Assembly (NCBI GenBank): GCA_016929295.1
Contig: JAFGJB010000214.1
Coordinates: 10,261 to 74,260 of the forward strand
Reading direction: 5' to 3'
Source of the DNA: Candidatus Zhuqueibacterota bacterium
GTDB taxonomy: Bacteria > Zhuqueibacterota > Zhuqueibacteria > Residuimicrobiales > Krinioviventaceae
Length of the DNA: 64,000 bases
How positions within the stretch are numbered: position 1 is the first letter of the stretch; every line of letters starts with the position of its first letter. Made by a program: the position numbers and the translations under genes. The notes under the pieces are model-generated. The model saw only the letters and a program-made list of their open reading frames with translations. It was not told the DNA's origin and made no database searches. Shown here piece by piece: positions 1 through 64,000 of the stretch.

Positions 1-3000
1 GCCGATATAGTTATAAGAGGTGGTTTCAGTTCGTTCGAACACATCAAACCATTCGCCATCGCCAATGCGCATGCGCAGATCATACTCTCCGGACAGGCCC
101 GAGCCATCCCCGTCGTCGCCACCGCTTTCGCCCCCCCACGAGACGGTGAACTTGTTGGAGACACTCTGTTCCGGCGACGAGGCAGTTGCGCCGCTTGGCG
201 GGGCGCTGTCCAGACAGATATAAAAAGAATCTGTGGCGACATTACCCGCACTGTCGGATAAAATCGCTGCGAGCGAATAACATCCGTCATTCACCTCGGC
301 GATGGAGATGATAAAATCAATTTCCTGATTCTCGCCGCCGCCAAGCTCTGTCGGCGGCTCATTGACCTGGGCGCCGCCCAACAACAGGCGCATGGAATCA
401 GGATAATTCTCACTGTAGGTAATGCGAATCTGGGCGCTGGTCGTTGAATCTGGATTCAGCCACTTGTTCTCATGCAGCGCGTTGGCAACGATGCTATTGA
501 CAATGGTTGGCGCTGTGCCGTCATATTTGATGATGGACTGACCATTTTTGTGGAAATCGCTATTGCCGGCGCCGTCCTGCAGCCAAAAATAGACGGTCGT
601 GGCGCCCTCCCGATCATACTGCAGGGTGATGGGGGGATTGCCGCCGGCGGCGCCATGGTAATCGTCCGCTGCTGCGGGCGGCGTCTGAAATTTGTAATAA
701 ATCCTCGCAATGCCACTCGGATCGGTCGGCGATATCCAGCGCACAATAAAGTCGGATGAGCGACTCCAGCGCGGCGCCGCAAAGCCGTTGATGGTGATGT
801 TTGTTGGCGCTGCCGGCGCCACCGTGTCGGTGAACTGCGTCACAACTCGGGTGACGGATTCGGCACTGCCGGTGAAATTCTCCTTGTTGCCGACATTGTC
901 ATAGGCAGCCACCTCAAAAGCATAAGTGTGGTCGGTTGCGCCATTATATAAAACGGACGTGCCTTCATATCGCGCCTGCCACAATTCCCACGCGCCATCA
1001 TCCACCTTGACCCGCACATCAAAGATACCGCTCAAGCCGGCGCCTTGTTCGATCACCTCACTGACATCCCACGAGACGATGAAATCGCCTGGCTTGGTCG
1101 TGTCCGGCGATTGCGCTCTGGTATTTTGCGGCGCAGTGCTGTCAAGCCCGAGCATGGTTGTCGCTGCCGTTTTATTGCCCGCACTATCGGCAACTGTGAC
1201 ATTCAACGTGACGATATTATCCTCAAAGCCGGCAAAATCGAGCTGAAAGCGGGCCGAGTCGACGCCCTCTCCCGGAATGACGCCACCGGACTCGAACAGA
1301 CTCGACGGTTCAAGCAGCACACTGGCGGCATGGCGCTCCTGGAAATAGACGTAAAGTGATGTGCCATGCGGTGGCACGAGCGGATTGTACCAGTGGGTGT
1401 TTTTCTCGGTGAAGGCGGGTCGGGGATTGAGCACCAGACTGTCTATTTTGGCCGGCGTCTTATCAAATCGCAATAGCACCGACGCGTTATTGCGATAATC
1501 GACATTTTGCGCCCCGTCTTGCAGCCACAGATGCAGTGCTTGTCCGTTTTCTTTTGTCGCATTGACAGCAAGGGGCGGCTGGCCGATGAATGAGGCCGTC
1601 GTATCGGCATTGCCGGTCGGTTTATCGCCCAGCTTGTAGTACGCCTTGGGAGTGCCGGTCTGATCATCCGGCGCCCTCCAGGTGATGCTAAAATCGGCTG
1701 TCGGTCGCCAGGGACTCGGATTCGCGCCATTTGCCCGTAAATCAAGGGGAGCGCCCGGCGCCAGAGAATCTCCAAGCGCCGTATTGACGGTCGTCGTCGA
1801 TTCATGGGCATATGTCCGAGTCTCTTCATTGCCCAGCCAGTCGCGGGCAACGGCTTCAAAGTGATAATTGTTGCCATCCTGTGCGTTTTGATAGATCGCC
1901 GAACGTCCGACATGATCATCGAGCCAGCGCGTCCAGCCATCCTGATTCACTTTGACATAGACATCAAAAGTGTTGGACACGCCGACGCCGGCGTCTTCAC
2001 CGGCCGTCCAGCTCACCTGAAACGACGTAGCAGCCGATACCGCCGGAGAAGCGGCCAGACTGCCGTACGGCGGCGTCGAGTCCAGACGCAGAGTATCGAC
2101 GGACTCGCCCACATTGCCGGCGCTGTCCGCAATAGAGATGAACAGTGCGCCCGTCGTTTTCGTTCGGCCCGTCAGATCGAGCGCCACAGTTTTTTTCACT
2201 CCGATGCCGCTCTGCAGAGACGTTTCAGCGATGCTGTAATTGTAATCGGTGCTCTTCAATTGAAAGCTGGCCGCATATTGTTCATGATAGGTCACTTCAA
2301 AGGTAGCGGACGATGCCGTTTCCGGATTGAACCAATCCTCGCCATAGCCCGGCGCCGGAAAACGGGTGGCGACAATCCTGGGAGAATCGATATCGTTGCG
2401 AAGTAGAACGGCGCCGGCGTTTCTGTAATCGACGTTTCCTCTGGCATCCACCAGCCAGACATACAATCGCTGCTTTCCGCTCGATTGCATTGTGACGATC
2501 ATCGAACCCTCAGCCGGTCCGGACCCACCGATGCCGCTGGTATCCGTGTTGGAGACCGGGGCAGCGCCGAGCTTCCAGTAACTGGCGACAACGCCGCTTT
2601 CATCTTCCGGTTTTATCCAGGTGATGGTGAAACGGGAATTATTTGCCCACGGACTCGGAGAGGAGCCGTTCGCCAGGAGGTTGATCGGCGGAGGTGGCGC
2701 CTCCTTGTCGTTGGCCGTCAGATCGACGAGCACTTTTGCCTCGCCATCCGCTGAAAAAGCTTCTGCAAGCCCAACAAAATCGCGCGCGACGGCTTCAAAT
2801 CGGTACTCAACGCCATCCTGTCCGCTGAACAATTTTTCACCCGCTGCCGTGGCAGTAAACCAGAGCTGCCAGGCGCCTTCGCCGGCTCTGGAATAGATAT
2901 CATAAGCGGCAATGCCGCTGCCGGCGCCATCGCTGCCGGCACTCCAACTGACGGTAAAATCTCGTTCAGCGCTGATCGTCGGGGCGCTGGCCAAACAGTT

Positions 3001-5532
3001 CTGCGGTGCAGTGCCGTCCAGGCCGACTTTGGTGCTGATCGTCGTCCGATTGCCGGCCGAATCACGCATGGCCGCTCTGAGAGTATAAAGTCGATCGGCC
3101 GGATTGATAACAGCAAAGTTGAACGCTGCTACTACATCGCTGCCGGACGGCAGATCAACGCCGGTCGCAAAGAGACTGTCTGTCAGTCCGTCTGTCGTCA
3201 GCACAGCCTTTTGCGGATTGACTTCTGTATAGGAGAGAGAAAGCGCAAAATTTTTATCTTCTTTCGAGTTGTACCATGGCTGTCCATTGGTATCAACAAA
3301 CCTTTCTGCGGGCTGGTTGACGCTCAACTGATTGAGGGATGGCGCTGTTGCATCGCGGCGCAAGTCTATTTGCGCTGTGTTGCGATGATCACTATTTCCG
3401 GCGCTGTCGGCTAACCAGACATAGAGGGGTGCGACGCCATCACTTCCCATGATGAGAACCGCGGGACCGCCGGGCGCTCCGGTGTCGTCATAGTCGGTTG
3501 CCGATGTTGGTGGAGTTGCCAACTTCCAAAAGCTCGCCTTGATGCCGCTGTCATCCGGCGGCAGATCCCAGCGCACGGTGAAATCCTGACCTGCTTGCCA
3601 CGGACTGGGATTCGCGCCGTTGGCGCGAATGTTGAGCGGCGCCGGCGGCGCTGCCGCGTCAAGGGTGAATCGCCATTCCGGCGACATCTCGCTCCACCAA
3701 AGGCCGTCCCATGCCTGGACAAACCAGGAATAGTCGCCGTCGTTCAGAGAAAGCGGGCTAGTGAATCGCACTGACCCCTGTCCCTGAGGAACGGGAGGTG
3801 TTGGCGAGAAAAGCTCGGGATTGGCGGACGATTCATAAATGATCGCCTGTCCGTCATGCGGCGTAATCGTCAAGCGGAAATGCAATTGATCGTCGAGATC
3901 AGCATCGCCGGGCGTCAGCCATTCAAAATCAACGGCCGTCGCCAGCACCGCATTATTCTCCGGCGCAAGCAAGACCGGCGCTGCCGGCGGCGAGTACCCT
4001 TCAACATTATTCATCACCAGCGTCAGAATGCCCGTCGTGTCGCCAATGAGAAAATCGAGCGCGCCATTCCCATTCAAGTCGCCGATGTCAAAACTGATCG
4101 GATTAGAGGGTATCGGCACATTCACGATGTTGTTGAATTCACCCGCCTGGTTGAGCAGCAGCCTGAGAGAATTCTGATGACTGCCGGTGAATGCCAAATC
4201 AACATCCCCATCAGCGTCAATATCTCCATAACCCAGCCAGTTGGGGCTAATGATCGTGGAAAATACTTGTGGCAAAGACGTGAAATTGAATGTCGGCAGC
4301 ATGCGCGGGTCGCTGTTTTGGCGGCCGCCATTGCGATAGAGCAGGAGCTCGCTGCCGAGATAATCAACCGCCAAAACATCCGGCAGCAAATCTCCGGTGA
4401 CATCGATGCTTGTTGAAAGCTCCAGATCACGATTGCCGGCCGGCAAGTCCGCATCCGCGCTGCGATGGTACTGCGCCTCGCCCGCATTGGCATAGAGCGA
4501 AACGGTCGCTGCCGTGCTCGTATGTCCAACCCCGATGTCGATAAAGCCAGAGCCATTCAAATCGCGGCTGAATATGCTTTCACCATTGTTCGCTGCATCA
4601 AACCAGTGAACATCATCCGGATTGATTTCGAAATGCCCAGTGCCGTCATTCAGATAGACGAAAGCGGCTTGTGCGCTGCCCTCGTTTTTGACCAGCACAA
4701 TGATATCGAGAAAACCATCCTGATTCACATCATTGATCGTCGCACTGCGCGGCTCAGCCTTCCCATCCGGCACACTGTCAACTGTGAAAGTCTCCTCAAG
4801 GGATAGCGAGCCATTCGGTCGCATGTGACAGATGCTGATACGCGGCGGGATGGAGTATTTCACCCGGCCGCGATGAATGAGGACAAAATCGGGCAGCCCG
4901 TCCGCGTTCAGGTCAGCGGCATAGAGAGGGCGAACGCGATCGGGCAAGACAACGCTGCTGCCGAGCTCTAACTGATTGTCGCGGAAATAGGCCACCTGCA
5001 GGATGTCGACATTCCCCTTTGAGCCGGCAAATACGACATCGCTTTTGTCATCACCATCCAGTTCTACCGCCACCACGGCGGTCAGGCGAATTCCGGTTGA
5101 ATAGCTGGTCGTGGCGAAATGAACACCGCCGGCCCGGGAGGCGATATCGAATTCCCAGACAAAGCCCTTATCGAGAATCCCCATACCAGGATTGTCCTGT
5201 CGTGCCAAAATAGCGGTGATCCTGTCGCCAATCAAAAAACTCTCATCTGCGGTGAATACGACGGTCGAATCGTCATCCGTAAGAGCGACAGTGCCGGCAA
5301 TTTTGCCGCTGCGCATCCCATAGACCGTCAGCATGTCGGCAAAATAAAGCGCGCTCACCGGCTGGTTGAAATGTATCGATATTGGTTCATCTCGATCAAC
5401 ATCAACCTGATTGGGTTTGGGATCGAAGGCGACGATTTTCAGCGAGTCAAGGCTCGTCTGAGCAGCGGGATTCGCGGCGAAAAGGATGAAAATTGTCAGG
5501 ATGATGAAAAATTGTAGCAAAAAGCGTTGCAT
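1..5532 (-). CDS. Giant secreted surface/adhesin-like protein, partial (C-terminus lies beyond window position 1). It has a signal peptide, a bacterial Ig-like domain, an FG-GAP/VCBS beta-propeller region, and at least 4 tandem ~313-aa superrepeats of Fn3-like/Ig-like modules.
   Basis: Hand translation of the minus strand from ATG (complement of 5530-5532) gives an uninterrupted frame to position 1 (1844 codons), beginning MQRFLLQFFIILTIFILFAANPAAQ (signal peptide). An AAGGA Shine-Dalgarno lies 6 nt upstream. FG-GAP-like motifs are present: DGDDKSDVVFAG, DLNADGLPDFVL, INDVNQDGFLDIIV, GDIDADGDVDLAFTG, GDLNGNGALDFLIGD. A repeated module ANGANPSPW...F(T/S)(V/I)(R/T)W recurs at DNA positions ~3640, ~2690, ~1750 and ~810. 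A second repeated module D(S/G)TAP...SW..G.D.G.G(I/L)...D(V/I)...G.W..W....Y.FEAVARD recurs with the same period. The ORF track omits this frame because there is no stop codon inside the window. All plus-strand ORFs here are short and scattered across frames, as expected for antisense of a high-GC gene. Confidence 0.8.
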   Translation of the reverse strand, partial: MQRFLLQFFIILTIFILFAANPAAQTSLDSLKIVAFDPKPNQVDVDRDEPISIHFNQPVSALYFADMLTVYGMRSGKIAGTVALTDDDSTVVFTADESFLIGDRITAILARQDNPGMGILDKGFVWEFDIASRAGGVHFATTSYSTGIRLTAVVAVELDGDDKSDVVFAGSKGNVDILQVAYFRDNQLELGSSVVLPDRVRPLYAADLNADGLPDFVLIHRGRVKYSIPPRISICHMRPNGSLSLEETFTVDSVPDGKAEPRSATINDVNQDGFLDIIVLVKNEGSAQAAFVYLNDGTGHFEINPDDVHWFDAANNGESIFSRDLNGSGFIDIGVGHTSTAATVSLYANAGEAQYHRSADADLPAGNRDLELSTSIDVTGDLLPDVLAVDYLGSELLLYRNGGRQNSDPRMLPTFNFTSLPQVFSTIISPNWLGYGDIDADGDVDLAFTGSHQNSLRLLLNQAGEFNNIVNVPIPSNPISFDIGDLNGNGALDFLIGDTTGILTLVMNNVEGYSPPAAPVLLAPENNAVLATAVDFEWLTPGDADLDDQLHFRLTITPHDGQAIIYESSANPELFSPTPPVPQGQGSVRFTSPLSLNDGDYSWFVQAWDGLWWSEMSPEWRFTLDAAAPPAPLNIRANGANPSPWQAGQDFTVRWDLPPDDSGIKASFWKLATPPTSATDYDDTGAPGGPAVLIMGSDGVAPLYVWLADSAGNSDHRNTAQIDLRRDATAPSLNQLSVNQPAERFVDTNGQPWYNSKEDKNFALSLSYTEVNPQKAVLTTDGLTDSLFATGVDLPSGSDVVAAFNFAVINPADRLYTLRAAMRDSAGNRTTISTKVGLDGTAPQNCLASAPTISAERDFTVSWSAGSDGAGSGIAAYDIYSRAGEGAWQLWFTATAAGEKLFSGQDGVEYRFEAVARDFVGLAEAFSADGEAKVLVDLTANDKEAPPPPINLLANGSSPSPWANNSRFTITWIKPEDESGVVASYWKLGAAPVSNTDTSGIGGSGPAEGSMIVTMQSSGKQRLYVWLVDARGNVDYRNAGAVLLRNDIDSPRIVATRFPAPGYGEDWFNPETASSATFEVTYHEQYAASFQLKSTDYNYSIAETSLQSGIGVKKTVALDLTGRTKTTGALFISIADSAGNVGESVDTLRLDSTPPYGSLAASPAVSAATSFQVSWTAGEDAGVGVSNTFDVYVKVNQDGWTRWLDDHVGRSAIYQNAQDGNNYHFEAVARDWLGNEETRTYAHESTTTVNTALGDSLAPGAPLDLRANGANPSPWRPTADFSITWRAPDDQTGTPKAYYKLGDKPTGNADTTASFIGQPPLAVNATKENGQALHLWLQDGAQNVDYRNNASVLLRFDKTPAKIDSLVLNPRPAFTEKNTHWYNPLVPPHGTSLYVYFQERHAASVLLEPSSLFESGGVIPGEGVDSARFQLDFAGFEDNIVTLNVTVADSAGNKTAATTMLGLDSTAPQNTRAQSPDTTKPGDFIVSWDVSEVIEQGAGLSGIFDVRVKVDDGAWELWQARYEGTSVLYNGATDHTYAFEVAAYDNVGNKENFTGSAESVTRVVTQFTDTVAPAAPTNITINGFAAPRWSRSSDFIVRWISPTDPSGIARIYYKFQTPPAAADDYHGAAGGNPPITLQYDREGATTVYFWLQDGAGNSDFHKNGQSIIKYDGTAPTIVNSIVANALHENKWLNPDSTTSAQIRITYSENYPDSMRLLLGGAQVNEPPTELGGGENQEIDFIISIAEVNDGCYSLAAILSDSAGNVATDSFYICLDSAPPSGATASSPEQSVSNKFTVSWGGESGGDDGDGSGLSGEYDLRMRIGDGEWFDVFERTETTSYNYIG

Positions 5533-5560
5533 TTTTCCTTTTATTTCTAATACTCAACTA

Positions 5561-7528
5561 TTATAACACCTTACATCGGATATTTATTTTCTGATCAGGC
5601 CGAATAAATATTAAAGTGTCTGCCGGCGAAAGCTTGAATTCAGCCCGGGAAATTCGAATGCGATGCCATCCGACAGGCAGACTCTTGCGCAGAGGCGTCG
5701 CGTATTGCTCGGACTCTTGGTCAATAGTGACGAAAGCATAGCCAAAACGAGATGCATTGTCCAGAGCAACAGCGACTTCCCCGGAACCGACGTTATCGGT
5801 TGAGAGCGAAATCCGCTGATTGTTCTCGCGCAATTCGACGATTGTGCTCCAGGCAAAATCTGCTTTGGAATCAATAAAAGTCACGCCGATGGCGCCAAAT
5901 GGCAGCTGCAAAGTAGAGGGCAAATTTCTGGCCAAACTTTCTTCACCCAAACGTATCTTGTCGGCAAACGGCACTTTTTCAAATGTGAATGTCCCCAACT
6001 TTGCCACCGGCGTCAGCTCGATATTAAGAGACTTTTTCTCGTTTGCCATTTGAATGCGCTGCTGCCACGTCTCAAAGCCTTCTTTTTCTACGCGCAGCGT
6101 ATATGTTTGATCCGCAACAAGTTTGTCTATTGTCAGCAGGCCATCAGCGCCGGACTGTCCCCGATGCCGGCCATTGACAAAAACATCGGCCATGCCGTCG
6201 TGCGAGCCGGCTTTCACCGCTAACAGCAGATCGACATATTGCAAGACGGCGGCCTCCTGTTCCTGTCGGGGAGCTGTTTTTATCGCGTCCGGTCCCTCTT
6301 CCTCGGGCACAACCGCTGCCGTCTCTATCTGTTCGGACAATCGCTCATCAGCTCGCATTGTGGTCACGGAATCCACTTGCTGATTCATCTCTTCCTTCGT
6401 CGTTGTCGTCTCTTCCGGAGCGACATATTGCTCGACGACGAACTCATCATAGGTGCGCTGAAATCGTCTTTCATCTCGTGATGATAGATGGGTGAAAAGG
6501 ATGATGCTCAGCAAAAGCACCAGAAAAAGCATGCCCACGACCGCCGTATAAGCCGTTCTTTTTTTACTGCCGACGAGATTTTTTGACAGCGGATTCATGA
6601 AATCGAAAAAACCGCGCACGCGCGACAGTCCCGCCTCCTGTTGCGCCGGCGCACTGTGCGAAGGGACGTCGCTGGTTTCAGGGGGACTGAGGATGTTGAG
6701 AAGAGAGTTCAAACCGACTCGGCTCTGCGGCCGTGGATCAAGAAGAGAGAGCGTGATGTCGGAGACCGCATGGGAAATTTTCGGATTCTCCCGGTTGGGC
6801 GGAAGGATGGTGGAGCGTTTTTCCTGTTTGAGATCGACAATTTTTTTCTGCGAAAAAGGTAATTTGCCCAGCAGTAGTTGATAAAGCAGCACACCCAGCG
6901 CATAGGAGTCGTCCGGCATGGGTTGCGTCGCCAGTGCCAGGCTCTCTGGCGGCATGTATGGATTGACGGACAGCGCTACATCCTGCCTTTTATCGTAAAG
7001 AGAGGCAAGAATGACATCAGAGCCAAAGCCGAGGACCTTGACGTCATCTTGAAATTTCGCCAGCAAAACGACCTGCGGGCTCAACCAGCCGTGTCGAATA
7101 CCCCGAATCTGGGCATATTGCAGCGCTTCGGCTATTTGTCTGACAATCGTCAACACGCGTCTTTCGACGAGAGGGACATGCGCATCAAGCAACGACTGCA
7201 AAGATCGGCCATTAAAAAAGTCATAGACAAGGAAATGACCCTCAGCTGTCTCCTCGAACGCTCGCGGCAGGAGAATGGCATCGTGCTGCAAGGAAGAGGC
7301 TGAACGAAACATCTCGTACAAAAGAGCCACGAGCTCACGATCTTGCGAGACAGATTCATCCATCACCTGCACAAGATGGCGTGTTTCCGATTCTACATGC
7401 AGGGCTTCGAACAAGGTCCAAAAAGGTCCGCTGACGATGAGACGATGACTTTTATATCCTGGTATTTTCATGGATTCCACTGTCATTACTTTACGATTCC
7501 ATGCACAATATATGGAAAAGAGAACCAA
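5561..7528 (-). CDS. Membrane-anchored Ser/Thr protein-kinase-like domain (predicted pseudokinase), then a single TM helix and extracytoplasmic PEGA domain(s).
   Basis: A kinase-fold region carries degenerate motifs: IRHGWLSPQVVLL in place of HRDLKPENILL (catalytic Asp absent) and GFG in place of DFG. No VAIK lysine or Gly-rich loop is recognisable, although the APE-like PPE and C-lobe pattern YALGVLLYQLLLGKLPF are retained. The TM segment is AYTAVVGMLFLVLLLSIILF. The C-terminal PEGA-like region is VEKEGFETWQQRI. The gene lies 28 bp upstream of the giant gene on the same strand. Confidence 0.65.
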   Translation of the reverse strand: MVLFSIYCAWNRKVMTVESMKIPGYKSHRLIVSGPFWTLFEALHVESETRHLVQVMDESVSQDRELVALLYEMFRSASSLQHDAILLPRAFEETAEGHFLVYDFFNGRSLQSLLDAHVPLVERRVLTIVRQIAEALQYAQIRGIRHGWLSPQVVLLAKFQDDVKVLGFGSDVILASLYDKRQDVALSVNPYMPPESLALATQPMPDDSYALGVLLYQLLLGKLPFSQKKIVDLKQEKRSTILPPNRENPKISHAVSDITLSLLDPRPQSRVGLNSLLNILSPPETSDVPSHSAPAQQEAGLSRVRGFFDFMNPLSKNLVGSKKRTAYTAVVGMLFLVLLLSIILFTHLSSRDERRFQRTYDEFVVEQYVAPEETTTTKEEMNQQVDSVTTMRADERLSEQIETAAVVPEEEGPDAIKTAPRQEQEAAVLQYVDLLLAVKAGSHDGMADVFVNGRHRGQSGADGLLTIDKLVADQTYTLRVEKEGFETWQQRIQMANEKKSLNIELTPVAKLGTFTFEKVPFADKIRLGEESLARNLPSTLQLPFGAIGVTFIDSKADFAWSTIVELRENNQRISLSTDNVGSGEVAVALDNASRFGYAFVTIDQESEQYATPLRKSLPVGWHRIRISRAEFKLSPADTLIFIRPDQKINIRCKVL

Positions 7529-7561
7529 TATGCAAACATGTGAGTTTTTTTATCATGTGGT

Positions 7562-9937
7562 TCATAGTGCGACCATTTTCTCCGGATAGATCATGAACTG
7601 AATCGCGCCGTAGCGGGATGTCCTCAGAATGCGCGTCCCTTCCTCTTCATAATCATTCAGCAAGGATTCGGATGGCAAGCCAAACTTGTTAAATCGCGCC
7701 ACAGATACAATTCCATAATCCGCTGCAACTCGCCGACGAAATGCCCTGTCTCCGGCCGTATCACTGCCGTGATGCGCTACCTTGAGCAGCGATGACTGCA
7801 ATAGGTCCTCATAGCGGAGCATTGATGATTCCGCCGCTTTTTCAGCATCCCCGGTCATCAGGACAGAGTGCGCAAAATAGATGCATTTGAGAACAATGGA
7901 ACTGTTATTGGCGTCCGATAAATTGTCATCATGCAGGGTAAACCTTTTTGTCGGATGAAAAACCAAAATGAGAACATTTTCGTCGATCAACAGCGTATCG
8001 CCTGCCTGTACATATTTGATCGGCACGCCATTGTGTTCAGCACAATCTTGAATAGCAGCATCCAGCTCGGAATCAGCTGACGCGGCGGCCTTTATCAGAC
8101 GGCCAACGCACTTTTGACTCATTAAATAGGAGGCGCCGCCCACATGATCCGAATGATTGTGAGTGAGAACGAGATGATCTATTTTTTTTGTCCCGTGCCG
8201 GACAAGATAAGGGTAGATGATACGTTCACCGCAATCGATGGTCATCGTCCGACCGCCGGCATCGACGAGCATCGTCTTGCCGTTCGGGAACTCGAATAGC
8301 GTAGCATCTCCTTGTCCCACATCAAAAAAGGTCACTTTGAGGCCGTCGTGGCGCCGCACTCCCATCCACACATGAGAATTTAAAAGAAAAATAATCGTAA
8401 AAAAGAAAAATTTTCGTGCCCGAATATGTGGCCACAATACGAACAACAGCACGCACGAATTGTAAACCAGCAGATGAAAAGCGGATGGACGGGGCAAGGA
8501 GAGCCATGCGAACGGCAGATGTTGCACATTATCCACAAAAATGATCAAGCCGTTGAGCAGAAGCGACGCCGTCGTGAGAAAGATTGCGCCACAACTGCCG
8601 GACACCAGCGACGCGCACACAGCAATCATGCCCACAGCCACGACAAGGGCGATCAGCGGTATCACTATGATATTGGCGAAAATGGCGATCAAAGAGAGGC
8701 GGTTGTAATAAAACAGCGTCAGAGGCAGCGTGCCGATCTGGGCGGCGAGGGAGACGGAGAAGAGATTGATGATCCAGATAAAGACCGTTTGTCCTTTCTC
8801 TCTCATTCTGAGCAGCAGCGGATTGAGCAGCGCTGACAGACGGCCGTAGAGGAAAATTATGCTCACGACAGCGGTAAAGCTCAACTGAAAACCCGGCTCA
8901 AACAACTCTAGCGGCGAACAAGCGAGAATGATCAAAGCGGCGACCGCCAACAAATTCAGCAGATGAGCGCGACGCTGCAGCAGCATGCCGGCCAAGTAGA
9001 GGATGGCCAAAATCACGGCTCGACAAACCGACGCTCGCATGCCGGTCAGCAAGGCATAAAAGACGAGGCAGGCCATTATCAAAAAGGAGCGCCAGGGATC
9101 CGGAATTCTCACAAAGCGGAAAAAGCCGGTCAGAGCGGCGAGGACAAAACCGACATGCAATCCCGAGACGGCCAACACATGAATGACACCGACGTTGGCG
9201 AATCCCTCCTGCAGATCATCATCGAGATTTTCACGCGCGCCGACGAGCAATGCCTTGAGCAGCGCCGCCGGTTGACCGGATAACGACGCGTCGATGACCG
9301 ATATGATGAATGATCGAACCGGATAGAGGGCGCGACGCATGAAGGGATTGCCCTCTCCTGCATTCAGAACGAGAAGATGGTTGGCGGAGATGATGCGCAG
9401 GGTCGTATGAATATTGCGCGCGGCGAGGTATTTTTGATAGTTGAATTCTCCCGGATTTCTCTCCCCGGGCGGCAGCCACAACTGGCCGCGCGCGACGATT
9501 CTGTCGCCATAATCCAGATGCGAATTGACCACAGGCAATTGTAACAGACATTTCCCTTTTGCCGGATAAACACGATTCAGCACCCATACGCTGTCCGTCC
9601 GCACAACCGCTCTCATTCCCCTGTCACTGGACTCCACCGGCCCGCAAATGACGCCCTCGATGGCGACAACGTGCGGCAAATCGGCAAATTCTTTAATAGA
9701 CCCGCAGCGCTCCAGGGTCTCTAATCGCAGGTGCAAAAAACCGGTCACAAACAGCATTGGCAAAAGACACATGTCGGGCAAACGGCAAACACGACAAATG
9801 ATGCAGAGGATAGCGAAAAGAATGAAAAGCACGAGGATGGGCAACCTGAGATAATTGGCTGCCATTATTCCGGCCACAAAGGGCAGGACAGCAGCCAGGG
9901 CCGGCTTGTTCGACAGCCAGCGTATCAGCTCATTCAT
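7562..9937 (-). CDS. comEC: ComEC/Rec2 DNA internalisation-related competence protein with a C-terminal metallo-beta-lactamase domain
   Basis: Polytopic membrane N-terminal region. The MBL motifs are LVLTHNHSDHVGGASYL and KVAHHGSDTAG. Confidence 0.8.
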   Translation of the reverse strand: MNELIRWLSNKPALAAVLPFVAGIMAANYLRLPILVLFILFAILCIICRVCRLPDMCLLPMLFVTGFLHLRLETLERCGSIKEFADLPHVVAIEGVICGPVESSDRGMRAVVRTDSVWVLNRVYPAKGKCLLQLPVVNSHLDYGDRIVARGQLWLPPGERNPGEFNYQKYLAARNIHTTLRIISANHLLVLNAGEGNPFMRRALYPVRSFIISVIDASLSGQPAALLKALLVGARENLDDDLQEGFANVGVIHVLAVSGLHVGFVLAALTGFFRFVRIPDPWRSFLIMACLVFYALLTGMRASVCRAVILAILYLAGMLLQRRAHLLNLLAVAALIILACSPLELFEPGFQLSFTAVVSIIFLYGRLSALLNPLLLRMREKGQTVFIWIINLFSVSLAAQIGTLPLTLFYYNRLSLIAIFANIIVIPLIALVVAVGMIAVCASLVSGSCGAIFLTTASLLLNGLIIFVDNVQHLPFAWLSLPRPSAFHLLVYNSCVLLFVLWPHIRARKFFFFTIIFLLNSHVWMGVRRHDGLKVTFFDVGQGDATLFEFPNGKTMLVDAGGRTMTIDCGERIIYPYLVRHGTKKIDHLVLTHNHSDHVGGASYLMSQKCVGRLIKAAASADSELDAAIQDCAEHNGVPIKYVQAGDTLLIDENVLILVFHPTKRFTLHDDNLSDANNSSIVLKCIYFAHSVLMTGDAEKAAESSMLRYEDLLQSSLLKVAHHGSDTAGDRAFRRRVAADYGIVSVARFNKFGLPSESLLNDYEEEGTRILRTSRYGAIQFMIYPEKMVAL

Positions 9938-10541
9938 TTACTTTGTGCATGATCCATTCGTGCAGTTTTTGCACGGCATGATAAAATTCAGCCAAACTGG
10001 CATTATTCTGAATGATATAGTCCGACCGCTCTGCTTTTTCATCCTGCGACAGTTGCGAGCGGATGCGATCCAGCGCCTGTTCGCGGGTCAGTTTCTTGAA
10101 TTGTTGCGCGCGCGCGAGGCACTGTTCGATTGGCGCTGCCACGGTCACGGTCAAATCGCACTCTTGCTCAAAATCAAGTTCGAACAGCAAAGCCGCGTCC
10201 ACAACAATATAGAGACATCCACCCCCTGTTTTCTCTTTTTTGATGAGAGATCGCGCCCGCTGCAGCATGACGGGATGCACGATGGTGTTGAGCAGAGCGA
10301 GGGCATCCGAATTCGCAAAGACAATATCCGCCAGTTTTTTTCTCAAAAGCTGATCGTTGGCAGCAAATATGGCGTCCCCAAAGGCCTTTTTCAGGCGGCG
10401 CCGGACGCGCTCATTCTTCTCGACCGCCCAGCGACCGGCAGCGTCCATGTCCACAATGCAGGCGCCGAGCTGACGCAGTTTTTCGGCAGCTGCGCTTTTG
10501 CCGCTGCCGAGTATGCCGGTCAATCCAACGACCGGCTTCAT
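9930..10541 (-). CDS. coaE: Dephospho-CoA kinase
   Basis: P-loop VGLTGILGSGKSAAAEKL and CoaE-like length and layout. It overlaps comEC by 8 nt and the upstream protease gene by 4 nt. Confidence 0.85.
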   Translation of the reverse strand: MKPVVGLTGILGSGKSAAAEKLRQLGACIVDMDAAGRWAVEKNERVRRRLKKAFGDAIFAANDQLLRKKLADIVFANSDALALLNTIVHPVMLQRARSLIKKEKTGGGCLYIVVDAALLFELDFEQECDLTVTVAAPIEQCLARAQQFKKLTREQALDRIRSQLSQDEKAERSDYIIQNNASLAEFYHAVQKLHEWIMHKVNE

Positions 10542-13500
10542 CGCACGATCGCCAGTTTATCAAGGACGAGCGTATCATCACCGCTAATCCGATAGAGATA
10601 GATGCCGGAGGCAACGACATCGCCCCTTTCATTTGTCAAGTCCCATTCGAGGTCGCCATCGCCATCATTTTTACGCAGCGTCTTGACCAGCTGGCCACGC
10701 GAGGTTAAAATCTGCACTTGATCACCCTGTTGCAGATTGGCAAAGGTGATGGCCTCGGCGTCGTCCATCACCAGGGGATTGGGATAGACTTTGACTCTCT
10801 CTTTCTCTCCTGCAGCGGGCGGAACGATGAGCGCGATGGCATCACCTCGTCCGTATTTTACGGACTGACCATTTTCACTCACCAGGCCATGCACCCGCAC
10901 CAGGATTGTATCGTCGGCAGCTGCAATGCGGTCGAGATCCTCGGCCTTGATATGAACCGTCATCGGATTCAGCATCGTCGTAGCACTGACGATAGACTGC
11001 CCGTTGACGGAATAATTGTCGATGTCTTCGACGGTGCTCTTTTGCATCGCCTGATCAAAACTCAATTCAATTTCATGACCGCTTGGCATCACCCCCGCAA
11101 CAATATAGGGGGCATGGTAAGAGGCCTTGATGGCAAACGACTGCCTTGCGGATGTAGAGTCCAGAGGCAGATCATACTGATCGAAAAGATTGCTGCAATG
11201 AATGACATGCTCGCCAACGGCAAATGGCCGGGCAAACGTGAGGAGCAGGTGTCGGCCCGATTGATCGTGCGCCGCAGAGGTCGGGCGCGTGGACGCATCG
11301 ACGATGTAGTGAGATGCCAGCTGCGCAGTCTGATTCATAGCCGTGCTGAAGCTCAGTCGGATGCTGGCGCCGGTTTCCTGAGAAACGGATAAAAGCAGCG
11401 GATTATCACCCGGTCGCGCCGAGACGATCTGTGACAAGCGGCTTTCCGCCGGTGTGCGGGCGGGATCAACCGCTTTGACAGCATAAAAAATGAACCGGTC
11501 TTTTTCTACGTCGTTGTCCTGCACATGATTCTCTGCAACGGAACAGAGCAGGGTCAAATGAGCCGGATCGAGACCGCGATAGACGTGATAATTTTTTGCT
11601 CCCGCCACAGCGCGCCAGCTCAGCTGCACCGTGGATTCATTCAGTGGCCGGGCTTTCAGCGCCACCGGTGTGGCCGGCGCCGTATCACTGCCGATGCCAT
11701 CAAAAGCGGCCAATCGGTCGCCGTCACCAAGCCAGAGTTCATTTTTGCCATTGTAGTCGGCATCCGCAACGATCGCAGCGTTCATCTGCACGGGCGCGTG
11801 ATGGTAAACGATCTGAAATGAATTGTCGATATAATCAATCAGATAAAAATCGGGGTAAGCGGTTATAAAGATTTCATCCACGCCGTCGTTGTCGATATCG
11901 CCGGCTGCGACGCTGCTCAGGAAATCGCCCGTCGACTCATAGCCGAACAGGCGCCATTCCCCCACCTGGCGATAGTCGTCGTTGCCGAATTGATCGTAGA
12001 TGCGATAATACCAGTGTCGCGCGTCATAGTCGTGCTCTGTATTCAAATTCGGATCAGAATGGCACCCGGCAATGAACTCATCCAACCCGTCGCCGTCAAA
12101 ATCACCGGCAGCGATGAAATCAATGCTGTCCAGGAGAGGCAAGTCATCATCCCATGTCGCCTGGTATTGATCGTCACCGCAGTTCTCGTAAATATAAATG
12201 TCGCCATCGCTGTCGCCAAGCAGAATCTCCGACGCGCCGTCGCCATCAAAATCTCCCACCTCGGTGCGAGGAATGCCATTGAAATTCTCGCCGCCGGTGG
12301 GATTCGGCAATGCGGCGACAGATTGGTATTCATTGTCGCCGGTCGATTCAAAAACTTGAAATTGATCCGTAGCGCCCTGGTCCTGCGGCCGGATGACGCG
12401 CATGATGACTTCGCCCCTGCCATCCTGATCCAGATCGGCGAAGCGACTGGCCCAGAACTGTGTTGCCCCGTCGCCTTCCCAGCTCATTGCGACGCTGTTT
12501 GGCAGCCCGCCGGCATTTTCAGCCTCATAAATATAGCTGTTGAAACCGAATCCGCACAGCACCTCCTGTCTGCCATCGCCATCAGAATCGCCCGTATCTC
12601 TGGGGATGCGCCTGTCCACGGTCGCATAAATTTCCGTCATTTCGCCATCCACCCATTCGAAGAGGGCGAGTCGGCCAATGGCGCCTTGTTCGGTGACGGA
12701 CATGATCAGCTCCGGGATGCCATTTTGGTTGAAATCGGATGTTTTCGCGAGCGCGCGCCCAAAGGGCACATTGAGCATGCCGCGAGAGTAGCGCGTCACG
12801 TCGATTGGCGGCGAAGCGAGGTCGACCCGGTAACAGGCGCCATCAGCATCAAGGATCGTCTGCAATCCTGCACCATTCGTGACTTTGAGCCATAGATCGA
12901 GCTGACCTTCCACGTCATTCTGACTCAAATTGTATCTCATCCTCTTCGTTCTGTAGGTGAGCGGTATTTCGGTAAAGTCATTGTTCTCCGTCCTGCAGTA
13001 TAAGGATCCCTCCGATAAATCATCCACATCGGCCTGCAGAAGAATGGAATGTTTGTCGCCGTCCAGCATGGGCAGGAATTGCAGGTTCTCCACGATGGGA
13101 GCGGACCAGTCGAGGAAAATGCGAGTTGTATGCTGGGCAACCACATGGTCTGCGGAGGTCACAACGATCTTTAAGGTATACTCACCTTCCTGATGCGGGA
13201 TATCATCCCAGGTCGCCAGCAGATCATCGACGATGCGTCGACTGTTGCCGATGCTGATGGCGGTCCACTCTGCGGGATTATTGTCGGCGCCATAAAAGAG
13301 ATCATAGTGACTGAAATCAGGCGCCCATGCTGAACCATGGATATCGATCGGGCCGCCGCTGAAGCCGCTATCCAGACGCGGTGAGGAAATGTGGGCCAGG
13401 ACCGTCGTCTGCAAGGCGAGCGCCCGCGCCACCTGGAGTCGTCCTGCGCCAAATTTATCATCCCATCCCGGATCACCGAGATCATCCGCAGAATTCACCA

Positions 13501-14752
13501 GCAGAGAGCGAACCGCATCGGCGTTCAATCCGGGACGATGTGACAGGATCAGTGCCGCCGCTGCCGACACACAGGGCGCGGAAAAAGAGGTGCCGTTCCA
13601 GTTATGAAAATCATTTTCCCGGTCCAGGCTGAGAATCGAACTGCCAGGGGCGACGAGGTCAATTGACGGACCAAAATTGGAAAATCCGGCGAGATGATCA
13701 TTTTGATCAGAAGCGCCCACAGATATTGTCTCGGCAAAACCGGACGGATAATGAATCTCATCGCTGGACGAGTTGCCGGCCGATGCCACCATCACTGCAC
13801 CCTGTTGCCGGCCATACTTGAGGACATCATCGAGAATGCGCGACACAAACACATCGCCAAAACTCATGTTGATGACCTGCGCGCCATTGGCGATGGCGTA
13901 CAGAATGGCGGAGGCGGCGTCATCCTCTTCGCCGTAGCCGCTCGAGTTGAACGCGCGCAGATTCATGACGCGACAGCCAAAGGCCAGCCCGGCGATGCCA
14001 TAGTCATTGTCCGTTTCAGCAGCGATGATGCCGGCCACTCCGGTGCCGTGGCCATGTCCGTCCATGGGATCGTTATCACGATCAAGATAATCGCCGCCAT
14101 CAGGATAATTCGGCGCATCGGTGAAATCCCATCCTCTGATGTCATCGACAAAGCCGTTGCCGTCATCATCGATGCCGTTATAGTCCGACTCGTCCACGCG
14201 ACCGTTGCCATTCACGTCTTCGCCGGCGTTGAGCCACAGATTATTTTGCATATCGGGATGTTCATAATCGATTCCGGTATCGATCACAGCGACGATCACA
14301 TCTGTACTGCCGCGCTCCGTTTCCCAGGCCTGTTCGGCGCAGACGTTCTTCAAGGCATATTGATCTTGATAGAAAGGATCATTGGGCGTAAAATGCAGCT
14401 GAAAGGCGCGATTCGGATGCGCGTGCAAAACGCCGGCCCGGGTCAGTGACTCGGCAATCTCCGCCGCATCGACGTGATCCGGCAGTTCCACGACAACCCA
14501 TTGATTGAGGTCATTGCTCTCCGCATGAGGACGATGAAAAGGAAAAGCGGCTGATATATTCATGACGTCATAGTGGGCGAAAACCGCATCCACTGCCGCG
14601 CTTCCGGTGGTTGCCAAAAACGTTCCTTTTGCCAGAGATGGCGCAGCCGCGAGTTTAACGAGCAATGAATGGGCGGCTGCGCCGCTTATCGTATTCATCA
14701 GCAGGCAAAAGAGGATAAAACTTTTCGACAGCAGGTTCATAGTGGACATCAA
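10538..14752 (-). CDS. Large secreted S8 subtilisin-like serine protease with FG-GAP/VCBS repeats, Fn3-like domain(s) and a C-terminal T9SS sorting domain
   Basis: Signal peptide plus I9-like propeptide. Catalytic triad motifs are VAVIDTGIDYEHPD (Asp), HGHGTGVAGIIAA (His) and GTSFSAPCVSAAAALI (Ser). Multiple D-x-D-x-DG FG-GAP-like repeats are present. The C-terminal KVYPNPLV...GDQVQILTSRGQLVKTL...WDLTNERGDVVASGIYLYRI matches the Por_Secre_tail (T9SS CTD) pattern. Confidence 0.85.
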   Translation of the reverse strand: MMSTMNLLSKSFILFCLLMNTISGAAAHSLLVKLAAAPSLAKGTFLATTGSAAVDAVFAHYDVMNISAAFPFHRPHAESNDLNQWVVVELPDHVDAAEIAESLTRAGVLHAHPNRAFQLHFTPNDPFYQDQYALKNVCAEQAWETERGSTDVIVAVIDTGIDYEHPDMQNNLWLNAGEDVNGNGRVDESDYNGIDDDGNGFVDDIRGWDFTDAPNYPDGGDYLDRDNDPMDGHGHGTGVAGIIAAETDNDYGIAGLAFGCRVMNLRAFNSSGYGEEDDAASAILYAIANGAQVINMSFGDVFVSRILDDVLKYGRQQGAVMVASAGNSSSDEIHYPSGFAETISVGASDQNDHLAGFSNFGPSIDLVAPGSSILSLDRENDFHNWNGTSFSAPCVSAAAALILSHRPGLNADAVRSLLVNSADDLGDPGWDDKFGAGRLQVARALALQTTVLAHISSPRLDSGFSGGPIDIHGSAWAPDFSHYDLFYGADNNPAEWTAISIGNSRRIVDDLLATWDDIPHQEGEYTLKIVVTSADHVVAQHTTRIFLDWSAPIVENLQFLPMLDGDKHSILLQADVDDLSEGSLYCRTENNDFTEIPLTYRTKRMRYNLSQNDVEGQLDLWLKVTNGAGLQTILDADGACYRVDLASPPIDVTRYSRGMLNVPFGRALAKTSDFNQNGIPELIMSVTEQGAIGRLALFEWVDGEMTEIYATVDRRIPRDTGDSDGDGRQEVLCGFGFNSYIYEAENAGGLPNSVAMSWEGDGATQFWASRFADLDQDGRGEVIMRVIRPQDQGATDQFQVFESTGDNEYQSVAALPNPTGGENFNGIPRTEVGDFDGDGASEILLGDSDGDIYIYENCGDDQYQATWDDDLPLLDSIDFIAAGDFDGDGLDEFIAGCHSDPNLNTEHDYDARHWYYRIYDQFGNDDYRQVGEWRLFGYESTGDFLSSVAAGDIDNDGVDEIFITAYPDFYLIDYIDNSFQIVYHHAPVQMNAAIVADADYNGKNELWLGDGDRLAAFDGIGSDTAPATPVALKARPLNESTVQLSWRAVAGAKNYHVYRGLDPAHLTLLCSVAENHVQDNDVEKDRFIFYAVKAVDPARTPAESRLSQIVSARPGDNPLLLSVSQETGASIRLSFSTAMNQTAQLASHYIVDASTRPTSAAHDQSGRHLLLTFARPFAVGEHVIHCSNLFDQYDLPLDSTSARQSFAIKASYHAPYIVAGVMPSGHEIELSFDQAMQKSTVEDIDNYSVNGQSIVSATTMLNPMTVHIKAEDLDRIAAADDTILVRVHGLVSENGQSVKYGRGDAIALIVPPAAGEKERVKVYPNPLVMDDAEAITFANLQQGDQVQILTSRGQLVKTLRKNDGDGDLEWDLTNERGDVVASGIYLYRISGDDTLVLDKLAIVR

Positions 14753-14759
14753 CGATGGC

Positions 14760-15653
14760 TCACAGCCGATTCAGGTGAAAAAGCAAACGCGCCGGAGTGG
14801 CGATCAACAGTAAAAAAAAGGCACATTTCGTGGTGCATCTATCGCGCCAGGTCCGATCATATTTTTGAAAAAAAGCGATGAACGACTGATGTGATGAAAT
14901 GATCATGCGGGCTTTTTCTTGTCTGACGCTGGCGCCGCGCCGGTGATAGACAAAGACATCGGCGATGAAGCGGATGCGCCAGCCGTGCGCGCGGACGCGA
15001 TAGCACCAGTCCACGTCGCTAAAAAACATCGGCAAGGACTCGTCCAGCAGTCCAACTGTGCGCAACACATCGCGCCGCATGAGCAAAAAAGCGCCCTGAG
15101 GTTGGGGCACATCGCACGAAACGCGATGGTTGAAATCGGGCATTCTCCAGCCGTTGAAAAAGGCGCTCTTTGAAAAAAGTCTCGACAATCCCAGGAACTC
15201 GCAGAACACATCTGCTTTTTTCGGGAAACGCCGGCAAGAGGGCTGCACCTCGTCGTTGAAAAAGCGCAATTGCGGTGATACAACGCCAAGGCGCTCATCT
15301 TGTTGCAGCTCGTCGAACAACCGGTCGAACGGATTGTCGCGGAAGATGATGTCCGGGTTGAGCAGTAGAATGGTTCGACCAAGACAGCGCCGCAGTCCCT
15401 GATTCACGCCTTTGGTGAAGCCGAGATTTTTCTCATTATATATCCTGTCAACGACGGTGAAATACAAGCCGGTCCAGGAGAGCGCATCCTGAAGAAAGCG
15501 GGCTGTGCCATCGCTGCTATGATTGTCAATGATGCACAGTTGTGACGAATACGTCGCCATCGCGTTTGACAGCGTGGCCAGACAACGCGGGATGATATCG
15601 CGATTGTTGTAGGTTACGATGACGACGGAGATATCATAATCACGAGTATGCAT
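14760..15653 (-). CDS. Family 2 glycosyltransferase (rhamnosyltransferase-like)
   Basis: N-terminal ISVVIVTYNNRDIIPRCL and a GT-A fold DxD region. It sits 7 bp upstream of the protease gene. Confidence 0.75.
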   Translation of the reverse strand: MHTRDYDISVVIVTYNNRDIIPRCLATLSNAMATYSSQLCIIDNHSSDGTARFLQDALSWTGLYFTVVDRIYNEKNLGFTKGVNQGLRRCLGRTILLLNPDIIFRDNPFDRLFDELQQDERLGVVSPQLRFFNDEVQPSCRRFPKKADVFCEFLGLSRLFSKSAFFNGWRMPDFNHRVSCDVPQPQGAFLLMRRDVLRTVGLLDESLPMFFSDVDWCYRVRAHGWRIRFIADVFVYHRRGASVRQEKARMIISSHQSFIAFFQKYDRTWRDRCTTKCAFFLLLIATPARLLFHLNRL

Positions 15654-15731
15654 GGCGAAAGTGACAAAAAATATGGTCGCCGGCGCTCAGGCAGACGACC
15701 ATCACATGAATTGTGCAGAATTATAAAGGGG

Positions 15732-17261
15732 CTAATTATTTTGTTCGGCCAGTTTTTTTCGCAAATAGTCCAATTTTGACTGGTACCAGTCATTGTCCGG
15801 ATCATTTTTAATGAGCGTTTCGAAAACCGATATTGCTTTTGCGTATTGGCCCTGGGCCGCATAGATCTCACCCAAAGTAGGGGTGATGAATTTGCCTTTC
15901 TGTCTATCGTCCTGCTGTTTTTCCCTGTCGCCACGCGTCTGATCAGCTTGCGGCGGTGACGGCTTTTCGTCTTGCGTGCGAGCGCGTTCTTTCGCGGCCG
16001 ATGCAGCGGGCAGCGATTCGTCCGCCGCTGCTGCGGTGGACCAGGGCTTTGCAAAGGTTTTTTTTTCTTCGGTCTCTTCTTCTTGAATATCCAGGCTGTT
16101 GAGGAATTCGCTGAAATCATTGGGCTTTGCGTGCGGATGAGCGTCCGTCATCTCTTCCTCAGGCGCCGCAAATTCTTCAGCAATTTCATCCTCATCGAGC
16201 TGATCATCAGTGCCGAACAGTCGATCGCGCATATCCCGATCGTGCCAGAATATTTTTTCCTCAGGAGAAATGATCTTCTCCGGATCCAAAAGAGGCTCGA
16301 AATCATCGTCGCCCTTGCTGTCGAGCGGTGCAATGCCGGTCTGCTCGTCGTCAGCCACAGAGTCACCTGATTTTTGCATGACAGCGCCGCCCTCGTCCTT
16401 TTCGACTTGTTCCTCTTCTTCCAGATTGGCGCTAAATATATTATCGAGGAGTTTGGTAAATTTTCGCTCTTCCTCCTTGAACTTGCTGCGATCAAATTCC
16501 AAATCAACATCGATCGATTCATCCGGGATGTCATCGTCGCGCTGCTGAGAAACGGTTGCATCGGCTCCCGGCTGATCGGCATATGTGGACTCGGCAGAAG
16601 CGCTCAAATCCGCAGTGGATTTTGTGAGATCCGCAAAAGGATCATCCAGATACCGATCTGCCGGGCTCGATTCCTCGGTCTCGAAAATCCACTTTGCCTC
16701 ATCGCCTGCCTCCTGAGTGGGCGGCAGCTCCAGAAGTGCATCTGCCTCAGCAGGTTCCGGCTTTTCGAGCGGCAGATCGAGGTTCCACTCATCTTTCAAG
16801 GTGTCCGCCTTTTCGAACTGCAAATCGTAGATTTTTTGATGAATCGCGTCATCAAAGGGATCTAGATCGATGATCCGGCTATAATTGTCGCGGACCTGGT
16901 CGATATCGCCACTATTTTTCAGGATATCACTCCGGAGATAGAGGGCGGCAATATGGTTGGGATCTGCGGCAAGCGCTTCCTTGAGATGTTTGTCCGCTTT
17001 TTCAAACTCTTTGCGTTCAAGATAGCATTTGGCGAGAACAAATCGTTGGGTTGCGTCGTGAGGATGCAATAGCACGCCCTTTTCAGCACATTCGATGGCC
17101 TGGCCAATTTCGCTGACTTTTAAGTACCTGTCAGCAAGCCGCGCATAGAGCATTGAGGCTGGTTCTTCGCTCACTTTTTGTCTCAGCCATTCAATTTCGC
17201 TCGCATAACTCTGCATAAAAGACCCCTGCATTTGCTTGGATATCCTATTGTTAACATACAA
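15732..17261 (-). CDS. TPR-repeat protein with a long acidic, low-complexity central region
   Basis: TPR-like helices are present at both ends (YARLADRYLKVSEIGQAIECAEKGV...; LGEIYAAQGQYAKAISVFETLIKNDPDN). The central ~250 aa are D/E-rich. Confidence 0.6.
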   Translation of the reverse strand: MYVNNRISKQMQGSFMQSYASEIEWLRQKVSEEPASMLYARLADRYLKVSEIGQAIECAEKGVLLHPHDATQRFVLAKCYLERKEFEKADKHLKEALAADPNHIAALYLRSDILKNSGDIDQVRDNYSRIIDLDPFDDAIHQKIYDLQFEKADTLKDEWNLDLPLEKPEPAEADALLELPPTQEAGDEAKWIFETEESSPADRYLDDPFADLTKSTADLSASAESTYADQPGADATVSQQRDDDIPDESIDVDLEFDRSKFKEEERKFTKLLDNIFSANLEEEEQVEKDEGGAVMQKSGDSVADDEQTGIAPLDSKGDDDFEPLLDPEKIISPEEKIFWHDRDMRDRLFGTDDQLDEDEIAEEFAAPEEEMTDAHPHAKPNDFSEFLNSLDIQEEETEEKKTFAKPWSTAAAADESLPAASAAKERARTQDEKPSPPQADQTRGDREKQQDDRQKGKFITPTLGEIYAAQGQYAKAISVFETLIKNDPDNDWYQSKLDYLRKKLAEQNN

Positions 17262-17313
17262 CCTGCAAAGAAATATCGCAAGTATAATTTAACATCTGCT
17301 TGATGCAGAAATA

Positions 17314-17814
17314 TCACCAGTTGGATACCGTTTTATTGAGGATTTCCTGACTTAATTTTTCAAACGCCTCCTCATAAGCGTTGTTGCGACCCTCCGGGCC
17401 TTCTGCCGGATCATAACTGCCGAATTGGGTGATTCGCTCTTCCCACATGGCCTGTCTCTTCACCTGATCCGTGCATTCGACCTGCACGGAAATATAGACT
17501 TTGATATCCTGCACTGTCTCTTGCTGGTCAAATGCTCCGGCGCGATCATTGACGCTGACGATCGAGCCGATGACAATCACATCGGCCGCGCTGCGATCGG
17601 CAATCTTGAGCGAGCCGTCACGGATGAATTCTTCAATGACCGCATCTGTCAGCTTTTCGGACATGCCGAATTCTGCTGTTCTGTTATCAAACAATGGCAC
17701 GGCCACGCTGTGCAGGTGCGGCGGCAACGAGCCTTTGAGTGAATAGTAAGAGCAAGAAAATACAAAAAGCATGCCGAACAGGATCAGCGGTCCGGACAAC
17801 CTATCTCTCATCAT
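17314..17814 (-). CDS. Small lipoprotein, LptE-like (LPS assembly)
   Basis: Signal peptide with a lipobox-like FVFSC. The segment immediately after the Cys, CSYYSLKG, resembles the LptE CGWHLRG motif. The size and beta-rich composition fit LptE. The call is tentative. Confidence 0.4.
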   Translation of the reverse strand: MMRDRLSGPLILFGMLFVFSCSYYSLKGSLPPHLHSVAVPLFDNRTAEFGMSEKLTDAVIEEFIRDGSLKIADRSAADVIVIGSIVSVNDRAGAFDQQETVQDIKVYISVQVECTDQVKRQAMWEERITQFGSYDPAEGPEGRNNAYEEAFEKLSQEILNKTVSNW

Positions 17815-18997
17815 CTCTCAAGCCGTACTTTATAATTTTTCGATATAACGTGCGCTCACTCAGGCCAAGAAGCTTGGCGGCTTTTCGTTTATTACCATCT
17901 GTTTTTATTAGAGTTGATCGAATCATTTCCTTTTCCATGTCAGACACGGACTCTGGCGGCTGATCGTCATGAAAGAGACCTCGGGCGTTGTACTCCTGCG
18001 GCAGTTCGGCACGCCAGGCGCCCAGAGTGTATCGTTGTGGGGCAGCGCTCAGCATGAATTCTCGCAACTGCGCAATTTCGCTCTTTATTTCCAACAAAAC
18101 GCGCAGGAGAAACTCGCGCTCCAGCTCATCCTTTGGCTTTTCCAGACGAACCGGCAGGCTTTGATTGAAATCATCGATCGTATCGATATATTTTCGCAAG
18201 GTCGTTTCGTCCACCAGGCTGCCTCTTTCCAGGACAATGACTTTTTCAACCAGATTTCTCAGCTCACGAATATTGCCTGGCCAGGCATAGTCCTGTAAAA
18301 GATGAAGCGCGCGCTCGGAAAATCCCTGAAATTCGATGTGATTGCTGCGGCAAAAATCCGTCGCAAATTTCTTCACCAGGACGGTGATATCCTGGCGCCG
18401 TTCGCGCAGGTTGGGAACGCGAATGTGCACGGCGTTCAACCGATAAAAAAGGTCCTGACGAAAATTGCCCTTGCGAACTTGATCCTGCAGATCCTTGTTC
18501 GTCGCCGCGATGAAACGGACATCCACCGCTTGCAACGACGTGCCGCCGACGCGCATGAATTCACGCTCCTCCAGCACGCGCAGGAGTTTCACCTGAATGG
18601 ACAAGGGCAACTCGCCGATTTCATCCAGAAAGATGCTGCCTTTATGAGCGAGCTCGAAATAGCCTTTACGCTGACCTGCCGCTCCGGTGAACGATCCCTT
18701 CTCATGTCCGAACAATTCGGATTCGAGGATACCTTCGGGAATGGCGCCGCAGTTCACGGTGATCAGAGGCGCATCATGACGATGACTCAAAATGTGCACC
18801 GCTTTGGCGACAAGCTCCTTGCCGGTGCCGCTCTCTCCCGAGATGAGGACAGAGATATCGGTCGGCGCAACCTGCTCTATCGTCTCCAGCAACTGGCGCG
18901 TCTCTTCGGAATCGCCGAGGATGCCGACTTGCTGCTGAATATCACGCCAGTGTTCATCATCGCTGTAATCTTTGATCAGCACATTTCTGGCTTTCAC
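17801..18997 (-). CDS. Sigma-54-dependent transcriptional activator (AAA+ sigma-54 interaction domain plus C-terminal Fis-type HTH) with no receiver or sensor domain; PspF-like architecture
   Basis: Walker A GESGTGKELVAKAVH, the GAFTGA variant ESELFGHEKGSFTGA, and the C-terminal HTH KRKAAKLLGLSERTLYRKI. Only ~45 aa precede the AAA+ core. Confidence 0.85.
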   Translation of the reverse strand: MKARNVLIKDYSDDEHWRDIQQQVGILGDSEETRQLLETIEQVAPTDISVLISGESGTGKELVAKAVHILSHRHDAPLITVNCGAIPEGILESELFGHEKGSFTGAAGQRKGYFELAHKGSIFLDEIGELPLSIQVKLLRVLEEREFMRVGGTSLQAVDVRFIAATNKDLQDQVRKGNFRQDLFYRLNAVHIRVPNLRERRQDITVLVKKFATDFCRSNHIEFQGFSERALHLLQDYAWPGNIRELRNLVEKVIVLERGSLVDETTLRKYIDTIDDFNQSLPVRLEKPKDELEREFLLRVLLEIKSEIAQLREFMLSAAPQRYTLGAWRAELPQEYNARGLFHDDQPPESVSDMEKEMIRSTLIKTDGNKRKAAKLLGLSERTLYRKIIKYGLRDDER

Positions 18998-19938
18998 GAT
19001 TTCACTCCGCCTTGCTCTAACTCATTCTCTTTAAAATAGGCCACTGTTCTGGCTACGCCCTGCTCAAATGTGACAGCCGGCTGCCAACGCAGGTGCGCGG
19101 CGGCTTTGCGGATATTCAATACGCTGCGCTGCTGCTCACCAGGCTTTGCCGGCCCGTGCTGCGCCGGCATATTCGCCCCGCTATATTTGTTGAGCATATC
19201 GTATATGTGATTTACATCCGTCTCCACGCCCGTTCCAATATTATAGACCTCATTATCGCCTGCGGAGAGCGCCGCAATGTTGGCGTTGACGACATCGGCT
19301 ACGTAAACATAATCGCGGGTCTGCGTGCCGTCTCCATTGATGACCGCCGCTTCCCGGTTGAATAGTTTCTGCAAAAAAATGGCAATGACGCCGGCCTCGC
19401 CGTGCGGATTTTGTCGCGGTCCGTAGACATTCGCGTAACGAAAGGCTGTATAGACAAGACCGTATGTCATGGCATAGTAAAACAGGTACTTCTCCCCTAT
19501 CAATTTCGTCACTCCATAGGGACAATAGGGACGTTGTGGATGCTCTTCATCCGCCGGGAAATAATCCTGCTCGCCATAAATCACGCCGCCGGATGATGCA
19601 TAAATCACTTTCTTGACCTTGTTTTCCACCGCATTTTGGACGATATTTAAAAAGCCGATGACGTTATTCTCCGCATCAAAGATCGGGTCCCTTACGGACA
19701 AGCGTACATCCATCTGCGCGGCGTGGTGATTGACAATATCAAAACGGTGTTGCGCAAACAGCTCGGCAACTGCTTTATCGCGAATATCCATGTTGTAAAA
19801 GACCACCCGCTCATTGATATTCTTCTCGCGACCGGCGGACAAATTATCAATGATGACAACCTCATGACCGGCATTGATATAGGCGTCAGAAATATGCGAG
19901 CCGATAAAACCCGCGCCGCCCGTGAGCAGAATTTTCAT
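18994..19938 (-). CDS. NAD-dependent epimerase/dehydratase (UDP-glucose 4-epimerase-like)
   Basis: Rossmann motif MKILLTGGAGFIGSHI and a YxxxK SDR active-site pattern. Confidence 0.8.
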   Translation of the reverse strand: MKILLTGGAGFIGSHISDAYINAGHEVVIIDNLSAGREKNINERVVFYNMDIRDKAVAELFAQHRFDIVNHHAAQMDVRLSVRDPIFDAENNVIGFLNIVQNAVENKVKKVIYASSGGVIYGEQDYFPADEEHPQRPYCPYGVTKLIGEKYLFYYAMTYGLVYTAFRYANVYGPRQNPHGEAGVIAIFLQKLFNREAAVINGDGTQTRDYVYVADVVNANIAALSAGDNEVYNIGTGVETDVNHIYDMLNKYSGANMPAQHGPAKPGEQQRSVLNIRKAAAHLRWQPAVTFEQGVARTVAYFKENELEQGGVKS

Positions 19939-19950
19939 CCATTTTCCTTT

Positions 19951-21219
19951 CTAGCGCAAGGCGCGCATCGCAATGTCTTTGCGATAATAGGCGCCATCAA
20001 AAGCGATCCATTTTATTGCTTTGTACACCTTATCGATTGCTCTGGGAATCGACACATCCACAGCGGTGACGCCGAGGACACGGCCGCCGGAGGTGACGAT
20101 ATCGCGTCCGCGACGCGCAGTGCCGGCGTGATAGACGAAAACACCGTCATCCCACTGGTGATCCAGACCATGAATCTTTTTGCCTTTTTCGCAGGCGCCT
20201 GGATAACCACCGGAGGCCAGGACGACGCACACGGCGGCGCCAGGGCGATTGCGCCATTTCATTTTCTGCAGCGATCCCTCGCGCGTCGCTAAAATGCCTT
20301 CCATCAGGTCACTCTCGGCCAGCGGCAGGATCACCTGGGCCTCAGGATCGCCGAATCGAACGTTATATTCGACAACCCTGGGTCCATCGCGGGTGATCAT
20401 CAGACCAGCGTAGAGAATGCCTTTGTAAGGGCGACCCTCAAGCGCCATTCCCTTGATCGTCGGGGCAATGATCCCGGTTTCAATCTGCTGCAACATGGCC
20501 GGCGAAATATGTGGTGTCGGTGCATAGGCGCCCATGCCGCCCGTATTCGGGCCTTCATCATTGTCAAAGATTCTCTTGTGGTCCTGCGCCGGCATGAGCG
20601 TGACAAAGTTTTCGCCATCCGAGAGCGCCATGACGGACACCTCGTCACCCGTCATATACTCTTCGACGATGACTTTGGCGCCCGCCGCTCCGAACTCTTT
20701 ATCCTTCATCATCTTGTCCAGAGCGATCAGAGATTCATCCCGATTCATGCAGACGAGCACGCCCTTGCCGGCGGCCAATCCGTCGGCCTTGACGACGATC
20801 GGGCCGTTTTGTTTGAGCAAAAAGGCTTGCGCCTGACTATAATCATCGAATATGCGATAATCAGCGGTGGGGATATCGTATTTGTTGAGAATATATTTGC
20901 AAAAAGCTTTGCTGCCTTCGAGTTCTGCCGCTTTTTGGCTGGGTCCGAAACAGAACATGCCATTCTCTTCGAACGCATCCACTATGCCATTGACCAGCGG
21001 CGCTTCGGGACCGACGATGGTCAAGTCAATTTTTGCCGCGCGGGCAAATTTGAGCAGCGCCCGATTGTCCATGACCGGAATATCGACGCATTCCACCTCC
21101 TGCATGATGCCGGCGTTTCCCGGGGCGCAATAGACCTTGTCCACCAGCGGACTCTGTTTGATTTTCCAGACGATCGTATGCTCACGTCCGCCACCGCCAA
21201 TCACCAGAACTTTCATCAT
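19951..21219 (-). CDS. purD: Phosphoribosylamine--glycine ligase
   Basis: [14 protein letters not shown]-terminus and ATP-grasp fold motifs. Confidence 0.9.
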
Positions 21220-23264
21220 TTCACCTGCCTATTGATCCTGCGCTGCCACTCTCCTGCGGAAAAACTTTCGTCCTTTAAAAAATCGATGCGGTCGCGAATC
21301 TCCGCGGCCTGCTCAAATGCGAGCTTGGACGCCGCCTCCATCATGGACTGTTCCAGTTGCGCCAGCATTTCGACTTTTTCTTCCTGTGACATCTGTTGCC
21401 AGACCGTGACGATATCGTCCTTCTTTTCGCTTTTCCGGCCATAGGTGTCAGGTTTGGCATCCGCGACGCTCGTGGCCATTAAAACCTCCTCAACGGACTT
21501 GAAGATCGTCCTGGGGGTGATGCCATGCTCTTCGTTATAACGCTGCTGAATGATGCGTCGTCTGTTTGTCTCATCGATGGCGCGTTGCATGGAATCGGTG
21601 ATATTGTCCGCATAAAAGATGACCTTGCCCGCCACATTGCGCGCCGCGCGTCCCGCCGTTTGGATGAGAGAGCGTTCCGATCGTAAAAATCCCTCTTTAT
21701 CCGCATCCAGAATGGCGACGAGAGACACTTCGGGCAGATCGAGACCCTCGCGCAATAAATTGATGCCAACCAATACATCAAACTGTGCCAATCGCAGATC
21801 ACGAAGAATGACCACGCGATCGAGCGCATCGATTTCGGAATGGAGATAGCGCACACGAATGCCGACGCCGGCCAGGTAATCGGTCAAATCCTCGGCCATG
21901 CGTTTGGTCAATGTCGTGACGAGGATGCGTTCATTTTTCTCGGCGCGACGGTTGATCTCGCTGATCAGATCATCAATCTGATTTTTCACCGGCCGCACCT
22001 CGATCTCTGGATCCATCAAGCCCGTCGGTCGAATGATCTGTTCGACCACGACACCGCCGCATTTTTGCAGCTCATAGTCAGCCGGCGTTGCCGAAACAAA
22101 AATGACCTGATTCACCATGGATTCAAACTCTTGAAAATTGAGCGGACGGTTATCCAGCGCCGAGGGCAACCGGAAGCCATATTCGACCAGCGTCTCTTTG
22201 CGGGCGCGATCGCCATGATACATGCCGCCAATTTGCGGCACCGTCGCATGCGATTCATCGATGATGAGAAGAAAATCGCTGGGAAAATAGTCGATGAGCG
22301 TGGCCGGCCGCTCACCTGGCTGACGACCTGACATGTGGCGGGAATAGTTCTCGACGCCGGAGCAGTAGCCAATTTCGCGCATCATCTCGAGATCATAGCT
22401 CGTCCGTTGCTCGATACGCTGCGCTTCGAGCAACTTGTTGTTCGATTTGAAATAGTCGAGCCGTTCCTGCAGCTCTTCTTCAATGCCGGCGATCGCTGCA
22501 TCCACGCGTTCACCGGGCGTGACAAAGTGTTTTGCCGGATAAATTGCCACGCGATCGAGCTCGTTCAGCACTTCGCCGGTCACCACATCGACGATGGCGA
22601 TGCGCTCGATTTCGTCCCCCCAGAGCTCGATGCGAATCGCCTCTCTCTCATAGGCGGGAATCACTTCGATGACATCGCCGCGGACCCGAAATGTGCCGCG
22701 ATCGAAGGCGATGTCGTTGCGCGTATAGAGGATTTCGACCAGGCGCTGCAGGATGGTGTTGCGCTCAATCGTCTGGCCGCGGTCCAGAAAAAGATTCATC
22801 TTTTTCCAGTCTTCCGGCGAGCCCAAACCATAGATGCACGACACCGAGGCGACAATGATCACGTCATTGCGCGACAATAACGAGCTGGCAGCTTTCAGGC
22901 GGAGGCGGTCGATCTCATCATTCACCGATGTGTCCTTTTCAATATACGTATCAGTTGTCGGCATGTAGGCCTCCGGCTGATAGTAATCGTAGTAGCTGAT
23001 AAAGTATTCGACAGCATTATGGGGGAAAAAGCCGCGCATTTCTCCATAGAGCTGCGCCGCCAGCGTTTTGTTGTGCGAGATCAGCAGCGTCGGTTTGTTG
23101 ATGTTGGCAATGACATTGGCCATAGTAAACGTCTTGCCGCTGCCGGTGACGCCGAGCAGAGTTTGGTATTTTTCGCCGTTCAGCAGCCCGCGAGTCAGTT
23201 CTGCAACCGCCTGCGGTTGATCACCCTGCAATTTAAATTCGGAGGAAAGGATGAACTTTTTCAT
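21216..23264 (-). CDS. uvrB: Excinuclease ABC subunit B
   Basis: [15 protein letters not shown] Walker A, helicase motifs, and the C-terminal UvrB/UvrC interaction region. I take the start at MKKFIL rather than the track's upstream extension. It overlaps purD by 4 nt. Confidence 0.9.
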
Positions 23265-23274
23265 ATCTGCCACC

Positions 23275-23303
23275 AATATACTATAGTTGCGCCAAATTGT
23301 CAA
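23275..23303 (-). promoter_or_regulatory. Sigma-70-type promoter for uvrB: TTGACA-N17-TATATT, ending 10 nt before the ATG
   Basis: The minus strand reads cgcTTGACAatttggcgcaactatagTATATTggtggcagatATG. A 16-bp perfect palindrome ATTGTCAAGCGACAAT (23296-23311) overlaps the -35 element. Confidence 0.45.
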
Positions 23304-23403
23304 GCGACAATCTGACATTCATCGAGCAACAATTTTGATAAAAACCTTGCAAGTCAGGTTGAAAGAGGCTAATTTCTCTCGAAAATCTTCAAGGGTAGAG
23401 ACG

Positions 23404-25725
23404 ATGAAGCGGATCAGTTGCCTGTTCCTTCTCTTGTTCTGTCAAATAGTGTCCCTCGGCGCTGTCGAATACACGCGCGCCCTGTGGGTGACGCGGTGGG
23501 ATTATCGCACCGCGCAAGACATCGACAAAATCATGCATGATGCCGCTGGCAGTGGATTCAATACGATTCTATTCCAGGTGAGAGGGAATGGAACCGTCAC
23601 TTATCCGTCACAAATTGAGCTGCAATCAGAGCCATTCCGGGAAAGCGAGCTGGATGTCCTGGCACAGGCAATTGACACGGCGCACGCCGATGGCCTGCAG
23701 CTGCATGCCTGGATCAATGTTTTCCCCGGTTGGAGTGGTGACGAGCCGCCGACGAGTGCTGAACAACTTTACCGCAAACAGCCGACATGGTTCATGAATG
23801 ATGTCTATGGCAGAGAGTCGCAGCAGAATTACCGATTTTTATCGCCCACCCAGCCGGACGTTCGACTCTATCTGCAGAGTCTGTGCAAAGAAATCTATAC
23901 AAACTATAATGTTGACGGCATTCATTTTGATTACGTTCGCTTTCCGGCATCAACTTTTTCTTACGATGCCGTTTCGGTGGCGCTTTTTGAAAAAATCGCC
24001 GGCGTCAAACCTCAGGATCAACCGGCCGCGTGGCGACTCTGGCGCCGTAACAGTATTGATACCTTTCTGGAAAACGTCTATAAAGACATTAAATTCAACA
24101 AACCGCACGTCATTGTCAGTGCAGCGGTCATTTCAGATATTGCTGCAGCACGGGACCTCTATTTTCAGGACGCCAGTGGCTGGCTGGCGCGCGGTCAGGT
24201 GGACGCCATCTTTCCCATGCTCTATGCGGATGATAATCAGGTGTTCAAGCGAGAGCTGGATGAATATCTGCTCAACAGTCATGGTCGCCACGTCTATCCC
24301 GGCATTTGTCTCAAAAACAGAGAAGTGGGTGAAAAGCTGACGATTGCCCGCGACAGCGGCGCGCCCGGCGTCGCCATTCTTTCCTGCAGCGACAGGGCGG
24401 AAAATCGAGACATCACATCGGCTTTTGAATCAATCGTGGAAAGCCTGTGGTCGGAACCGGCGACTCCGGCGCGCATGCCATGGAAAATATACACGAAAGA
24501 CAATGTGGGACCGGCCTTTTACCAGATGCAGACGATCCCGTCTCCCCTGCCACCCCACACGCCCTTTCACATCGCGGTCCAAATCATGGATCCGTCAGGT
24601 GTTTACGACGACATGTCCGGGCAGGAAGGCCAGGGCATCTACCTCGAGTATGACACCTCCTGGCCTCCCGTCGACTCGGCCTCCGTGACGTTATCCCGTA
24701 TTGAGAAAACGCAAGACTGGTACAAGACCGACAGCCCTCTGCCCGGCCAGCCGGCAGGCGCCATTCTGCATGTCCGGATTGCCGCGCATGATAACTCTCA
24801 CGAGAGCCTGCACAGACCGAAGCGCAATGCGGCGCACAGCGATGTCGAGCATTTTCCGGTCATTCAAAATAATATGCCGTTTGAGTATGTCGGCGACATG
24901 GGGCCTGTTCTCTGGCAGCCCGGCGCACTCGTGGTTGACGCACGACATCAAATATGGGTGATCACGGGCGACGACGCGGTGGTCGTCATGGACTCGACGG
25001 GCAAACCGACGAGCTTTTCGCCGCTCAGCAACGGCATGAATGGCGACTATAAATCCATGGCCCTGACAAATATCGTCGGCTGTGCGCCGGATGCATTTGG
25101 AAATATGCTCGTCGCATGCAATAACAATCCCCCGACAATATTTCGCTTCAGCATTGCGGATGGCGAGCCGCTGCCCGGCATCTCGATCAACACAGCCGTT
25201 GGCAAACCGGATACTATTCGCGCGTTCGCCACCGACAATGCCGGCAATTCATTCATCCTGGAGAAGCATTCCGCTCGATGGTTCATCCTTTCTCCGACGG
25301 GCGACGATCTGAAAGGGATGCCCTATGGCAATCCGCGAAGGAGCGGCTCTGACATCGCTGTGCTTGGCAACGGCGCCATGGTGTTCATCACCGATCGAAC
25401 CGCCAATGTCGTGCAATGCTGGTACGGCGCAACGGAAGGAAGCTATTCGCAGTACTGGCCGGCGGATGATCTCCTGAAAAATGCTGTTGGCGTGCGGAAG
25501 CTCTTTGTCGCACAGGACGATCACATTTTCATCCCCAACAAGCGCTATAACTTTATCGCTGAATATGATCGCGCCGGTCGCTTGCTGGGGCATCTTTATG
25601 ATGAGAGCAAGCTCATCGCACCACAGGCACTGGCGTTTTCGCCAGATGGGAGGTTCTTGTATATCACCCAGGTCGTGGGTGATGGAGCAGACCGCGTCAA
25701 GCGCTGGATACGAAAAAAGCAGTAA
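23404..25725 (+). CDS. Secreted glycoside-hydrolase-like family 10 (GHL10/DUF187, PF02638-like) domain fused to a C-terminal NHL-repeat beta-propeller
   Basis: Signal peptide MKRISCLFLLLFCQIVSLGA. The N-terminal half (YTRALWVTRWDY...FNTILFQVRGNGTVTYPS...GIHFDYVRFP) has the pattern of GHL10-like TIM-barrel proteins. The C-terminal half has NHL-like repeats. I take the start at ATG 23404 rather than the track's 23287. Confidence 0.55.
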   Translation: MKRISCLFLLLFCQIVSLGAVEYTRALWVTRWDYRTAQDIDKIMHDAAGSGFNTILFQVRGNGTVTYPSQIELQSEPFRESELDVLAQAIDTAHADGLQLHAWINVFPGWSGDEPPTSAEQLYRKQPTWFMNDVYGRESQQNYRFLSPTQPDVRLYLQSLCKEIYTNYNVDGIHFDYVRFPASTFSYDAVSVALFEKIAGVKPQDQPAAWRLWRRNSIDTFLENVYKDIKFNKPHVIVSAAVISDIAAARDLYFQDASGWLARGQVDAIFPMLYADDNQVFKRELDEYLLNSHGRHVYPGICLKNREVGEKLTIARDSGAPGVAILSCSDRAENRDITSAFESIVESLWSEPATPARMPWKIYTKDNVGPAFYQMQTIPSPLPPHTPFHIAVQIMDPSGVYDDMSGQEGQGIYLEYDTSWPPVDSASVTLSRIEKTQDWYKTDSPLPGQPAGAILHVRIAAHDNSHESLHRPKRNAAHSDVEHFPVIQNNMPFEYVGDMGPVLWQPGALVVDARHQIWVITGDDAVVVMDSTGKPTSFSPLSNGMNGDYKSMALTNIVGCAPDAFGNMLVACNNNPPTIFRFSIADGEPLPGISINTAVGKPDTIRAFATDNAGNSFILEKHSARWFILSPTGDDLKGMPYGNPRRSGSDIAVLGNGAMVFITDRTANVVQCWYGATEGSYSQYWPADDLLKNAVGVRKLFVAQDDHIFIPNKRYNFIAEYDRAGRLLGHLYDESKLIAPQALAFSPDGRFLYITQVVGDGADRVKRWIRKKQ

Positions 25726-25734
25726 AGGAGCGGC

Positions 25735-26835
25735 ATGCCATTCGCGAAAATAGAACCGGAACAGATCAGAGTCTTTCCGCTTGCGTCACGCGTGAGCAAG
25801 AGTTGTATCGAGAAAGTGGCCATCGATCCGGATCAAAAACCATCACCATCCGACAGTGACAGCGTTCTGCAAGAGACCGCGAAGCGAATCAGACGGGCGC
25901 GGCAAAAGGGAGCTGCGGTCATACTCGCATTCGGGGCGCATCTGATAAAGAACGGCCTGGCGCCGCTGGTCATCGAGCTGATGAGAGGCGGCTGGGTGAC
26001 GCACATGGCCACAAATGGCGCCGGCGGCATTCACGACTGGGAATTCGCCTGGCACGGCCGCTCCGAGGAAGATGTACGCGCCAATGTCGCGACCGGCACG
26101 TTCGGGGCGTGGGAAGAAACGGGCAAATATGTCAATCTCGCGGTACAGGTCGGCGCCCTCGACGGCATGGGCTACGGAGAATCCCTCGGCGCGCTGATCG
26201 AGAACGAAGGGCTTCATTTTCCCGACCCGGCAGAACTGCAAAGGAGTGTCACCGCATCGGCGGTAGACGACATTTTATTGGGCGCCAAAATCGAGCTTTT
26301 ACAAACGATGCGAAAATTCAAGTTGGCGAGCGGCCGATGGCGCATCGCCCACCCCTACAAAAAATACTCTGTCTTTGGCCAGGCGTTTCATCTCGGCATC
26401 CCGGCAACCGTCCATCCCGGAATCGGCTACGACATCATATACGTTAATCCCTACGCCAATGGTGCGGCGCTGGGACGAGCGGCGCACGCGGATTTCAAAA
26501 TTATGATAAAGTCGGTCGCCAATCTGACGCACGGCGTCTTTTTATCAATCGGCTCAGCCGTCATGGCGCCGCAAATTTTCGAAAAATCGATCTCCTGCGC
26601 CAACAATCTCATGATCCAGCTGAACGAGCCGATCGTTCACGATCATTTCATGGTCGTCAATGATCTGCAGGAGGCATCGTGGGATTGGCGTCGCGGTGAA
26701 CCGCCAAAAGAGTCGCCGGACTATTATCTTCGCTTTCTCAAGAGCTTTTATCGCATGGGTGGTGAGGTTCGTTATGTCGCAGGGAACAATAGAAATTTTT
26801 TGTTAGCGTTATATCATCTGCTCCGTTCCGCATGA
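25735..26835 (+). CDS. Deoxyhypusine synthase family (DHS-like NAD-binding) protein
   Basis: ILAFGAHLIKNGLAPLVIELMRGGWVTHMATNGAGGIHDW resembles the DHS core LGFTSNLISSGIRE...VTTAGGVEED. An AAGGAG RBS lies 6 nt upstream. The gene sits 10 bp after the preceding gene. The call rests on motif similarity only. Confidence 0.4.
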   Translation: MPFAKIEPEQIRVFPLASRVSKSCIEKVAIDPDQKPSPSDSDSVLQETAKRIRRARQKGAAVILAFGAHLIKNGLAPLVIELMRGGWVTHMATNGAGGIHDWEFAWHGRSEEDVRANVATGTFGAWEETGKYVNLAVQVGALDGMGYGESLGALIENEGLHFPDPAELQRSVTASAVDDILLGAKIELLQTMRKFKLASGRWRIAHPYKKYSVFGQAFHLGIPATVHPGIGYDIIYVNPYANGAALGRAAHADFKIMIKSVANLTHGVFLSIGSAVMAPQIFEKSISCANNLMIQLNEPIVHDHFMVVNDLQEASWDWRRGEPPKESPDYYLRFLKSFYRMGGEVRYVAGNNRNFLLALYHLLRSA

Positions 26836-26871
26836 GACGCTCGGCGTTGTGAATATTCGGAGGAGAAAGGG

Positions 26872-26892
26872 ATGCGATGTGTGTCATTTTAA
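26872..26892 (+). other. 6-codon sORF (MRCVSF) with a strong Shine-Dalgarno sequence. It may be a leader peptide or a chance occurrence.
   Basis: GGAGGAG lies 6-7 nt upstream of the ATG. The stop TAA runs directly into the tandem repeat array. Confidence 0.2.
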
Positions 26893-26935
26893 TTTCGTGA
26901 AAATTCGTGAGAAATTCGTGAGAATTCGTGATTCG
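26892..26935. repeat. Four tandem direct repeats of ATTCGTGA(G)A with a 10-11 bp period, followed by a T8 tract, in an AT-rich intergenic region
   Basis: The sequence is aATTTCGTGAAAATTCGTGAGAAATTCGTGAGAATTCGTGATTCGtttttttt. The period is about one helical turn. Confidence 0.6.
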
Positions 26936-27285
26936 TTTTTTTTCCAGAGTTATATGAATAGGTGTATTGATTGCGATCGATCCTTATGAAATATTGATAT
27001 TTACTGACACATTTTCTTAGCAAGTAAAGTAATCATTTTGCGAAATATTCCAAGTAATTGAAATTGATTTAGTTGCAACTATTCTCTTGCGTATCCGAGC
27101 TACCCCTTTTGTTGGGATGGTAAACTTTGGCCGGATTAAATAACGCTGCCGTCGAACGCTGGCGATTTTCGGCTCTCCTTGTCGCCGGGGGAATATGAGA
27201 CATCGCCACGCTGTTTAAAAATTTAAGGCTGCTACACTGTATGATGCTGATTGGGAATGATTGGGAGAATTGATAAAACGGGAGA

Positions 27286-28851
27286 ATGACAAAGTTGGGG
27301 AAGCGCCAGCGCAGCTTTAACGAACCAAAGTACGAAATCAACATAGAGTCCAAAGACCGGGTTACCATCAGGCAGGAGAAGATCAATCCGCTCTGGCGCC
27401 TTTTGAAGCAGATCCTCGTCATTTCTGCCATCGCTTATGCAGTGATGCTCGGCTGCGGATTCGTCTATAATCTCACGAGTCATTTGCTGACTCCGTCTCG
27501 AGTCACCATTTTACCTGTTCATAGCATCCACCTCGAGCCGCTCCCCGCACAGGCAGCTGAGGGCATCAATGTCTATATCGACGGACGTAAAAAACCGTTG
27601 GCGAAAAAGCTGACAGCGGAGGGAATCACCATTCCCTTCAGATGGAGGGGACAACACATCCTTGGCATCGAACATGTCAACAGCCGCATGGATTCACTGG
27701 CCTTCGCCAGAGAAAAGAGCAGGCTGGATTCTCTCAAGCTGCATAAACATAAACAGGATGCACAAGACCTGCTGCACGACTTTATTTTTCACAAAATCAT
27801 TTCAGAGCGAGATTTCGACACCTCGCGATTTTTATATTTTGTTCATCGCAAACCGTTCGCTGAAAAGGCGCAGCTGATTTTTTTATCGAAAGCGGACGAC
27901 TCCACCATACTGTTTGGACAGACGTTGACGAAAAATATAGCCGATCATTCTGTCTTGGTGCGAGATTTCCACAGATCCTTGTATTCCCGCGTCTCGGTCT
28001 ATAGTTCAAATGTCGATCAAGTGATGAATGGTTTTCTCGATGACCTCAAACGGTCCTATGCTGTTGATATCCCTTTGTTCAACGAGCTCGCCTGGTTTTC
28101 GGAAAACCGCATGAAGCGATTCCATTATGCGGACGAGATGAGGCAGCTGTTCAGGAGCTCGGTTTTCATTCTGCCGTTCATCGAGAAAAACGCACGGGGT
28201 GAAATAGTTGCCAAATTCGTTTTATCATTTGCTGATGTGGGCGCCATTGAATTTGAGCCGATTGAAATCAACAACATTGCGCTCAATGAGATCGATATTT
28301 TGCCGCCGGATGCCGCCCTTTTTGAGATCATCGCCGTCTATCTCCGCGTCTATTACGCATTTCTTTCATCCGGCAGAGTAGATGAATCGCACCTGCGTGA
28401 CTTTATCGCGGTCTGCAGCCGCCACAGCCCGAATGTCGATGCACTCGATCGCATCGGCAACCGAATTATGCGCCTCAGCTCGGCGCCGACTAAAACTCGC
28501 TTGGTCCGGATGGCGGATTTTTTCGCCAGGATCGAACATCTGCAGTGTCGAGCACTATATGACGAGTTGGCCGCTTTCTGGCAGAGCGGTCCCCTTGACC
28601 TTGGTTCAGTCGATCAATCCACTGCCCAGGAAAAAGAGGTTGTGCGCGCCATCATCAAATGGACCCTGGCGCTGAAGGAGAACAAGCATCAATGCGCCGA
28701 GAACGACTGGCCGACCGCCGGCCAACGCCTGGCCCTCTTTCATCAGGTCAAAAAAAGCGTCGATGAGACGGCGACACTATCGTGGCTGCGCCAGGAACCA
28801 TTGTACGCTGTCCTGCAGACGGAAATAGCGAACCTTGAGCAAAACTTTTAG
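27286..28851 (+). CDS. Hypothetical protein with a single N-terminal TM anchor, otherwise unrecognised
   Basis: A long ORF with coding-like composition. The TM helix is LLKQILVISAIAYAVMLGCGFVY. No motif I can name. Confidence 0.5.
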   Translation: MTKLGKRQRSFNEPKYEINIESKDRVTIRQEKINPLWRLLKQILVISAIAYAVMLGCGFVYNLTSHLLTPSRVTILPVHSIHLEPLPAQAAEGINVYIDGRKKPLAKKLTAEGITIPFRWRGQHILGIEHVNSRMDSLAFAREKSRLDSLKLHKHKQDAQDLLHDFIFHKIISERDFDTSRFLYFVHRKPFAEKAQLIFLSKADDSTILFGQTLTKNIADHSVLVRDFHRSLYSRVSVYSSNVDQVMNGFLDDLKRSYAVDIPLFNELAWFSENRMKRFHYADEMRQLFRSSVFILPFIEKNARGEIVAKFVLSFADVGAIEFEPIEINNIALNEIDILPPDAALFEIIAVYLRVYYAFLSSGRVDESHLRDFIAVCSRHSPNVDALDRIGNRIMRLSSAPTKTRLVRMADFFARIEHLQCRALYDELAAFWQSGPLDLGSVDQSTAQEKEVVRAIIKWTLALKENKHQCAENDWPTAGQRLALFHQVKKSVDETATLSWLRQEPLYAVLQTEIANLEQNF

Positions 28852-28858
28852 AAATCAA

Positions 28859-30349
28859 ATGCGAACGACGAGCTTTTTTCTGTTGCTGACGATCAGCAAG
28901 ATCGGGGCATCGACCACCGTCGAGGGTACGCTCATCACCCAGATAAAGGGGATAACTGACAACATTACGATTCGCAGCTCATCGAATCCGGATGTCGCGC
29001 AGCGACCACGCCCCGACGGATCATATAGTGTGCTGGTCGCGTCACCTGCAACTGACTATCTCCTCATCATCCCCGGAACCGGGGATGACAATCTCTATTC
29101 GCCGCGAATCATTCGAGCTGCCGAGGCGGGCACGGATACGCTATACATCATTCCACCGACAAATCAACCTCTGTCGATCATCATAGATAACAAGACGGGC
29201 AGAGACTTAAAATTTATCGCCGACAAGGCAGTTGTTCTGGATGAATTGGTCACATCCGCGAAAGACTATCAGCTGACGATTGTGTCGCGGCCGCAACAGT
29301 CGCACCTGCTCATCGCGGCTTTCACAGCGGGATTTCCGGCAGTGGTGAGAAAAGTTGCCATCATGCCGGATCAAAACAGAGGATATCTGGTCATTGACCG
29401 GCAAGATATTGGTCTCGCCCCCTTGCCCGCCGCATCATCCATACCGCCATATGCAGAGAGAACAGGCGGACGATCTGCCGCACCAGCGCCGCCGGCGCCG
29501 CCGCAAGACACACCCACAACCCGTACCTCGGACCGTTCCGGCGAATCCGATCGTGCCGAAGAGTTGTACGTTCCTGTGCCGACACAGACAGGCGTCCGTC
29601 CGCCCATCACGCGAGAACGAGATCAAAAAGAGCAGAGCGCATCCACAGGCGCCAGCCAGTCAGCCTACTATTTCTCCGACCGGTTGATTCTGAAAGATAA
29701 ACTGAACGGTTCACTGGGGATTCGCGGTGATTATCAAACATTTGCCCAGCAAGCCGAAGAGGTTCAGCTCACACACTATGGTGTTGCATTTTATAATCTA
29801 CGACTATTGCGCAACTATTTCGATATCAGCATGCAGGCGATAAACTCACAACAGTTGCCCGATGTCTACTATCGTGGATCGATTGTATGGCATCGATCAC
29901 CCTATGCCGCGATCGATCTTTCCTATAAATCAGCAGCAAATGACATCTGGCATTCGCGCTATGATGCCGCTCGCATGTCGCTTGGTGTAAACGGTTGCTA
30001 TAAGAGTCAGGGAGAGAGATTCCAAATGGGGGCAGGTGTACGTTTTCAACTGGATTACGGCGATTTTGGCGATCATCTCGACGATGCGACGGCAGGTCAA
30101 TTTCGCTATCTGCCTTCCGTCTATCTCATCGCCTTCAAAAGCATTGGCAGAACAACAGCGTCGGTCATGGCCGGCATGATCAATGAAGCGGCATATGCCA
30201 GCTTTGCCGTTTTAATCGCCCGACATATTGGCGTGACCTATGCGTTCAAAGACGCGAGTTTCGGCAGCACACCGTTGACCCCGCTTGAAAAAGAACGAAC
30301 CCACAAGATGACGCTCGAAATAGACTTGACATTGAAGAAAAGGCAATGA
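28859..30349 (+). CDS. Hypothetical secreted protein with a Pro-rich linker and a beta-rich C-terminal half (possible outer-membrane beta-barrel)
   Basis: Signal peptide MRTTSFFLLLTISKIGAST. Pro-rich segment APAPPAPPQDTPTT. The C-terminal half has alternating aromatic/hydrophobic patterns. An alternative TTG start at 28835 overlaps the upstream gene. Confidence 0.5.
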   Translation: MRTTSFFLLLTISKIGASTTVEGTLITQIKGITDNITIRSSSNPDVAQRPRPDGSYSVLVASPATDYLLIIPGTGDDNLYSPRIIRAAEAGTDTLYIIPPTNQPLSIIIDNKTGRDLKFIADKAVVLDELVTSAKDYQLTIVSRPQQSHLLIAAFTAGFPAVVRKVAIMPDQNRGYLVIDRQDIGLAPLPAASSIPPYAERTGGRSAAPAPPAPPQDTPTTRTSDRSGESDRAEELYVPVPTQTGVRPPITRERDQKEQSASTGASQSAYYFSDRLILKDKLNGSLGIRGDYQTFAQQAEEVQLTHYGVAFYNLRLLRNYFDISMQAINSQQLPDVYYRGSIVWHRSPYAAIDLSYKSAANDIWHSRYDAARMSLGVNGCYKSQGERFQMGAGVRFQLDYGDFGDHLDDATAGQFRYLPSVYLIAFKSIGRTTASVMAGMINEAAYASFAVLIARHIGVTYAFKDASFGSTPLTPLEKERTHKMTLEIDLTLKKRQ

Positions 30350-30356
30350 GAGGGCA

Positions 30357-32138
30357 TTAGGCCGCTTCATCATCCAGCCGTAAAAAGTCTTTTCTTGTTC
30401 TTTTCACTTTCGCCGGCACTCCCATGGCCACAGAGTAAGGAGGAATATCTCTGGTGACGACCGAGCCGGCGCCGATAACGCTGCCAGTGCCGATCGTGAC
30501 GCCGTCGAGCACTTTCACAGCCGTCCCCAGCCACACATCATCTTCAATGAAGACGCCGCCGCGATTGTTGTATCCTTGGCGCATAATCGGTACATCGGTT
30601 CGATCATAATTATGTTGAGCGCCGCCGACATAGCAATTTGCCGCCAATAAAACATGTTTTCCGATCCTGATTTCGGATGTGGTACCCAGACGACAATTCC
30701 CGCCCACATTGCAAAAATCGCCGACCTCGATTCGGCCATCGCGTGTTCCGAGCACCGTGCCTCGTCCCAGCAGCACTTCATTGCCCAGAACAATCTCGGA
30801 CTCTGCATTGCCCTGTGCGCTCAGACGGCAAAATTCATCAATGACGCATTTTTGGCCGATCGTAATTTTGCCGCTATGCTGAAGGGAAAGACTGCGGCCA
30901 AAGATCGTGCCGCGACCCACTTTCTTAAACAGAGTGGGAAACAGCAACGCGCGGGAAAAATAGCCCAGGATGCCCGGCAGGTAGCCGCAAAATAGCGTGA
31001 TCAGTTCAAACTTGATCAATGTGAAAATGCTATAGGAGCCAATTTGAATATCCTGATATTTTTTTAAAGCTGACTTGCGCTGTCGCATGATATCCTCAAA
31101 GCTGCTGAAATATTTGATATCCCCCTTGACGTCATTTTCATCAATGTGATAAGTTATTTTATCGCTGATTATTTCACTCTTGACATGTATGCCCAATGTG
31201 CCATAGTAGAGACCACCGATCATGCCGGCGACGAGCGCTTTGGCGCGCAGCAGCAATGCGACGGACAGCCCGGCAGCTCCCGGCACCCCCATGCGAGAAA
31301 ACACGACAAAGTAGGCGCTTTCTGCCAGGCCGATGCCGCCAATCGAGATTGGTATCATGGTGATGACCATGACGATGGGCGTTATGATCAACGCGTCCGT
31401 AAAAGCGATGGATGCATTAAAGGCCAGCGCGCTCACGTACACATTCAGACAAGCTAAAACATAAAATATCAAAGAGTTAATAACAGCAAATAGAAATGCG
31501 CCATGATTGTTTCTGAGCGACAATGTGGCTTTTTGAAATTTGAACAATTTAGTGAATACTCGTTGCGCAGCGGTCAGTTTGATCTGAAGCGAAATCCAAC
31601 GTAATATCTTTGGATGAAGGATGGCGAGGAGAACCAAAGCATAACCAATGACGCAGATCACCAATCCGGCGGTCAGCCACAGGCTCCTCAATTGACGTAA
31701 AGCAACGCCAAAGGCAATGATGGCCATGAGCAGCAGAACCGACAGACCGGTGGTTCGCTCGACAAATACGGAAGAAAATGTCTCAGCGGGTTTTTCTGTC
31801 GATTTGCCCAGCGCGTAGGCGCGCACTACATCACCGCCGACATTTGTCGGCAAGATGGTATTAAAAAAATAACCGACAACATAGAGCCAAAAGCATCGCC
31901 ATATCGTCGTATTGATTTTGAACGCCTTGAGGATCACTTGCCATTTCCAGGCACTGATAAATACAAGTACGGGCGTGATGGCGATCGAAAGCAGCAGATA
32001 GTTCAGATTCGTATTCTTGATGGTTCCCCAAATTTGCCCAAATCCGGCCTTGTGAAACACATAGCCAATCAAAGTCATACTCACGGCGATGCGCAACAAG
32101 AATTCCAGGCCAGCCTTTTTTTTGCCTGTTGCTGACAT
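30357..32138 (-). CDS. Fusion of a flippase-like polytopic membrane domain (LPG-synthase-TM/UPF0104, TIGR00374-like) with a C-terminal hexapeptide-repeat (LbH) acetyltransferase
   Basis: The N-terminal ~330 aa has multiple TM helices. The C-terminal GNEVLLGRGTVLG...IGKHVLLAANCYV...GVFIEDDVWLGTAVKVLDGVTIGTGSVIGAGSVVTRDIPPYSVAMGVPAK shows hexapeptide repeats typical of sugar O-acetyltransferases. Confidence 0.7.
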   Translation of the reverse strand: MSATGKKKAGLEFLLRIAVSMTLIGYVFHKAGFGQIWGTIKNTNLNYLLLSIAITPVLVFISAWKWQVILKAFKINTTIWRCFWLYVVGYFFNTILPTNVGGDVVRAYALGKSTEKPAETFSSVFVERTTGLSVLLLMAIIAFGVALRQLRSLWLTAGLVICVIGYALVLLAILHPKILRWISLQIKLTAAQRVFTKLFKFQKATLSLRNNHGAFLFAVINSLIFYVLACLNVYVSALAFNASIAFTDALIITPIVMVITMIPISIGGIGLAESAYFVVFSRMGVPGAAGLSVALLLRAKALVAGMIGGLYYGTLGIHVKSEIISDKITYHIDENDVKGDIKYFSSFEDIMRQRKSALKKYQDIQIGSYSIFTLIKFELITLFCGYLPGILGYFSRALLFPTLFKKVGRGTIFGRSLSLQHSGKITIGQKCVIDEFCRLSAQGNAESEIVLGNEVLLGRGTVLGTRDGRIEVGDFCNVGGNCRLGTTSEIRIGKHVLLAANCYVGGAQHNYDRTDVPIMRQGYNNRGGVFIEDDVWLGTAVKVLDGVTIGTGSVIGAGSVVTRDIPPYSVAMGVPAKVKRTRKDFLRLDDEAA

Positions 32139-32141
32139 GTG

Positions 32142-33329
32142 TCAATCCCTATGTCCACGTAAGAAAGATCTCAGGTGATACGCTGCATCGCGAGCTTTAG
32201 TTTTTTCTTTGACGAGCAGAGGCACCATTTGATTCTTCAGCTCCTGGCGGTTTTCATAGGACTGCACAATCAGCTCAACATATTTTTCCAGTGAAAGATC
32301 GCGAAAATCGATGAGGTTCTTTTCCAATCCGATCGTGCGCATATAGCCGCGATTTTTTGGATAGGTGGTGATGCCGACAGGCACTGTTCCCATCGCCGAG
32401 GAAAGAATGAGTGAATGCGTTCGCATGCCCACAAAAAGCGCTAGTCGTTTGAGAATCCCGCAGATATCCTGGTAACTGTACTTTGCATTTGTCACCAGCC
32501 GAATCCGTTCCTTTGTCTTTATTTTTTGCAAAACCTGATGCGCGATGCCTAGATCCATATGCTGGGTTTCGACGAAAATGACATCGACGTCCAGAGTCGC
32601 GATGACCTTATCGACGGTCTCTGCGTACAATTCGACAAGCTTGTTGCGCCCAAAAGTGGAGCCATCCGTTTGCACAAACGCATCGACATAACTGTTCACA
32701 TTGAAGCCGATCACCGCTTTGCCGCTCTCAAACAAATGCTCCGCCCGTATGATCTCTTCAACGCGCTTGTCGCTCGACACCTGCGCGTTGAGCGCACAAT
32801 CAGCACCCTCGATGATATTGGGATGCTCAAAACCAAGCTTTTCGAGCAGCTCGACGGATTCCTTGTCTCGCAGAATCAGCGCGTCCGCACAATCGACAAT
32901 CGCCTTGAGCGCCTTTTTGCCTGCATCCGTGCGGACCGGACCGAGACTGCTGTTATATAAAACGATCGGGATCTGTTTTTTTTTCGCCAGGGGCAGGATT
33001 TTGGCGAGCGTCCAGAGATAATTGTAGAGCGGATTGTAAAGCTTTCGGTCAAACAGGATAGCATCTGTCACCAGGACAAGATCCGCGCCCAACACTGTTT
33101 TTAGCGTGGGAAGCCCCAATATTTTCACGCTGAAATTCCATGGCAGCAAACTGACCGGTTTGACGCCATACTTTTCAAAATTTTTACGCACAAAGGCCGG
33201 ATTGATGGTCGGAACAGCAAACTCGACGCGTTTGTAGCGAGATGAAATGTCGGTCAACAAGCAACCAAGTATAGCGGCATCGCCGGCGTTGCGACCCGAG
33301 TTATTACCAATGACAGCGATCTTTTTCAT
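32142..33329 (-). CDS. Polysaccharide pyruvyl transferase family protein
   Basis: MKKIAVIGNNSGRNAGDAAILGCLL matches the PF04230 N-terminal motif. Confidence 0.75.
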   Translation of the reverse strand: MKKIAVIGNNSGRNAGDAAILGCLLTDISSRYKRVEFAVPTINPAFVRKNFEKYGVKPVSLLPWNFSVKILGLPTLKTVLGADLVLVTDAILFDRKLYNPLYNYLWTLAKILPLAKKKQIPIVLYNSSLGPVRTDAGKKALKAIVDCADALILRDKESVELLEKLGFEHPNIIEGADCALNAQVSSDKRVEEIIRAEHLFESGKAVIGFNVNSYVDAFVQTDGSTFGRNKLVELYAETVDKVIATLDVDVIFVETQHMDLGIAHQVLQKIKTKERIRLVTNAKYSYQDICGILKRLALFVGMRTHSLILSSAMGTVPVGITTYPKNRGYMRTIGLEKNLIDFRDLSLEKYVELIVQSYENRQELKNQMVPLLVKEKTKARDAAYHLRSFLRGHRD

Positions 33330-34321
33330 GACTTTCTCATATTTAAATGACCCTTTTCAATATACCAGTCCGCTGTTCGCTTGATCCCTTCACGCATGCT
33401 GACCTGCGGCGTATAACCTAATTCGTGTTTTGCTTTCGAGATGTCGAATGCACGGTCGTGGGTGAATATATGCACGCGACGCGGGTAGATCGGCGGCTGC
33501 AGCCGGAAAGGGATGCAGACCTTTTCGCACAAATGCGCGACTATTTCCAATGGCCGGACCGGAGGCATCCAATACAGAGGACGCACGCCGAGTTCTTCAG
33601 CCACCATGGTTGCGAATCCCATGAGTGTCGTATAGGATTCGCCGGCGATAATATAGGTTTGTCCGATGGCGATCTCTTTTTCGGCGGCCAGGCGAAAGCC
33701 TTCGACTGTATCGGTGACAAAAGTGAGATGATAGAGAACCTGTCCGTTGCCAAACATGATGAATCGCCGCTTTTGAATCGACTTGTATAATTTGAGCATT
33801 CGCGCATCGCCAGGGCCATAAATGCCAACCGGACGGACGATCGTCACCGGCAGTCCGTGCTTTTCGTGATAGCGGCGCGCCAGCTTTTCACCCTCGTACT
33901 TTGTCGTCTGATAGATATCCTCAGGCTCAATGGGGGCGTTTTCATCAGCCGGTGGATTTTTTATATGACCATGCACGCCACACGTGCTGCAATGAAGAAA
34001 TCGATTCACACCTGCTGCAAGCGCCGCTTCGAGCAGGTTTTCCGTACCGGTCACATTGACATCCCAATAAGCACTGTCAGGTACATTTGCAGCTCGATAG
34101 AGAGCCGCAATATGAAAAACGACATCGACGCCGTCGACGGCGCGAAGAACCTGGCTTTTATTTTGCAATTCACCATAGGCGAATTCGACCGGCAAATCCC
34201 GTAAAGCAGCCAGATCGCGCTGCGGACGCACGAAAACTCGCACAGCATAATCGTGCGCCAGCAAGTTTTTCACCATATAACCTCCGGTAAAGCCGGATGC
34301 GCCTGTCACCAGTGCTTTCAT
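33326..34321 (-). CDS. NAD-dependent epimerase/dehydratase family protein
   Basis: MKALVTGASGFTGGYM Rossmann motif and an SDR-extended pattern. Confidence 0.8.
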   Translation of the reverse strand: MKALVTGASGFTGGYMVKNLLAHDYAVRVFVRPQRDLAALRDLPVEFAYGELQNKSQVLRAVDGVDVVFHIAALYRAANVPDSAYWDVNVTGTENLLEAALAAGVNRFLHCSTCGVHGHIKNPPADENAPIEPEDIYQTTKYEGEKLARRYHEKHGLPVTIVRPVGIYGPGDARMLKLYKSIQKRRFIMFGNGQVLYHLTFVTDTVEGFRLAAEKEIAIGQTYIIAGESYTTLMGFATMVAEELGVRPLYWMPPVRPLEIVAHLCEKVCIPFRLQPPIYPRRVHIFTHDRAFDISKAKHELGYTPQVSMREGIKRTADWYIEKGHLNMRKS

Positions 34322-34342
34322 CGCCTCAAGACTCCCTCGACG

Positions 34343-35167
34343 TCACTTTTTCGCCACAATACAAATAGCATGGCCGTAATTCCTTCTGATAAATGCCGGC
34401 AGCAGATTATAGAGCGGTACAAAGATATGATTGAACAAGCCGGCTAAAAATCCTTTCCGCAGTGATGTCGTCGCCCGGATATAATCCAAAAAGACCTCAA
34501 CCTCGCGAAAGTCGATGAACAACTCGCGCACATTTTTCTTATCATACAAGCGCGTGATCGGTGCATCTTGATGGGCAAACTCAAAATTCACTTTGCCAAA
34601 TCTGGTGAGAAGAATTTTCCATGAATATTTATAATAGAGTGTAATCAGCGCTTCCCCGCCCGGCTTTAAAACTCGCCAAACTTCTGTCACCGCCTTCTGC
34701 GTGCTCTCCGTCTGATGCAGTACGCCAAGCGAAGCCACAACATCGAACGTGTTGTCATCAAACGGCAGCTCTTCCGCGCTGCCGTGCTTCAGTTCGGCCT
34801 GCAGATTATTGTGCTGTAAATTCTTTTGCGCCAGCTCCAGAGCAGCGGCTGACAAATCCAGGCCGGTCGCCTTCATGCCGCAGCGAGCCCAATGGACCAA
34901 TTCCCAGCCCGCGCCGCAGCCGACTTCGAGAATTTTTCCGCCCGGGAATTTTGCTGCCTGGTTTTCGATGAGACGATATCGATGTTCATAATTTTTCCTG
35001 ATGAATGAACCCACCGTATCAAAGAACTCTCCGGAGCCAATCCGACGCGGATCCCCTGTCCAGAATTGCGTTGAATTGACATTATCGGTCCAATATCGCT
35101 GAACCTCATCAATCGTTTTTATGTCGCTCCCCTTCCACAAATATGTTCCTATTGTATCCGCCATCAC
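34343..35167 (-). CDS. Class I SAM-dependent methyltransferase
   Basis: SAM-binding motif ILEVGCGAGWELVHWARCG...DLS and a LKPGG motif. Confidence 0.75.
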   Translation of the reverse strand: MMADTIGTYLWKGSDIKTIDEVQRYWTDNVNSTQFWTGDPRRIGSGEFFDTVGSFIRKNYEHRYRLIENQAAKFPGGKILEVGCGAGWELVHWARCGMKATGLDLSAAALELAQKNLQHNNLQAELKHGSAEELPFDDNTFDVVASLGVLHQTESTQKAVTEVWRVLKPGGEALITLYYKYSWKILLTRFGKVNFEFAHQDAPITRLYDKKNVRELFIDFREVEVFLDYIRATTSLRKGFLAGLFNHIFVPLYNLLPAFIRRNYGHAICIVAKK

Positions 35168-35190
35168 ATCATCCGTCTTTTACATTGTGA

Positions 35191-36858
35191 TCATTTATAG
35201 TTGTATGTTTTTTCATAATTAATTATCTCTTGGCGCTGCCGTGTCGGCGTCCAGTTCAGTTCGTGCGCCATCAGCGCCACTGCAGCAGATATCTGTGCAT
35301 CGGAAGCTCTGCCCGCAGTGCCCAGCTCCGTTCTCCGCAGCAAGATATCGGACAGGGTTTGTGCCATTTCGTAACGTATGCCGAAAATGACCTCGGCCTT
35401 GAGAACATACGAATCGCTGCACAGAAGGGCCCACTTTTCGCCATCCTCTGCGCAGTTGAGAACGTCTTGATACCGCGTACCAAAAGTATGTATGAGATGT
35501 TTTTTACTTTCAGGCGAAAAATCGCCGTTCAGATTCGCCATGCTTTTGCTGCGGAATTCCTCGAAAGAGCGCATATCGCCGCCCCATATCGGGACATCGC
35601 GACTGCGGGAGCATTTATCCCCATAGCCAAGCTTGTTGACAGCCTTGGTGACAGCTGCTTCTGCAACGCCGCGAGCGGTGGTAAATTTGACCGTCAGGAT
35701 GGAGAGCAAGCCGTCGAGATCATCTTTTTCTTTATGGTCGATGATTTCAAAATGCTTGGTGATGGTCACATCGCCGGTCTCTTTGTTGACGCCGGACATC
35801 GGTAACAAGCCGGCATAAACATGGACAATCTCATCGCGCCTGATTTTCTCATTTGGCAGCGCACCATTCACTTCATCAAGAAACTCACATATTTCCGTCT
35901 CGGTCACGGCATATTCATCGGCATCCCCGCGATAGGGTTTGTGCGCTGTGCCGGCCAACGTTTTTCCCCGCCACGGCACAAAGAACAGCAAGCGCGATCC
36001 CTTGTTAATGAGCGCATCGCTATCCTTGAACTCTTTTTTTGAGGGGGCAGCGAATGCGATGTCTGTCAATTGTCGGTTGATGACGAGGTTCATGGCGGTC
36101 GAGAACTCGATTTTTTTCTCCGCATGACAATGATCAGCGAGGAGGTCATTGATCCACGGACCAAGCGCCGTGATGGTCATTTTTGCGCTGATTTCAAACG
36201 AGTTTTCACCCACAAGATCGCGCGCCAGCACGCCGCAGACGCGGCGATTCTTCACGAGTAATTTTTCGGCTTTGACATAATTGGCCGCGGTCGCACCTTT
36301 CTCAACAGCCCCATGAAGAAAAGAAAAAAGCAGTCGTTCTGCATTTATCATATGGGCATCATACCACAGCGCGCCGCCGTTGAGATCATCTCTATTCACT
36401 CCCGGGATCAACTGCTGCACCTGTCTTTTCGACACTATCCTGCCGTGCGGCAGTTTGTGAGCGGCATCCAGACCTCGGTTACGATCCGCACTGAACAGAT
36501 CATTCATCAACAGGCCAATCCGCATCACTTCAGGTCCCTTCACCGCATGGCCGAAAGTCGGCATGATGCACGGCAGTGGGAATACAAGATGTGGGGCGAT
36601 CCTGAGCAGACTGCGCCGTTCGGCGATTGATTCGCGCATGCGAATCAGGTCCGCGTGCTGCAAATATCGCAGGCCGCCATGAATGATCTTGAGGCTGTTC
36701 GCTGATGTCCCGGAGGCGAAATCATTTTTTTCAATGAGGGCCACACGCAGGCCGCGCAGCACAGCATCCCAGGCCACTGTGGCGCCATATATACCGCCGC
36801 CGATGACGAGTAGATCGAACTCTTCGGTCGCGAGGCGCTGTAATTCTCGTTTCATCAT
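35191..36858 (-). CDS. FAD-dependent oxidoreductase, glycerol-3-phosphate dehydrogenase (GlpA/GlpD)-like
   Basis: DLLVIGGGIYGATVAWDAVLRGLRVALIEKNDFASGTSANSLKIIHGGLRYL is the GlpD-family dinucleotide-binding signature. Confidence 0.7.
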   Translation of the reverse strand: MMKRELQRLATEEFDLLVIGGGIYGATVAWDAVLRGLRVALIEKNDFASGTSANSLKIIHGGLRYLQHADLIRMRESIAERRSLLRIAPHLVFPLPCIMPTFGHAVKGPEVMRIGLLMNDLFSADRNRGLDAAHKLPHGRIVSKRQVQQLIPGVNRDDLNGGALWYDAHMINAERLLFSFLHGAVEKGATAANYVKAEKLLVKNRRVCGVLARDLVGENSFEISAKMTITALGPWINDLLADHCHAEKKIEFSTAMNLVINRQLTDIAFAAPSKKEFKDSDALINKGSRLLFFVPWRGKTLAGTAHKPYRGDADEYAVTETEICEFLDEVNGALPNEKIRRDEIVHVYAGLLPMSGVNKETGDVTITKHFEIIDHKEKDDLDGLLSILTVKFTTARGVAEAAVTKAVNKLGYGDKCSRSRDVPIWGGDMRSFEEFRSKSMANLNGDFSPESKKHLIHTFGTRYQDVLNCAEDGEKWALLCSDSYVLKAEVIFGIRYEMAQTLSDILLRRTELGTAGRASDAQISAAVALMAHELNWTPTRQRQEIINYEKTYNYK

Positions 36859-36865
36859 TATAGTG

Positions 36866-38767
36866 TCAGCCCTGAAAATTTCGTGTGTCTTTCATGTACA
36901 AGTCGTACCATAGATGAAATACCATCAATGCCCACAATCTGTGACTGTGATTCTCTTTGCTCTTCAAATGTTCATTGACGAGGCGATTGACAAACTGGGG
37001 ATCAAAATAGCCCTTTTCCACGACATTCTTTTCCGATAACGACTCGAGCATCATCGGCTTGAGCTCATTTTTAAGCCAGTTTTTGATCGGAATGCTAAAG
37101 CCTTCCTTTCCTCGTTCAATGACCGTGAGTGGCAGCACAGCGCGCAGGCTGTTTTTGAGAATGTGTTTCGTTCGCTTGCCGCGGAGCCGCAGATGACCGG
37201 GTATAGTCGCGGCGAACTCGACAAACCGATGATCCAGAAACGGCACGCGCGCTTCCAGCGAGTTCGCCATGCTCATGCGATCGACCTTGACGAGAATATC
37301 ATCAACCAGATAGCTTTTGATATCGACATATTCTTGTTGGTCAAGAGGATCCGGCGACGTCACCTGGGCAAAATACTCCTCGATGAAGCCAAAAGAATTA
37401 TAACCGTGCAAAGATCGGGCAAACTCTGGCGAATAGAGCAGCTCTTTCTCGGTCTGCTGTAGAAATATCATCCAGCGAACGTGTTGCAGATTGCCGGGCA
37501 ATCGTGTTCCCTCGATGAAGCGTTTGGATCTGTTGATGAATCCTTTCTTCTTTTTTGTCGGCGGCAATGCGTCCACTATAGGCTCAATGGCCGCTTTTCG
37601 CAGAAACCGTGGCAGCATATTGTATTTTTTTGCCAGCCGTTGCGCCAGGTAGGTGTCATAGCCGGCTAACAATTCATCCCCGCCATCACCGGAGAGCACG
37701 ACCTTCACATTCTTTCGCGCCATCTCGGAGACGAGATATGTCGGGAATACAGAAAAATCCCCGAATGGTTCATCAAGCATCCACAAGATTTTTTCTGTCA
37801 ACCTGGTGACGTCGGGTTTAATAATTTCCTCAAAATGTTCTGTACGGAACTTGTCGGCGACGGCACGAGCATATGGAAGTTCATTATAGGTCGCTTCATC
37901 AAAACCGATGGAAAAGCTTTTCACAGGATCAGCGCTGTTGCGGCTCATCATCGCGACGATCGAGCTCGAATCGAGGCCGCCGCTGAGGAAAGCGCCGAGA
38001 GGGACGTCACTCATCAATCGAATCTTCACCGCGTCTTCTAAAAGCTCCTCCAGGCGCGCATTCAAAGCCGCTTCGCCGGCCATTGTGCAGTGGTATTCCA
38101 CATTCCAGTATTGCTGCGTTTGAATTCGGCCGTCCTGGTACAACATCCAATGCCCGGGGGGCAGTTTGAAGATATTGGCAAAGATGCTGTAAGGGCTTGG
38201 AATATATTCAAAAGTGAGAAAAATATCCAGCGCTTTCGGTTCAATCTCTCTGGGGACGGAATCGAGTTGAACGATGGACTTGAGTTCCGATGCAAACACA
38301 AATTGCAGCTCATCGCAGTAGTAATAGAGTGGCTTGATGCCGAGGCGATCGCGAGCGAGGAAGAGTCGCTTATTTCGTCCGTCCCAGATCGCAAAGGCAA
38401 ACATGCCATTCAGTCTATTCACACAGTCCGTGCCCCACTCTTCATAGGCGTGCAGGATCGCTTCTGTATCGGTTTTGGTGCTGAAGAGGTAGCCTCTGGC
38501 GGTCAACTCTTTGCGGATATCGATATGGTTATAGATCTCGCCATTGAAAACAATGGCCATGGAGCGGTCTTGATTAAAAATGGGCTGATGGCCGGTGGAC
38601 AGATCAATGATGCTCAATCGCCGCATGCCGATGCCGATATTTTCATGGACGAATTGACCTTCGTCATCCGGACCACGATGTTCCATGGCATGGCACATTT
38701 TCTGAACGTCGGCGCATTCAACAGGATGGTCTTTATTCCGATGGATAACGCCACAAATACCGCACAT
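36866..38767 (-). CDS. asnB: Asparagine synthetase (glutamine-hydrolysing)-like amidotransferase
   Basis: N-terminal MCGICGV (Cys2 nucleophile) and the SGGLDSS PP-loop. I take the start at MCGICG. It overlaps the upstream GT4 stop by 1 nt (TAATG). Confidence 0.85.
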   Translation of the reverse strand: MCGICGVIHRNKDHPVECADVQKMCHAMEHRGPDDEGQFVHENIGIGMRRLSIIDLSTGHQPIFNQDRSMAIVFNGEIYNHIDIRKELTARGYLFSTKTDTEAILHAYEEWGTDCVNRLNGMFAFAIWDGRNKRLFLARDRLGIKPLYYYCDELQFVFASELKSIVQLDSVPREIEPKALDIFLTFEYIPSPYSIFANIFKLPPGHWMLYQDGRIQTQQYWNVEYHCTMAGEAALNARLEELLEDAVKIRLMSDVPLGAFLSGGLDSSSIVAMMSRNSADPVKSFSIGFDEATYNELPYARAVADKFRTEHFEEIIKPDVTRLTEKILWMLDEPFGDFSVFPTYLVSEMARKNVKVVLSGDGGDELLAGYDTYLAQRLAKKYNMLPRFLRKAAIEPIVDALPPTKKKKGFINRSKRFIEGTRLPGNLQHVRWMIFLQQTEKELLYSPEFARSLHGYNSFGFIEEYFAQVTSPDPLDQQEYVDIKSYLVDDILVKVDRMSMANSLEARVPFLDHRFVEFAATIPGHLRLRGKRTKHILKNSLRAVLPLTVIERGKEGFSIPIKNWLKNELKPMMLESLSEKNVVEKGYFDPQFVNRLVNEHLKSKENHSHRLWALMVFHLWYDLYMKDTRNFQG

Positions 38768-39990
38768 TAACTTTTTGTCCTCTTCACTCGTTCCACAATC
38801 CATTTGGTCTTTTGCAGGTAATCATCATAGCTGTAATGTTTCTCTGCCAGTTGTTGCGCGGCAGCGACAAGGCGACGTTGCTCCTCACTGTCATCCAAAA
38901 TGGCAAGCAAAGCATCTGCAAACGCCTCTGGATTCGGATCGGCTAGAACGGAAACGGAGTCACTGAGTATTTGAGTGTGCGTAATATGACGTGTAGCCAC
39001 AATGGGCTTCCCACTTCTCAAATAGGAATATATTTTAAGAGGTGAATTTGTCCCTTGCAAACGCGGTGAAACGAGCACATCGCTGAGCGAAACAAAGCTG
39101 GGGATCATCTCGGGGGGAACGAAGCCGGTAAAAGTGAACCTGGATGCAACGCCCAATCGTTGTGCCTGGCTGCGAAAATTCGACACCTGCTGTTCATTGC
39201 CGCCTACCATCAAAAAGTGAACATCGCCCGGCCGCTTTTTATTCACTCTCGCAGCACTCTCTATGAGCATATCAATCCCCTGATACGGCTCGAGCGTGCC
39301 GTAATAGAGTACAATTTTAGCGCCATTCAAGCTATACTTTTTTCGCAAACTTTCTCGCCGTGAATCGGTCGCCGGGAAAACGATGCTGTTGTCCGCGACA
39401 TTTTCGATCAGCATGCTTTTTTGAGCGGAAAAATGTCTTTCAACATAGCTCTGCAATTCGGGGCAAATCGTTATGACGCCGGCCGACTTTACGATTGCAT
39501 TTCTTTCAAGGGACTCGAACAGGTTTCGCAACAACCTGGATTTGGAAAATTTAAAGTTGCCGAGCTGTTGCGGCAGGCTCGAGTGCATATCATAGAGATG
39601 AGGCAGACCGTATTTCGCTGCGAGTTTAATACCAAAGAACGCCGCTTCCTCGTGGGTGTGGAGATAGTCATAGGTGTTTTTTTTTAGCAATTCGACCGCT
39701 TTACGATAGAGGGCGATATCGAGAAATATTTTCGCCAAAGACGGGCCGATCTTGACTTTATTGATGAATGGCAGCTTTGCTGCGCGATGAATGGAGAGAT
39801 TGTCGATTGGCACATCCTGCCCCACATGATAGGTCACCAGGTCAACCTGATGGCCGAGCAGTGACAACGCTTTGATGCGATGCAATACGCTGAACGGCGT
39901 ACCACGAGGTTGGAACCATGGCTGTGGTGCGATCATGAGAATACGCAGCTTTTCCATTTCATCACTATAAGGGATGCTTATATTCATCGA
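38767..39990 (-). CDS. Family 4 glycosyltransferase (GT4)
   Basis: The N-terminal LRILMIAPQPWFQPRGTPFSV and the C-terminal EGFG-type region have the GT-B pattern. I take the start at MNISIP. Confidence 0.75.
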   Translation of the reverse strand, partial: SMNISIPYSDEMEKLRILMIAPQPWFQPRGTPFSVLHRIKALSLLGHQVDLVTYHVGQDVPIDNLSIHRAAKLPFINKVKIGPSLAKIFLDIALYRKAVELLKKNTYDYLHTHEEAAFFGIKLAAKYGLPHLYDMHSSLPQQLGNFKFSKSRLLRNLFESLERNAIVKSAGVITICPELQSYVERHFSAQKSMLIENVADNSIVFPATDSRRESLRKKYSLNGAKIVLYYGTLEPYQGIDMLIESAARVNKKRPGDVHFLMVGGNEQQVSNFRSQAQRLGVASRFTFTGFVPPEMIPSFVSLSDVLVSPRLQGTNSPLKIYSYLRSGKPIVATRHITHTQILSDSVSVLADPNPEAFADALLAILDDSEEQRRLVAAAQQLAEKHYSYDDYLQKTKWIVERVKRTKS

Positions 39991-40012
39991 AAAATACCTA
40001 ATACAAAAGGAC

Positions 40013-41470
40013 TTATTGAGCACCGTAGCCGGTGATGACGACCAAAAAGGTTCTAAACATAAGTTTGAGATCGAGTGCGAGAGACCAATGATCGATGTAT
40101 TCCAGGTCCATCCGCATCCACTCCTCAAAACCTATCTTGTTCCGGCCACTGACTTGCCAGATACAGGTGATCCCGGGTTTGAGAGAGAGTCTTCTGCGTT
40201 GCCAAATTTCATAGTGCTCGACTTCACTTCGCAAGGGCGGACGCGGGCCGACGATGCTCATATCTCCTTTCAACACATTAAAGAATTGCGGAATTTCATC
40301 GATGCTGGTTTTGCGGATGATATATCCAATCGGTGTGATGCGCGGGTCATGTTTTATCTTGAATACAGGACCATCCATCTCGTTATAATGAAGGAGCGAG
40401 TCTTTCAATGTTTCGGCATCCGATACCATGGAGCGAAATTTATACAACTGGAATTTACGTCCATTGAGTCCAATACGTTCCTGCTTGAAAAAGATGGGAC
40501 CTTTGGACGTTATTCGAATCAACAGAGCTGCAAGCAGGATGAGCGGCGAGAAAAATAAGATGGCCGTCAACGAAATAGCAATGTCGAGCACTCTTTTGAT
40601 GAAGAGTTGCCATTCTTTGGCATAAAAAGTCTGGAATTCCAGCAGCGGGAAGCCGTTAAAGTCCGTCTGTCGCGCTTTGGCAATATGCAGATTATAGAGA
40701 TCCAGGGAAATGGATGTTGATACACCGACTTTTTCGCACTCCAGTATGGCGCCTTCGATGCGATCCAGCCAGATTCGTGGCACCACGAAAATAACCCGGT
40801 CGATGACCAACCGATTCACAATGAAGCCGATGTCCTGAATTCGGCCCAGCACACGAAAGCCTTCAATCTCTTTGCCAAAATATCGCGGATCATCATCGAT
40901 CAAACCGACGACATGCAATCCCCAATTCGAATGACTTTTGACATTGCGAATGAACTCGCGGGCGCGATTGCCGGTCCCGACGATGAGCAAATTCTCCTGA
41001 TTATATCCTCTGGCATGCATTCGCTCCAGGATGAAGAGAATGATCGCTTTTTCCATAATGATCAGCGTATAGGCCGTACCTGAGTAGACGAGGAAAAACA
41101 ACCGACTTGCCATATCAAATTTGAAAAAGAAGATAAAACTGCCGCACACAAAACTGGCCCATACGGAGGTGATGAAAAGAATCCACGCCAAATTTTTAAA
41201 TGAACGTGTCCGGTAATCCTGGTAGATCTTGTTGAGATTGTAGAGTCCCCACCAGATGAGCGGAAAACCGATGAACATGACCCAGTATTTTGACGTAAAA
41301 TACAACAGGCCGGACACATTTATGCTGGTCGCATAAGCCTTTACATTCCAGAAAGTAATATGACGGATGAACTCGTCAATATAGTAGGCCAGCGGAAACG
41401 CCGAATAGAGAATGAGCAGGTCAACAAACTTGAATACATTCTGTATGAATTTTTCTTTATCTGCCAGCAT
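40013..41470 (-). CDS. Undecaprenyl-phosphate sugar phosphotransferase (WbaP/CpsE-like priming glycosyltransferase)
   Basis: KRVLDIAISLTAILFFSPLILLAALLIRITSKGPIFFKQERIGLNGRKFQLYKFRSM is the conserved bacterial sugar transferase C-terminal domain. The N-terminal region is a TM domain. Confidence 0.85.
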   Translation of the reverse strand: MLADKEKFIQNVFKFVDLLILYSAFPLAYYIDEFIRHITFWNVKAYATSINVSGLLYFTSKYWVMFIGFPLIWWGLYNLNKIYQDYRTRSFKNLAWILFITSVWASFVCGSFIFFFKFDMASRLFFLVYSGTAYTLIIMEKAIILFILERMHARGYNQENLLIVGTGNRAREFIRNVKSHSNWGLHVVGLIDDDPRYFGKEIEGFRVLGRIQDIGFIVNRLVIDRVIFVVPRIWLDRIEGAILECEKVGVSTSISLDLYNLHIAKARQTDFNGFPLLEFQTFYAKEWQLFIKRVLDIAISLTAILFFSPLILLAALLIRITSKGPIFFKQERIGLNGRKFQLYKFRSMVSDAETLKDSLLHYNEMDGPVFKIKHDPRITPIGYIIRKTSIDEIPQFFNVLKGDMSIVGPRPPLRSEVEHYEIWQRRRLSLKPGITCIWQVSGRNKIGFEEWMRMDLEYIDHWSLALDLKLMFRTFLVVITGYGAQ

Positions 41471-41473
41471 CTA

Positions 41474-42457
41474 TCAATCATGTCCTGGAATAGTCGGTCC
41501 TCGCTGTCCCTCATGTTGAAGGAACCATTCTACAAAATATCCTATACCGTCCTCGATATTAATTTGCGGATCATATTTTAGCTCCCTCCTGGCCTTTTCC
41601 ACATCAGCATAGGTGATCGGAACGTCACCCGGTTGATCCGATCTGAATTCGATGAGAGCTTCAATGCCGAGCGCATGCTGAATGAGTCCGACGAGCGCCA
41701 TGAGCTCAACGGTTTTTGATTCGCCGAGATTGTATATGTTATAACCATCGCAATGGTGAATCGCTGCAGTGAGGCCCTGAATGATATCCGAAATATAGGT
41801 ATAATCACGACGGCTTTTTCCGGAGCCAAAGACCGATATGGGCGTCCGGTTGTAGATCAGACGAGTAAATTTGTGAATTGCCATATCCGGTCGCTGCCGC
41901 GGGCCATAGACGGTGAAGAAGCGCAGACAATTGACCGAAATATCATACAAGTGGTGGTAGGTATAGCAGATGAGCTCTCCCGCCTTTTTTGTCGCAGCGT
42001 AGGGTGATATCGGCTGATCCACCGGATCCGATTCTGCAAATGGCACTTTTTCATTGGCGCCATACACAGACGAAGAAGAGGCAAAGACAAATTTTTTGAT
42101 ACGATGGATTCTGCACTGCTCCAGCAAATTCATCGTGCCCTGCACATTCACTCTCTCATAGAGCAAGGGCTGTTCGATCGATGGCCGAACACCGGCGCGC
42201 GCTGCGAGATGGACGATTGCATCAAAATGGCGCTGATTGAAAACGGCTGCGACGTCGGATTCATGCAAAATATCCACTTTAGCAACTGCGTAATCAGGCG
42301 ACGCCAGCGCCTTTTGAATATTCTGTTGTTTTATGTCCGGATGATAATAGTCATTGAAATTATCAAGACAAACAACAGTGTGTCCTTCTTGCAGCAGCTT
42401 TTCAACCAGGTGCGAGCCGATGAATCCAGCTCCTCCAGTGACGAGAATATTCATCAA
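41474..42457 (-). CDS. NAD-dependent epimerase/dehydratase (UDP-sugar 4-epimerase-like)
   Basis: MMNILVTGGAGFIGSHL Rossmann motif. Confidence 0.8.
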   Translation of the reverse strand: MMNILVTGGAGFIGSHLVEKLLQEGHTVVCLDNFNDYYHPDIKQQNIQKALASPDYAVAKVDILHESDVAAVFNQRHFDAIVHLAARAGVRPSIEQPLLYERVNVQGTMNLLEQCRIHRIKKFVFASSSSVYGANEKVPFAESDPVDQPISPYAATKKAGELICYTYHHLYDISVNCLRFFTVYGPRQRPDMAIHKFTRLIYNRTPISVFGSGKSRRDYTYISDIIQGLTAAIHHCDGYNIYNLGESKTVELMALVGLIQHALGIEALIEFRSDQPGDVPITYADVEKARRELKYDPQINIEDGIGYFVEWFLQHEGQRGPTIPGHD

Positions 42458-42472
42458 ACGCTCTTTATTATT

Positions 42473-44815
42473 TTAATAGTGATAATAGCTGTACGCACTT
42501 TTCATATTTGCTTCTTGCGTGCCGTTCATGACGATGCCGACAAGATTTGCCGGGACGGAATGAAAGATGTTCAAACGTTCTTTGGCATTGTTGCGATTGG
42601 TCTTACCCGCGCGCACGACGACCGCGACAGCGTCCACCAGTGTGCTGATGACAACAGAGTCGGTCGCCGCATCCAGCGGCGGTGCGTCAAAAATAATAAA
42701 GTCGTATTTTCTTTTTACCTCGGCAACAAATCGCCGCATCTGCATGGAGCCCAATAATTCAGAGGGATTGGGAATCAAAGAACCGCAGCTCAGTACAGAG
42801 AGATTTGGGACATGCGTCGGCTGGATGAGTCCGACGAGGGTCGCCTTGTTGCTCAGATAGCTGGTCAATCCCGGATCCTTCGAGGTGCTGAAGGTGTTGT
42901 GCTGAACGCCGCGACGGAGGTCAGCGTCAACCAGCAACGTGTTCGTGCGTTGTTGCGCCATGATGATGGCGAGGTTGCTGGCGGTGAACGATTTCCCTTC
43001 TTCCGGGCTGATGCTGGTGATGAGCAGCGTTCTGATTTGCTCTGAACCTCGCGCAAATAACAGCTGTGTTCGCAGCGCGCGGTACGCTTCTCCAACTGGA
43101 GTCGGCGAGTAGTCGTGCGTCACTAGTTGGCGGTCAATTTGCGACGCTTTCTGGTCGTCGCGAAAATCAGGAATATCCTTGAAAGAGACAACAGGTATTG
43201 TCCCGAGCACCGGCAGGTTCAGATAACGTTCCACATCTTTGAGTGTATGCAGCGACCGATCAGCAACATCAATGCCGATGGAGAGGACTAGTCCGAGCAT
43301 GAATCCGAGTCCTGCGCCAATCATGACCTGCATATTTTTGCTCGGATTGACCGGCTTGGTGGGTCGAACAGCACGGTCGAGGATGCGGATGCCCGTATCC
43401 GAACCGGCGCTGGAGACCTGGAGTTTTTTCATTTCAACGTAAAAAGCCGTATACAATTCCTCGTCGACTTGTTTTTTTCTCTCCAGTTCCATCAATCGTC
43501 TCTCATCGCTTGGCAAGGCATACAATCTTGTTTCCAGTTCAGATTTTTCCTTGCGATGTTTCGATTCTTGCTCGGCAAGGATATTTCGATAGTTGGAAGC
43601 AAATTGCACGATTTTATCCTGCGTTTCTTTTATTCTCCTGGCATAGTTGATGACATCCTTATGTTCGGCGGAATACTGGGCATACAATCGATCATATTCC
43701 CTTTCCAAATTCCCAAGGTTTTGGCGATAAATCACCAATTCGGGCTCGTCTGCCATAGGGGTTAAATTGGCTATCTGTTGTATGACGACGCGGCGATATT
43801 CCATCTCATAGCCGTCTTCGGGATTATCAAGCTTTGTGAGCAGATTTGTCAGGGTCCGCCGCTGCGACGGCAGAGTTCGCAGGGCGGTCTCGTTGGCTGA
43901 GAGTTGATTCATCAGGTTCTTTTTTTCAGCATCGAGCGAGAGCGGATATTGCGAATAGAATCGGTGCAGATATTCTTCACTATTCTTCACATTTTCTTCA
44001 GCGGCCGCAAGGTTGCGGCTCAGCATGTCTCGATAAGTGTCAGAATCCATCAGCTTCAGCCTTTTGATTTCGGCAAGATAGGTCTCGGCAATGCGATTGA
44101 GCAATTTAGGTATCAAATCAGGATCTACATCTTCAAGCTCCAAAACCATGAAATTGCCGGCCCTGTTGAAACTTTTTGCAATCTTATAATCAAGGAATTT
44201 AAAACCTTTGATAAACGGCCTGATGCGGAAATTGAACTCTCCAGGTTTATAGCTGAAATTTGGATTGAGACGGAATGAAATCCCGTTGATGGAGCGAGGC
44301 GTATCGACGGCATCCCAAACATTGGCACTATCGACAGCGACGTGCACATCCCCTTTCTTTTGAAATAAATAATAGGTTCCCAGTTTATCAATTACTATTT
44401 TATATTGGGCTTCAACAGGATTTGTCGTTGTCTGATATTCCAGGAAAACCTCGTCGAGTTCCTTATAGACCGAGTCCGAAACGGCATATGCCAAGCCCAG
44501 GATTGCCGCCATACGCTCAGTGAAAGATTGGCTACGAATTTCTGCCTGGGTTTCGCCATCAAAAATATTATACTCGTCGCTGCCGACTTTTTTCGACTGA
44601 ATGACTACCCGGCATTTATAGCGTGGCACCTGGTTTTTGGCAACAAAGTAAAAAGGGATAGCAACAATGCAACTCAGACAGAGAATGAGCCACTTGCGCT
44701 TCCATATACCTTTAATGAACTTGACAAAATCTATTTGGTTTGTTTGCCCTGCATCAAATGACTCTTCAAATGCTTGAAAATCTTCCATCGCCATAGTTTT
44801 ACCTTCGCTTCTCAT
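42473..44815 (-). CDS. Polysaccharide co-polymerase / BY-kinase (Wzc/GumC-like): Wzz chain-length determinant domain plus a C-terminal tyrosine kinase with a Tyr cluster
   Basis: Two TM segments flank a periplasmic coiled-coil region. Walker A is ITSISPEEGKSFTASNLA. The C-terminal tyrosine cluster is SAYSYYHY. Confidence 0.85.
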   Translation of the reverse strand: MRSEGKTMAMEDFQAFEESFDAGQTNQIDFVKFIKGIWKRKWLILCLSCIVAIPFYFVAKNQVPRYKCRVVIQSKKVGSDEYNIFDGETQAEIRSQSFTERMAAILGLAYAVSDSVYKELDEVFLEYQTTTNPVEAQYKIVIDKLGTYYLFQKKGDVHVAVDSANVWDAVDTPRSINGISFRLNPNFSYKPGEFNFRIRPFIKGFKFLDYKIAKSFNRAGNFMVLELEDVDPDLIPKLLNRIAETYLAEIKRLKLMDSDTYRDMLSRNLAAAEENVKNSEEYLHRFYSQYPLSLDAEKKNLMNQLSANETALRTLPSQRRTLTNLLTKLDNPEDGYEMEYRRVVIQQIANLTPMADEPELVIYRQNLGNLEREYDRLYAQYSAEHKDVINYARRIKETQDKIVQFASNYRNILAEQESKHRKEKSELETRLYALPSDERRLMELERKKQVDEELYTAFYVEMKKLQVSSAGSDTGIRILDRAVRPTKPVNPSKNMQVMIGAGLGFMLGLVLSIGIDVADRSLHTLKDVERYLNLPVLGTIPVVSFKDIPDFRDDQKASQIDRQLVTHDYSPTPVGEAYRALRTQLLFARGSEQIRTLLITSISPEEGKSFTASNLAIIMAQQRTNTLLVDADLRRGVQHNTFSTSKDPGLTSYLSNKATLVGLIQPTHVPNLSVLSCGSLIPNPSELLGSMQMRRFVAEVKRKYDFIIFDAPPLDAATDSVVISTLVDAVAVVVRAGKTNRNNAKERLNIFHSVPANLVGIVMNGTQEANMKSAYSYYHY

Positions 44816-45461
44816 CCGTCAACGCATAATATAGAAAAAAGAGAGATGCAAAAAGATTGATATATCTCATAACTGCATCAAAGCTGATTCGATTGATTCG
44901 CGGGACGACGATCTCATCGCCCGACTCAAGTCCCAGCTCGCCAATGGATGCACCTTCGTTCAGAGAATTCCAAAACTCTGCGTAAATGATTTCACCCCGC
45001 CGCACAACATATATATTCTCCGCCGCCAGGTTGCTCGACATACCTCCTGCTTCCGCAACAAGATCCCAAAAAGAGGTGCGCGGACTGAAGCGATACATGC
45101 CCGGCTTGCCAAACTCTCCCCTGAGGATAAGCCGTATGAGGGGAACGACCATTATTGTCAGGTTTTTTCCATATGTTCGCAGCTTTTCTTCAAACAGCTT
45201 GGTCACCTCCTCGACGGACAGATTCGCCACGTAGACTCTGCCAAAGGATCCCAGATGCACGTAACCTTCTCCGTCGATCACAAATTCAGTGTCATGAAAG
45301 CTTGCCAGAATTCTGTTACGCTCGGGTTCCATGTCGTTATCATAGATTAATATTCTCAAACCATCGGCCTTTTTAAATTTAAAATCATCCGCAGCAAAGA
45401 GATCGAGCCCGGTGAAAAGTAATGCGATTATGGAATAGATAATATATTTTATCTGCAACAT
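44799..45461 (-). CDS. Polysaccharide export protein (Wza-like; Poly_export plus SLBB)
   Basis: Signal peptide. RILIYDNDMEP and GDEIVVP motifs typical of Poly_export/SLBB. It overlaps the wzc start by 17 nt. Confidence 0.7.
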   Translation of the reverse strand: MLQIKYIIYSIIALLFTGLDLFAADDFKFKKADGLRILIYDNDMEPERNRILASFHDTEFVIDGEGYVHLGSFGRVYVANLSVEEVTKLFEEKLRTYGKNLTIMVVPLIRLILRGEFGKPGMYRFSPRTSFWDLVAEAGGMSSNLAAENIYVVRRGEIIYAEFWNSLNEGASIGELGLESGDEIVVPRINRISFDAVMRYINLFASLFFLYYALTDEKRR

Positions 45462-45480
45462 GTTTGATCATCTCCTTCAT

Positions 45481-46233
45481 TTATCGCGAGCGGAAATAGC
45501 GGAACCTTTTTGTTTTTGTATTCAGAGATAAACTTTTCAATATCTTGTTTAATTTAAAAAGGCCAATCTTGGTATAGCCAAAACGTGGTGAATAAAGCAT
45601 CCTTTTCAGCCCCCAAGCACCAAGAATCGGGTTTTCCAAAACGATTTTTTTTATCTTTTCATTCATCGGCAGCAGCGTTTCATCAATTTCTCTACTGTGA
45701 TTGAAGCGGCCTGGCTTTGAGCTGGGCGACATCGTCTCAACGGGCACATGATTCAGCGTTCGGCTTTTTTCGCTGATGAATGAGCTATCCGCGATCTCCT
45801 CATCACTCACGGATGCAAGAGCGTGCGAATGTGAGGTTGCCGGGACCGTGTTATTGAGTTCACGATAAAAATCAAAATCCTCTATCGCCTCCTCAATCGA
45901 GTCATAGTTGGAGAGGATGCGATGAAATTCGAGCATTTCGAAAACCTCATAAACCTCCGACGACATCTGGGTGATTTTCAAGTCACCCCCTTTCTCCTGT
46001 AATCGGCGTATTTCGCCGACAAAAACGCCCCATCCCGCGCTGCTGACATATTGAACGGCGCCCATATCAATGATAAATTGACAGACTCCCTGTTCAATCG
46101 TTAGTCCTAAAACTTTTTGCAGCTCGGGTGACGTGTTTGTATCGACATAGCCATGCGTTTTAAGCAGGGCGATATCCTTCAGCGCGCCAACACGATACTC
46201 ATCAATCTGAATGCCTTCCATAAAACTCTTCAT
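45481..46233 (-). CDS. STAS-domain protein (anti-sigma-factor-antagonist fold) with a ~130-aa C-terminal extension that ends in a basic tail
   Basis: The N-terminal ~115 aa fit the SpoIIAA/STAS pattern (LKTHGYVDTNTSPELQKVL...QFIIDMGAVQYVSSAGWGVFVGEIRRLQEKGGDLKITQMSSEVYEVFEMLEF). The extension ends KSLSLNTKTKRFRYFRSR. Confidence 0.65.
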   Translation of the reverse strand: MKSFMEGIQIDEYRVGALKDIALLKTHGYVDTNTSPELQKVLGLTIEQGVCQFIIDMGAVQYVSSAGWGVFVGEIRRLQEKGGDLKITQMSSEVYEVFEMLEFHRILSNYDSIEEAIEDFDFYRELNNTVPATSHSHALASVSDEEIADSSFISEKSRTLNHVPVETMSPSSKPGRFNHSREIDETLLPMNEKIKKIVLENPILGAWGLKRMLYSPRFGYTKIGLFKLNKILKSLSLNTKTKRFRYFRSR

Positions 46234-46309
46234 CTCTTGTTCATTCGATAGTCGTGCGATCCGACAAAAACAGAAAAATTAAAGCCTGTTGACAGAGCAC
46301 ACAAGATCA

Positions 46310-46325
46310 AGCAAAGTTGGTGCCA
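46310..46325 (-). promoter_or_regulatory. Sigma-54 (RpoN) promoter candidate, TGGCAC-N5-TTGCT
   Basis: The minus strand reads TGGCACCAACTTTGCT, with GG and GC at the canonical -24/-12 spacing. It lies ~75 bp upstream of the STAS gene start. Confidence 0.5.
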
Positions 46326-46534
46326 ATGGAAGATGTCATGCGGCGCATGCCTGAGAAATAAAACAGCACGATCCCGAATGACAGTAATTCTATATTTTTA
46401 TTGGTCTAATGAAAGAGAGGACGAGACAAATGACTATCAATTTGATGCGAGATGAAGCTGAAGGTTTAAAAAAAACACTGTTTGTCAATACACGATACAA
46501 AGATGTCCCACACTAATACAGCGCCGAAATGCAG

Positions 46535-48016
46535 CTATTTTCGCTTTTTACTTTCCAGCTTTTGATAGACCTTGACATAGTTCTCAGCCGACTGTGTCCA
46601 CGAAAAATCAATCTTCATCCCGCGTCGCTGGATTTTACTCCAATTTTTTTGATCCTGGTACGCGGTGACCGCGTGATGGATGGCGGTCAGCATAGAACTG
46701 CTATTATATTCCTCAAAGACAAAGCCGTTGCCCTTGTCCGGTTCCTGTACAAAATCGGTGATCGTGTCCGCCAAACCACCTGTTTTGCGCACGATGGGAA
46801 CAGTACCATATCTGAGACTGTACATCTGGTTGAGCCCACACGGTTCGAATCTGGAGGGCATTAAAAACATATCGCTGCCGGCTTCGATGAGGTGAGCAAG
46901 CGCTTCATCGAACGTCAGAAAAACAGCGATATTATCCGCGTAGGTCTTGGCAGCTTTTTTGAAGAATTTATGATATTTCTCATCCCCCGTGCCCAACAAG
47001 ACAAGTTGAACTTTAAGCGAAATTATCTTGTCGATGACATCGGCGACCAGGTCAAACCCTTTTTGATCGACCATGCGCGAGACCATGCCGATGATCGGTG
47101 TCGTTTCATCAAATGGCAGCCTGGCCTTGGCAGCCAGCGCCTTTTTATTTTCGAGCTTGCCATTCATATCATCAATATTATAGGCGGAAATGAATTCGTC
47201 TTTTTCGGGATTCCAGACAGAATGATCGATCCCGTTTAAAATCCCGTATATATCATTCTTGCGTGCGCGCAAAATATCCAAAAGACCGGCGCTCAATTCC
47301 ATATCCATCTGTATTTCTTCAGCGTAAGTGGGGCTGACGGTTGTGATGACATCTGCCGTCACCAAGCCGCTTTTTAAAAAGTTAACGCGACCATAGATCT
47401 CCAGATCCTCGTTAGTCTGCTCCGGCCTGATGCCAATTTTAGGCAGCACGGATTTATCAAAGCTGCCTTGATAAGCCAAATTGTGAACAGAGAGCAGCGT
47501 TGAGGTGCTGGCAAAGAATGGATCCTGAGCGTATTCATGCTTCAATAGCCAGGGTATCATGGCCGTTTGCCAATCATTGCAGTGGATCACCTGTGGCTGC
47601 CAGTGCAGCAATTTGGTCGTCGCCAGGACAGCTCTGCACAGCAGCATGAATCGCTCGGCGTTGTCAGGATAATCTGCCCCGGTTTTTGAATCCACATAAA
47701 GATCCGGCCGTGCAAAATATGGCGGATAATCCAAAAAGTAGACCTGCACTTTCGAATCTGGAATAAAAGCCGATTTTGCACACGTCACATGTTCTTTATT
47801 TCCCATACGCACCGGAATTTTTTTGAGTCGAATGACTTCGCGCAGTATGTATTTTCGTTCGCTGATCACTCCATATTTGGGCATGATGATTCGAATATCA
47901 TGCCCCATATCGTACAAAGCCTTGGGCAGAGAGCTTGTCACATCAGCCAAACCACCGGTTTTTGCAAACGGGGATACTTCTGAAGCGAGGAATAGGATTC
48001 TCAATCGATTTTTCAT
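46535..48016 (-). CDS. glgA: Glycogen synthase (ADP-glucose type)
   Basis: LFLASEVSPFAKTGGLADV N-terminal motif and GT5/GT-B architecture. Confidence 0.9.
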   Translation of the reverse strand: MKNRLRILFLASEVSPFAKTGGLADVTSSLPKALYDMGHDIRIIMPKYGVISERKYILREVIRLKKIPVRMGNKEHVTCAKSAFIPDSKVQVYFLDYPPYFARPDLYVDSKTGADYPDNAERFMLLCRAVLATTKLLHWQPQVIHCNDWQTAMIPWLLKHEYAQDPFFASTSTLLSVHNLAYQGSFDKSVLPKIGIRPEQTNEDLEIYGRVNFLKSGLVTADVITTVSPTYAEEIQMDMELSAGLLDILRARKNDIYGILNGIDHSVWNPEKDEFISAYNIDDMNGKLENKKALAAKARLPFDETTPIIGMVSRMVDQKGFDLVADVIDKIISLKVQLVLLGTGDEKYHKFFKKAAKTYADNIAVFLTFDEALAHLIEAGSDMFLMPSRFEPCGLNQMYSLRYGTVPIVRKTGGLADTITDFVQEPDKGNGFVFEEYNSSSMLTAIHHAVTAYQDQKNWSKIQRRGMKIDFSWTQSAENYVKVYQKLESKKRK

Positions 48017-48124
48017 TTAGTGACCTTAATGATAAAAGAGTGCTGCAATAACATCCCCTTGCATACGATTATAAGCAATTGAATTATGAATCTTTAAGTT
48101 AATAAAATTTTCGTGAAATGCAAT

Positions 48125-48154
48125 AAAAAAGGGTAACACGAGTTACCCTTTTTT
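48125..48154. terminator. Bidirectional rho-independent terminator
   Basis: AAAAAA-GGGTAAC-ACGA-GTTACCC-TTTTTT. It lies directly downstream of ybgF (minus strand). Confidence 0.6.
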
Positions 48155-48163
48155 CAGAATGAT

Positions 48164-48934
48164 CTAGAGTTGACCAAGATAAGATTGGGCTCGGCTGGCG
48201 TATTCGCTGGAGGGATACTCTCTGAGCAGTTTGTCAAACTCTATCCGTGCTCGTTCGTAATTATTCATCTGCATATAACATAATCCCAGCTTGAGCTGAG
48301 CATCATCGAATTTATTTGAATTTGGAAAACTAAAAACCTTTTGGAATTCCAGGATGGCTTGCCCATAGTTACCGAGACCATAGTAACATTCGCCTTTCCA
48401 GTACTGGCAATTATCTGACAGAGAATTGGTCTCGCCCGATGCCAGGAGTTGATCAAAGGCGACAATGGCTTCGTTATATCGGCGATTGTAATAGAGGCGT
48501 AACGCTTCATCATATCGGCTTTTAAAGGTTGATCCTGTTGCTACAGGATATTGTCGCATTTGATCGATCGTCTGCATTTTGGTTTGAATTTGAGAATCCT
48601 TTTGCTGCAGCTGGGTTTTCAGCTGTTCCAGTTCTCGATCTTTTGCGGTGATCTCGTTTTCGAGCCGCCCTAATTCCTCCTGCAAAACCTGTTGCTCATC
48701 TTTAGGTGCAGATGGCGTTGGCTCGGCTTCGACTGTATCATCTTTTATTCCGAGTAATCGCAGCACTTCGTCTTCATCTGAAGAGGCCGCTTGATCAGCG
48801 CTCATCTCACCTGGGTACGTCTCCTCCTCACCATAGCCAGCTGCCTGGTTTGCCGCGCATGAAACTAGGAGAAAAGTGAAAAGTGCGACAGTGAACAAAA
48901 ATGAATAGATCCAAATCAGGCGTTTCATGTTCAT
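48164..48934 (-). CDS. ybgF: Tol-Pal system-associated periplasmic TPR protein (YbgF/CpoB-like)
   Basis: Signal peptide, an N-terminal coiled coil with Q-rich repeats, and C-terminal TPR repeats (YYNRRYNEAIVAFDQLL...YWKGECYYGLGNYGQAILEFQKV...AQLKLGLCYMQMNNYERARIEF). Confidence 0.65.
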   Translation of the reverse strand: MNMKRLIWIYSFLFTVALFTFLLVSCAANQAAGYGEEETYPGEMSADQAASSDEDEVLRLLGIKDDTVEAEPTPSAPKDEQQVLQEELGRLENEITAKDRELEQLKTQLQQKDSQIQTKMQTIDQMRQYPVATGSTFKSRYDEALRLYYNRRYNEAIVAFDQLLASGETNSLSDNCQYWKGECYYGLGNYGQAILEFQKVFSFPNSNKFDDAQLKLGLCYMQMNNYERARIEFDKLLREYPSSEYASRAQSYLGQL

Positions 48935-48938
48935 TCTC

Positions 48939-50159
48939 CTAATTAATGTTTTGTTCTCTCATGACAATGTAGGTGGCTGCACCCCAGCCGAAGAATGCTA
49001 CAAGTCCCGAAACAATTCGCCAATTTCGTCCGCTGCTTTCGACCTTGACCTGGATGGGACGTTTCGGCAGCCCCGAATATCCAATGCCCTTCAAGTCCGT
49101 GTCAACAGCCACAACACAATATTCAATGCCAGCCGTCGTGACATATGCTCCATTGATGACGGCTTCATAATAGACATCTCCCACATTTTTCAGCGGCGCC
49201 AGTTTCCATTTTTGTGTCCCGGTTGTGCGATAGATGACGGTGGCGGTCCGAAGTGGAACCTCGGAGGTGATGATAGCTGTCAACGGCAAATCACGGCCTT
49301 CTTCAGCCCGAAAAACAGGATAATGGATGACCGTTGGCGCTTTGGTTGGCTTGGGTGGTTTTCCCATGTCCGGCTTGCCGTCATGGTCCCAAAAACCATT
49401 TCGATCTTCGGGGAGATAAGGATCCAGGTCCAATTTCTTTGTCACATTGTCGCGATCCAAATCGAGCGGATCCTTCTGCAGGAAAGAATAATGAATGCCA
49501 GCCCAAATGGAGGTGATGCCATCATTCAGATCGCCTGATTCGCGCTGATCCAGGAGATCTACGCCCGTGTAACGGAAATCAGCGCCAATTGCCAGACCCA
49601 ATCCATTTTCAAAATTGAATTCCAAACCGCCGGATGTTTTGAACAACAAGTCGATTCTTTTTTGTTCTTCTCCGTCTCGGCTGATCGTGGCGCCGGCATA
49701 TTTGGATTCCCAATGAATCCCGCCAAAACCGATGGAGGCGAATGGATTGACCGTATTGCGCGGGAGAAAATTGAATTTAAAGTCGAGTTCAATGGGCATT
49801 GCAGTTGTCTGAAACTCATCTGCAACCGCTTGTCCGCCCGCCGCGAGATATGTTGACGGGATGTACAGGGCTGCCTGATGAAGATCGACGCTCTCTTTCG
49901 TCATGAGACTCGAATAGTTCACTTCGACACCGATGGCAAAATATGAGATCGGTGAATAGGACAACACCAGCGATCCCATGGGATTGAATCGCGGTTGTTT
50001 CCAATCCCCCTCGAGCTTGTTGACGCCTGCTTTCAAGCCGATGGTGAATTTATCGTCGGCCGAATATAAATTGCTTTTCAGTAAAAATTGGCAAAGGAGG
50101 GAGACAACAACAAGGCTGAAAACGGCTCTTCTCAACGTGGCTTCCTTTCTACCAAACAC
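48939..50159 (-). CDS. Outer-membrane beta-barrel protein with a C-terminal extra domain, function unknown
   Basis: Signal peptide. The N-terminal ~200 aa are amphipathic beta-strands with aromatic girdle residues (OmpA-like 8-strand barrel pattern). No OmpA_C peptidoglycan-binding motif was seen. Confidence 0.45.
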   Translation of the reverse strand: MFGRKEATLRRAVFSLVVVSLLCQFLLKSNLYSADDKFTIGLKAGVNKLEGDWKQPRFNPMGSLVLSYSPISYFAIGVEVNYSSLMTKESVDLHQAALYIPSTYLAAGGQAVADEFQTTAMPIELDFKFNFLPRNTVNPFASIGFGGIHWESKYAGATISRDGEEQKRIDLLFKTSGGLEFNFENGLGLAIGADFRYTGVDLLDQRESGDLNDGITSIWAGIHYSFLQKDPLDLDRDNVTKKLDLDPYLPEDRNGFWDHDGKPDMGKPPKPTKAPTVIHYPVFRAEEGRDLPLTAIITSEVPLRTATVIYRTTGTQKWKLAPLKNVGDVYYEAVINGAYVTTAGIEYCVVAVDTDLKGIGYSGLPKRPIQVKVESSGRNWRIVSGLVAFFGWGAATYIVMREQNIN

Positions 50160-50275
50160 TATTTTTCTCGTTTATGCTCAAGATATTAAAGTTGGCATTT
50201 AATGTCAAGTTATTTTTGACTCAAAATTAATGGTTACAATATTTTAGGTCAATTTATAAATGTGCGTTGAGAGGT

Positions 50276-51103
50276 TCAATCTGATGACGTTCTTTTTATT
50301 TTATTATAACCAATTAAAAGTAAAATAATTCCAACCAGAATCAATATCAGGCTGAGGCCCTGATTGAGGCTGATGCCTCTGTCACCCATCGACAGAATGA
50401 CCATGCTGTCTTCGTAGTAACGATAAAAGTCGATGATAAAGCGTGCGACACCGTACAGGATGAGAAAAAGCGCCAGTAGAAAACCGTCAAATTTTTTCCA
50501 TCGCTCTGCCAGCAGCAGCGTGATGAATATGATCAGACCATAGAGTGAAGAATAAAGCTGCGCGGGTATGAGCGGGACATCAGGGAACTGACTGCCTGCG
50601 GCGCTGTTGAACGGAAAAGTGACGCACAAGTGTCCCTGTCCTTCACAGGGTAATCCGTAACAGCAGCCATTTAAAAAACAGCCGATTCTCGTCAGAAAAA
50701 TGCCCAATCCCACTGCCGGCATCATGACATCGGCAAATTTGTAAAACGGCAGCTTTTTGGCTCTGAGGTAGATGATGGAGCTGATGAAACAGAGGATGAT
50801 GCCGCCCAGCACCGTCAAACCCGCTATGCCGATCTGACCATCACTTTGGAAAGGGTTTATGGTGTCAAGCCAGTGACCGCGGAACTCTTCTAAATGAAAG
50901 AGGACGTAAAGCAGACGTGAGCCGACAATAGCGCTGATGATCAAAACCACGGACAGATCCATAATCTGGTTGGGATCGATGCCGCGCGATTTTGCCCGCT
51001 TGGCGGACAGGTAGATTCCGATCAGGAAAGAGAGAGCCAGCATCAAACCATAGGCGCGAATTTCCAGGGCGCCAATTCTGAACAATACAGGATACACAAG
51101 CAC
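50276..51103 (-). CDS. lgt: Prolipoprotein diacylglyceryl transferase
   Basis: The N-terminal FRIGALEIRAYGLMLALSFLIGIYL and the Lgt signature region GCFLNGCCYG. Confidence 0.85.
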   Translation of the reverse strand: MLVYPVLFRIGALEIRAYGLMLALSFLIGIYLSAKRAKSRGIDPNQIMDLSVVLIISAIVGSRLLYVLFHLEEFRGHWLDTINPFQSDGQIGIAGLTVLGGIILCFISSIIYLRAKKLPFYKFADVMMPAVGLGIFLTRIGCFLNGCCYGLPCEGQGHLCVTFPFNSAAGSQFPDVPLIPAQLYSSLYGLIIFITLLLAERWKKFDGFLLALFLILYGVARFIIDFYRYYEDSMVILSMGDRGISLNQGLSLILILVGIILLLIGYNKIKRTSSD

Positions 51104-51107
51104 CTCC

Positions 51108-51890
51108 TCAGCTTAGAGATTTACGATTTCCTGGTGGTAAAGTCGGGGCATACGGAATCCCTTTTTCGCCATCCCATATGTACAAACCTGGCACGCCGTC
51201 TTCGACAACGGCATAGGTGAAATCCAGTCCCCAAAAACCGGGATTTACATAATGGCCTTTTTTATACGGATCGAGCGCCGCCCAGTGGGTGTGCCCGAGC
51301 ACGACCATATCGTAGCCGCTATCAATTTTCCCATACGCGTAATCTCGATAATCGTCGTCCCTGTATGTATCGCGTTTTCTCTCGCCGGCATCGCGGCTGA
51401 GACGTGAGAAAAAGAGCGCCAGCGGAATGCCAAAATCAGGGTGCAAAAGTCGATAGAGTAAAATATTCACTTTATTTCGCAGCACTTTTTTTAAACATCG
51501 ATAGCCATGGTCATTTTTTAAAAGGCCGTCACCGTGGGTGATGTATATACGCCGCCCGCCATTTTCAAGGACCAGATCGTGCTCATGAATAGTCAAGCCA
51601 ATCTCGTGGCTCATGAATGAATCGAACCAAAAATCATGGTTGCCGGCCGTATAATGAACTTTTTTATGAGCGCTCAGCAGCGATAGCAGTCCTAAGACGC
51701 GTAAATGTCGCCTGGGGACAACATATCTATACTCAAACCAAAAATCATACAAATCGCCGACGATGACGAGTTCAGCGTCCTCTTTTTCAACCATCCGGCA
51801 AAAGGAGACGAGTCGTTGCTCTTTGCGCTTTTCCAGCTCTTCCGAATGCGCGCCCAGGTGGGCGTCGGAAAAAAAATAGATCTTCGGCAT
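51108..51890 (-). CDS. Calcineurin-like metallophosphoesterase, LpxH-like (UDP-2,3-diacylglucosamine diphosphatase candidate)
   Basis: IYFFSDAHLG...VIVGDLYDFWFEY and GNHDFW motifs. I take the start at MPKIYFF. Confidence 0.6.
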   Translation of the reverse strand: MPKIYFFSDAHLGAHSEELEKRKEQRLVSFCRMVEKEDAELVIVGDLYDFWFEYRYVVPRRHLRVLGLLSLLSAHKKVHYTAGNHDFWFDSFMSHEIGLTIHEHDLVLENGGRRIYITHGDGLLKNDHGYRCLKKVLRNKVNILLYRLLHPDFGIPLALFFSRLSRDAGERKRDTYRDDDYRDYAYGKIDSGYDMVVLGHTHWAALDPYKKGHYVNPGFWGLDFTYAVVEDGVPGLYIWDGEKGIPYAPTLPPGNRKSLS

Positions 51891-52051
51891 AAAGTTCTTT
51901 TCTCGCAAACAAACTTTGCTAAATTAATGATAAAGCTGCTGAAAAGCAAGACGCAGGTTGGCGAATTGGCATGCGACACAAAATAAGTGTTGCGTGTCGG
52001 CGCCACCGGGTCGCCCCTGCATCAGCCTCCTGCAAGAACGCGAGAGTTGTC

Positions 52052-52900
52052 ATGGAATTTAAATCTTTCGCCAAAATAAATATAGGACTGCGGATTATTG
52101 GCAAGCGCAGCGATGGCTTTCACAATATCGAGACTCTTTTCCAGCAAATTGACGTTCACGATGTTTTGGATATTGAGCCAACGCGCGATGGTCAGATCCA
52201 GCTGAAGACGAACCGGGGCGATTGTCCCGCCGATTCCAGCAACCTGGCGTATCGTGCCGCAGAACGACTCAAATCACTGGTCGGCGACGCATCGTTGGGT
52301 TGTCGGATGAGCTTGTCAAAAAACATACCGATTGGCGCCGGCCTCGGCGGTGGCAGCAGCAATGCGGCAGTGACACTCACGGCGCTCAACAGATTGTGGC
52401 GCTGCGCGCTCTCAGGACAAGAACTATCGGCGTGCGCCGCCGGACTCGGATCGGATGTGCCGTTTTTCCTGCGCAGCGGCCTGGCGCTTGGCACGGGCAA
52501 GGGCGATATCCTCACAGCCGTGCCCGAAAAACTCGACTTTTTTGGTCTGCTGGTCTATCCGCATGTTCATATTTCAACCGCATGGGTTTACAGTCAATTT
52601 AATTTAAGCTTGACAAAAAAGAAGAAAATGGTTAAATTAATCGACTTTATTGCAAAGATTTCTGAACAGCATCTTTGGAAAAAAGAGCTGGAAAATGACC
52701 TGACAGAGGTCGTTTTCGCCAGGTATCCGGAATTCAGAGATATTCCTGAAAAATTGTACCAGGCTGGCGCTTTTTACGCACAGATGTCCGGCAGCGGTTC
52801 AGCGTTCTTCGGACTGTTCGCTGCGCACTCTCAGGCAGAGCGGGCGGAGCAGTTTTTCAGGAGCAGGTATCAGACGATACATTTCAAGCCCATCAACTAA
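52052..52900 (+). CDS. ispE: 4-diphosphocytidyl-2-C-methyl-D-erythritol kinase
   Basis: AKINIGLRIIGKRSDGFH and PIGAGLGGGSSNAAVTLTALN GHMP kinase motifs. I take the start at ATG 52052. Confidence 0.85.
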   Translation: MEFKSFAKINIGLRIIGKRSDGFHNIETLFQQIDVHDVLDIEPTRDGQIQLKTNRGDCPADSSNLAYRAAERLKSLVGDASLGCRMSLSKNIPIGAGLGGGSSNAAVTLTALNRLWRCALSGQELSACAAGLGSDVPFFLRSGLALGTGKGDILTAVPEKLDFFGLLVYPHVHISTAWVYSQFNLSLTKKKKMVKLIDFIAKISEQHLWKKELENDLTEVVFARYPEFRDIPEKLYQAGAFYAQMSGSGSAFFGLFAAHSQAERAEQFFRSRYQTIHFKPIN

Positions 52901-52903
52901 CAA

Positions 52904-52975
52904 TGGGGCGTCGGCAAGCGGCAAGCCACTGGGTTTTGGTTCCAGTATTCGGAGGTTCGAATCCTCCCGCCCCAG
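52904..52975 (+). tRNA. tRNA-Gln (anticodon UUG), CCA not encoded
   Basis: TGGGGCG/CGCCCCA acceptor stem, D-arm TCGGCAAGCGGCAAGCC, anticodon stem-loop CTGGG-TTTTGGT-TCCAG, and T-arm GGAGGTTCGAATCCTCC. Nearly collinear with E. coli tRNA-Gln. Confidence 0.8.
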
Positions 52976-52981
52976 CAGTCG

Positions 52982-53019
52982 AAAATGACGAAAGTCAATA
53001 TGACTTTCGTCATTTTTTT
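52982..53019 (+). terminator. Rho-independent terminator (perfect 16-bp stem, 3-nt loop, T-run)
   Basis: AAAATGACGAAAGTCA-ATA-TGACTTTCGTCATTTT, then TTTC. Confidence 0.7.
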
Positions 53020-53051
53020 CGTCGGATAATGTTACGGAAAAGCAACTTGCC

Positions 53052-54020
53052 ATGAACACACCGCGTAACGGTGAAGCGAAAATCTTCTCCGGCCGTTCAA
53101 ATCCCGGCCTGGCACGAAACATCGCAGAATGTCTGCACAAGCCTCTCGGCACTGTTACGACGAAGAACTTTTCCGATGGTGAAATCTGGGTCAAGTATGA
53201 GGAGAATATCAGAGGTACGGACGTTTTCATCGTCCAGTCGACGAATTCGCCGGCAGATAATTTGATGGAGCTGCTCATCATGCTGGATGCCGCCCGGCGA
53301 TCGTCGGCGCATCGCATAACAGCCGTCATTCCCTATTTCGGCTATGCGCGGCAAGACCGCAAAGATCAGCCGCGAGTCTCCATCACCGCCAAAATGATCG
53401 CTAACCTCATTGTCCATGCCGGGGCGGATCGCGTGCTCACGCTGGACTTGCACGCGCCGCAAATTCAAGGATTTTTCGATATACCGCTTGATCATTTATA
53501 CGGCGCCACTATTTTTATCAAGCATATCATCAATATGCATCTACAAGATCTCGTGGTTGTCTCGCCGGACATCGGCGGAGTTCATCTCGCACGATCATAT
53601 GCGACGCGCTTGAGCACAGATTTGGCGCTGTTGAACAAAAGACGCGTTCAGCATAATGTCTGCACGGTCACCGAAATCATCGGCGATGTCGATGGTAAAA
53701 ATGTTCTCATCGTTGACGATCTCGTCGATACAGGCGGAACACTGCTCAAAGGAGTCGAGGTCCTCAAAGAGAAGGGCGCGAAAGACATCTTTGTCGCATG
53801 CACCCACGCAGTTCTTTCCGGCGATGCGGCTGAACGGATCGAGTCTTCGCCGATCACGCAGATTTTTTTGACGGATTCGATTCAGTTGTCGCCCGCACGC
53901 ATCACGACGAAAATGCAAATTCTGAGTCTGGCATCGCTTTTTGCTGACTCGATCACTCGTATTCACAATGAAATATCCATTTCTGATCTGTTTCCGCAGA
54001 AGAGCGGACCAATGCACTAA
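53052..54020 (+). CDS. prs: Ribose-phosphate pyrophosphokinase
   Basis: KIFSGRSNPGLARNIAECL...FSDGEIWVKYEENIRGTDVFIVQST and the PRPP-binding loop VLIVDDLVDTGGTL. Confidence 0.9.
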   Translation: MNTPRNGEAKIFSGRSNPGLARNIAECLHKPLGTVTTKNFSDGEIWVKYEENIRGTDVFIVQSTNSPADNLMELLIMLDAARRSSAHRITAVIPYFGYARQDRKDQPRVSITAKMIANLIVHAGADRVLTLDLHAPQIQGFFDIPLDHLYGATIFIKHIINMHLQDLVVVSPDIGGVHLARSYATRLSTDLALLNKRRVQHNVCTVTEIIGDVDGKNVLIVDDLVDTGGTLLKGVEVLKEKGAKDIFVACTHAVLSGDAAERIESSPITQIFLTDSIQLSPARITTKMQILSLASLFADSITRIHNEISISDLFPQKSGPMH

Positions 54021-54043
54021 GCACATAACTTTGGAGATATAAC

Positions 54044-54682
54044 ATGTCGGACATCACATTAAATGTCGAGACACGCGCAGCAACCGGCACTCAGGCGGCA
54101 AAAAAACTGCGTTACCAGAATAAAATTCCCGGCATATATTATTTTCATGGCAGCAAAAATATTCCTTTCGTTGTCGAGCGCACCGAATTGCGTTCGATTT
54201 GGGGCCATGAATCAGGTTTGATCGAGATCGTTCTGGATGGAAAAGAGCGCAAAAAATGCATCGTTCGCGAAATCCAGTTCGATCCGGTCAAGGGGCATCC
54301 CATTCACATCGATTTTCTGGGAATCAAAATGGATGAAAAAATCACCGTTCACGCGCCCATCACTCTCGTCGGCACCTCGACTGGCGTCAAGAACAACGGT
54401 GGCATCCTGCAGCACGTATTGCGCGAAATCGAAATCGAATGTCTGCCATCGGATATTCCGGAAAGCATTGAGATCGATGTCACGCCGCTCGAAATTGGCG
54501 ACAGCCTTTCGGTCTCTGATCTCGTAAGTGAGAATTATACCATCTTAACGGACCCTTCAACTGTGCTCGTCACCGTGAGTGCGCCACGCGTCATTGAAGT
54601 TGAAGCTGAAGAAAAAGCTGAAGAAGGCGTCGAGCCGGAAGTTATCTCACAGAAAGCAACAGAGCCCAAACAGGAGAGCTGA
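54044..54682 (+). CDS. rplY: 50S ribosomal protein L25 / general stress protein Ctc
   Basis: The L25/Ctc N-terminal domain pattern and its position upstream of pth. Confidence 0.85.
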   Translation: MSDITLNVETRAATGTQAAKKLRYQNKIPGIYYFHGSKNIPFVVERTELRSIWGHESGLIEIVLDGKERKKCIVREIQFDPVKGHPIHIDFLGIKMDEKITVHAPITLVGTSTGVKNNGGILQHVLREIEIECLPSDIPESIEIDVTPLEIGDSLSVSDLVSENYTILTDPSTVLVTVSAPRVIEVEAEEKAEEGVEPEVISQKATEPKQES

Positions 54683-54693
54683 TATCATTCAAT

Positions 54694-55281
54694 ATGTCCG
54701 AAAAATATATGATAGTGGGTCTTGGAAATCCGGGATCAGAGTACGAAAGGACGCGTCATAATATCGGTTACATGGTTGTTGATCGTATCGCTCAAGAATT
54801 CAATGCTCAATTCAGAAAAGGTCGTGGCGCCTATCATCATGCGACGACTGTCATTGAGGGCTGCAAGACGATCCTGGCAAAACCGCTCACCTATATGAAC
54901 AGGAGCGGGCTTGCTGTCGCGCAACTTTTAAATTATTACGATATCGATCTGTCGCAGTTATTGATCATTTTTGATGAAGTTGATTTACCGTTCGGACGCG
55001 TGCGCGTTCGCAAACAGGGCGGCTCCGGCGGCCACCACGGCATCAACTCCGTTATACAACATGTGAATTCACATGAATTTGCTCGTTTGCGCATCGGCAT
55101 CGGGACTGAATACGCAAAGAAGGACATGATCAAATTTGTCTTGTCCGACTTTACCAGAAATGAGCAACAAGAACTGGAAGCGATCATCGCACTGTCCGTC
55201 CGCGTTGTCAGCAGTTTCATACGCGACGGCATTGACAGGACGATGAATGCCTTCAATCAAACATCATCCGAATCGCAATGA
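54694..55281 (+). CDS. pth: Peptidyl-tRNA hydrolase
   Basis: MIVGLGNPGSEYERTRHNIGYMVVD. Confidence 0.9.
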   Translation: MSEKYMIVGLGNPGSEYERTRHNIGYMVVDRIAQEFNAQFRKGRGAYHHATTVIEGCKTILAKPLTYMNRSGLAVAQLLNYYDIDLSQLLIIFDEVDLPFGRVRVRKQGGSGGHHGINSVIQHVNSHEFARLRIGIGTEYAKKDMIKFVLSDFTRNEQQELEAIIALSVRVVSSFIRDGIDRTMNAFNQTSSESQ

Positions 55282-55432
55282 AGGTGATGATCTCGTTCTT
55301 GTGCCCTTTTTCTTGCTGGCTGCTATTTCTGCAAATCCCATTCATCCTGCCGATAGGCATGCGCCTGACATTTAGACGTTGATAAATTTGTTATTTTCAT
55401 GTAACTTTGGCCAATGAAAAAAGGAGGACATT

Positions 55433-55951
55433 TTGCGAAAGTATGAGACCATTTTCATCATCGATTCACTGTTGAAAAGTGAAGAGATTGACAACATCAT
55501 CAACAAATATGAGCGTTTTCTCTCGGCAAATGGCGGCCAGATCGAAACGATCGAGCGATGGGGCAAAAAGCGGCTGGCATATGAAATTAAAAAACGCCAA
55601 TATGGCTATTACGTCGCCATCCATTTTGACGGTCCGCCGACTATGATCAAAGCGTTGGAGCGAGAATATCGACTGAACGAATCGTTGCTGCGCTTCAAAA
55701 CCCTGGCCATGCCCAAGCGCGCTGCCCAAGCCGTGGTCACAAAAGCGCCAATCAACGCACAAAAAGCACAGGCTCCTGTTGAAGACAAGGCAACGGCGAA
55801 TGAGCCCGCCACAGCGCCGGCGGTCGAGGAGGATACAGCGTCAGAGCAGCAGATTGAGAGCGAAGCGGTTGAAGCCACAGCCGAGAAAGAGGTGGAGGAG
55901 GCGACGCCGGAGGCAGCAGCAGATCAAGAGAGCGTTGATAAAAACGAATAG
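55433..55951 (+). CDS. rpsF: 30S ribosomal protein S6 with a long acidic/Ala-rich C-terminal extension
   Basis: TTG start preceded by AAGGAGGA. MRKYETIFIIDSLL...WGKKRLAYEIKKRQYGYYV. Confidence 0.9.
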   Translation: MRKYETIFIIDSLLKSEEIDNIINKYERFLSANGGQIETIERWGKKRLAYEIKKRQYGYYVAIHFDGPPTMIKALEREYRLNESLLRFKTLAMPKRAAQAVVTKAPINAQKAQAPVEDKATANEPATAPAVEEDTASEQQIESEAVEATAEKEVEEATPEAAADQESVDKNE

Positions 55952-56004
55952 CGAGCGTTCATAAACGGATTGCACCTTAACATCTGGCCGATAGGAGTCC
56001 GACG

Positions 56005-56463
56005 ATGGCAGATCTAAAAATGCCGGATATAAACAATGTGCTGATTGCCGGCAATGTCAGCCATGAGCCGACACTGCGGAGAACATCAAGTGGTACGCCG
56101 GTAGCAAATTTTTATATCAGCTCTAATCGAAAATATCGAGACAACTCGGGTATTTGGCGAGAGAACGTCTGTCATGTGGGGATTGTCGCCTGGCACAAAC
56201 TGGCGGAAACCTGCATCACAACTTTGAAGGTTGGCAGCTCTGTACTCGTCGACGGTGAGCTGCAAAGCCGAAGCTGGAAAAATGACGATGGCTCAACTCG
56301 AAGTGTCGTGGAAATTCGGGCGCGTCGGATCCAGTTCCTCGAGCCCAGCGTGACCCATGACGTTGAAGAGCTCACCGCTGACAGAGCCGAGCCAAAGATG
56401 GATGCACTGCAACATATTGAGCCGACTGAATATGATTTCGGCTATCAAAACCTGAAAATTTAA
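56005..56463 (+). CDS. ssb: Single-stranded DNA-binding protein (OB fold) with an atypical C-terminus
   Basis: OB-fold pattern [33 protein letters not shown]...[11 protein letters not shown]...[15 protein letters not shown]. It sits in the rpsF-ssb-rpsR position. Confidence 0.7.
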
Positions 56464-56482
56464 CCGGAGAGAAAGGACACCT

Positions 56483-56704
56483 ATGCTGAAGAAGAAAAGA
56501 ATATGTCGTTTTTGCGAAGAGAAAATCGACTATATTGATTTCAAGGATGATAAACGACTGAGCCGTTTCACCACCGAACAGGGCAAGATTATACCTCGCC
56601 GGACGAGCGGAACGTGCGCTAAACACCAACGTCAGCTCGTCAAATCGATAAAAATCGCTCGTGAACTGGCGCTGATTCCCTATATTTCTGACTTGGCCAA
56701 GTAA
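56483..56704 (+). CDS. rpsR: 30S ribosomal protein S18
   Basis: [17 protein letters not shown]...[23 protein letters not shown]. Confidence 0.9.
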
Positions 56705-56726
56705 CCATAGAATAGGAAAGCTGCGA

Positions 56727-57170
56727 ATGAAAATAATATTAAAAAAAGACATGGAGAAACTCGGAAAAGCGGGAGAAATTGTCGAGACGACAACCGGATA
56801 TGCGAGAAACTATCTGATACCAAAAGGCTTTGCCGTTGCCGCCTCCGCAGCCAATATGAAAATATATGAACAAGAGCGGCTAGCAGAACAACGCAAAACG
56901 CAAAAAGAGATTCAGGAGGCCGAAGCGGTCGCCGCTCAGCTCGACAAGATTTCTATCACCGCAAACGTTCAGGTCGGAGAAGAGGACAGGGTTTTTGGCG
57001 CAGTCACAAACCAGCATATTGCAGACCTGCTGAAAGAAAAGGGGTTTGATATTGATCGTAAAAAAATCATTCTCGAGGAACCTTTAAAAGCCCTTGGCAT
57101 TTTCGAAGTTCCAATCAAGCTCCACAGCGAGGTCGAAGCCCGGATTAAAGTCTGGATCGTGAGAGAATAG
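56727..57170 (+). CDS. rplI: 50S ribosomal protein L9
   Basis: MKIILKKDMEKLGKAGEIVETTTGYARNYLIPKGFA. Confidence 0.9.
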   Translation: MKIILKKDMEKLGKAGEIVETTTGYARNYLIPKGFAVAASAANMKIYEQERLAEQRKTQKEIQEAEAVAAQLDKISITANVQVGEEDRVFGAVTNQHIADLLKEKGFDIDRKKIILEEPLKALGIFEVPIKLHSEVEARIKVWIVRE

Positions 57171-57196
57171 GGCGCCAGACGCCAGGCGAAAACACC

Positions 57197-57910
57197 ATGT
57201 TCTTCTGGAGCCTATTATTAGCCCATGTGATTGGCGATTTCCCTTTGCAGACAGATGCCATTTTTCGTCTAAAAACGAAATACTCCTGGGGTGTGCTGCC
57301 GCATGTCTTCATTTGCTCAATCATGAACACCCTGGTGCTCATCCCATTCTTGAACAATTTCAGGACATGGGTGGCCATCTTATTGCTGGCGATCATTCAT
57401 ATTATTTTGGATCGGACAAAATTAAGCGTCGCGGAAAAAATTTCGCGAGACAATTTCCTGCAATTTTTTGTCGATCAGGCATTGCATGTTTTTTCTGTGT
57501 GGCTCGTCGCTTTATGGTTGACCAAAGTGGTGGATCGAAGCGACTATGCGGTCACCGGCATTCTGGCCAATAAAGAACTCATCATCCAACTGACCGCGTA
57601 CATTTTCGCCGCCTTTGCCGGAGCGCCCATCATCTTTTATGCGCGCAAATTTTGGACTAAATCCAAACAAAATGAAGCATCACTTTTATACCCGAATTTC
57701 CTGCAACGAGTACCGGGATATTTTGAGCGATTCCTGGCGACATTGGGAGTCGTATGGGGAGGTTGGTGGCTCATGTTGACGATTGGCGCATTTCTTCCGC
57801 GCATCATGGTCAAATGGACAGATGCGGATCGCTCGATGATGGGCGTGAGCGCTGCTGTCGGTTTTTTTCTCAGCCTGATCTGCGGCGTCGTCGTTCATCT
57901 TTTGCTATAA
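57197..57910 (+). CDS. Integral membrane protein (DUF3307-like)
   Basis: Multi-TM. The N-terminal LLAHVIGDFPLQTD motif is characteristic of the DUF3307 family. Confidence 0.5.
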   Translation: MFFWSLLLAHVIGDFPLQTDAIFRLKTKYSWGVLPHVFICSIMNTLVLIPFLNNFRTWVAILLLAIIHIILDRTKLSVAEKISRDNFLQFFVDQALHVFSVWLVALWLTKVVDRSDYAVTGILANKELIIQLTAYIFAAFAGAPIIFYARKFWTKSKQNEASLLYPNFLQRVPGYFERFLATLGVVWGGWWLMLTIGAFLPRIMVKWTDADRSMMGVSAAVGFFLSLICGVVVHLLL

Positions 57911-58006
57911 ATCAAAAAATTGATTGACTTTCAGATAATTAACCCGTAGTTTTAATGTTGAAATTAAACTTACAACCACCGGATATCAAAAGACCAGGAA
58001 AGACTC

Positions 58007-58198
58007 ATGGAAAACTCGTATCCAGCATGCCTGAAATGCAATATTGGAGTGCTCATTCCACTTTCAGATTACGGACGAGAGGGCTCATCCCTTCGTTATA
58101 AAGCATGGGTGTGCACCAATCCCGAATGCGGATTCAGCATTCGTATTGACAATGGTGAAATCAGTCGAGGCAACGAGATTCGAATGACGACGAAATGA
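58007..58198 (+). CDS. Small zinc-ribbon protein
   Basis: CLKC...CTNPECGF two CxxC pairs. 63 aa. Confidence 0.4.
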   Translation: MENSYPACLKCNIGVLIPLSDYGREGSSLRYKAWVCTNPECGFSIRIDNGEISRGNEIRMTTK

Positions 58199-58256
58199 AA
58201 AATCGACAGGGGATCTCTCACACTTGCATTCAGTACCACTGACTTGAATATGTTGT

Positions 58257-59225
58257 ATGGCTTTCAACCGCACACTATTTAAAAGAGAAACCAACTTTTG
58301 GCAGCAACACAAGATAAAAATTGCTTCGACATTGGTGGCAATTTTTATCTGGTTCCTCGTGGTCACAGACGAAGTATATGAATATGAAACGACCATTCCA
58401 ATCGAGATCAGTCAAAAAAACCCGGACTATATCATCACCTCTAAAATACCCGCCAAAGCTCGCATCATATTGCAGGGATCAGGACGTTATCTAGTTGGCT
58501 TTATGCTGTTTCGCGAAGGGCGCTTGCGCCTCGACATCAATTGGACCGCCGGCGAACACATCCTGCTCCCCACACGCGAAAATATTTTTCTCTCAAGCAA
58601 CACTCGCAAGCTTGTCGTCAGGCAATTATTGGGACCGGATTCAATTCAATACAAGATCGAAAGATTGGTGGCCGCAAAAATTCCGGTGCGAAATACTATT
58701 ACTTTAAAGCCGATGCCTGGATATACGATTGTGGGAGATATTATTTTGGAGCCGGACTCCATCCGAGTTCAAGGCCCGGAAAAAGCGGTTGCACAACTGG
58801 ACTCTGTTAACACACAAAACCTGACGCGTGACAACCTCAAGTTCCGCATCCACGAACATGTCCCCCTGCTGCCGCCTGCGGACAAACAGATTACACTCCT
58901 GGATCCCCATGTGACATTGGCGGCCGATGTTCAGCGATTATTGGAAAAAGTGATTCCTCAGGTGCCGGTCACGGTGCGATACTTGCCGCAAAACATCGAT
59001 GCGCTCGTTCATCCATCCCACATCTCGCTGAAAGTACAAGGTGGCATGCAGATTATTTCACCGTTGAACGCAAATGATATTAACGCCTACGTGGAATATC
59101 AAGCCACACCCGACTCGATATTGACGAACATCCCCATATCGATCGAACCGATTCCGGGAGTCAGTTTTCGCGATAAAAGCTCGGAACGGGTTAAAATTAC
59201 ATTCATCCGTCATACGGACCAATAG
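58257..59225 (+). CDS. YbbR-like domain membrane protein (CdaR-like)
   Basis: An N-terminal TM helix followed by repeated beta-rich ~80-aa segments typical of YbbR repeats. Tentative. Confidence 0.4.
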   Translation: MAFNRTLFKRETNFWQQHKIKIASTLVAIFIWFLVVTDEVYEYETTIPIEISQKNPDYIITSKIPAKARIILQGSGRYLVGFMLFREGRLRLDINWTAGEHILLPTRENIFLSSNTRKLVVRQLLGPDSIQYKIERLVAAKIPVRNTITLKPMPGYTIVGDIILEPDSIRVQGPEKAVAQLDSVNTQNLTRDNLKFRIHEHVPLLPPADKQITLLDPHVTLAADVQRLLEKVIPQVPVTVRYLPQNIDALVHPSHISLKVQGGMQIISPLNANDINAYVEYQATPDSILTNIPISIEPIPGVSFRDKSSERVKITFIRHTDQ

Positions 59226-59239
59226 GGGACACGCCTCAT

Positions 59240-60250
59240 ATGACCGTCCTGGGCATCGAGACATCGTGCGATGAGACAAGCGCTGCCGTTGTGAATGAGC
59301 GGACAATTCTGTCAAATATCATCACCACACAGACCATTCATCAAGATTACGGCGGCGTCGTCCCCGAGTTTGCATCCCGCGCCCATCTCAAACAGCTCGT
59401 CCCCATTATCAACATGGCACTGGCCAGGGCAGAGCTGACGCTGACTGATCTGGATGGCATTGCTGTCACGCATGGCCCCGGTTTGGCCGGCTCTCTCCTG
59501 GTTGGCCTCGGCGTCGCGAAAGGACTTGCTCTCAGCCTGAATGTGCCATTCATCGGCATCAATCATCTGGAAGGCCACATTCTCGCCGTCGCCGGAGACA
59601 ATCCGGCGATCGATTGCCCATATATTGCCATGGTCGCTTCAGGAGGACACTCCCTGCTCGTATTGGTGGAAAAGCCATTTCAATACCAGATAGTTGGCCA
59701 GACAATCGATGACGCCGCAGGGGAAGCATTTGACAAAGTAGCGCATGTCCTGCAGCTTGGCTATCCCGGAGGACCCACTATCGAAAAAACAGCCAAAGAG
59801 GGGAACGCTCGAGCCATCGATTTTCCCCGGGCGCTCTGGGGGAAAAACAACCTTGATTTCAGCTTCAGCGGCCTGAAAACAGCCGTCCTCTATTATGTGC
59901 AGAAAAAAAAGCGCCACGGCGAATCGTTTTCCATAGCCGATGTGGCTGCCAGTTTTCAGCAAGCTGTTGTGGATGTCCTGGTTGAAAAAACATTTCGAGC
60001 TTTGCACGCCTATGGATGCCGACAACTCGTACTGGCCGGCGGTGTAGTCCGAAATACGGTTCTGCGCAGAGAATTCGAATCGAGATGCAAAACGGAGCAG
60101 ATCGCACTGCGGATTCCCGACCCGATCCTCTGCACAGATAATGCCGGAATGATCGCCCGCGCCGGCCTTTTTCGCCTGCAAAGGGGAGAACGTTCAGACT
60201 ATGGTCTGGACGTCTGTCCAAATCTCGCTATCGATCAAATTTGCTCATGA
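59240..60250 (+). CDS. tsaD: tRNA N6-adenosine threonylcarbamoyltransferase
   Basis: MTVLGIETSCDETSAAVV and HLEGH metal-binding motifs. Confidence 0.9.
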   Translation: MTVLGIETSCDETSAAVVNERTILSNIITTQTIHQDYGGVVPEFASRAHLKQLVPIINMALARAELTLTDLDGIAVTHGPGLAGSLLVGLGVAKGLALSLNVPFIGINHLEGHILAVAGDNPAIDCPYIAMVASGGHSLLVLVEKPFQYQIVGQTIDDAAGEAFDKVAHVLQLGYPGGPTIEKTAKEGNARAIDFPRALWGKNNLDFSFSGLKTAVLYYVQKKKRHGESFSIADVAASFQQAVVDVLVEKTFRALHAYGCRQLVLAGGVVRNTVLRREFESRCKTEQIALRIPDPILCTDNAGMIARAGLFRLQRGERSDYGLDVCPNLAIDQICS

Positions 60251-60331
60251 AACATCAGTGAGAGAGGTGCCGAACTGAACAATCTCCATTTAACTTTTTC
60301 ATGGAACGCAGCCATTCTGCTCGCCCTTCTC

Positions 60332-62422
60332 TTGAGCGCCGGCCTTTTTTCAATTTATGTCTATCGCCGCACCAATCCGGTTGTATCTCATATTTTACGC
60401 GTCATACTCACTCTCCTGCGCACAGTGAGCCTCCTGCTGTTGCTTTTTATCATCTATGAAACGACACTTCATTTTCGCTATAACAAAACCAATCCACCCA
60501 TTCTAGCAATCGCCGTTGACAACAGCGCCAGCATGACCATCACTGACAGCAATGGCTCCCGCCAAAGCACTCTGCATGATATTCTCAACAGCGATCATCT
60601 GGTTGAACTGGGACGTAAATTTCAAATCGTTTTTTACCGCTTTTCCAATCACATTGAGCCATACAGCACAACTCAAGGGGATTCATTGGACTTTCTGGGA
60701 GATGTGACAAATATCAGCAAAAGTCTTGAGCTCATCGTGGCGCGTCACGCCACGGAAAACCTGACCAACATACTCTTGATATCAGACGGCAGCTATAATG
60801 AAGGAGGAAATCCTCTTCGCTATGCGGAAGAGCTGGGCGTTCCAGTCCATACCATTGGCATCGGATCAAGCGATCCCGTGATCGATCTGGCGATCACAGC
60901 CGTGGATGCTCATCCCTTCACCTATGTCAATCAATCCACACCGGTGCAGGTTACAATACGAAACACGGGATTTGACAAATTGAGTGTTCCGCTCGAACTG
61001 CGGCAGGAGGACGTCCTCCGAGAAACAGTGCAGCTGCCCGCCTCGCCCGCGGAAAAAACGGTGACGATGAGCTTCACCCCCACAAAAGTCGGGCGGGCCA
61101 AAGTCGAGCTCAACGTACCTCAACAGGTTGGCGAACACCTCGTCGACAACAATTCGCGCACGGTCTATATAGATGTATTCAAAGAAAAACTGCAGATATT
61201 ATTGATTGCCGGCGCCGTCACACCGGATATCTCTTTTATCAAAACAATCCTGCAAAACGATCGTTATCAGATCAAAGACCACATCCGCAGATCAAAAGGT
61301 GAATTTTACCAACAGCCCCTCTCATTTGAAACCCTGCAGGAAACGGATATCTTTATATTTTTAGATTTTCCAATGCACGGTATGGATCAATCGTTCAGCC
61401 AAAATCTGTCAGCCAGTCTAAACTCGAAAAAGCAGTCGGTACTGTTCATCCCGGGCATTCATATCTCCCTGGCAGAGGTGACAAAATTGGCCAATTTCAT
61501 ACCGCTGCAAAATGCTGTGATGTTACCAAAAGAACGCCTCGTCCGCGCCGAACCCTCTCCGCTTGGATTGAATCACCCGATCTTGCAGACCAATCTCGAT
61601 CCACTGCACTCCAAAACGGTTTGGCAGCAGTTGCCGCCCGTTTTTGCCGCTCTCCTTGTGCAACAGGTGCCGCCGGGCACGGAAGTATTAGCCTATGCGC
61701 GCTTTGCGGATCAGGCAAATAGCGGCCTAGCGCCCCTCATTGTTGCCAGAGTTCATGGACAGCAAAAATCAGCCGCCATCTTTGCCCATCAGCTGTGGCG
61801 CTGGGATTTTATGATGAGCGGCATAAACCGTTCCGATAAAGTTTACACCCATCTGCTGCAAAATATCATGCGCTGGCTCGAAACCAATCGTTCCGAGAGT
61901 CTTGTTCGCGTGAGCATGGACAAGACACACTATAATTATGGTGATCCCATATCCATGAGTATCGACGTGTTTGACGAGAATTTGAATCCTGTTGAAAAAG
62001 CCGACGTAAAAGTGACGCTCGAAAAACCCGCCCAAGAGTTCCCGTCCCGTCCCCAGGGCGGAGGAGCTTACAGTGTTGTTCTGGGAACGCCACAACCCGG
62101 TGACTATACGGCAAAGGTGACGGCCGAAATCAACGGGCATCGGCTGGGTGAGGAGACAGTGTTGTTTTCGGTGGGTGAGTATAGCGCCGAATTGACCGAT
62201 ATTCAGGCGCAGCCGGCCGTGCTGCAGGCCTTGTCGCGCGTCACTGGCGGTCAGTTTTTGACAACGGATTCTCTCTCCCAAATGACCTCAATCCGGGGCG
62301 AAAGCACGACGATGCCCCTGACGATCGAAAATGAATTATGGAACAATAAATATATTCTCATCCTCATACTGCTCTTTTTGACGCTGGAATGGTTCATCCG
62401 AAAGAGGACCGGCATGGTCTAA
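60332..62422 (+). CDS. Membrane-anchored von Willebrand factor A domain protein (BatA/BatB-like)
   Basis: N-terminal TM helix, the MIDAS motif AVDNSASM (DxSxS), and a C-terminal TM helix. The start codon is uncertain (TTG 60332; the ORF is open from 60293). Confidence 0.55.
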   Translation: MSAGLFSIYVYRRTNPVVSHILRVILTLLRTVSLLLLLFIIYETTLHFRYNKTNPPILAIAVDNSASMTITDSNGSRQSTLHDILNSDHLVELGRKFQIVFYRFSNHIEPYSTTQGDSLDFLGDVTNISKSLELIVARHATENLTNILLISDGSYNEGGNPLRYAEELGVPVHTIGIGSSDPVIDLAITAVDAHPFTYVNQSTPVQVTIRNTGFDKLSVPLELRQEDVLRETVQLPASPAEKTVTMSFTPTKVGRAKVELNVPQQVGEHLVDNNSRTVYIDVFKEKLQILLIAGAVTPDISFIKTILQNDRYQIKDHIRRSKGEFYQQPLSFETLQETDIFIFLDFPMHGMDQSFSQNLSASLNSKKQSVLFIPGIHISLAEVTKLANFIPLQNAVMLPKERLVRAEPSPLGLNHPILQTNLDPLHSKTVWQQLPPVFAALLVQQVPPGTEVLAYARFADQANSGLAPLIVARVHGQQKSAAIFAHQLWRWDFMMSGINRSDKVYTHLLQNIMRWLETNRSESLVRVSMDKTHYNYGDPISMSIDVFDENLNPVEKADVKVTLEKPAQEFPSRPQGGGAYSVVLGTPQPGDYTAKVTAEINGHRLGEETVLFSVGEYSAELTDIQAQPAVLQALSRVTGGQFLTTDSLSQMTSIRGESTTMPLTIENELWNNKYILILILLFLTLEWFIRKRTGMV

Positions 62423-62513
62423 ATATCTGCAATCAAGGCTGCTCTTCGCAGGTATAATAATTGATGCATTTTGGCTCATCTCCTCTCAACAAATAGTACC
62501 ACGCTCGCAGAGA

Positions 62514-64000
62514 TCAGACTTTGGACTTTTTCCACTCCCACACGCCGTCATTGTATTCGGCCGTCCATTTGGTCGCCTGGCCATCGCGGATCGATCCAAG
62601 ATATTGATAGCGCTCTTTTCTCTTCCATTTGATCACGGCTTTATTGCCATCGGGATCAGTTTGTGGCGCATCAGCCAGATAATAGAATTTGGCATCAAGT
62701 TCATGTCGATGGCGCGCCAGATCCTCGACCAGCGGACTGCGGGTTTCGCGTGATTTCGGAAACGTATGGGCCGCTAAAAAGAGTCCGGCCAGTCCTTCGC
62801 GTAACAAAAAGTGCGCAGCAGACTTTTCACATTTCAATTCCGGCATTGGCACGGGTGCAGCCATCGGCGGCGCCGGCTGTCCGTTGCGCATCAACTTGCG
62901 AGTGCTCTTGCATTCCTGTCCCGTGCAGGCAAAATATTTGCCGAATCGTCCGCTCTTGAGCTGCATATCAGAACCGCATTTTTCGCACTGAATGATTGGA
63001 CCGTCATAGCCTTTCATCCGAAAGTCGCCTTGTTCAATGAGCGCGCCGCGGCAATCGGGGCTGTTCCCGCATATGTGCAATCGTCGCTTTTCATCGATGA
63101 ACCAGGAGTCCATGGCCGTCCCGCAGATCAGACAGCGCTTTTTCGCCAGTATTTCTTCGGCGCTGCCTTCCTCATCGTTCGCGCTCACGGCGACGGACTC
63201 GTCAGCGGGAGTGAGAGGAATGGTCGCGCGGCAGCGTTCTTTGACGGGCTTGTCATAACCGGTGCAACTCAGAAATGTGCCGGTGCTTGCCGTGCGAGCG
63301 ACCATCGGCAATCGGCAGACCGGACACTTGATAGTGACCGGAACGGGCGGATTCAGCCGCATATGCTCATGAGCCCGAGCCATCGTCACCTTGAAGCCGG
63401 CGTAAAATTTATCCAGCGCCTCTTGCCACTGCTCACGCCCACGGGCGATCTCATCCAGCTGTTTTTCCATGCCGGCGGTGAAATCATAGTCCATGAGCTC
63501 CTGGAAATTTTCCAACAGCCGGTCCGTGACAATATCGCCGATTTTTTGTGCGTAAAAACGACGATTGGCGAGCCGCACATAACCGCGCTCCTGGATCGTC
63601 GAAATGATCGAGGCGTATGTTGAAGGTCGACCGATGCCGCGTTTTTCCAGCTCTTTGACGAGACTGGCTTCGCTATAGCGCGGCGGCGGTTTGGTGAAAT
63701 GCTGCACCGGATCAAGTTCAATGAGCTGTAACTTTTCGCCGACATGCACAGTCGGCAAGATTGTCTCCTCGTCGGCTGTCTTTGCCGATGGCAGCACCTT
63801 CATCCAGCCGTCAAAGCGCATGACGCGTCCGCTGGCGCGCAGTTCATAGGCATCGGCTTTGATGGTGATGGTCGTGCGATCAAATTCAGCAGTGGTCATC
63901 TGACAGGCGACGAACTGCCGCCAGATGAGATCGTACAATCGCATCTCATCTTTTTCAAGATGCAGCACATCGGGCGTTTTATCGACATCTGTCGGCCTGA
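62514..64000 (-). CDS. topA: DNA topoisomerase I, C-terminal part (N-terminus beyond window end)
   Basis: Topo IA core motifs (GIGRPSTYASII) and C-terminal C4 zinc ribbons (CPVCRLPMV...CTGY; CEKCGSDM...CTG). The ORF is open to the window edge. Confidence 0.85.
   Translation of the reverse strand, partial: RPTDVDKTPDVLHLEKDEMRLYDLIWRQFVACQMTTAEFDRTTITIKADAYELRASGRVMRFDGWMKVLPSAKTADEETILPTVHVGEKLQLIELDPVQHFTKPPPRYSEASLVKELEKRGIGRPSTYASIISTIQERGYVRLANRRFYAQKIGDIVTDRLLENFQELMDYDFTAGMEKQLDEIARGREQWQEALDKFYAGFKVTMARAHEHMRLNPPVPVTIKCPVCRLPMVARTASTGTFLSCTGYDKPVKERCRATIPLTPADESVAVSANDEEGSAEEILAKKRCLICGTAMDSWFIDEKRRLHICGNSPDCRGALIEQGDFRMKGYDGPIIQCEKCGSDMQLKSGRFGKYFACTGQECKSTRKLMRNGQPAPPMAAPVPMPELKCEKSAAHFLLREGLAGLFLAAHTFPKSRETRSPLVEDLARHRHELDAKFYYLADAPQTDPDGNKAVIKWKRKERYQYLGSIRDGQATKWTAEYNDGVWEWKKSKV

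What the first reader, a model, noticed from the sequence alone, without database searches (positions are those of the whole stretch)
45481..46325. Near-consensus sigma-54 promoter driving a STAS-domain protein and the EPS export genes
On the minus strand, TGGCACCAACTTTGCT matches the -24/-12 consensus (TGGCAC-N5-TTGC) with correct spacing. It lies ~75 bp upstream of a 250-aa protein whose N-terminal half is a STAS fold (anti-sigma-factor-antagonist type). That protein has an extra ~130-aa C-terminal region ending in a strongly basic tail.

Wza and Wzc follow 20 bp downstream. This gives two regulatory layers: an enhancer-dependent sigma-54 promoter, and a possible partner-switching STAS component, at the head of a polysaccharide export operon. 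The architecture for this extended STAS protein is undescribed.

A PspF-like sigma-54 activator is encoded at 17.8-19.0 kb in this window.
Basis: partly seen in the sequence, partly recalled or inferred. Interest (0 to 1): 0.6.

Follow-up and report, generated by a model that had tools for sequence, protein, structure and literature searches.

The report
Conserved sigma-54 promoter heading polysaccharide operon
A real, enhancer-dependent sigma-54 promoter, conserved across an uncultured bacterial phylum, heads a 12-gene polysaccharide synthesis and export operon whose first gene encodes an unusual regulator: a phosphorylatable STAS switch domain fused to a small, very basic DNA-binding-type domain.

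Summary
TGGCACCAACTTTGC (46311-46325, minus strand) is the only exact -24/-12 match in the window. One window alone is weak evidence: 15 of 100 shuffles also give a match.

Comparison is decisive. In 80 KSB1/Calditrichota genomes with the same gene order, TGGCAY-N4-TTTGY lies upstream of the STAS gene in about 70, with unconserved flanks. Where it is absent, it usually lies between the STAS gene and wza.

Two TGT-N11-ACA dyads (46483-46520) occur in 59 of 80 loci, always upstream of the promoter and nowhere else in about 0.9 Mb.

The STAS call is confirmed. It is SpoIIAA/RsbV class, and its phosphorylatable serine is invariant in the 32 aligned homologues.

The C-terminal extension is a conserved four-helix domain of transposase/paired HTH type. 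Its net charge is +14, and every member checked also has a STAS domain. Most members sit beside Wza/Wzc genes.

The activator at 17.8-19.0 kb is a conserved sigma-54 activator without a sensor domain.

The design resembles the Vibrio syp locus (SypA), and the protein resembles CapS. It is a new variant of known kinds. What the STAS-HTH protein does remains inference.

The parts
46483..46520 (-). Candidate upstream activator sequence. It is two dyads, TGTATTAGTGTGGGACA (46520-46504) and TGTATCGTGTATTGACA (46499-46483), each TGT-N11-ACA. Their centres are 21 bp apart, about 213 and 192 bp upstream of the predicted start site. The element begins 15 nt after the glgA stop codon.
   Evidence: It is unique in the window. 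The exact tandem pattern with a 1-5 nt spacer occurs in 59 of 80 related loci, always 170-363 nt upstream of the STAS ATG, with 0 hits elsewhere in about 0.9 Mb. Seven more loci match with one mismatch. Distance to the promoter is constrained. It is one of only two conserved blocks in the intergenic alignment of close relatives.
46310..46325 (-). Sigma-54 promoter TGGCACCAACTTTGCT, with -24 GG at 46324-46323 and -12 GC at 46312-46311. The predicted transcription start is near 46299.
   Evidence: It is an exact consensus match. It is conserved in about 70 of 79 orthologous intergenic regions with unconserved flanks. Half of all near-consensus hits in 1.8 M scanned positions fall at this one place.
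45481..46221 (-). STAS-linker-HTH protein of 246 aa. An alternative upstream ATG at 46233 would give 250 aa. The STAS domain is residues 1-120 (45862-46221). The candidate phospho-serine S61 has its codon at 46039-46041. The disordered linker is residues 121-180. The C-terminal HTH-type domain with basic tail is residues 181-246 (45484-45681).
   Evidence: Sequence and family calls. Structure models. HTH affinity and family distribution. Domain charges.
44799..45461 (-). Short Wza-like outer-membrane polysaccharide export protein (Poly_export plus SLBB, 220 aa).
   Evidence: Domains. It is syntenic in all 80 loci.
42473..44815 (-). Wzc-like polysaccharide co-polymerase and tyrosine autokinase (Wzz, GNVR, AAA_31; TIGR01007).
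   Evidence: Domains. Synteny.
30357..42457 (-). The remaining nine genes of the operon: epimerase, priming glycosylphosphotransferase (TIGR03025), GT4 glycosyltransferase, AsnB-type amidotransferase, FAD oxidoreductase, methyltransferase, a second epimerase, pyruvyl transferase, and a flippase-like domain fused to an acetyltransferase. No intergenic gap exceeds 23 nt.
   Evidence: Domains. Gaps. Sigma-70-like and terminator-like sites are at chance level. Synteny through GT4.
17801..18997 (-). Sensor-less sigma-54 enhancer-binding protein with an AAA+ domain, a GSFTGA loop and a Fis-type HTH. It is the candidate activator, but the link to this promoter is not shown.
   Evidence: Domains and sequence. 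It belongs to a conserved orthologue group with a conserved gene context.

Best explanation
The glgA/STAS intergenic region carries an enhancer-dependent sigma-54 promoter. RNA polymerase with sigma-54 would bind the -24/-12 element at 46311-46325. A sigma-54 activator would bind the two 17-bp dyads about 190-215 bp upstream (46483-46520), contact the closed complex by DNA looping, and use ATP to open it. Transcription would start near 46299.

The transcript would cover a tightly packed operon of 12 genes and about 16 kb (46221 down to 30357). It encodes a STAS-HTH protein, a short Wza-type exporter, a Wzc-type co-polymerase/tyrosine kinase, the priming glycosyltransferase and sugar-modifying enzymes.

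Shown here: the sequence elements, their conservation and positional constraints, the operon architecture, the domain identities, and a sigma-54 activator in the same genome.

Inferred: which activator binds the dyads. The conserved sensor-less one at 17801-18997 is the obvious candidate.

Also inferred, at about 40% confidence, is the role of the first gene product. I propose it is a local, phosphorylation-controlled regulator of this polysaccharide system. Its acidic SpoIIAA-class STAS domain (net charge -12, invariant Ser61) would be the switch. Its very basic C-terminal HTH-type domain (net +14) would be the output that binds nucleic acid. This follows the logic of CapS, a STAS-wHTH repressor released from DNA when its STAS serine is phosphorylated. 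The kinase and phosphatase would be encoded elsewhere in the genome.
For: Promoter:
- It is an exact consensus match and the only one in the window.
- In 79 orthologous upstream regions, 55 have at least 9 of 10 consensus bases and 16 are exact.
- Of 112 such hits among 1.8 M scanned positions, about half lie at this one place.
- A motif-anchored stack of 71 sequences shows near-maximal information only on TGGCAy-N4-TTTGy and about zero in the flanks.
- Positions not used for selection fit the extended consensus: purine at position 8 in 65 of 70, and A/T after GC in 56 of 70.
- Where the upstream intergenic region is 7-52 nt or lacks the motif, a TGGCAC or TGGTAT-N5-TTGC motif usually lies between the STAS gene and wza.

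Enhancer:
- Tandem TGT-N11-ACA dyads occur in 59 of 80 loci, always upstream of the STAS gene, with 0 elsewhere.
- The proximal dyad centre lies 118-143 nt, or 162-227 nt, upstream of the predicted start, while the promoter-to-ATG distance varies from 40 to 200 nt.

Operon:
- Gaps are at most 23 nt.
- The order GlgA-STAS-Wza-Wzc-epimerase-priming transferase-GT4 is kept in all 80 loci.
- No sigma-70-like site lies in the intergenic region.

Activator:
- An intact bEBP is in the window. It is conserved at 57-84% identity, with the same architecture, across the group.

STAS-HTH protein:
- The STAS domain is SpoIIAA/RsbV class.
- Ser61 aligns with the SpoIIAA phosphorylation site, which is the residue mutated to Ala in 1TID, and with the equivalent RsbV serine. 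It is invariant in 32 members.
- The C-terminal domain folds confidently (pLDDT 93) into four helices.
- It gives weak hits to HTH_21 (E=1e-4) and, in a two-copy member, to HTH_Tnp_Tc3_2 (E=8e-7).
- Its best structural matches are Pax paired domains and other HTH DNA binders.
- Only 222 protein clusters in 1.84 billion carry this domain. It lies at the C-terminus in nearly all listed, and every non-repetitive long member checked also has a STAS domain.
- The CapS precedent is PMC13373217.
Against: - No transcription start data exist, and rpoN was not seen because it is not in this window.
- About 18 loci have TTTGT instead of TTTGC at -12, which is a weaker match.
- Binding of the dyads by a bEBP is inferred from geometry only. 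The STAS-HTH protein itself could be the binder.
- All structural matches of the C-terminal domain have E>1, and its Pfam hits fall below the gathering thresholds, so the HTH assignment is a convergent but weak inference.
- No operator at a fixed distance from the promoter was found.
- No kinase or phosphatase gene was found in the window. None of the window genes that fill the flanks of the related loci is one.
- The known STAS regulators of polysaccharide synthesis, SypA and All4160, act after transcription rather than on DNA.
Confidence: 0.75

Rival explanations
1. The promoter part stays the same, but the STAS-HTH protein acts after transcription. This is how SypA acts in Vibrio and how the STAS domain of the Anabaena priming transferase All4160 acts. 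Unphosphorylated STAS would switch on the Wza/Wzc machinery or the priming glycosyltransferase by protein contact. The basic C-terminal domain would then be a docking or membrane-binding module rather than a DNA binder.
For: Most family members sit directly next to Wza/Wzc genes: all 80 loci, plus L081-L085, L090 and the P0213 contig. This holds even in lineages with no sigma-54 motif. SypA and All4160 provide the precedent (PMC4517449; bioRxiv 10.64898/2026.04.08.717354). The extreme C-terminal R-x-R-x-x-R-S-R is invariant, which is unusual for a DNA-recognition tail.
Against: The C-terminal domain's sequence and fold affinities are all to DNA-binding HTH domains. A net charge of +14 over 63 residues fits nucleic-acid binding. 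Two divergent members are not next to Wza.
Confidence: 0.3
2. The tandem dyads at 46483-46520 are the operator of the STAS-HTH protein itself, giving CapS-like autoregulation, and not the binding sites of the sigma-54 activator, or not only those.
For: The dyads are always adjacent to the STAS-HTH gene. CapS binds palindromes beside its own gene (PMC13373217). The TGTTTC half-site also appears in the short upstream regions of 3 of 6 divergent loci that lack a sigma-54 motif. The expected rate is about 0.1-0.2 per region.
Against: A 7-N3-7 dyad geometry, tandem sites one and a half to two helical turns apart, and a position 120-220 bp upstream of a -24/-12 promoter together form the classic bEBP enhancer arrangement. 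The comparison with the NtrC, NifA and GlrR sites is from general knowledge. The dyad-to-promoter distance is more constrained than the dyad-to-gene distance. Six loci with the promoter between STAS and wza have the STAS-HTH gene but no dyads. The half-site enrichment in divergent loci is anecdotal.
Confidence: 0.2
3. The STAS-HTH protein is the trans-acting feedback regulator of the sensor-less activator. The parallel is PspA, which is the first gene of the PspF-dependent operon and inhibits PspF. Partner switching would then be wired into sigma-54 enhancer-dependent transcription.
For: The conserved activator has no regulatory domain, so it needs control in trans. The STAS-HTH gene is the first gene of the operon that this promoter drives. 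Both are conserved across the group.
Against: There is no direct evidence. Divergent family members occur without a sigma-54 promoter. In a complete chromosome the two genes are 3.3 Mb apart.
Confidence: 0.1
4. The STAS protein is a classical anti-anti-sigma factor that frees a sigma-70-family sigma factor from an RsbW-type anti-sigma kinase.
For: It has a SpoIIAA/RsbV-class fold and a conserved serine. Sources annotate homologues as anti-sigma factor antagonists.
Against: No anti-sigma kinase or sigma gene is in the window, and none of the window genes that fill the flanks of the related loci is one. This model does not explain the conserved extra HTH domain or the Wza/Wzc linkage.
Confidence: 0.07
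5. The motif is not a sigma-54 promoter. It would be a chance match, or a Bacteroidetes-type primary-sigma -7 element (TAnnTTTG), because TAACTTTG occurs inside many copies.
For: Fifteen of 100 shuffles of the window give an exact match. TAnnTTTG is present in 17 of 70 copies.
Against: TGGCA is the best conserved part, in 66 of 70 copies, and the -7 model does not explain it. TA is present in only 17 of 70, and a -33-like TTTG at the right distance in only 4 of 70. The flanks are unconserved, and an enhancer-like element accompanies the motif.
Confidence: 0.03

Closest known systems
Vibrio fischeri syp (symbiosis polysaccharide) locus: SypA, SypG, SypE
   Same: A sigma-54-dependent promoter with an upstream enhancer drives a polysaccharide locus. 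Its first gene encodes a STAS protein with a phosphorylatable serine, and Wza-like and Wzc-like export genes follow (PMC4517449 and the Ray et al. 2013 paper cited there).
   Different: SypA is a single STAS domain with no HTH domain. Its kinase/phosphatase SypE and the activator SypG, which has a receiver domain, are encoded inside the locus. Here no kinase or phosphatase is linked, and the candidate activator is unlinked and has no sensor domain. The lineage is also far removed (Gammaproteobacteria against KSB1/Calditrichota).
CapS (STAS plus winged-HTH transcriptional repressor) with the kinase CapK
   Same: Both have an N-terminal SpoIIAA-like STAS domain with a conserved serine and a C-terminal HTH-type domain. 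Both are encoded immediately upstream of the operon they accompany (PMC13373217).
   Different: The CapS DNA-binding domain is a MarR/ArsR-like winged helix joined directly to the STAS domain. Here it is a four-helix transposase/paired-type domain on a 30-95 residue disordered linker with a basic tail. No adjacent CapK-type kinase is present. The regulated genes are for polysaccharide export, not immunity. The promoter is sigma-54-dependent.
STAS-Bac_transf fusion proteins of cyanobacteria (All4160, XssP)
   Same: A phosphorylatable STAS domain is dedicated to a polysaccharide pathway (bioRxiv 10.64898/2026.04.08.717354).
   Different: There the STAS domain is fused to the priming transferase itself. 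Here the priming transferase is a separate gene four genes downstream, and the STAS domain is fused to an HTH-type domain.
PspF/PspA and other sensor-less sigma-54 activators controlled in trans
   Same: The activator consists only of an AAA+ domain and an HTH domain.
   Different: The protein falls below every NCBIfam equivalog cut-off, including PspF at 308 bits against 443.55. There is no psp operon, and its loop motif is GSFTGA.
XrtA/PEP-CTERM exopolysaccharide loci with the sigma-54 activator PrsR (PMC1569441)
   Same: The polysaccharide locus has an AsnB-type amidotransferase, a Wzc-like kinase and a priming transferase, and appears to be under sigma-54 control.
   Different: All PEP-CTERM-specific models score below their cut-offs. 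No exosortase was found in the window. The activator lacks the receiver domain.

Membership tests
Sigma-54 (-24/-12) promoter | GG and GC dinucleotides ten bases apart within TGGCAC-N5-TTGC(W) | tested here: met
   There is an exact match at 46311-46325, followed by T.
Sigma-54 (-24/-12) promoter | Intergenic, correctly oriented, and conserved at orthologous positions beyond the flanking sequence | tested here: met
   Fifty-five of 79 loci have at least 9 of 10 consensus bases. The flanks carry about zero information. The motif is usually relocated to the STAS-wza spacer when absent upstream.
Sigma-54 (-24/-12) promoter | Upstream activator binding sites (an enhancer) | tested here: met
   Tandem TGT-N11-ACA dyads lie 118-227 bp upstream in 59 of 80 loci and nowhere else. 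The binding protein has not been identified.
Sigma-54 (-24/-12) promoter | rpoN and at least one bEBP in the genome | tested here: inconclusive
   A bEBP is present in the window.
Sigma-54 (-24/-12) promoter | Transcription start about 12 nt downstream of GC, dependent on sigma-54 | not testable with these tools
   This needs 5'-RACE or differential RNA-seq, or in vitro transcription.
Anti-sigma-factor antagonist / partner-switching STAS (SpoIIAA, RsbV) | STAS fold of the SpoIIAA class | tested here: met
   Pfam E=1e-16. TIGR00377 scores above its cut-off. Foldseek TM is 0.83-0.93 to SpoIIAA and RsbV.
Anti-sigma-factor antagonist / partner-switching STAS (SpoIIAA, RsbV) | Conserved phosphorylatable serine in the D-S-(S/T)-G-L-G position | tested here: met
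   Ser61 in V-S-S-A-G-W-G aligns with the serine that is mutated to Ala in 1TID and with the equivalent RsbV serine. It is invariant in 32 sequences.
Anti-sigma-factor antagonist / partner-switching STAS (SpoIIAA, RsbV) | Cognate RsbW/SpoIIAB-type kinase and PP2C phosphatase | tested here: inconclusive
   None was found in the 64-kb window. None of the window genes that fill about 6 kb on each side of the 80 loci is one. The rest of the genome could not be searched.
Anti-sigma-factor antagonist / partner-switching STAS (SpoIIAA, RsbV) | Single-domain protein of about 110 aa | tested here: not met
   The protein is 246 aa, with a conserved extra C-terminal domain.
SypA-type regulator of a syp-like locus | First gene of a sigma-54-dependent polysaccharide locus, followed by Wza/Wzc-type genes | tested here: met
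SypA-type regulator of a syp-like locus | SypE-type kinase/phosphatase and SypG-type response-regulator activator inside the locus | tested here: not met
   No such genes lie between 30357 and 50159. The bEBP is 27 kb away and lacks a receiver domain.
CapS-type STAS-wHTH repressor | N-terminal STAS with conserved serine plus a C-terminal DNA-binding domain | tested here: inconclusive
   The STAS domain and serine are met. The C-terminal domain is HTH-like only by sub-threshold Pfam hits and Foldseek matches with E>1. It has four helices and no wing, so it is not MarR/ArsR-like. No CapS sequence was available for direct comparison.
CapS-type STAS-wHTH repressor | Adjacent CapK (HTH-STAS-GHKL kinase) gene | tested here: not met
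   The neighbours are glgA and wza in all 80 loci.
XrtA/PEP-CTERM exopolysaccharide system | System-specific NCBIfam models above cut-off, and an exosortase gene | tested here: not met
   TIGR03108 scores 683 bits against 817, TIGR03018 142 against 231, TIGR04063 108 against 442, and TIGR02915 343 against 503. No exosortase Pfam hit was found among the window ORFs scanned.

The most novel reading that the evidence does not exclude
The STAS-HTH protein could be a new kind of sigma-54 accessory regulator. It would be a phosphorylation-switched, DNA-tethered partner that sits at or beside the tandem dyads and gates the phylum-wide sensor-less activator. The feedback would resemble PspA acting on PspF. 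By Rosetta-stone logic from the domain fusion, it would also point to the long-unknown target class of SypA-type STAS regulators of polysaccharide loci.
Probability: 0.1. Interest if true: 0.75.

Novelty: new variant of a known kind. Interest (0 to 1): 0.45.

Why it matters
The work defines a complete cis-regulatory module for an almost entirely uncultured group, KSB1/Zhuqueibacterota and Calditrichota. The module comprises an enhancer, a -24/-12 promoter and an operon. It shows that sigma-54 control of the cell exterior extends to these lineages in a strongly conserved form.

It also defines a compact protein family, STAS-linker-HTH, found in 222 clusters among 1.84 billion proteins and mostly associated with Wza/Wzc export genes. 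How STAS proteins such as SypA control polysaccharide production is still unknown. A natural fusion of such a STAS domain to a nucleic-acid-binding-type domain gives a concrete hypothesis that can be tested by EMSA and with S61A/S61E variants. It also provides a second example, after CapS, of STAS domains used as switches on DNA-binding outputs.

Tried and rejected
- **Sigma-70 promoters and terminators.** A scan of 45300-46700 found no sigma-70 consensus site in the intergenic region and no minus-strand terminator after glgA. Across the operon both kinds of site are at chance level.
- **Known RNA families.** Rfam at gathering thresholds found nothing near the locus, only a tRNA at 52904-52975.
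- **Bacteroidetes-type -7/-33 promoter.** Rejected.
- **An operator at a fixed distance from the promoter.** No conserved position lies within 60-70 nt either side of the motif.
- **TGTTTC half-sites travelling with the STAS-HTH gene in loci without sigma-54 motifs.** Three of six upstream regions have one. This is suggestive but too few to count.
- **PEP-CTERM/XrtA membership.** All system-specific models score below their cut-offs.
- **Sequence search of the C-terminal domain against PDB.** Nothing was found.
- **Foldseek of the C-terminal domain against PDB.** Only matches with E>1.
- **Partner kinase, phosphatase or rpoN in the window.** All ORFs of at least about 130 aa were scanned and none was found.
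- **Physical linkage of the activator and the STAS locus.** They share a contig in several genomes but lie 3.3 Mb apart in a complete chromosome, so linkage gives no argument.
- **Literature on sigma-54 in KSB1 or Calditrichota.** Nothing specific was found.
Full report
**What is at the coordinates**

On the minus strand, TGGCACCAACTTTGC occupies 46325-46311. GG is at 46324-46323 and GC at 46312-46311. It is the only exact match to TGGCAC-N5-TTGC in the window. Shuffles expect 0.16 matches, and 15 of 100 shuffles contain at least one, so the single site is only suggestive by itself.

The motif lies in the 313-nt spacer between a glycogen synthase gene (46535-48016, TIGR02095) and an ORF at 45481-46233. 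Homologues of that ORF all start MEGI/MDGI. The likely start is therefore the second ATG, at 46221, giving a 246-aa protein. No sigma-70 consensus site and no minus-strand terminator lie in the spacer.

**Origin of the window**

A protein 100% identical to the window's activator sits on an 80.7-kb NCBI contig of "candidate division KSB1 bacterium". Homologues of the STAS protein come from KSB1, Calditrichota and related metagenome-assembled genomes.

**The operon**

Twelve co-directional genes run from 46221 down to 30357. No gap between them exceeds 23 nt, and several genes overlap. In order they encode:
- the STAS protein;
- a 220-aa Wza-like exporter (Poly_export plus SLBB);
- a 780-aa Wzc-like co-polymerase/tyrosine kinase (Wzz, GNVR, AAA_31; TIGR01007);
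- an epimerase;
- the priming glycosylphosphotransferase (TIGR03025);
- a GT4 glycosyltransferase;
- an AsnB-type amidotransferase;
- an FAD oxidoreductase;
- a methyltransferase;
- a second epimerase;
- a pyruvyl transferase;
- a flippase-like domain fused to an acetyltransferase.

Sigma-70-like and terminator-like sites inside the operon are at chance level.

**Comparative test of the promoter**

I fetched 80 loci, one per species-level genome, that encode a relative of the STAS protein. A tblastn search with the window's proteins shows the same gene order in essentially all of them. The order is beta-barrel OMP, TPR protein, GlgA, STAS, Wza, Wzc, epimerase, priming transferase, GT4.

In the 300 nt upstream of the STAS gene, 55 of 79 loci carry a motif with at least 9 of the 10 consensus bases, and 16 are exact. 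Over all 1.8 million positions of the loci on both strands there are 112 such hits. About half of them lie at this one place.

I stacked 71 upstream regions on the motif. Information content is close to maximal on TGGCAy-N4-TTTGy and about zero in the 70 nt before and the 60 nt after. That is a clean phylogenetic footprint.

Two positions not used to pick the sites also fit the extended sigma-54 consensus. Position 8 is a purine in 65 of 70, and the base after GC is A or T in 56 of 70.

Where the glgA-STAS spacer is only 7-52 nt (L037, L044, L057, L079), or lacks the motif (L050, L052, L058, L062, L076), a TGGCAC-N5-TTGC or TGGTAT-N5-TTGC motif lies between the STAS gene and wza. Three loci have both. 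The constant feature is therefore sigma-54 control of the export and synthesis genes. The STAS gene is usually, but not always, inside the transcription unit.

A Bacteroidetes-type -7 box (TAnnTTTG) could be read into some copies. It is present in only 17 of 70. A -33-like TTTG at the right distance occurs in only 4 of 70. Neither explains the invariant TGGCA.

An alignment of the spacer from six close relatives shows only two conserved blocks. One is the promoter. The other is a 38-bp element just after the glgA stop codon.

This element is TGTATTAGTGTGGGACA-tctt-TGTATCGTGTATTGACA, at 46520-46483. It consists of two TGT-N11-ACA dyads whose centres are 21 bp apart.

The exact tandem pattern with a 1-5 nt spacer occurs in 59 of 80 loci. 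It is always 170-363 nt upstream of the STAS ATG and never anywhere else in about 0.9 Mb. Seven further loci match with one mismatch.

The consensus is TGTTTCAnnnTGgAACA followed by TGTTTCGnnnnnnCACA. One copy, in L030, is a perfect 7-N3-7 palindrome.

The proximal dyad centre lies 118-143 nt upstream of the predicted start in distant lineages, where the spacer is mostly 1 nt. It lies 162-227 nt upstream in the window's closer relatives, where the spacer is 3-4 nt. By contrast the promoter-to-ATG distance ranges from 40 to 200 nt. The element therefore tracks the promoter rather than the gene.

From general knowledge, this geometry is that of the NtrC, NifA and GlrR-type activator sites. In the window the dyad centres are at about -213 and -192 relative to a predicted start near 46299.

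**The activator**

The ORF at 17801-18997 has a Sigma54_activat domain (E=2.6e-71), an AAA lid and a Fis-type HTH. It has a Walker A motif and a GSFTGA loop, and only 25 residues precede the AAA+ domain. It therefore has no sensor domain.

No NCBIfam equivalog reaches its cut-off. Orthologues of 57-84% identity with the same 390-400-aa architecture are found throughout the group. They sit in a conserved block: UvrB, PurD, epimerase, bEBP, LptE, TPR protein, GT2 glycosyltransferase, S8 peptidase.

This makes it a good candidate for the enhancer-binding protein. Nothing ties it specifically to this promoter, and in a complete chromosome the two loci are 3.3 Mb apart. rpoN is not among the window ORFs scanned.

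**The STAS protein**

Residues 1-120 form a STAS domain of the anti-sigma-antagonist class. Pfam gives E=1e-16. TIGR00377 scores above its cut-off. The best PDB matches are SpoIIAA and RsbV, with TM 0.83-0.93.

Ser61, in the sequence V-S-S-A-G-W-G, aligns with the SpoIIAA serine that is replaced by alanine in 1TID and with the equivalent RsbV serine. It is invariant in 32 family members.

Residues 121-180 are a variable linker of 31-96 residues across the family, with low model confidence (pLDDT below 50). Residues 181-246 form a strongly conserved domain that ends in K-x-K-R-x-R-ar-ar-R-S-R, where "ar" is an aromatic residue.

Modelled alone, the C-terminal domain folds confidently into four helices (pLDDT 93, pTM 0.77). 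Its net charge is +14, against -12 for the STAS domain, and the family medians are +13 and -12.

No Pfam or NCBIfam model covers the C-terminal domain above threshold. Members give weak hits to HTH_21 (E=1e-4). A member with two copies hits HTH_Tnp_Tc3_2 (E=8e-7) and HTH_32.

All Foldseek matches have E>1. The top of the list is Pax paired domains, which are related to transposase HTH domains, followed by other DNA-binding HTH proteins. Sequence and fold therefore point the same way, weakly, to a transposase/paired-type HTH.

A profile of this domain finds only 222 clusters among 1.84 billion representative proteins. The domain lies at the C-terminus in nearly all of those listed. Every non-repetitive longer member I checked also has a STAS domain.

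Gene context was examined for ten further members. In most, including lineages with no sigma-54 motif, the next genes are again Poly_export and Wzc-like, or a GNVR gene precedes. Two members stand apart from Wza, and one contig ends too early to tell. The family is therefore a companion of Wza/Wzc export systems, not of sigma-54 as such.

**How it most likely works**

Sigma-54 holoenzyme would occupy the -24/-12 element. An activator bound at the tandem dyads would remodel the closed complex by looping, and the 16-kb polysaccharide operon would be transcribed from about 46299. I rate this at about 0.8-0.9.

The first gene product most likely adds a second, phosphorylation-dependent layer specific to this polysaccharide system. 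Its closest functional model is CapS. CapS is a STAS-wHTH repressor whose STAS-mediated dimer and DNA binding are broken when a kinase phosphorylates the conserved serine (PMC13373217). On that model the basic HTH domain binds nucleic acid and the acidic STAS domain switches it. I rate this at about 0.4.

The main alternative is action after transcription on the export and synthesis machinery. SypA acts this way, and its mechanism is still unknown (PMC4517449). So does the STAS domain fused to the priming transferase All4160 (bioRxiv 10.64898/2026.04.08.717354).

Two further possibilities stay open. The dyads could be the operator of the STAS-HTH protein rather than activator sites. Or the protein could gate the sensor-less activator, as PspA gates PspF.

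**Comparison with what is known, and novelty**

Sigma-54 control of exopolysaccharide and envelope genes is a recognised theme (PMC3162934, PMC1569441). The combination of a sigma-54 promoter with an enhancer, a STAS gene in first position, and Wza/Wzc genes after it matches the Vibrio syp locus.

The locus is not a member of that system. The syp locus encodes SypE and SypG within it, and SypA is a single domain. The protein is not a demonstrable CapS family member either. Its output domain is of a different type, a long linker separates the two domains, and no CapK kinase gene is adjacent.

It is best called a new variant of known kinds. It is a previously undescribed STAS-linker-HTH family coupled to Wza/Wzc, placed under a strongly conserved sigma-54 promoter and enhancer in KSB1/Calditrichota.

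Noticed in passing
window 44799-45461 (-), 48164-48934 (-), 48939-50159 (-): The Wza-like protein is only 220 aa, with Poly_export and one SLBB domain. A 406-aa beta-barrel outer-membrane protein and a TPR protein lie just upstream of glgA in conserved synteny in most of the 80 loci. Together these may form a composite short-OPX plus beta-barrel export channel.
   Followed up: partly
window 27286-28851 (+) and 28835-30349 (+): Two large overlapping ORFs of 521 and 504 aa have no Pfam hit even at E=0.1. They converge on the end of the polysaccharide operon. They may be the missing polymerase or flippase, or something unknown.
   Followed up: partly
whole window: Only one site lies within one mismatch of TGGCAC-N5-TTGC, against 5.6 +/- 2.1 in dinucleotide-preserving shuffles. 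All 100 shuffles had at least one. This may reflect depletion of spurious sigma-54-like sites.
   Followed up: no
window 14760-23318 (-); L086, L087: The sensor-less sigma-54 activator sits in a gene block conserved across the group: UvrB, PurD, epimerase, bEBP, LptE, TPR protein, GT2 glycosyltransferase, S8 peptidase. Its start overlaps the epimerase gene and its end overlaps lptE. It thus appears co-transcribed with envelope genes.
   Followed up: partly
L037, L044, L050, L052, L057, L079 (related loci): In these lineages the sigma-54 motif lies between the STAS gene and wza rather than upstream of the STAS gene, and no TGTTTC dyads are present. The promoter has moved, and the enhancer must be different.
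   Followed up: partly
L083/L084, L085, L088 (divergent family members): A TGTTTC/GAAACA half-site appears in the short upstream regions of three of six divergent loci that lack a sigma-54 motif. The expected rate is about 0.1-0.2 per region. This is a weak hint that the half-site might belong to the STAS-HTH protein.
   Followed up: partly
P0147 / L085; P0165, P0214: One family member has a STAS domain followed by two copies of the C-terminal domain. Two other proteins consist of 5-10 tandem copies that hit many HTH families. Both observations link the domain to transposase-type HTH repeats.
   Followed up: partly
window 5561-7528 (-): A Hanks-type Ser/Thr protein kinase with a PEGA domain. 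It is unrelated to RsbW-type kinases but is the only protein kinase in the window.
   Followed up: no
window 52904-52975 (+): A tRNA gene, the only Rfam match at gathering threshold in the window.
   Followed up: no
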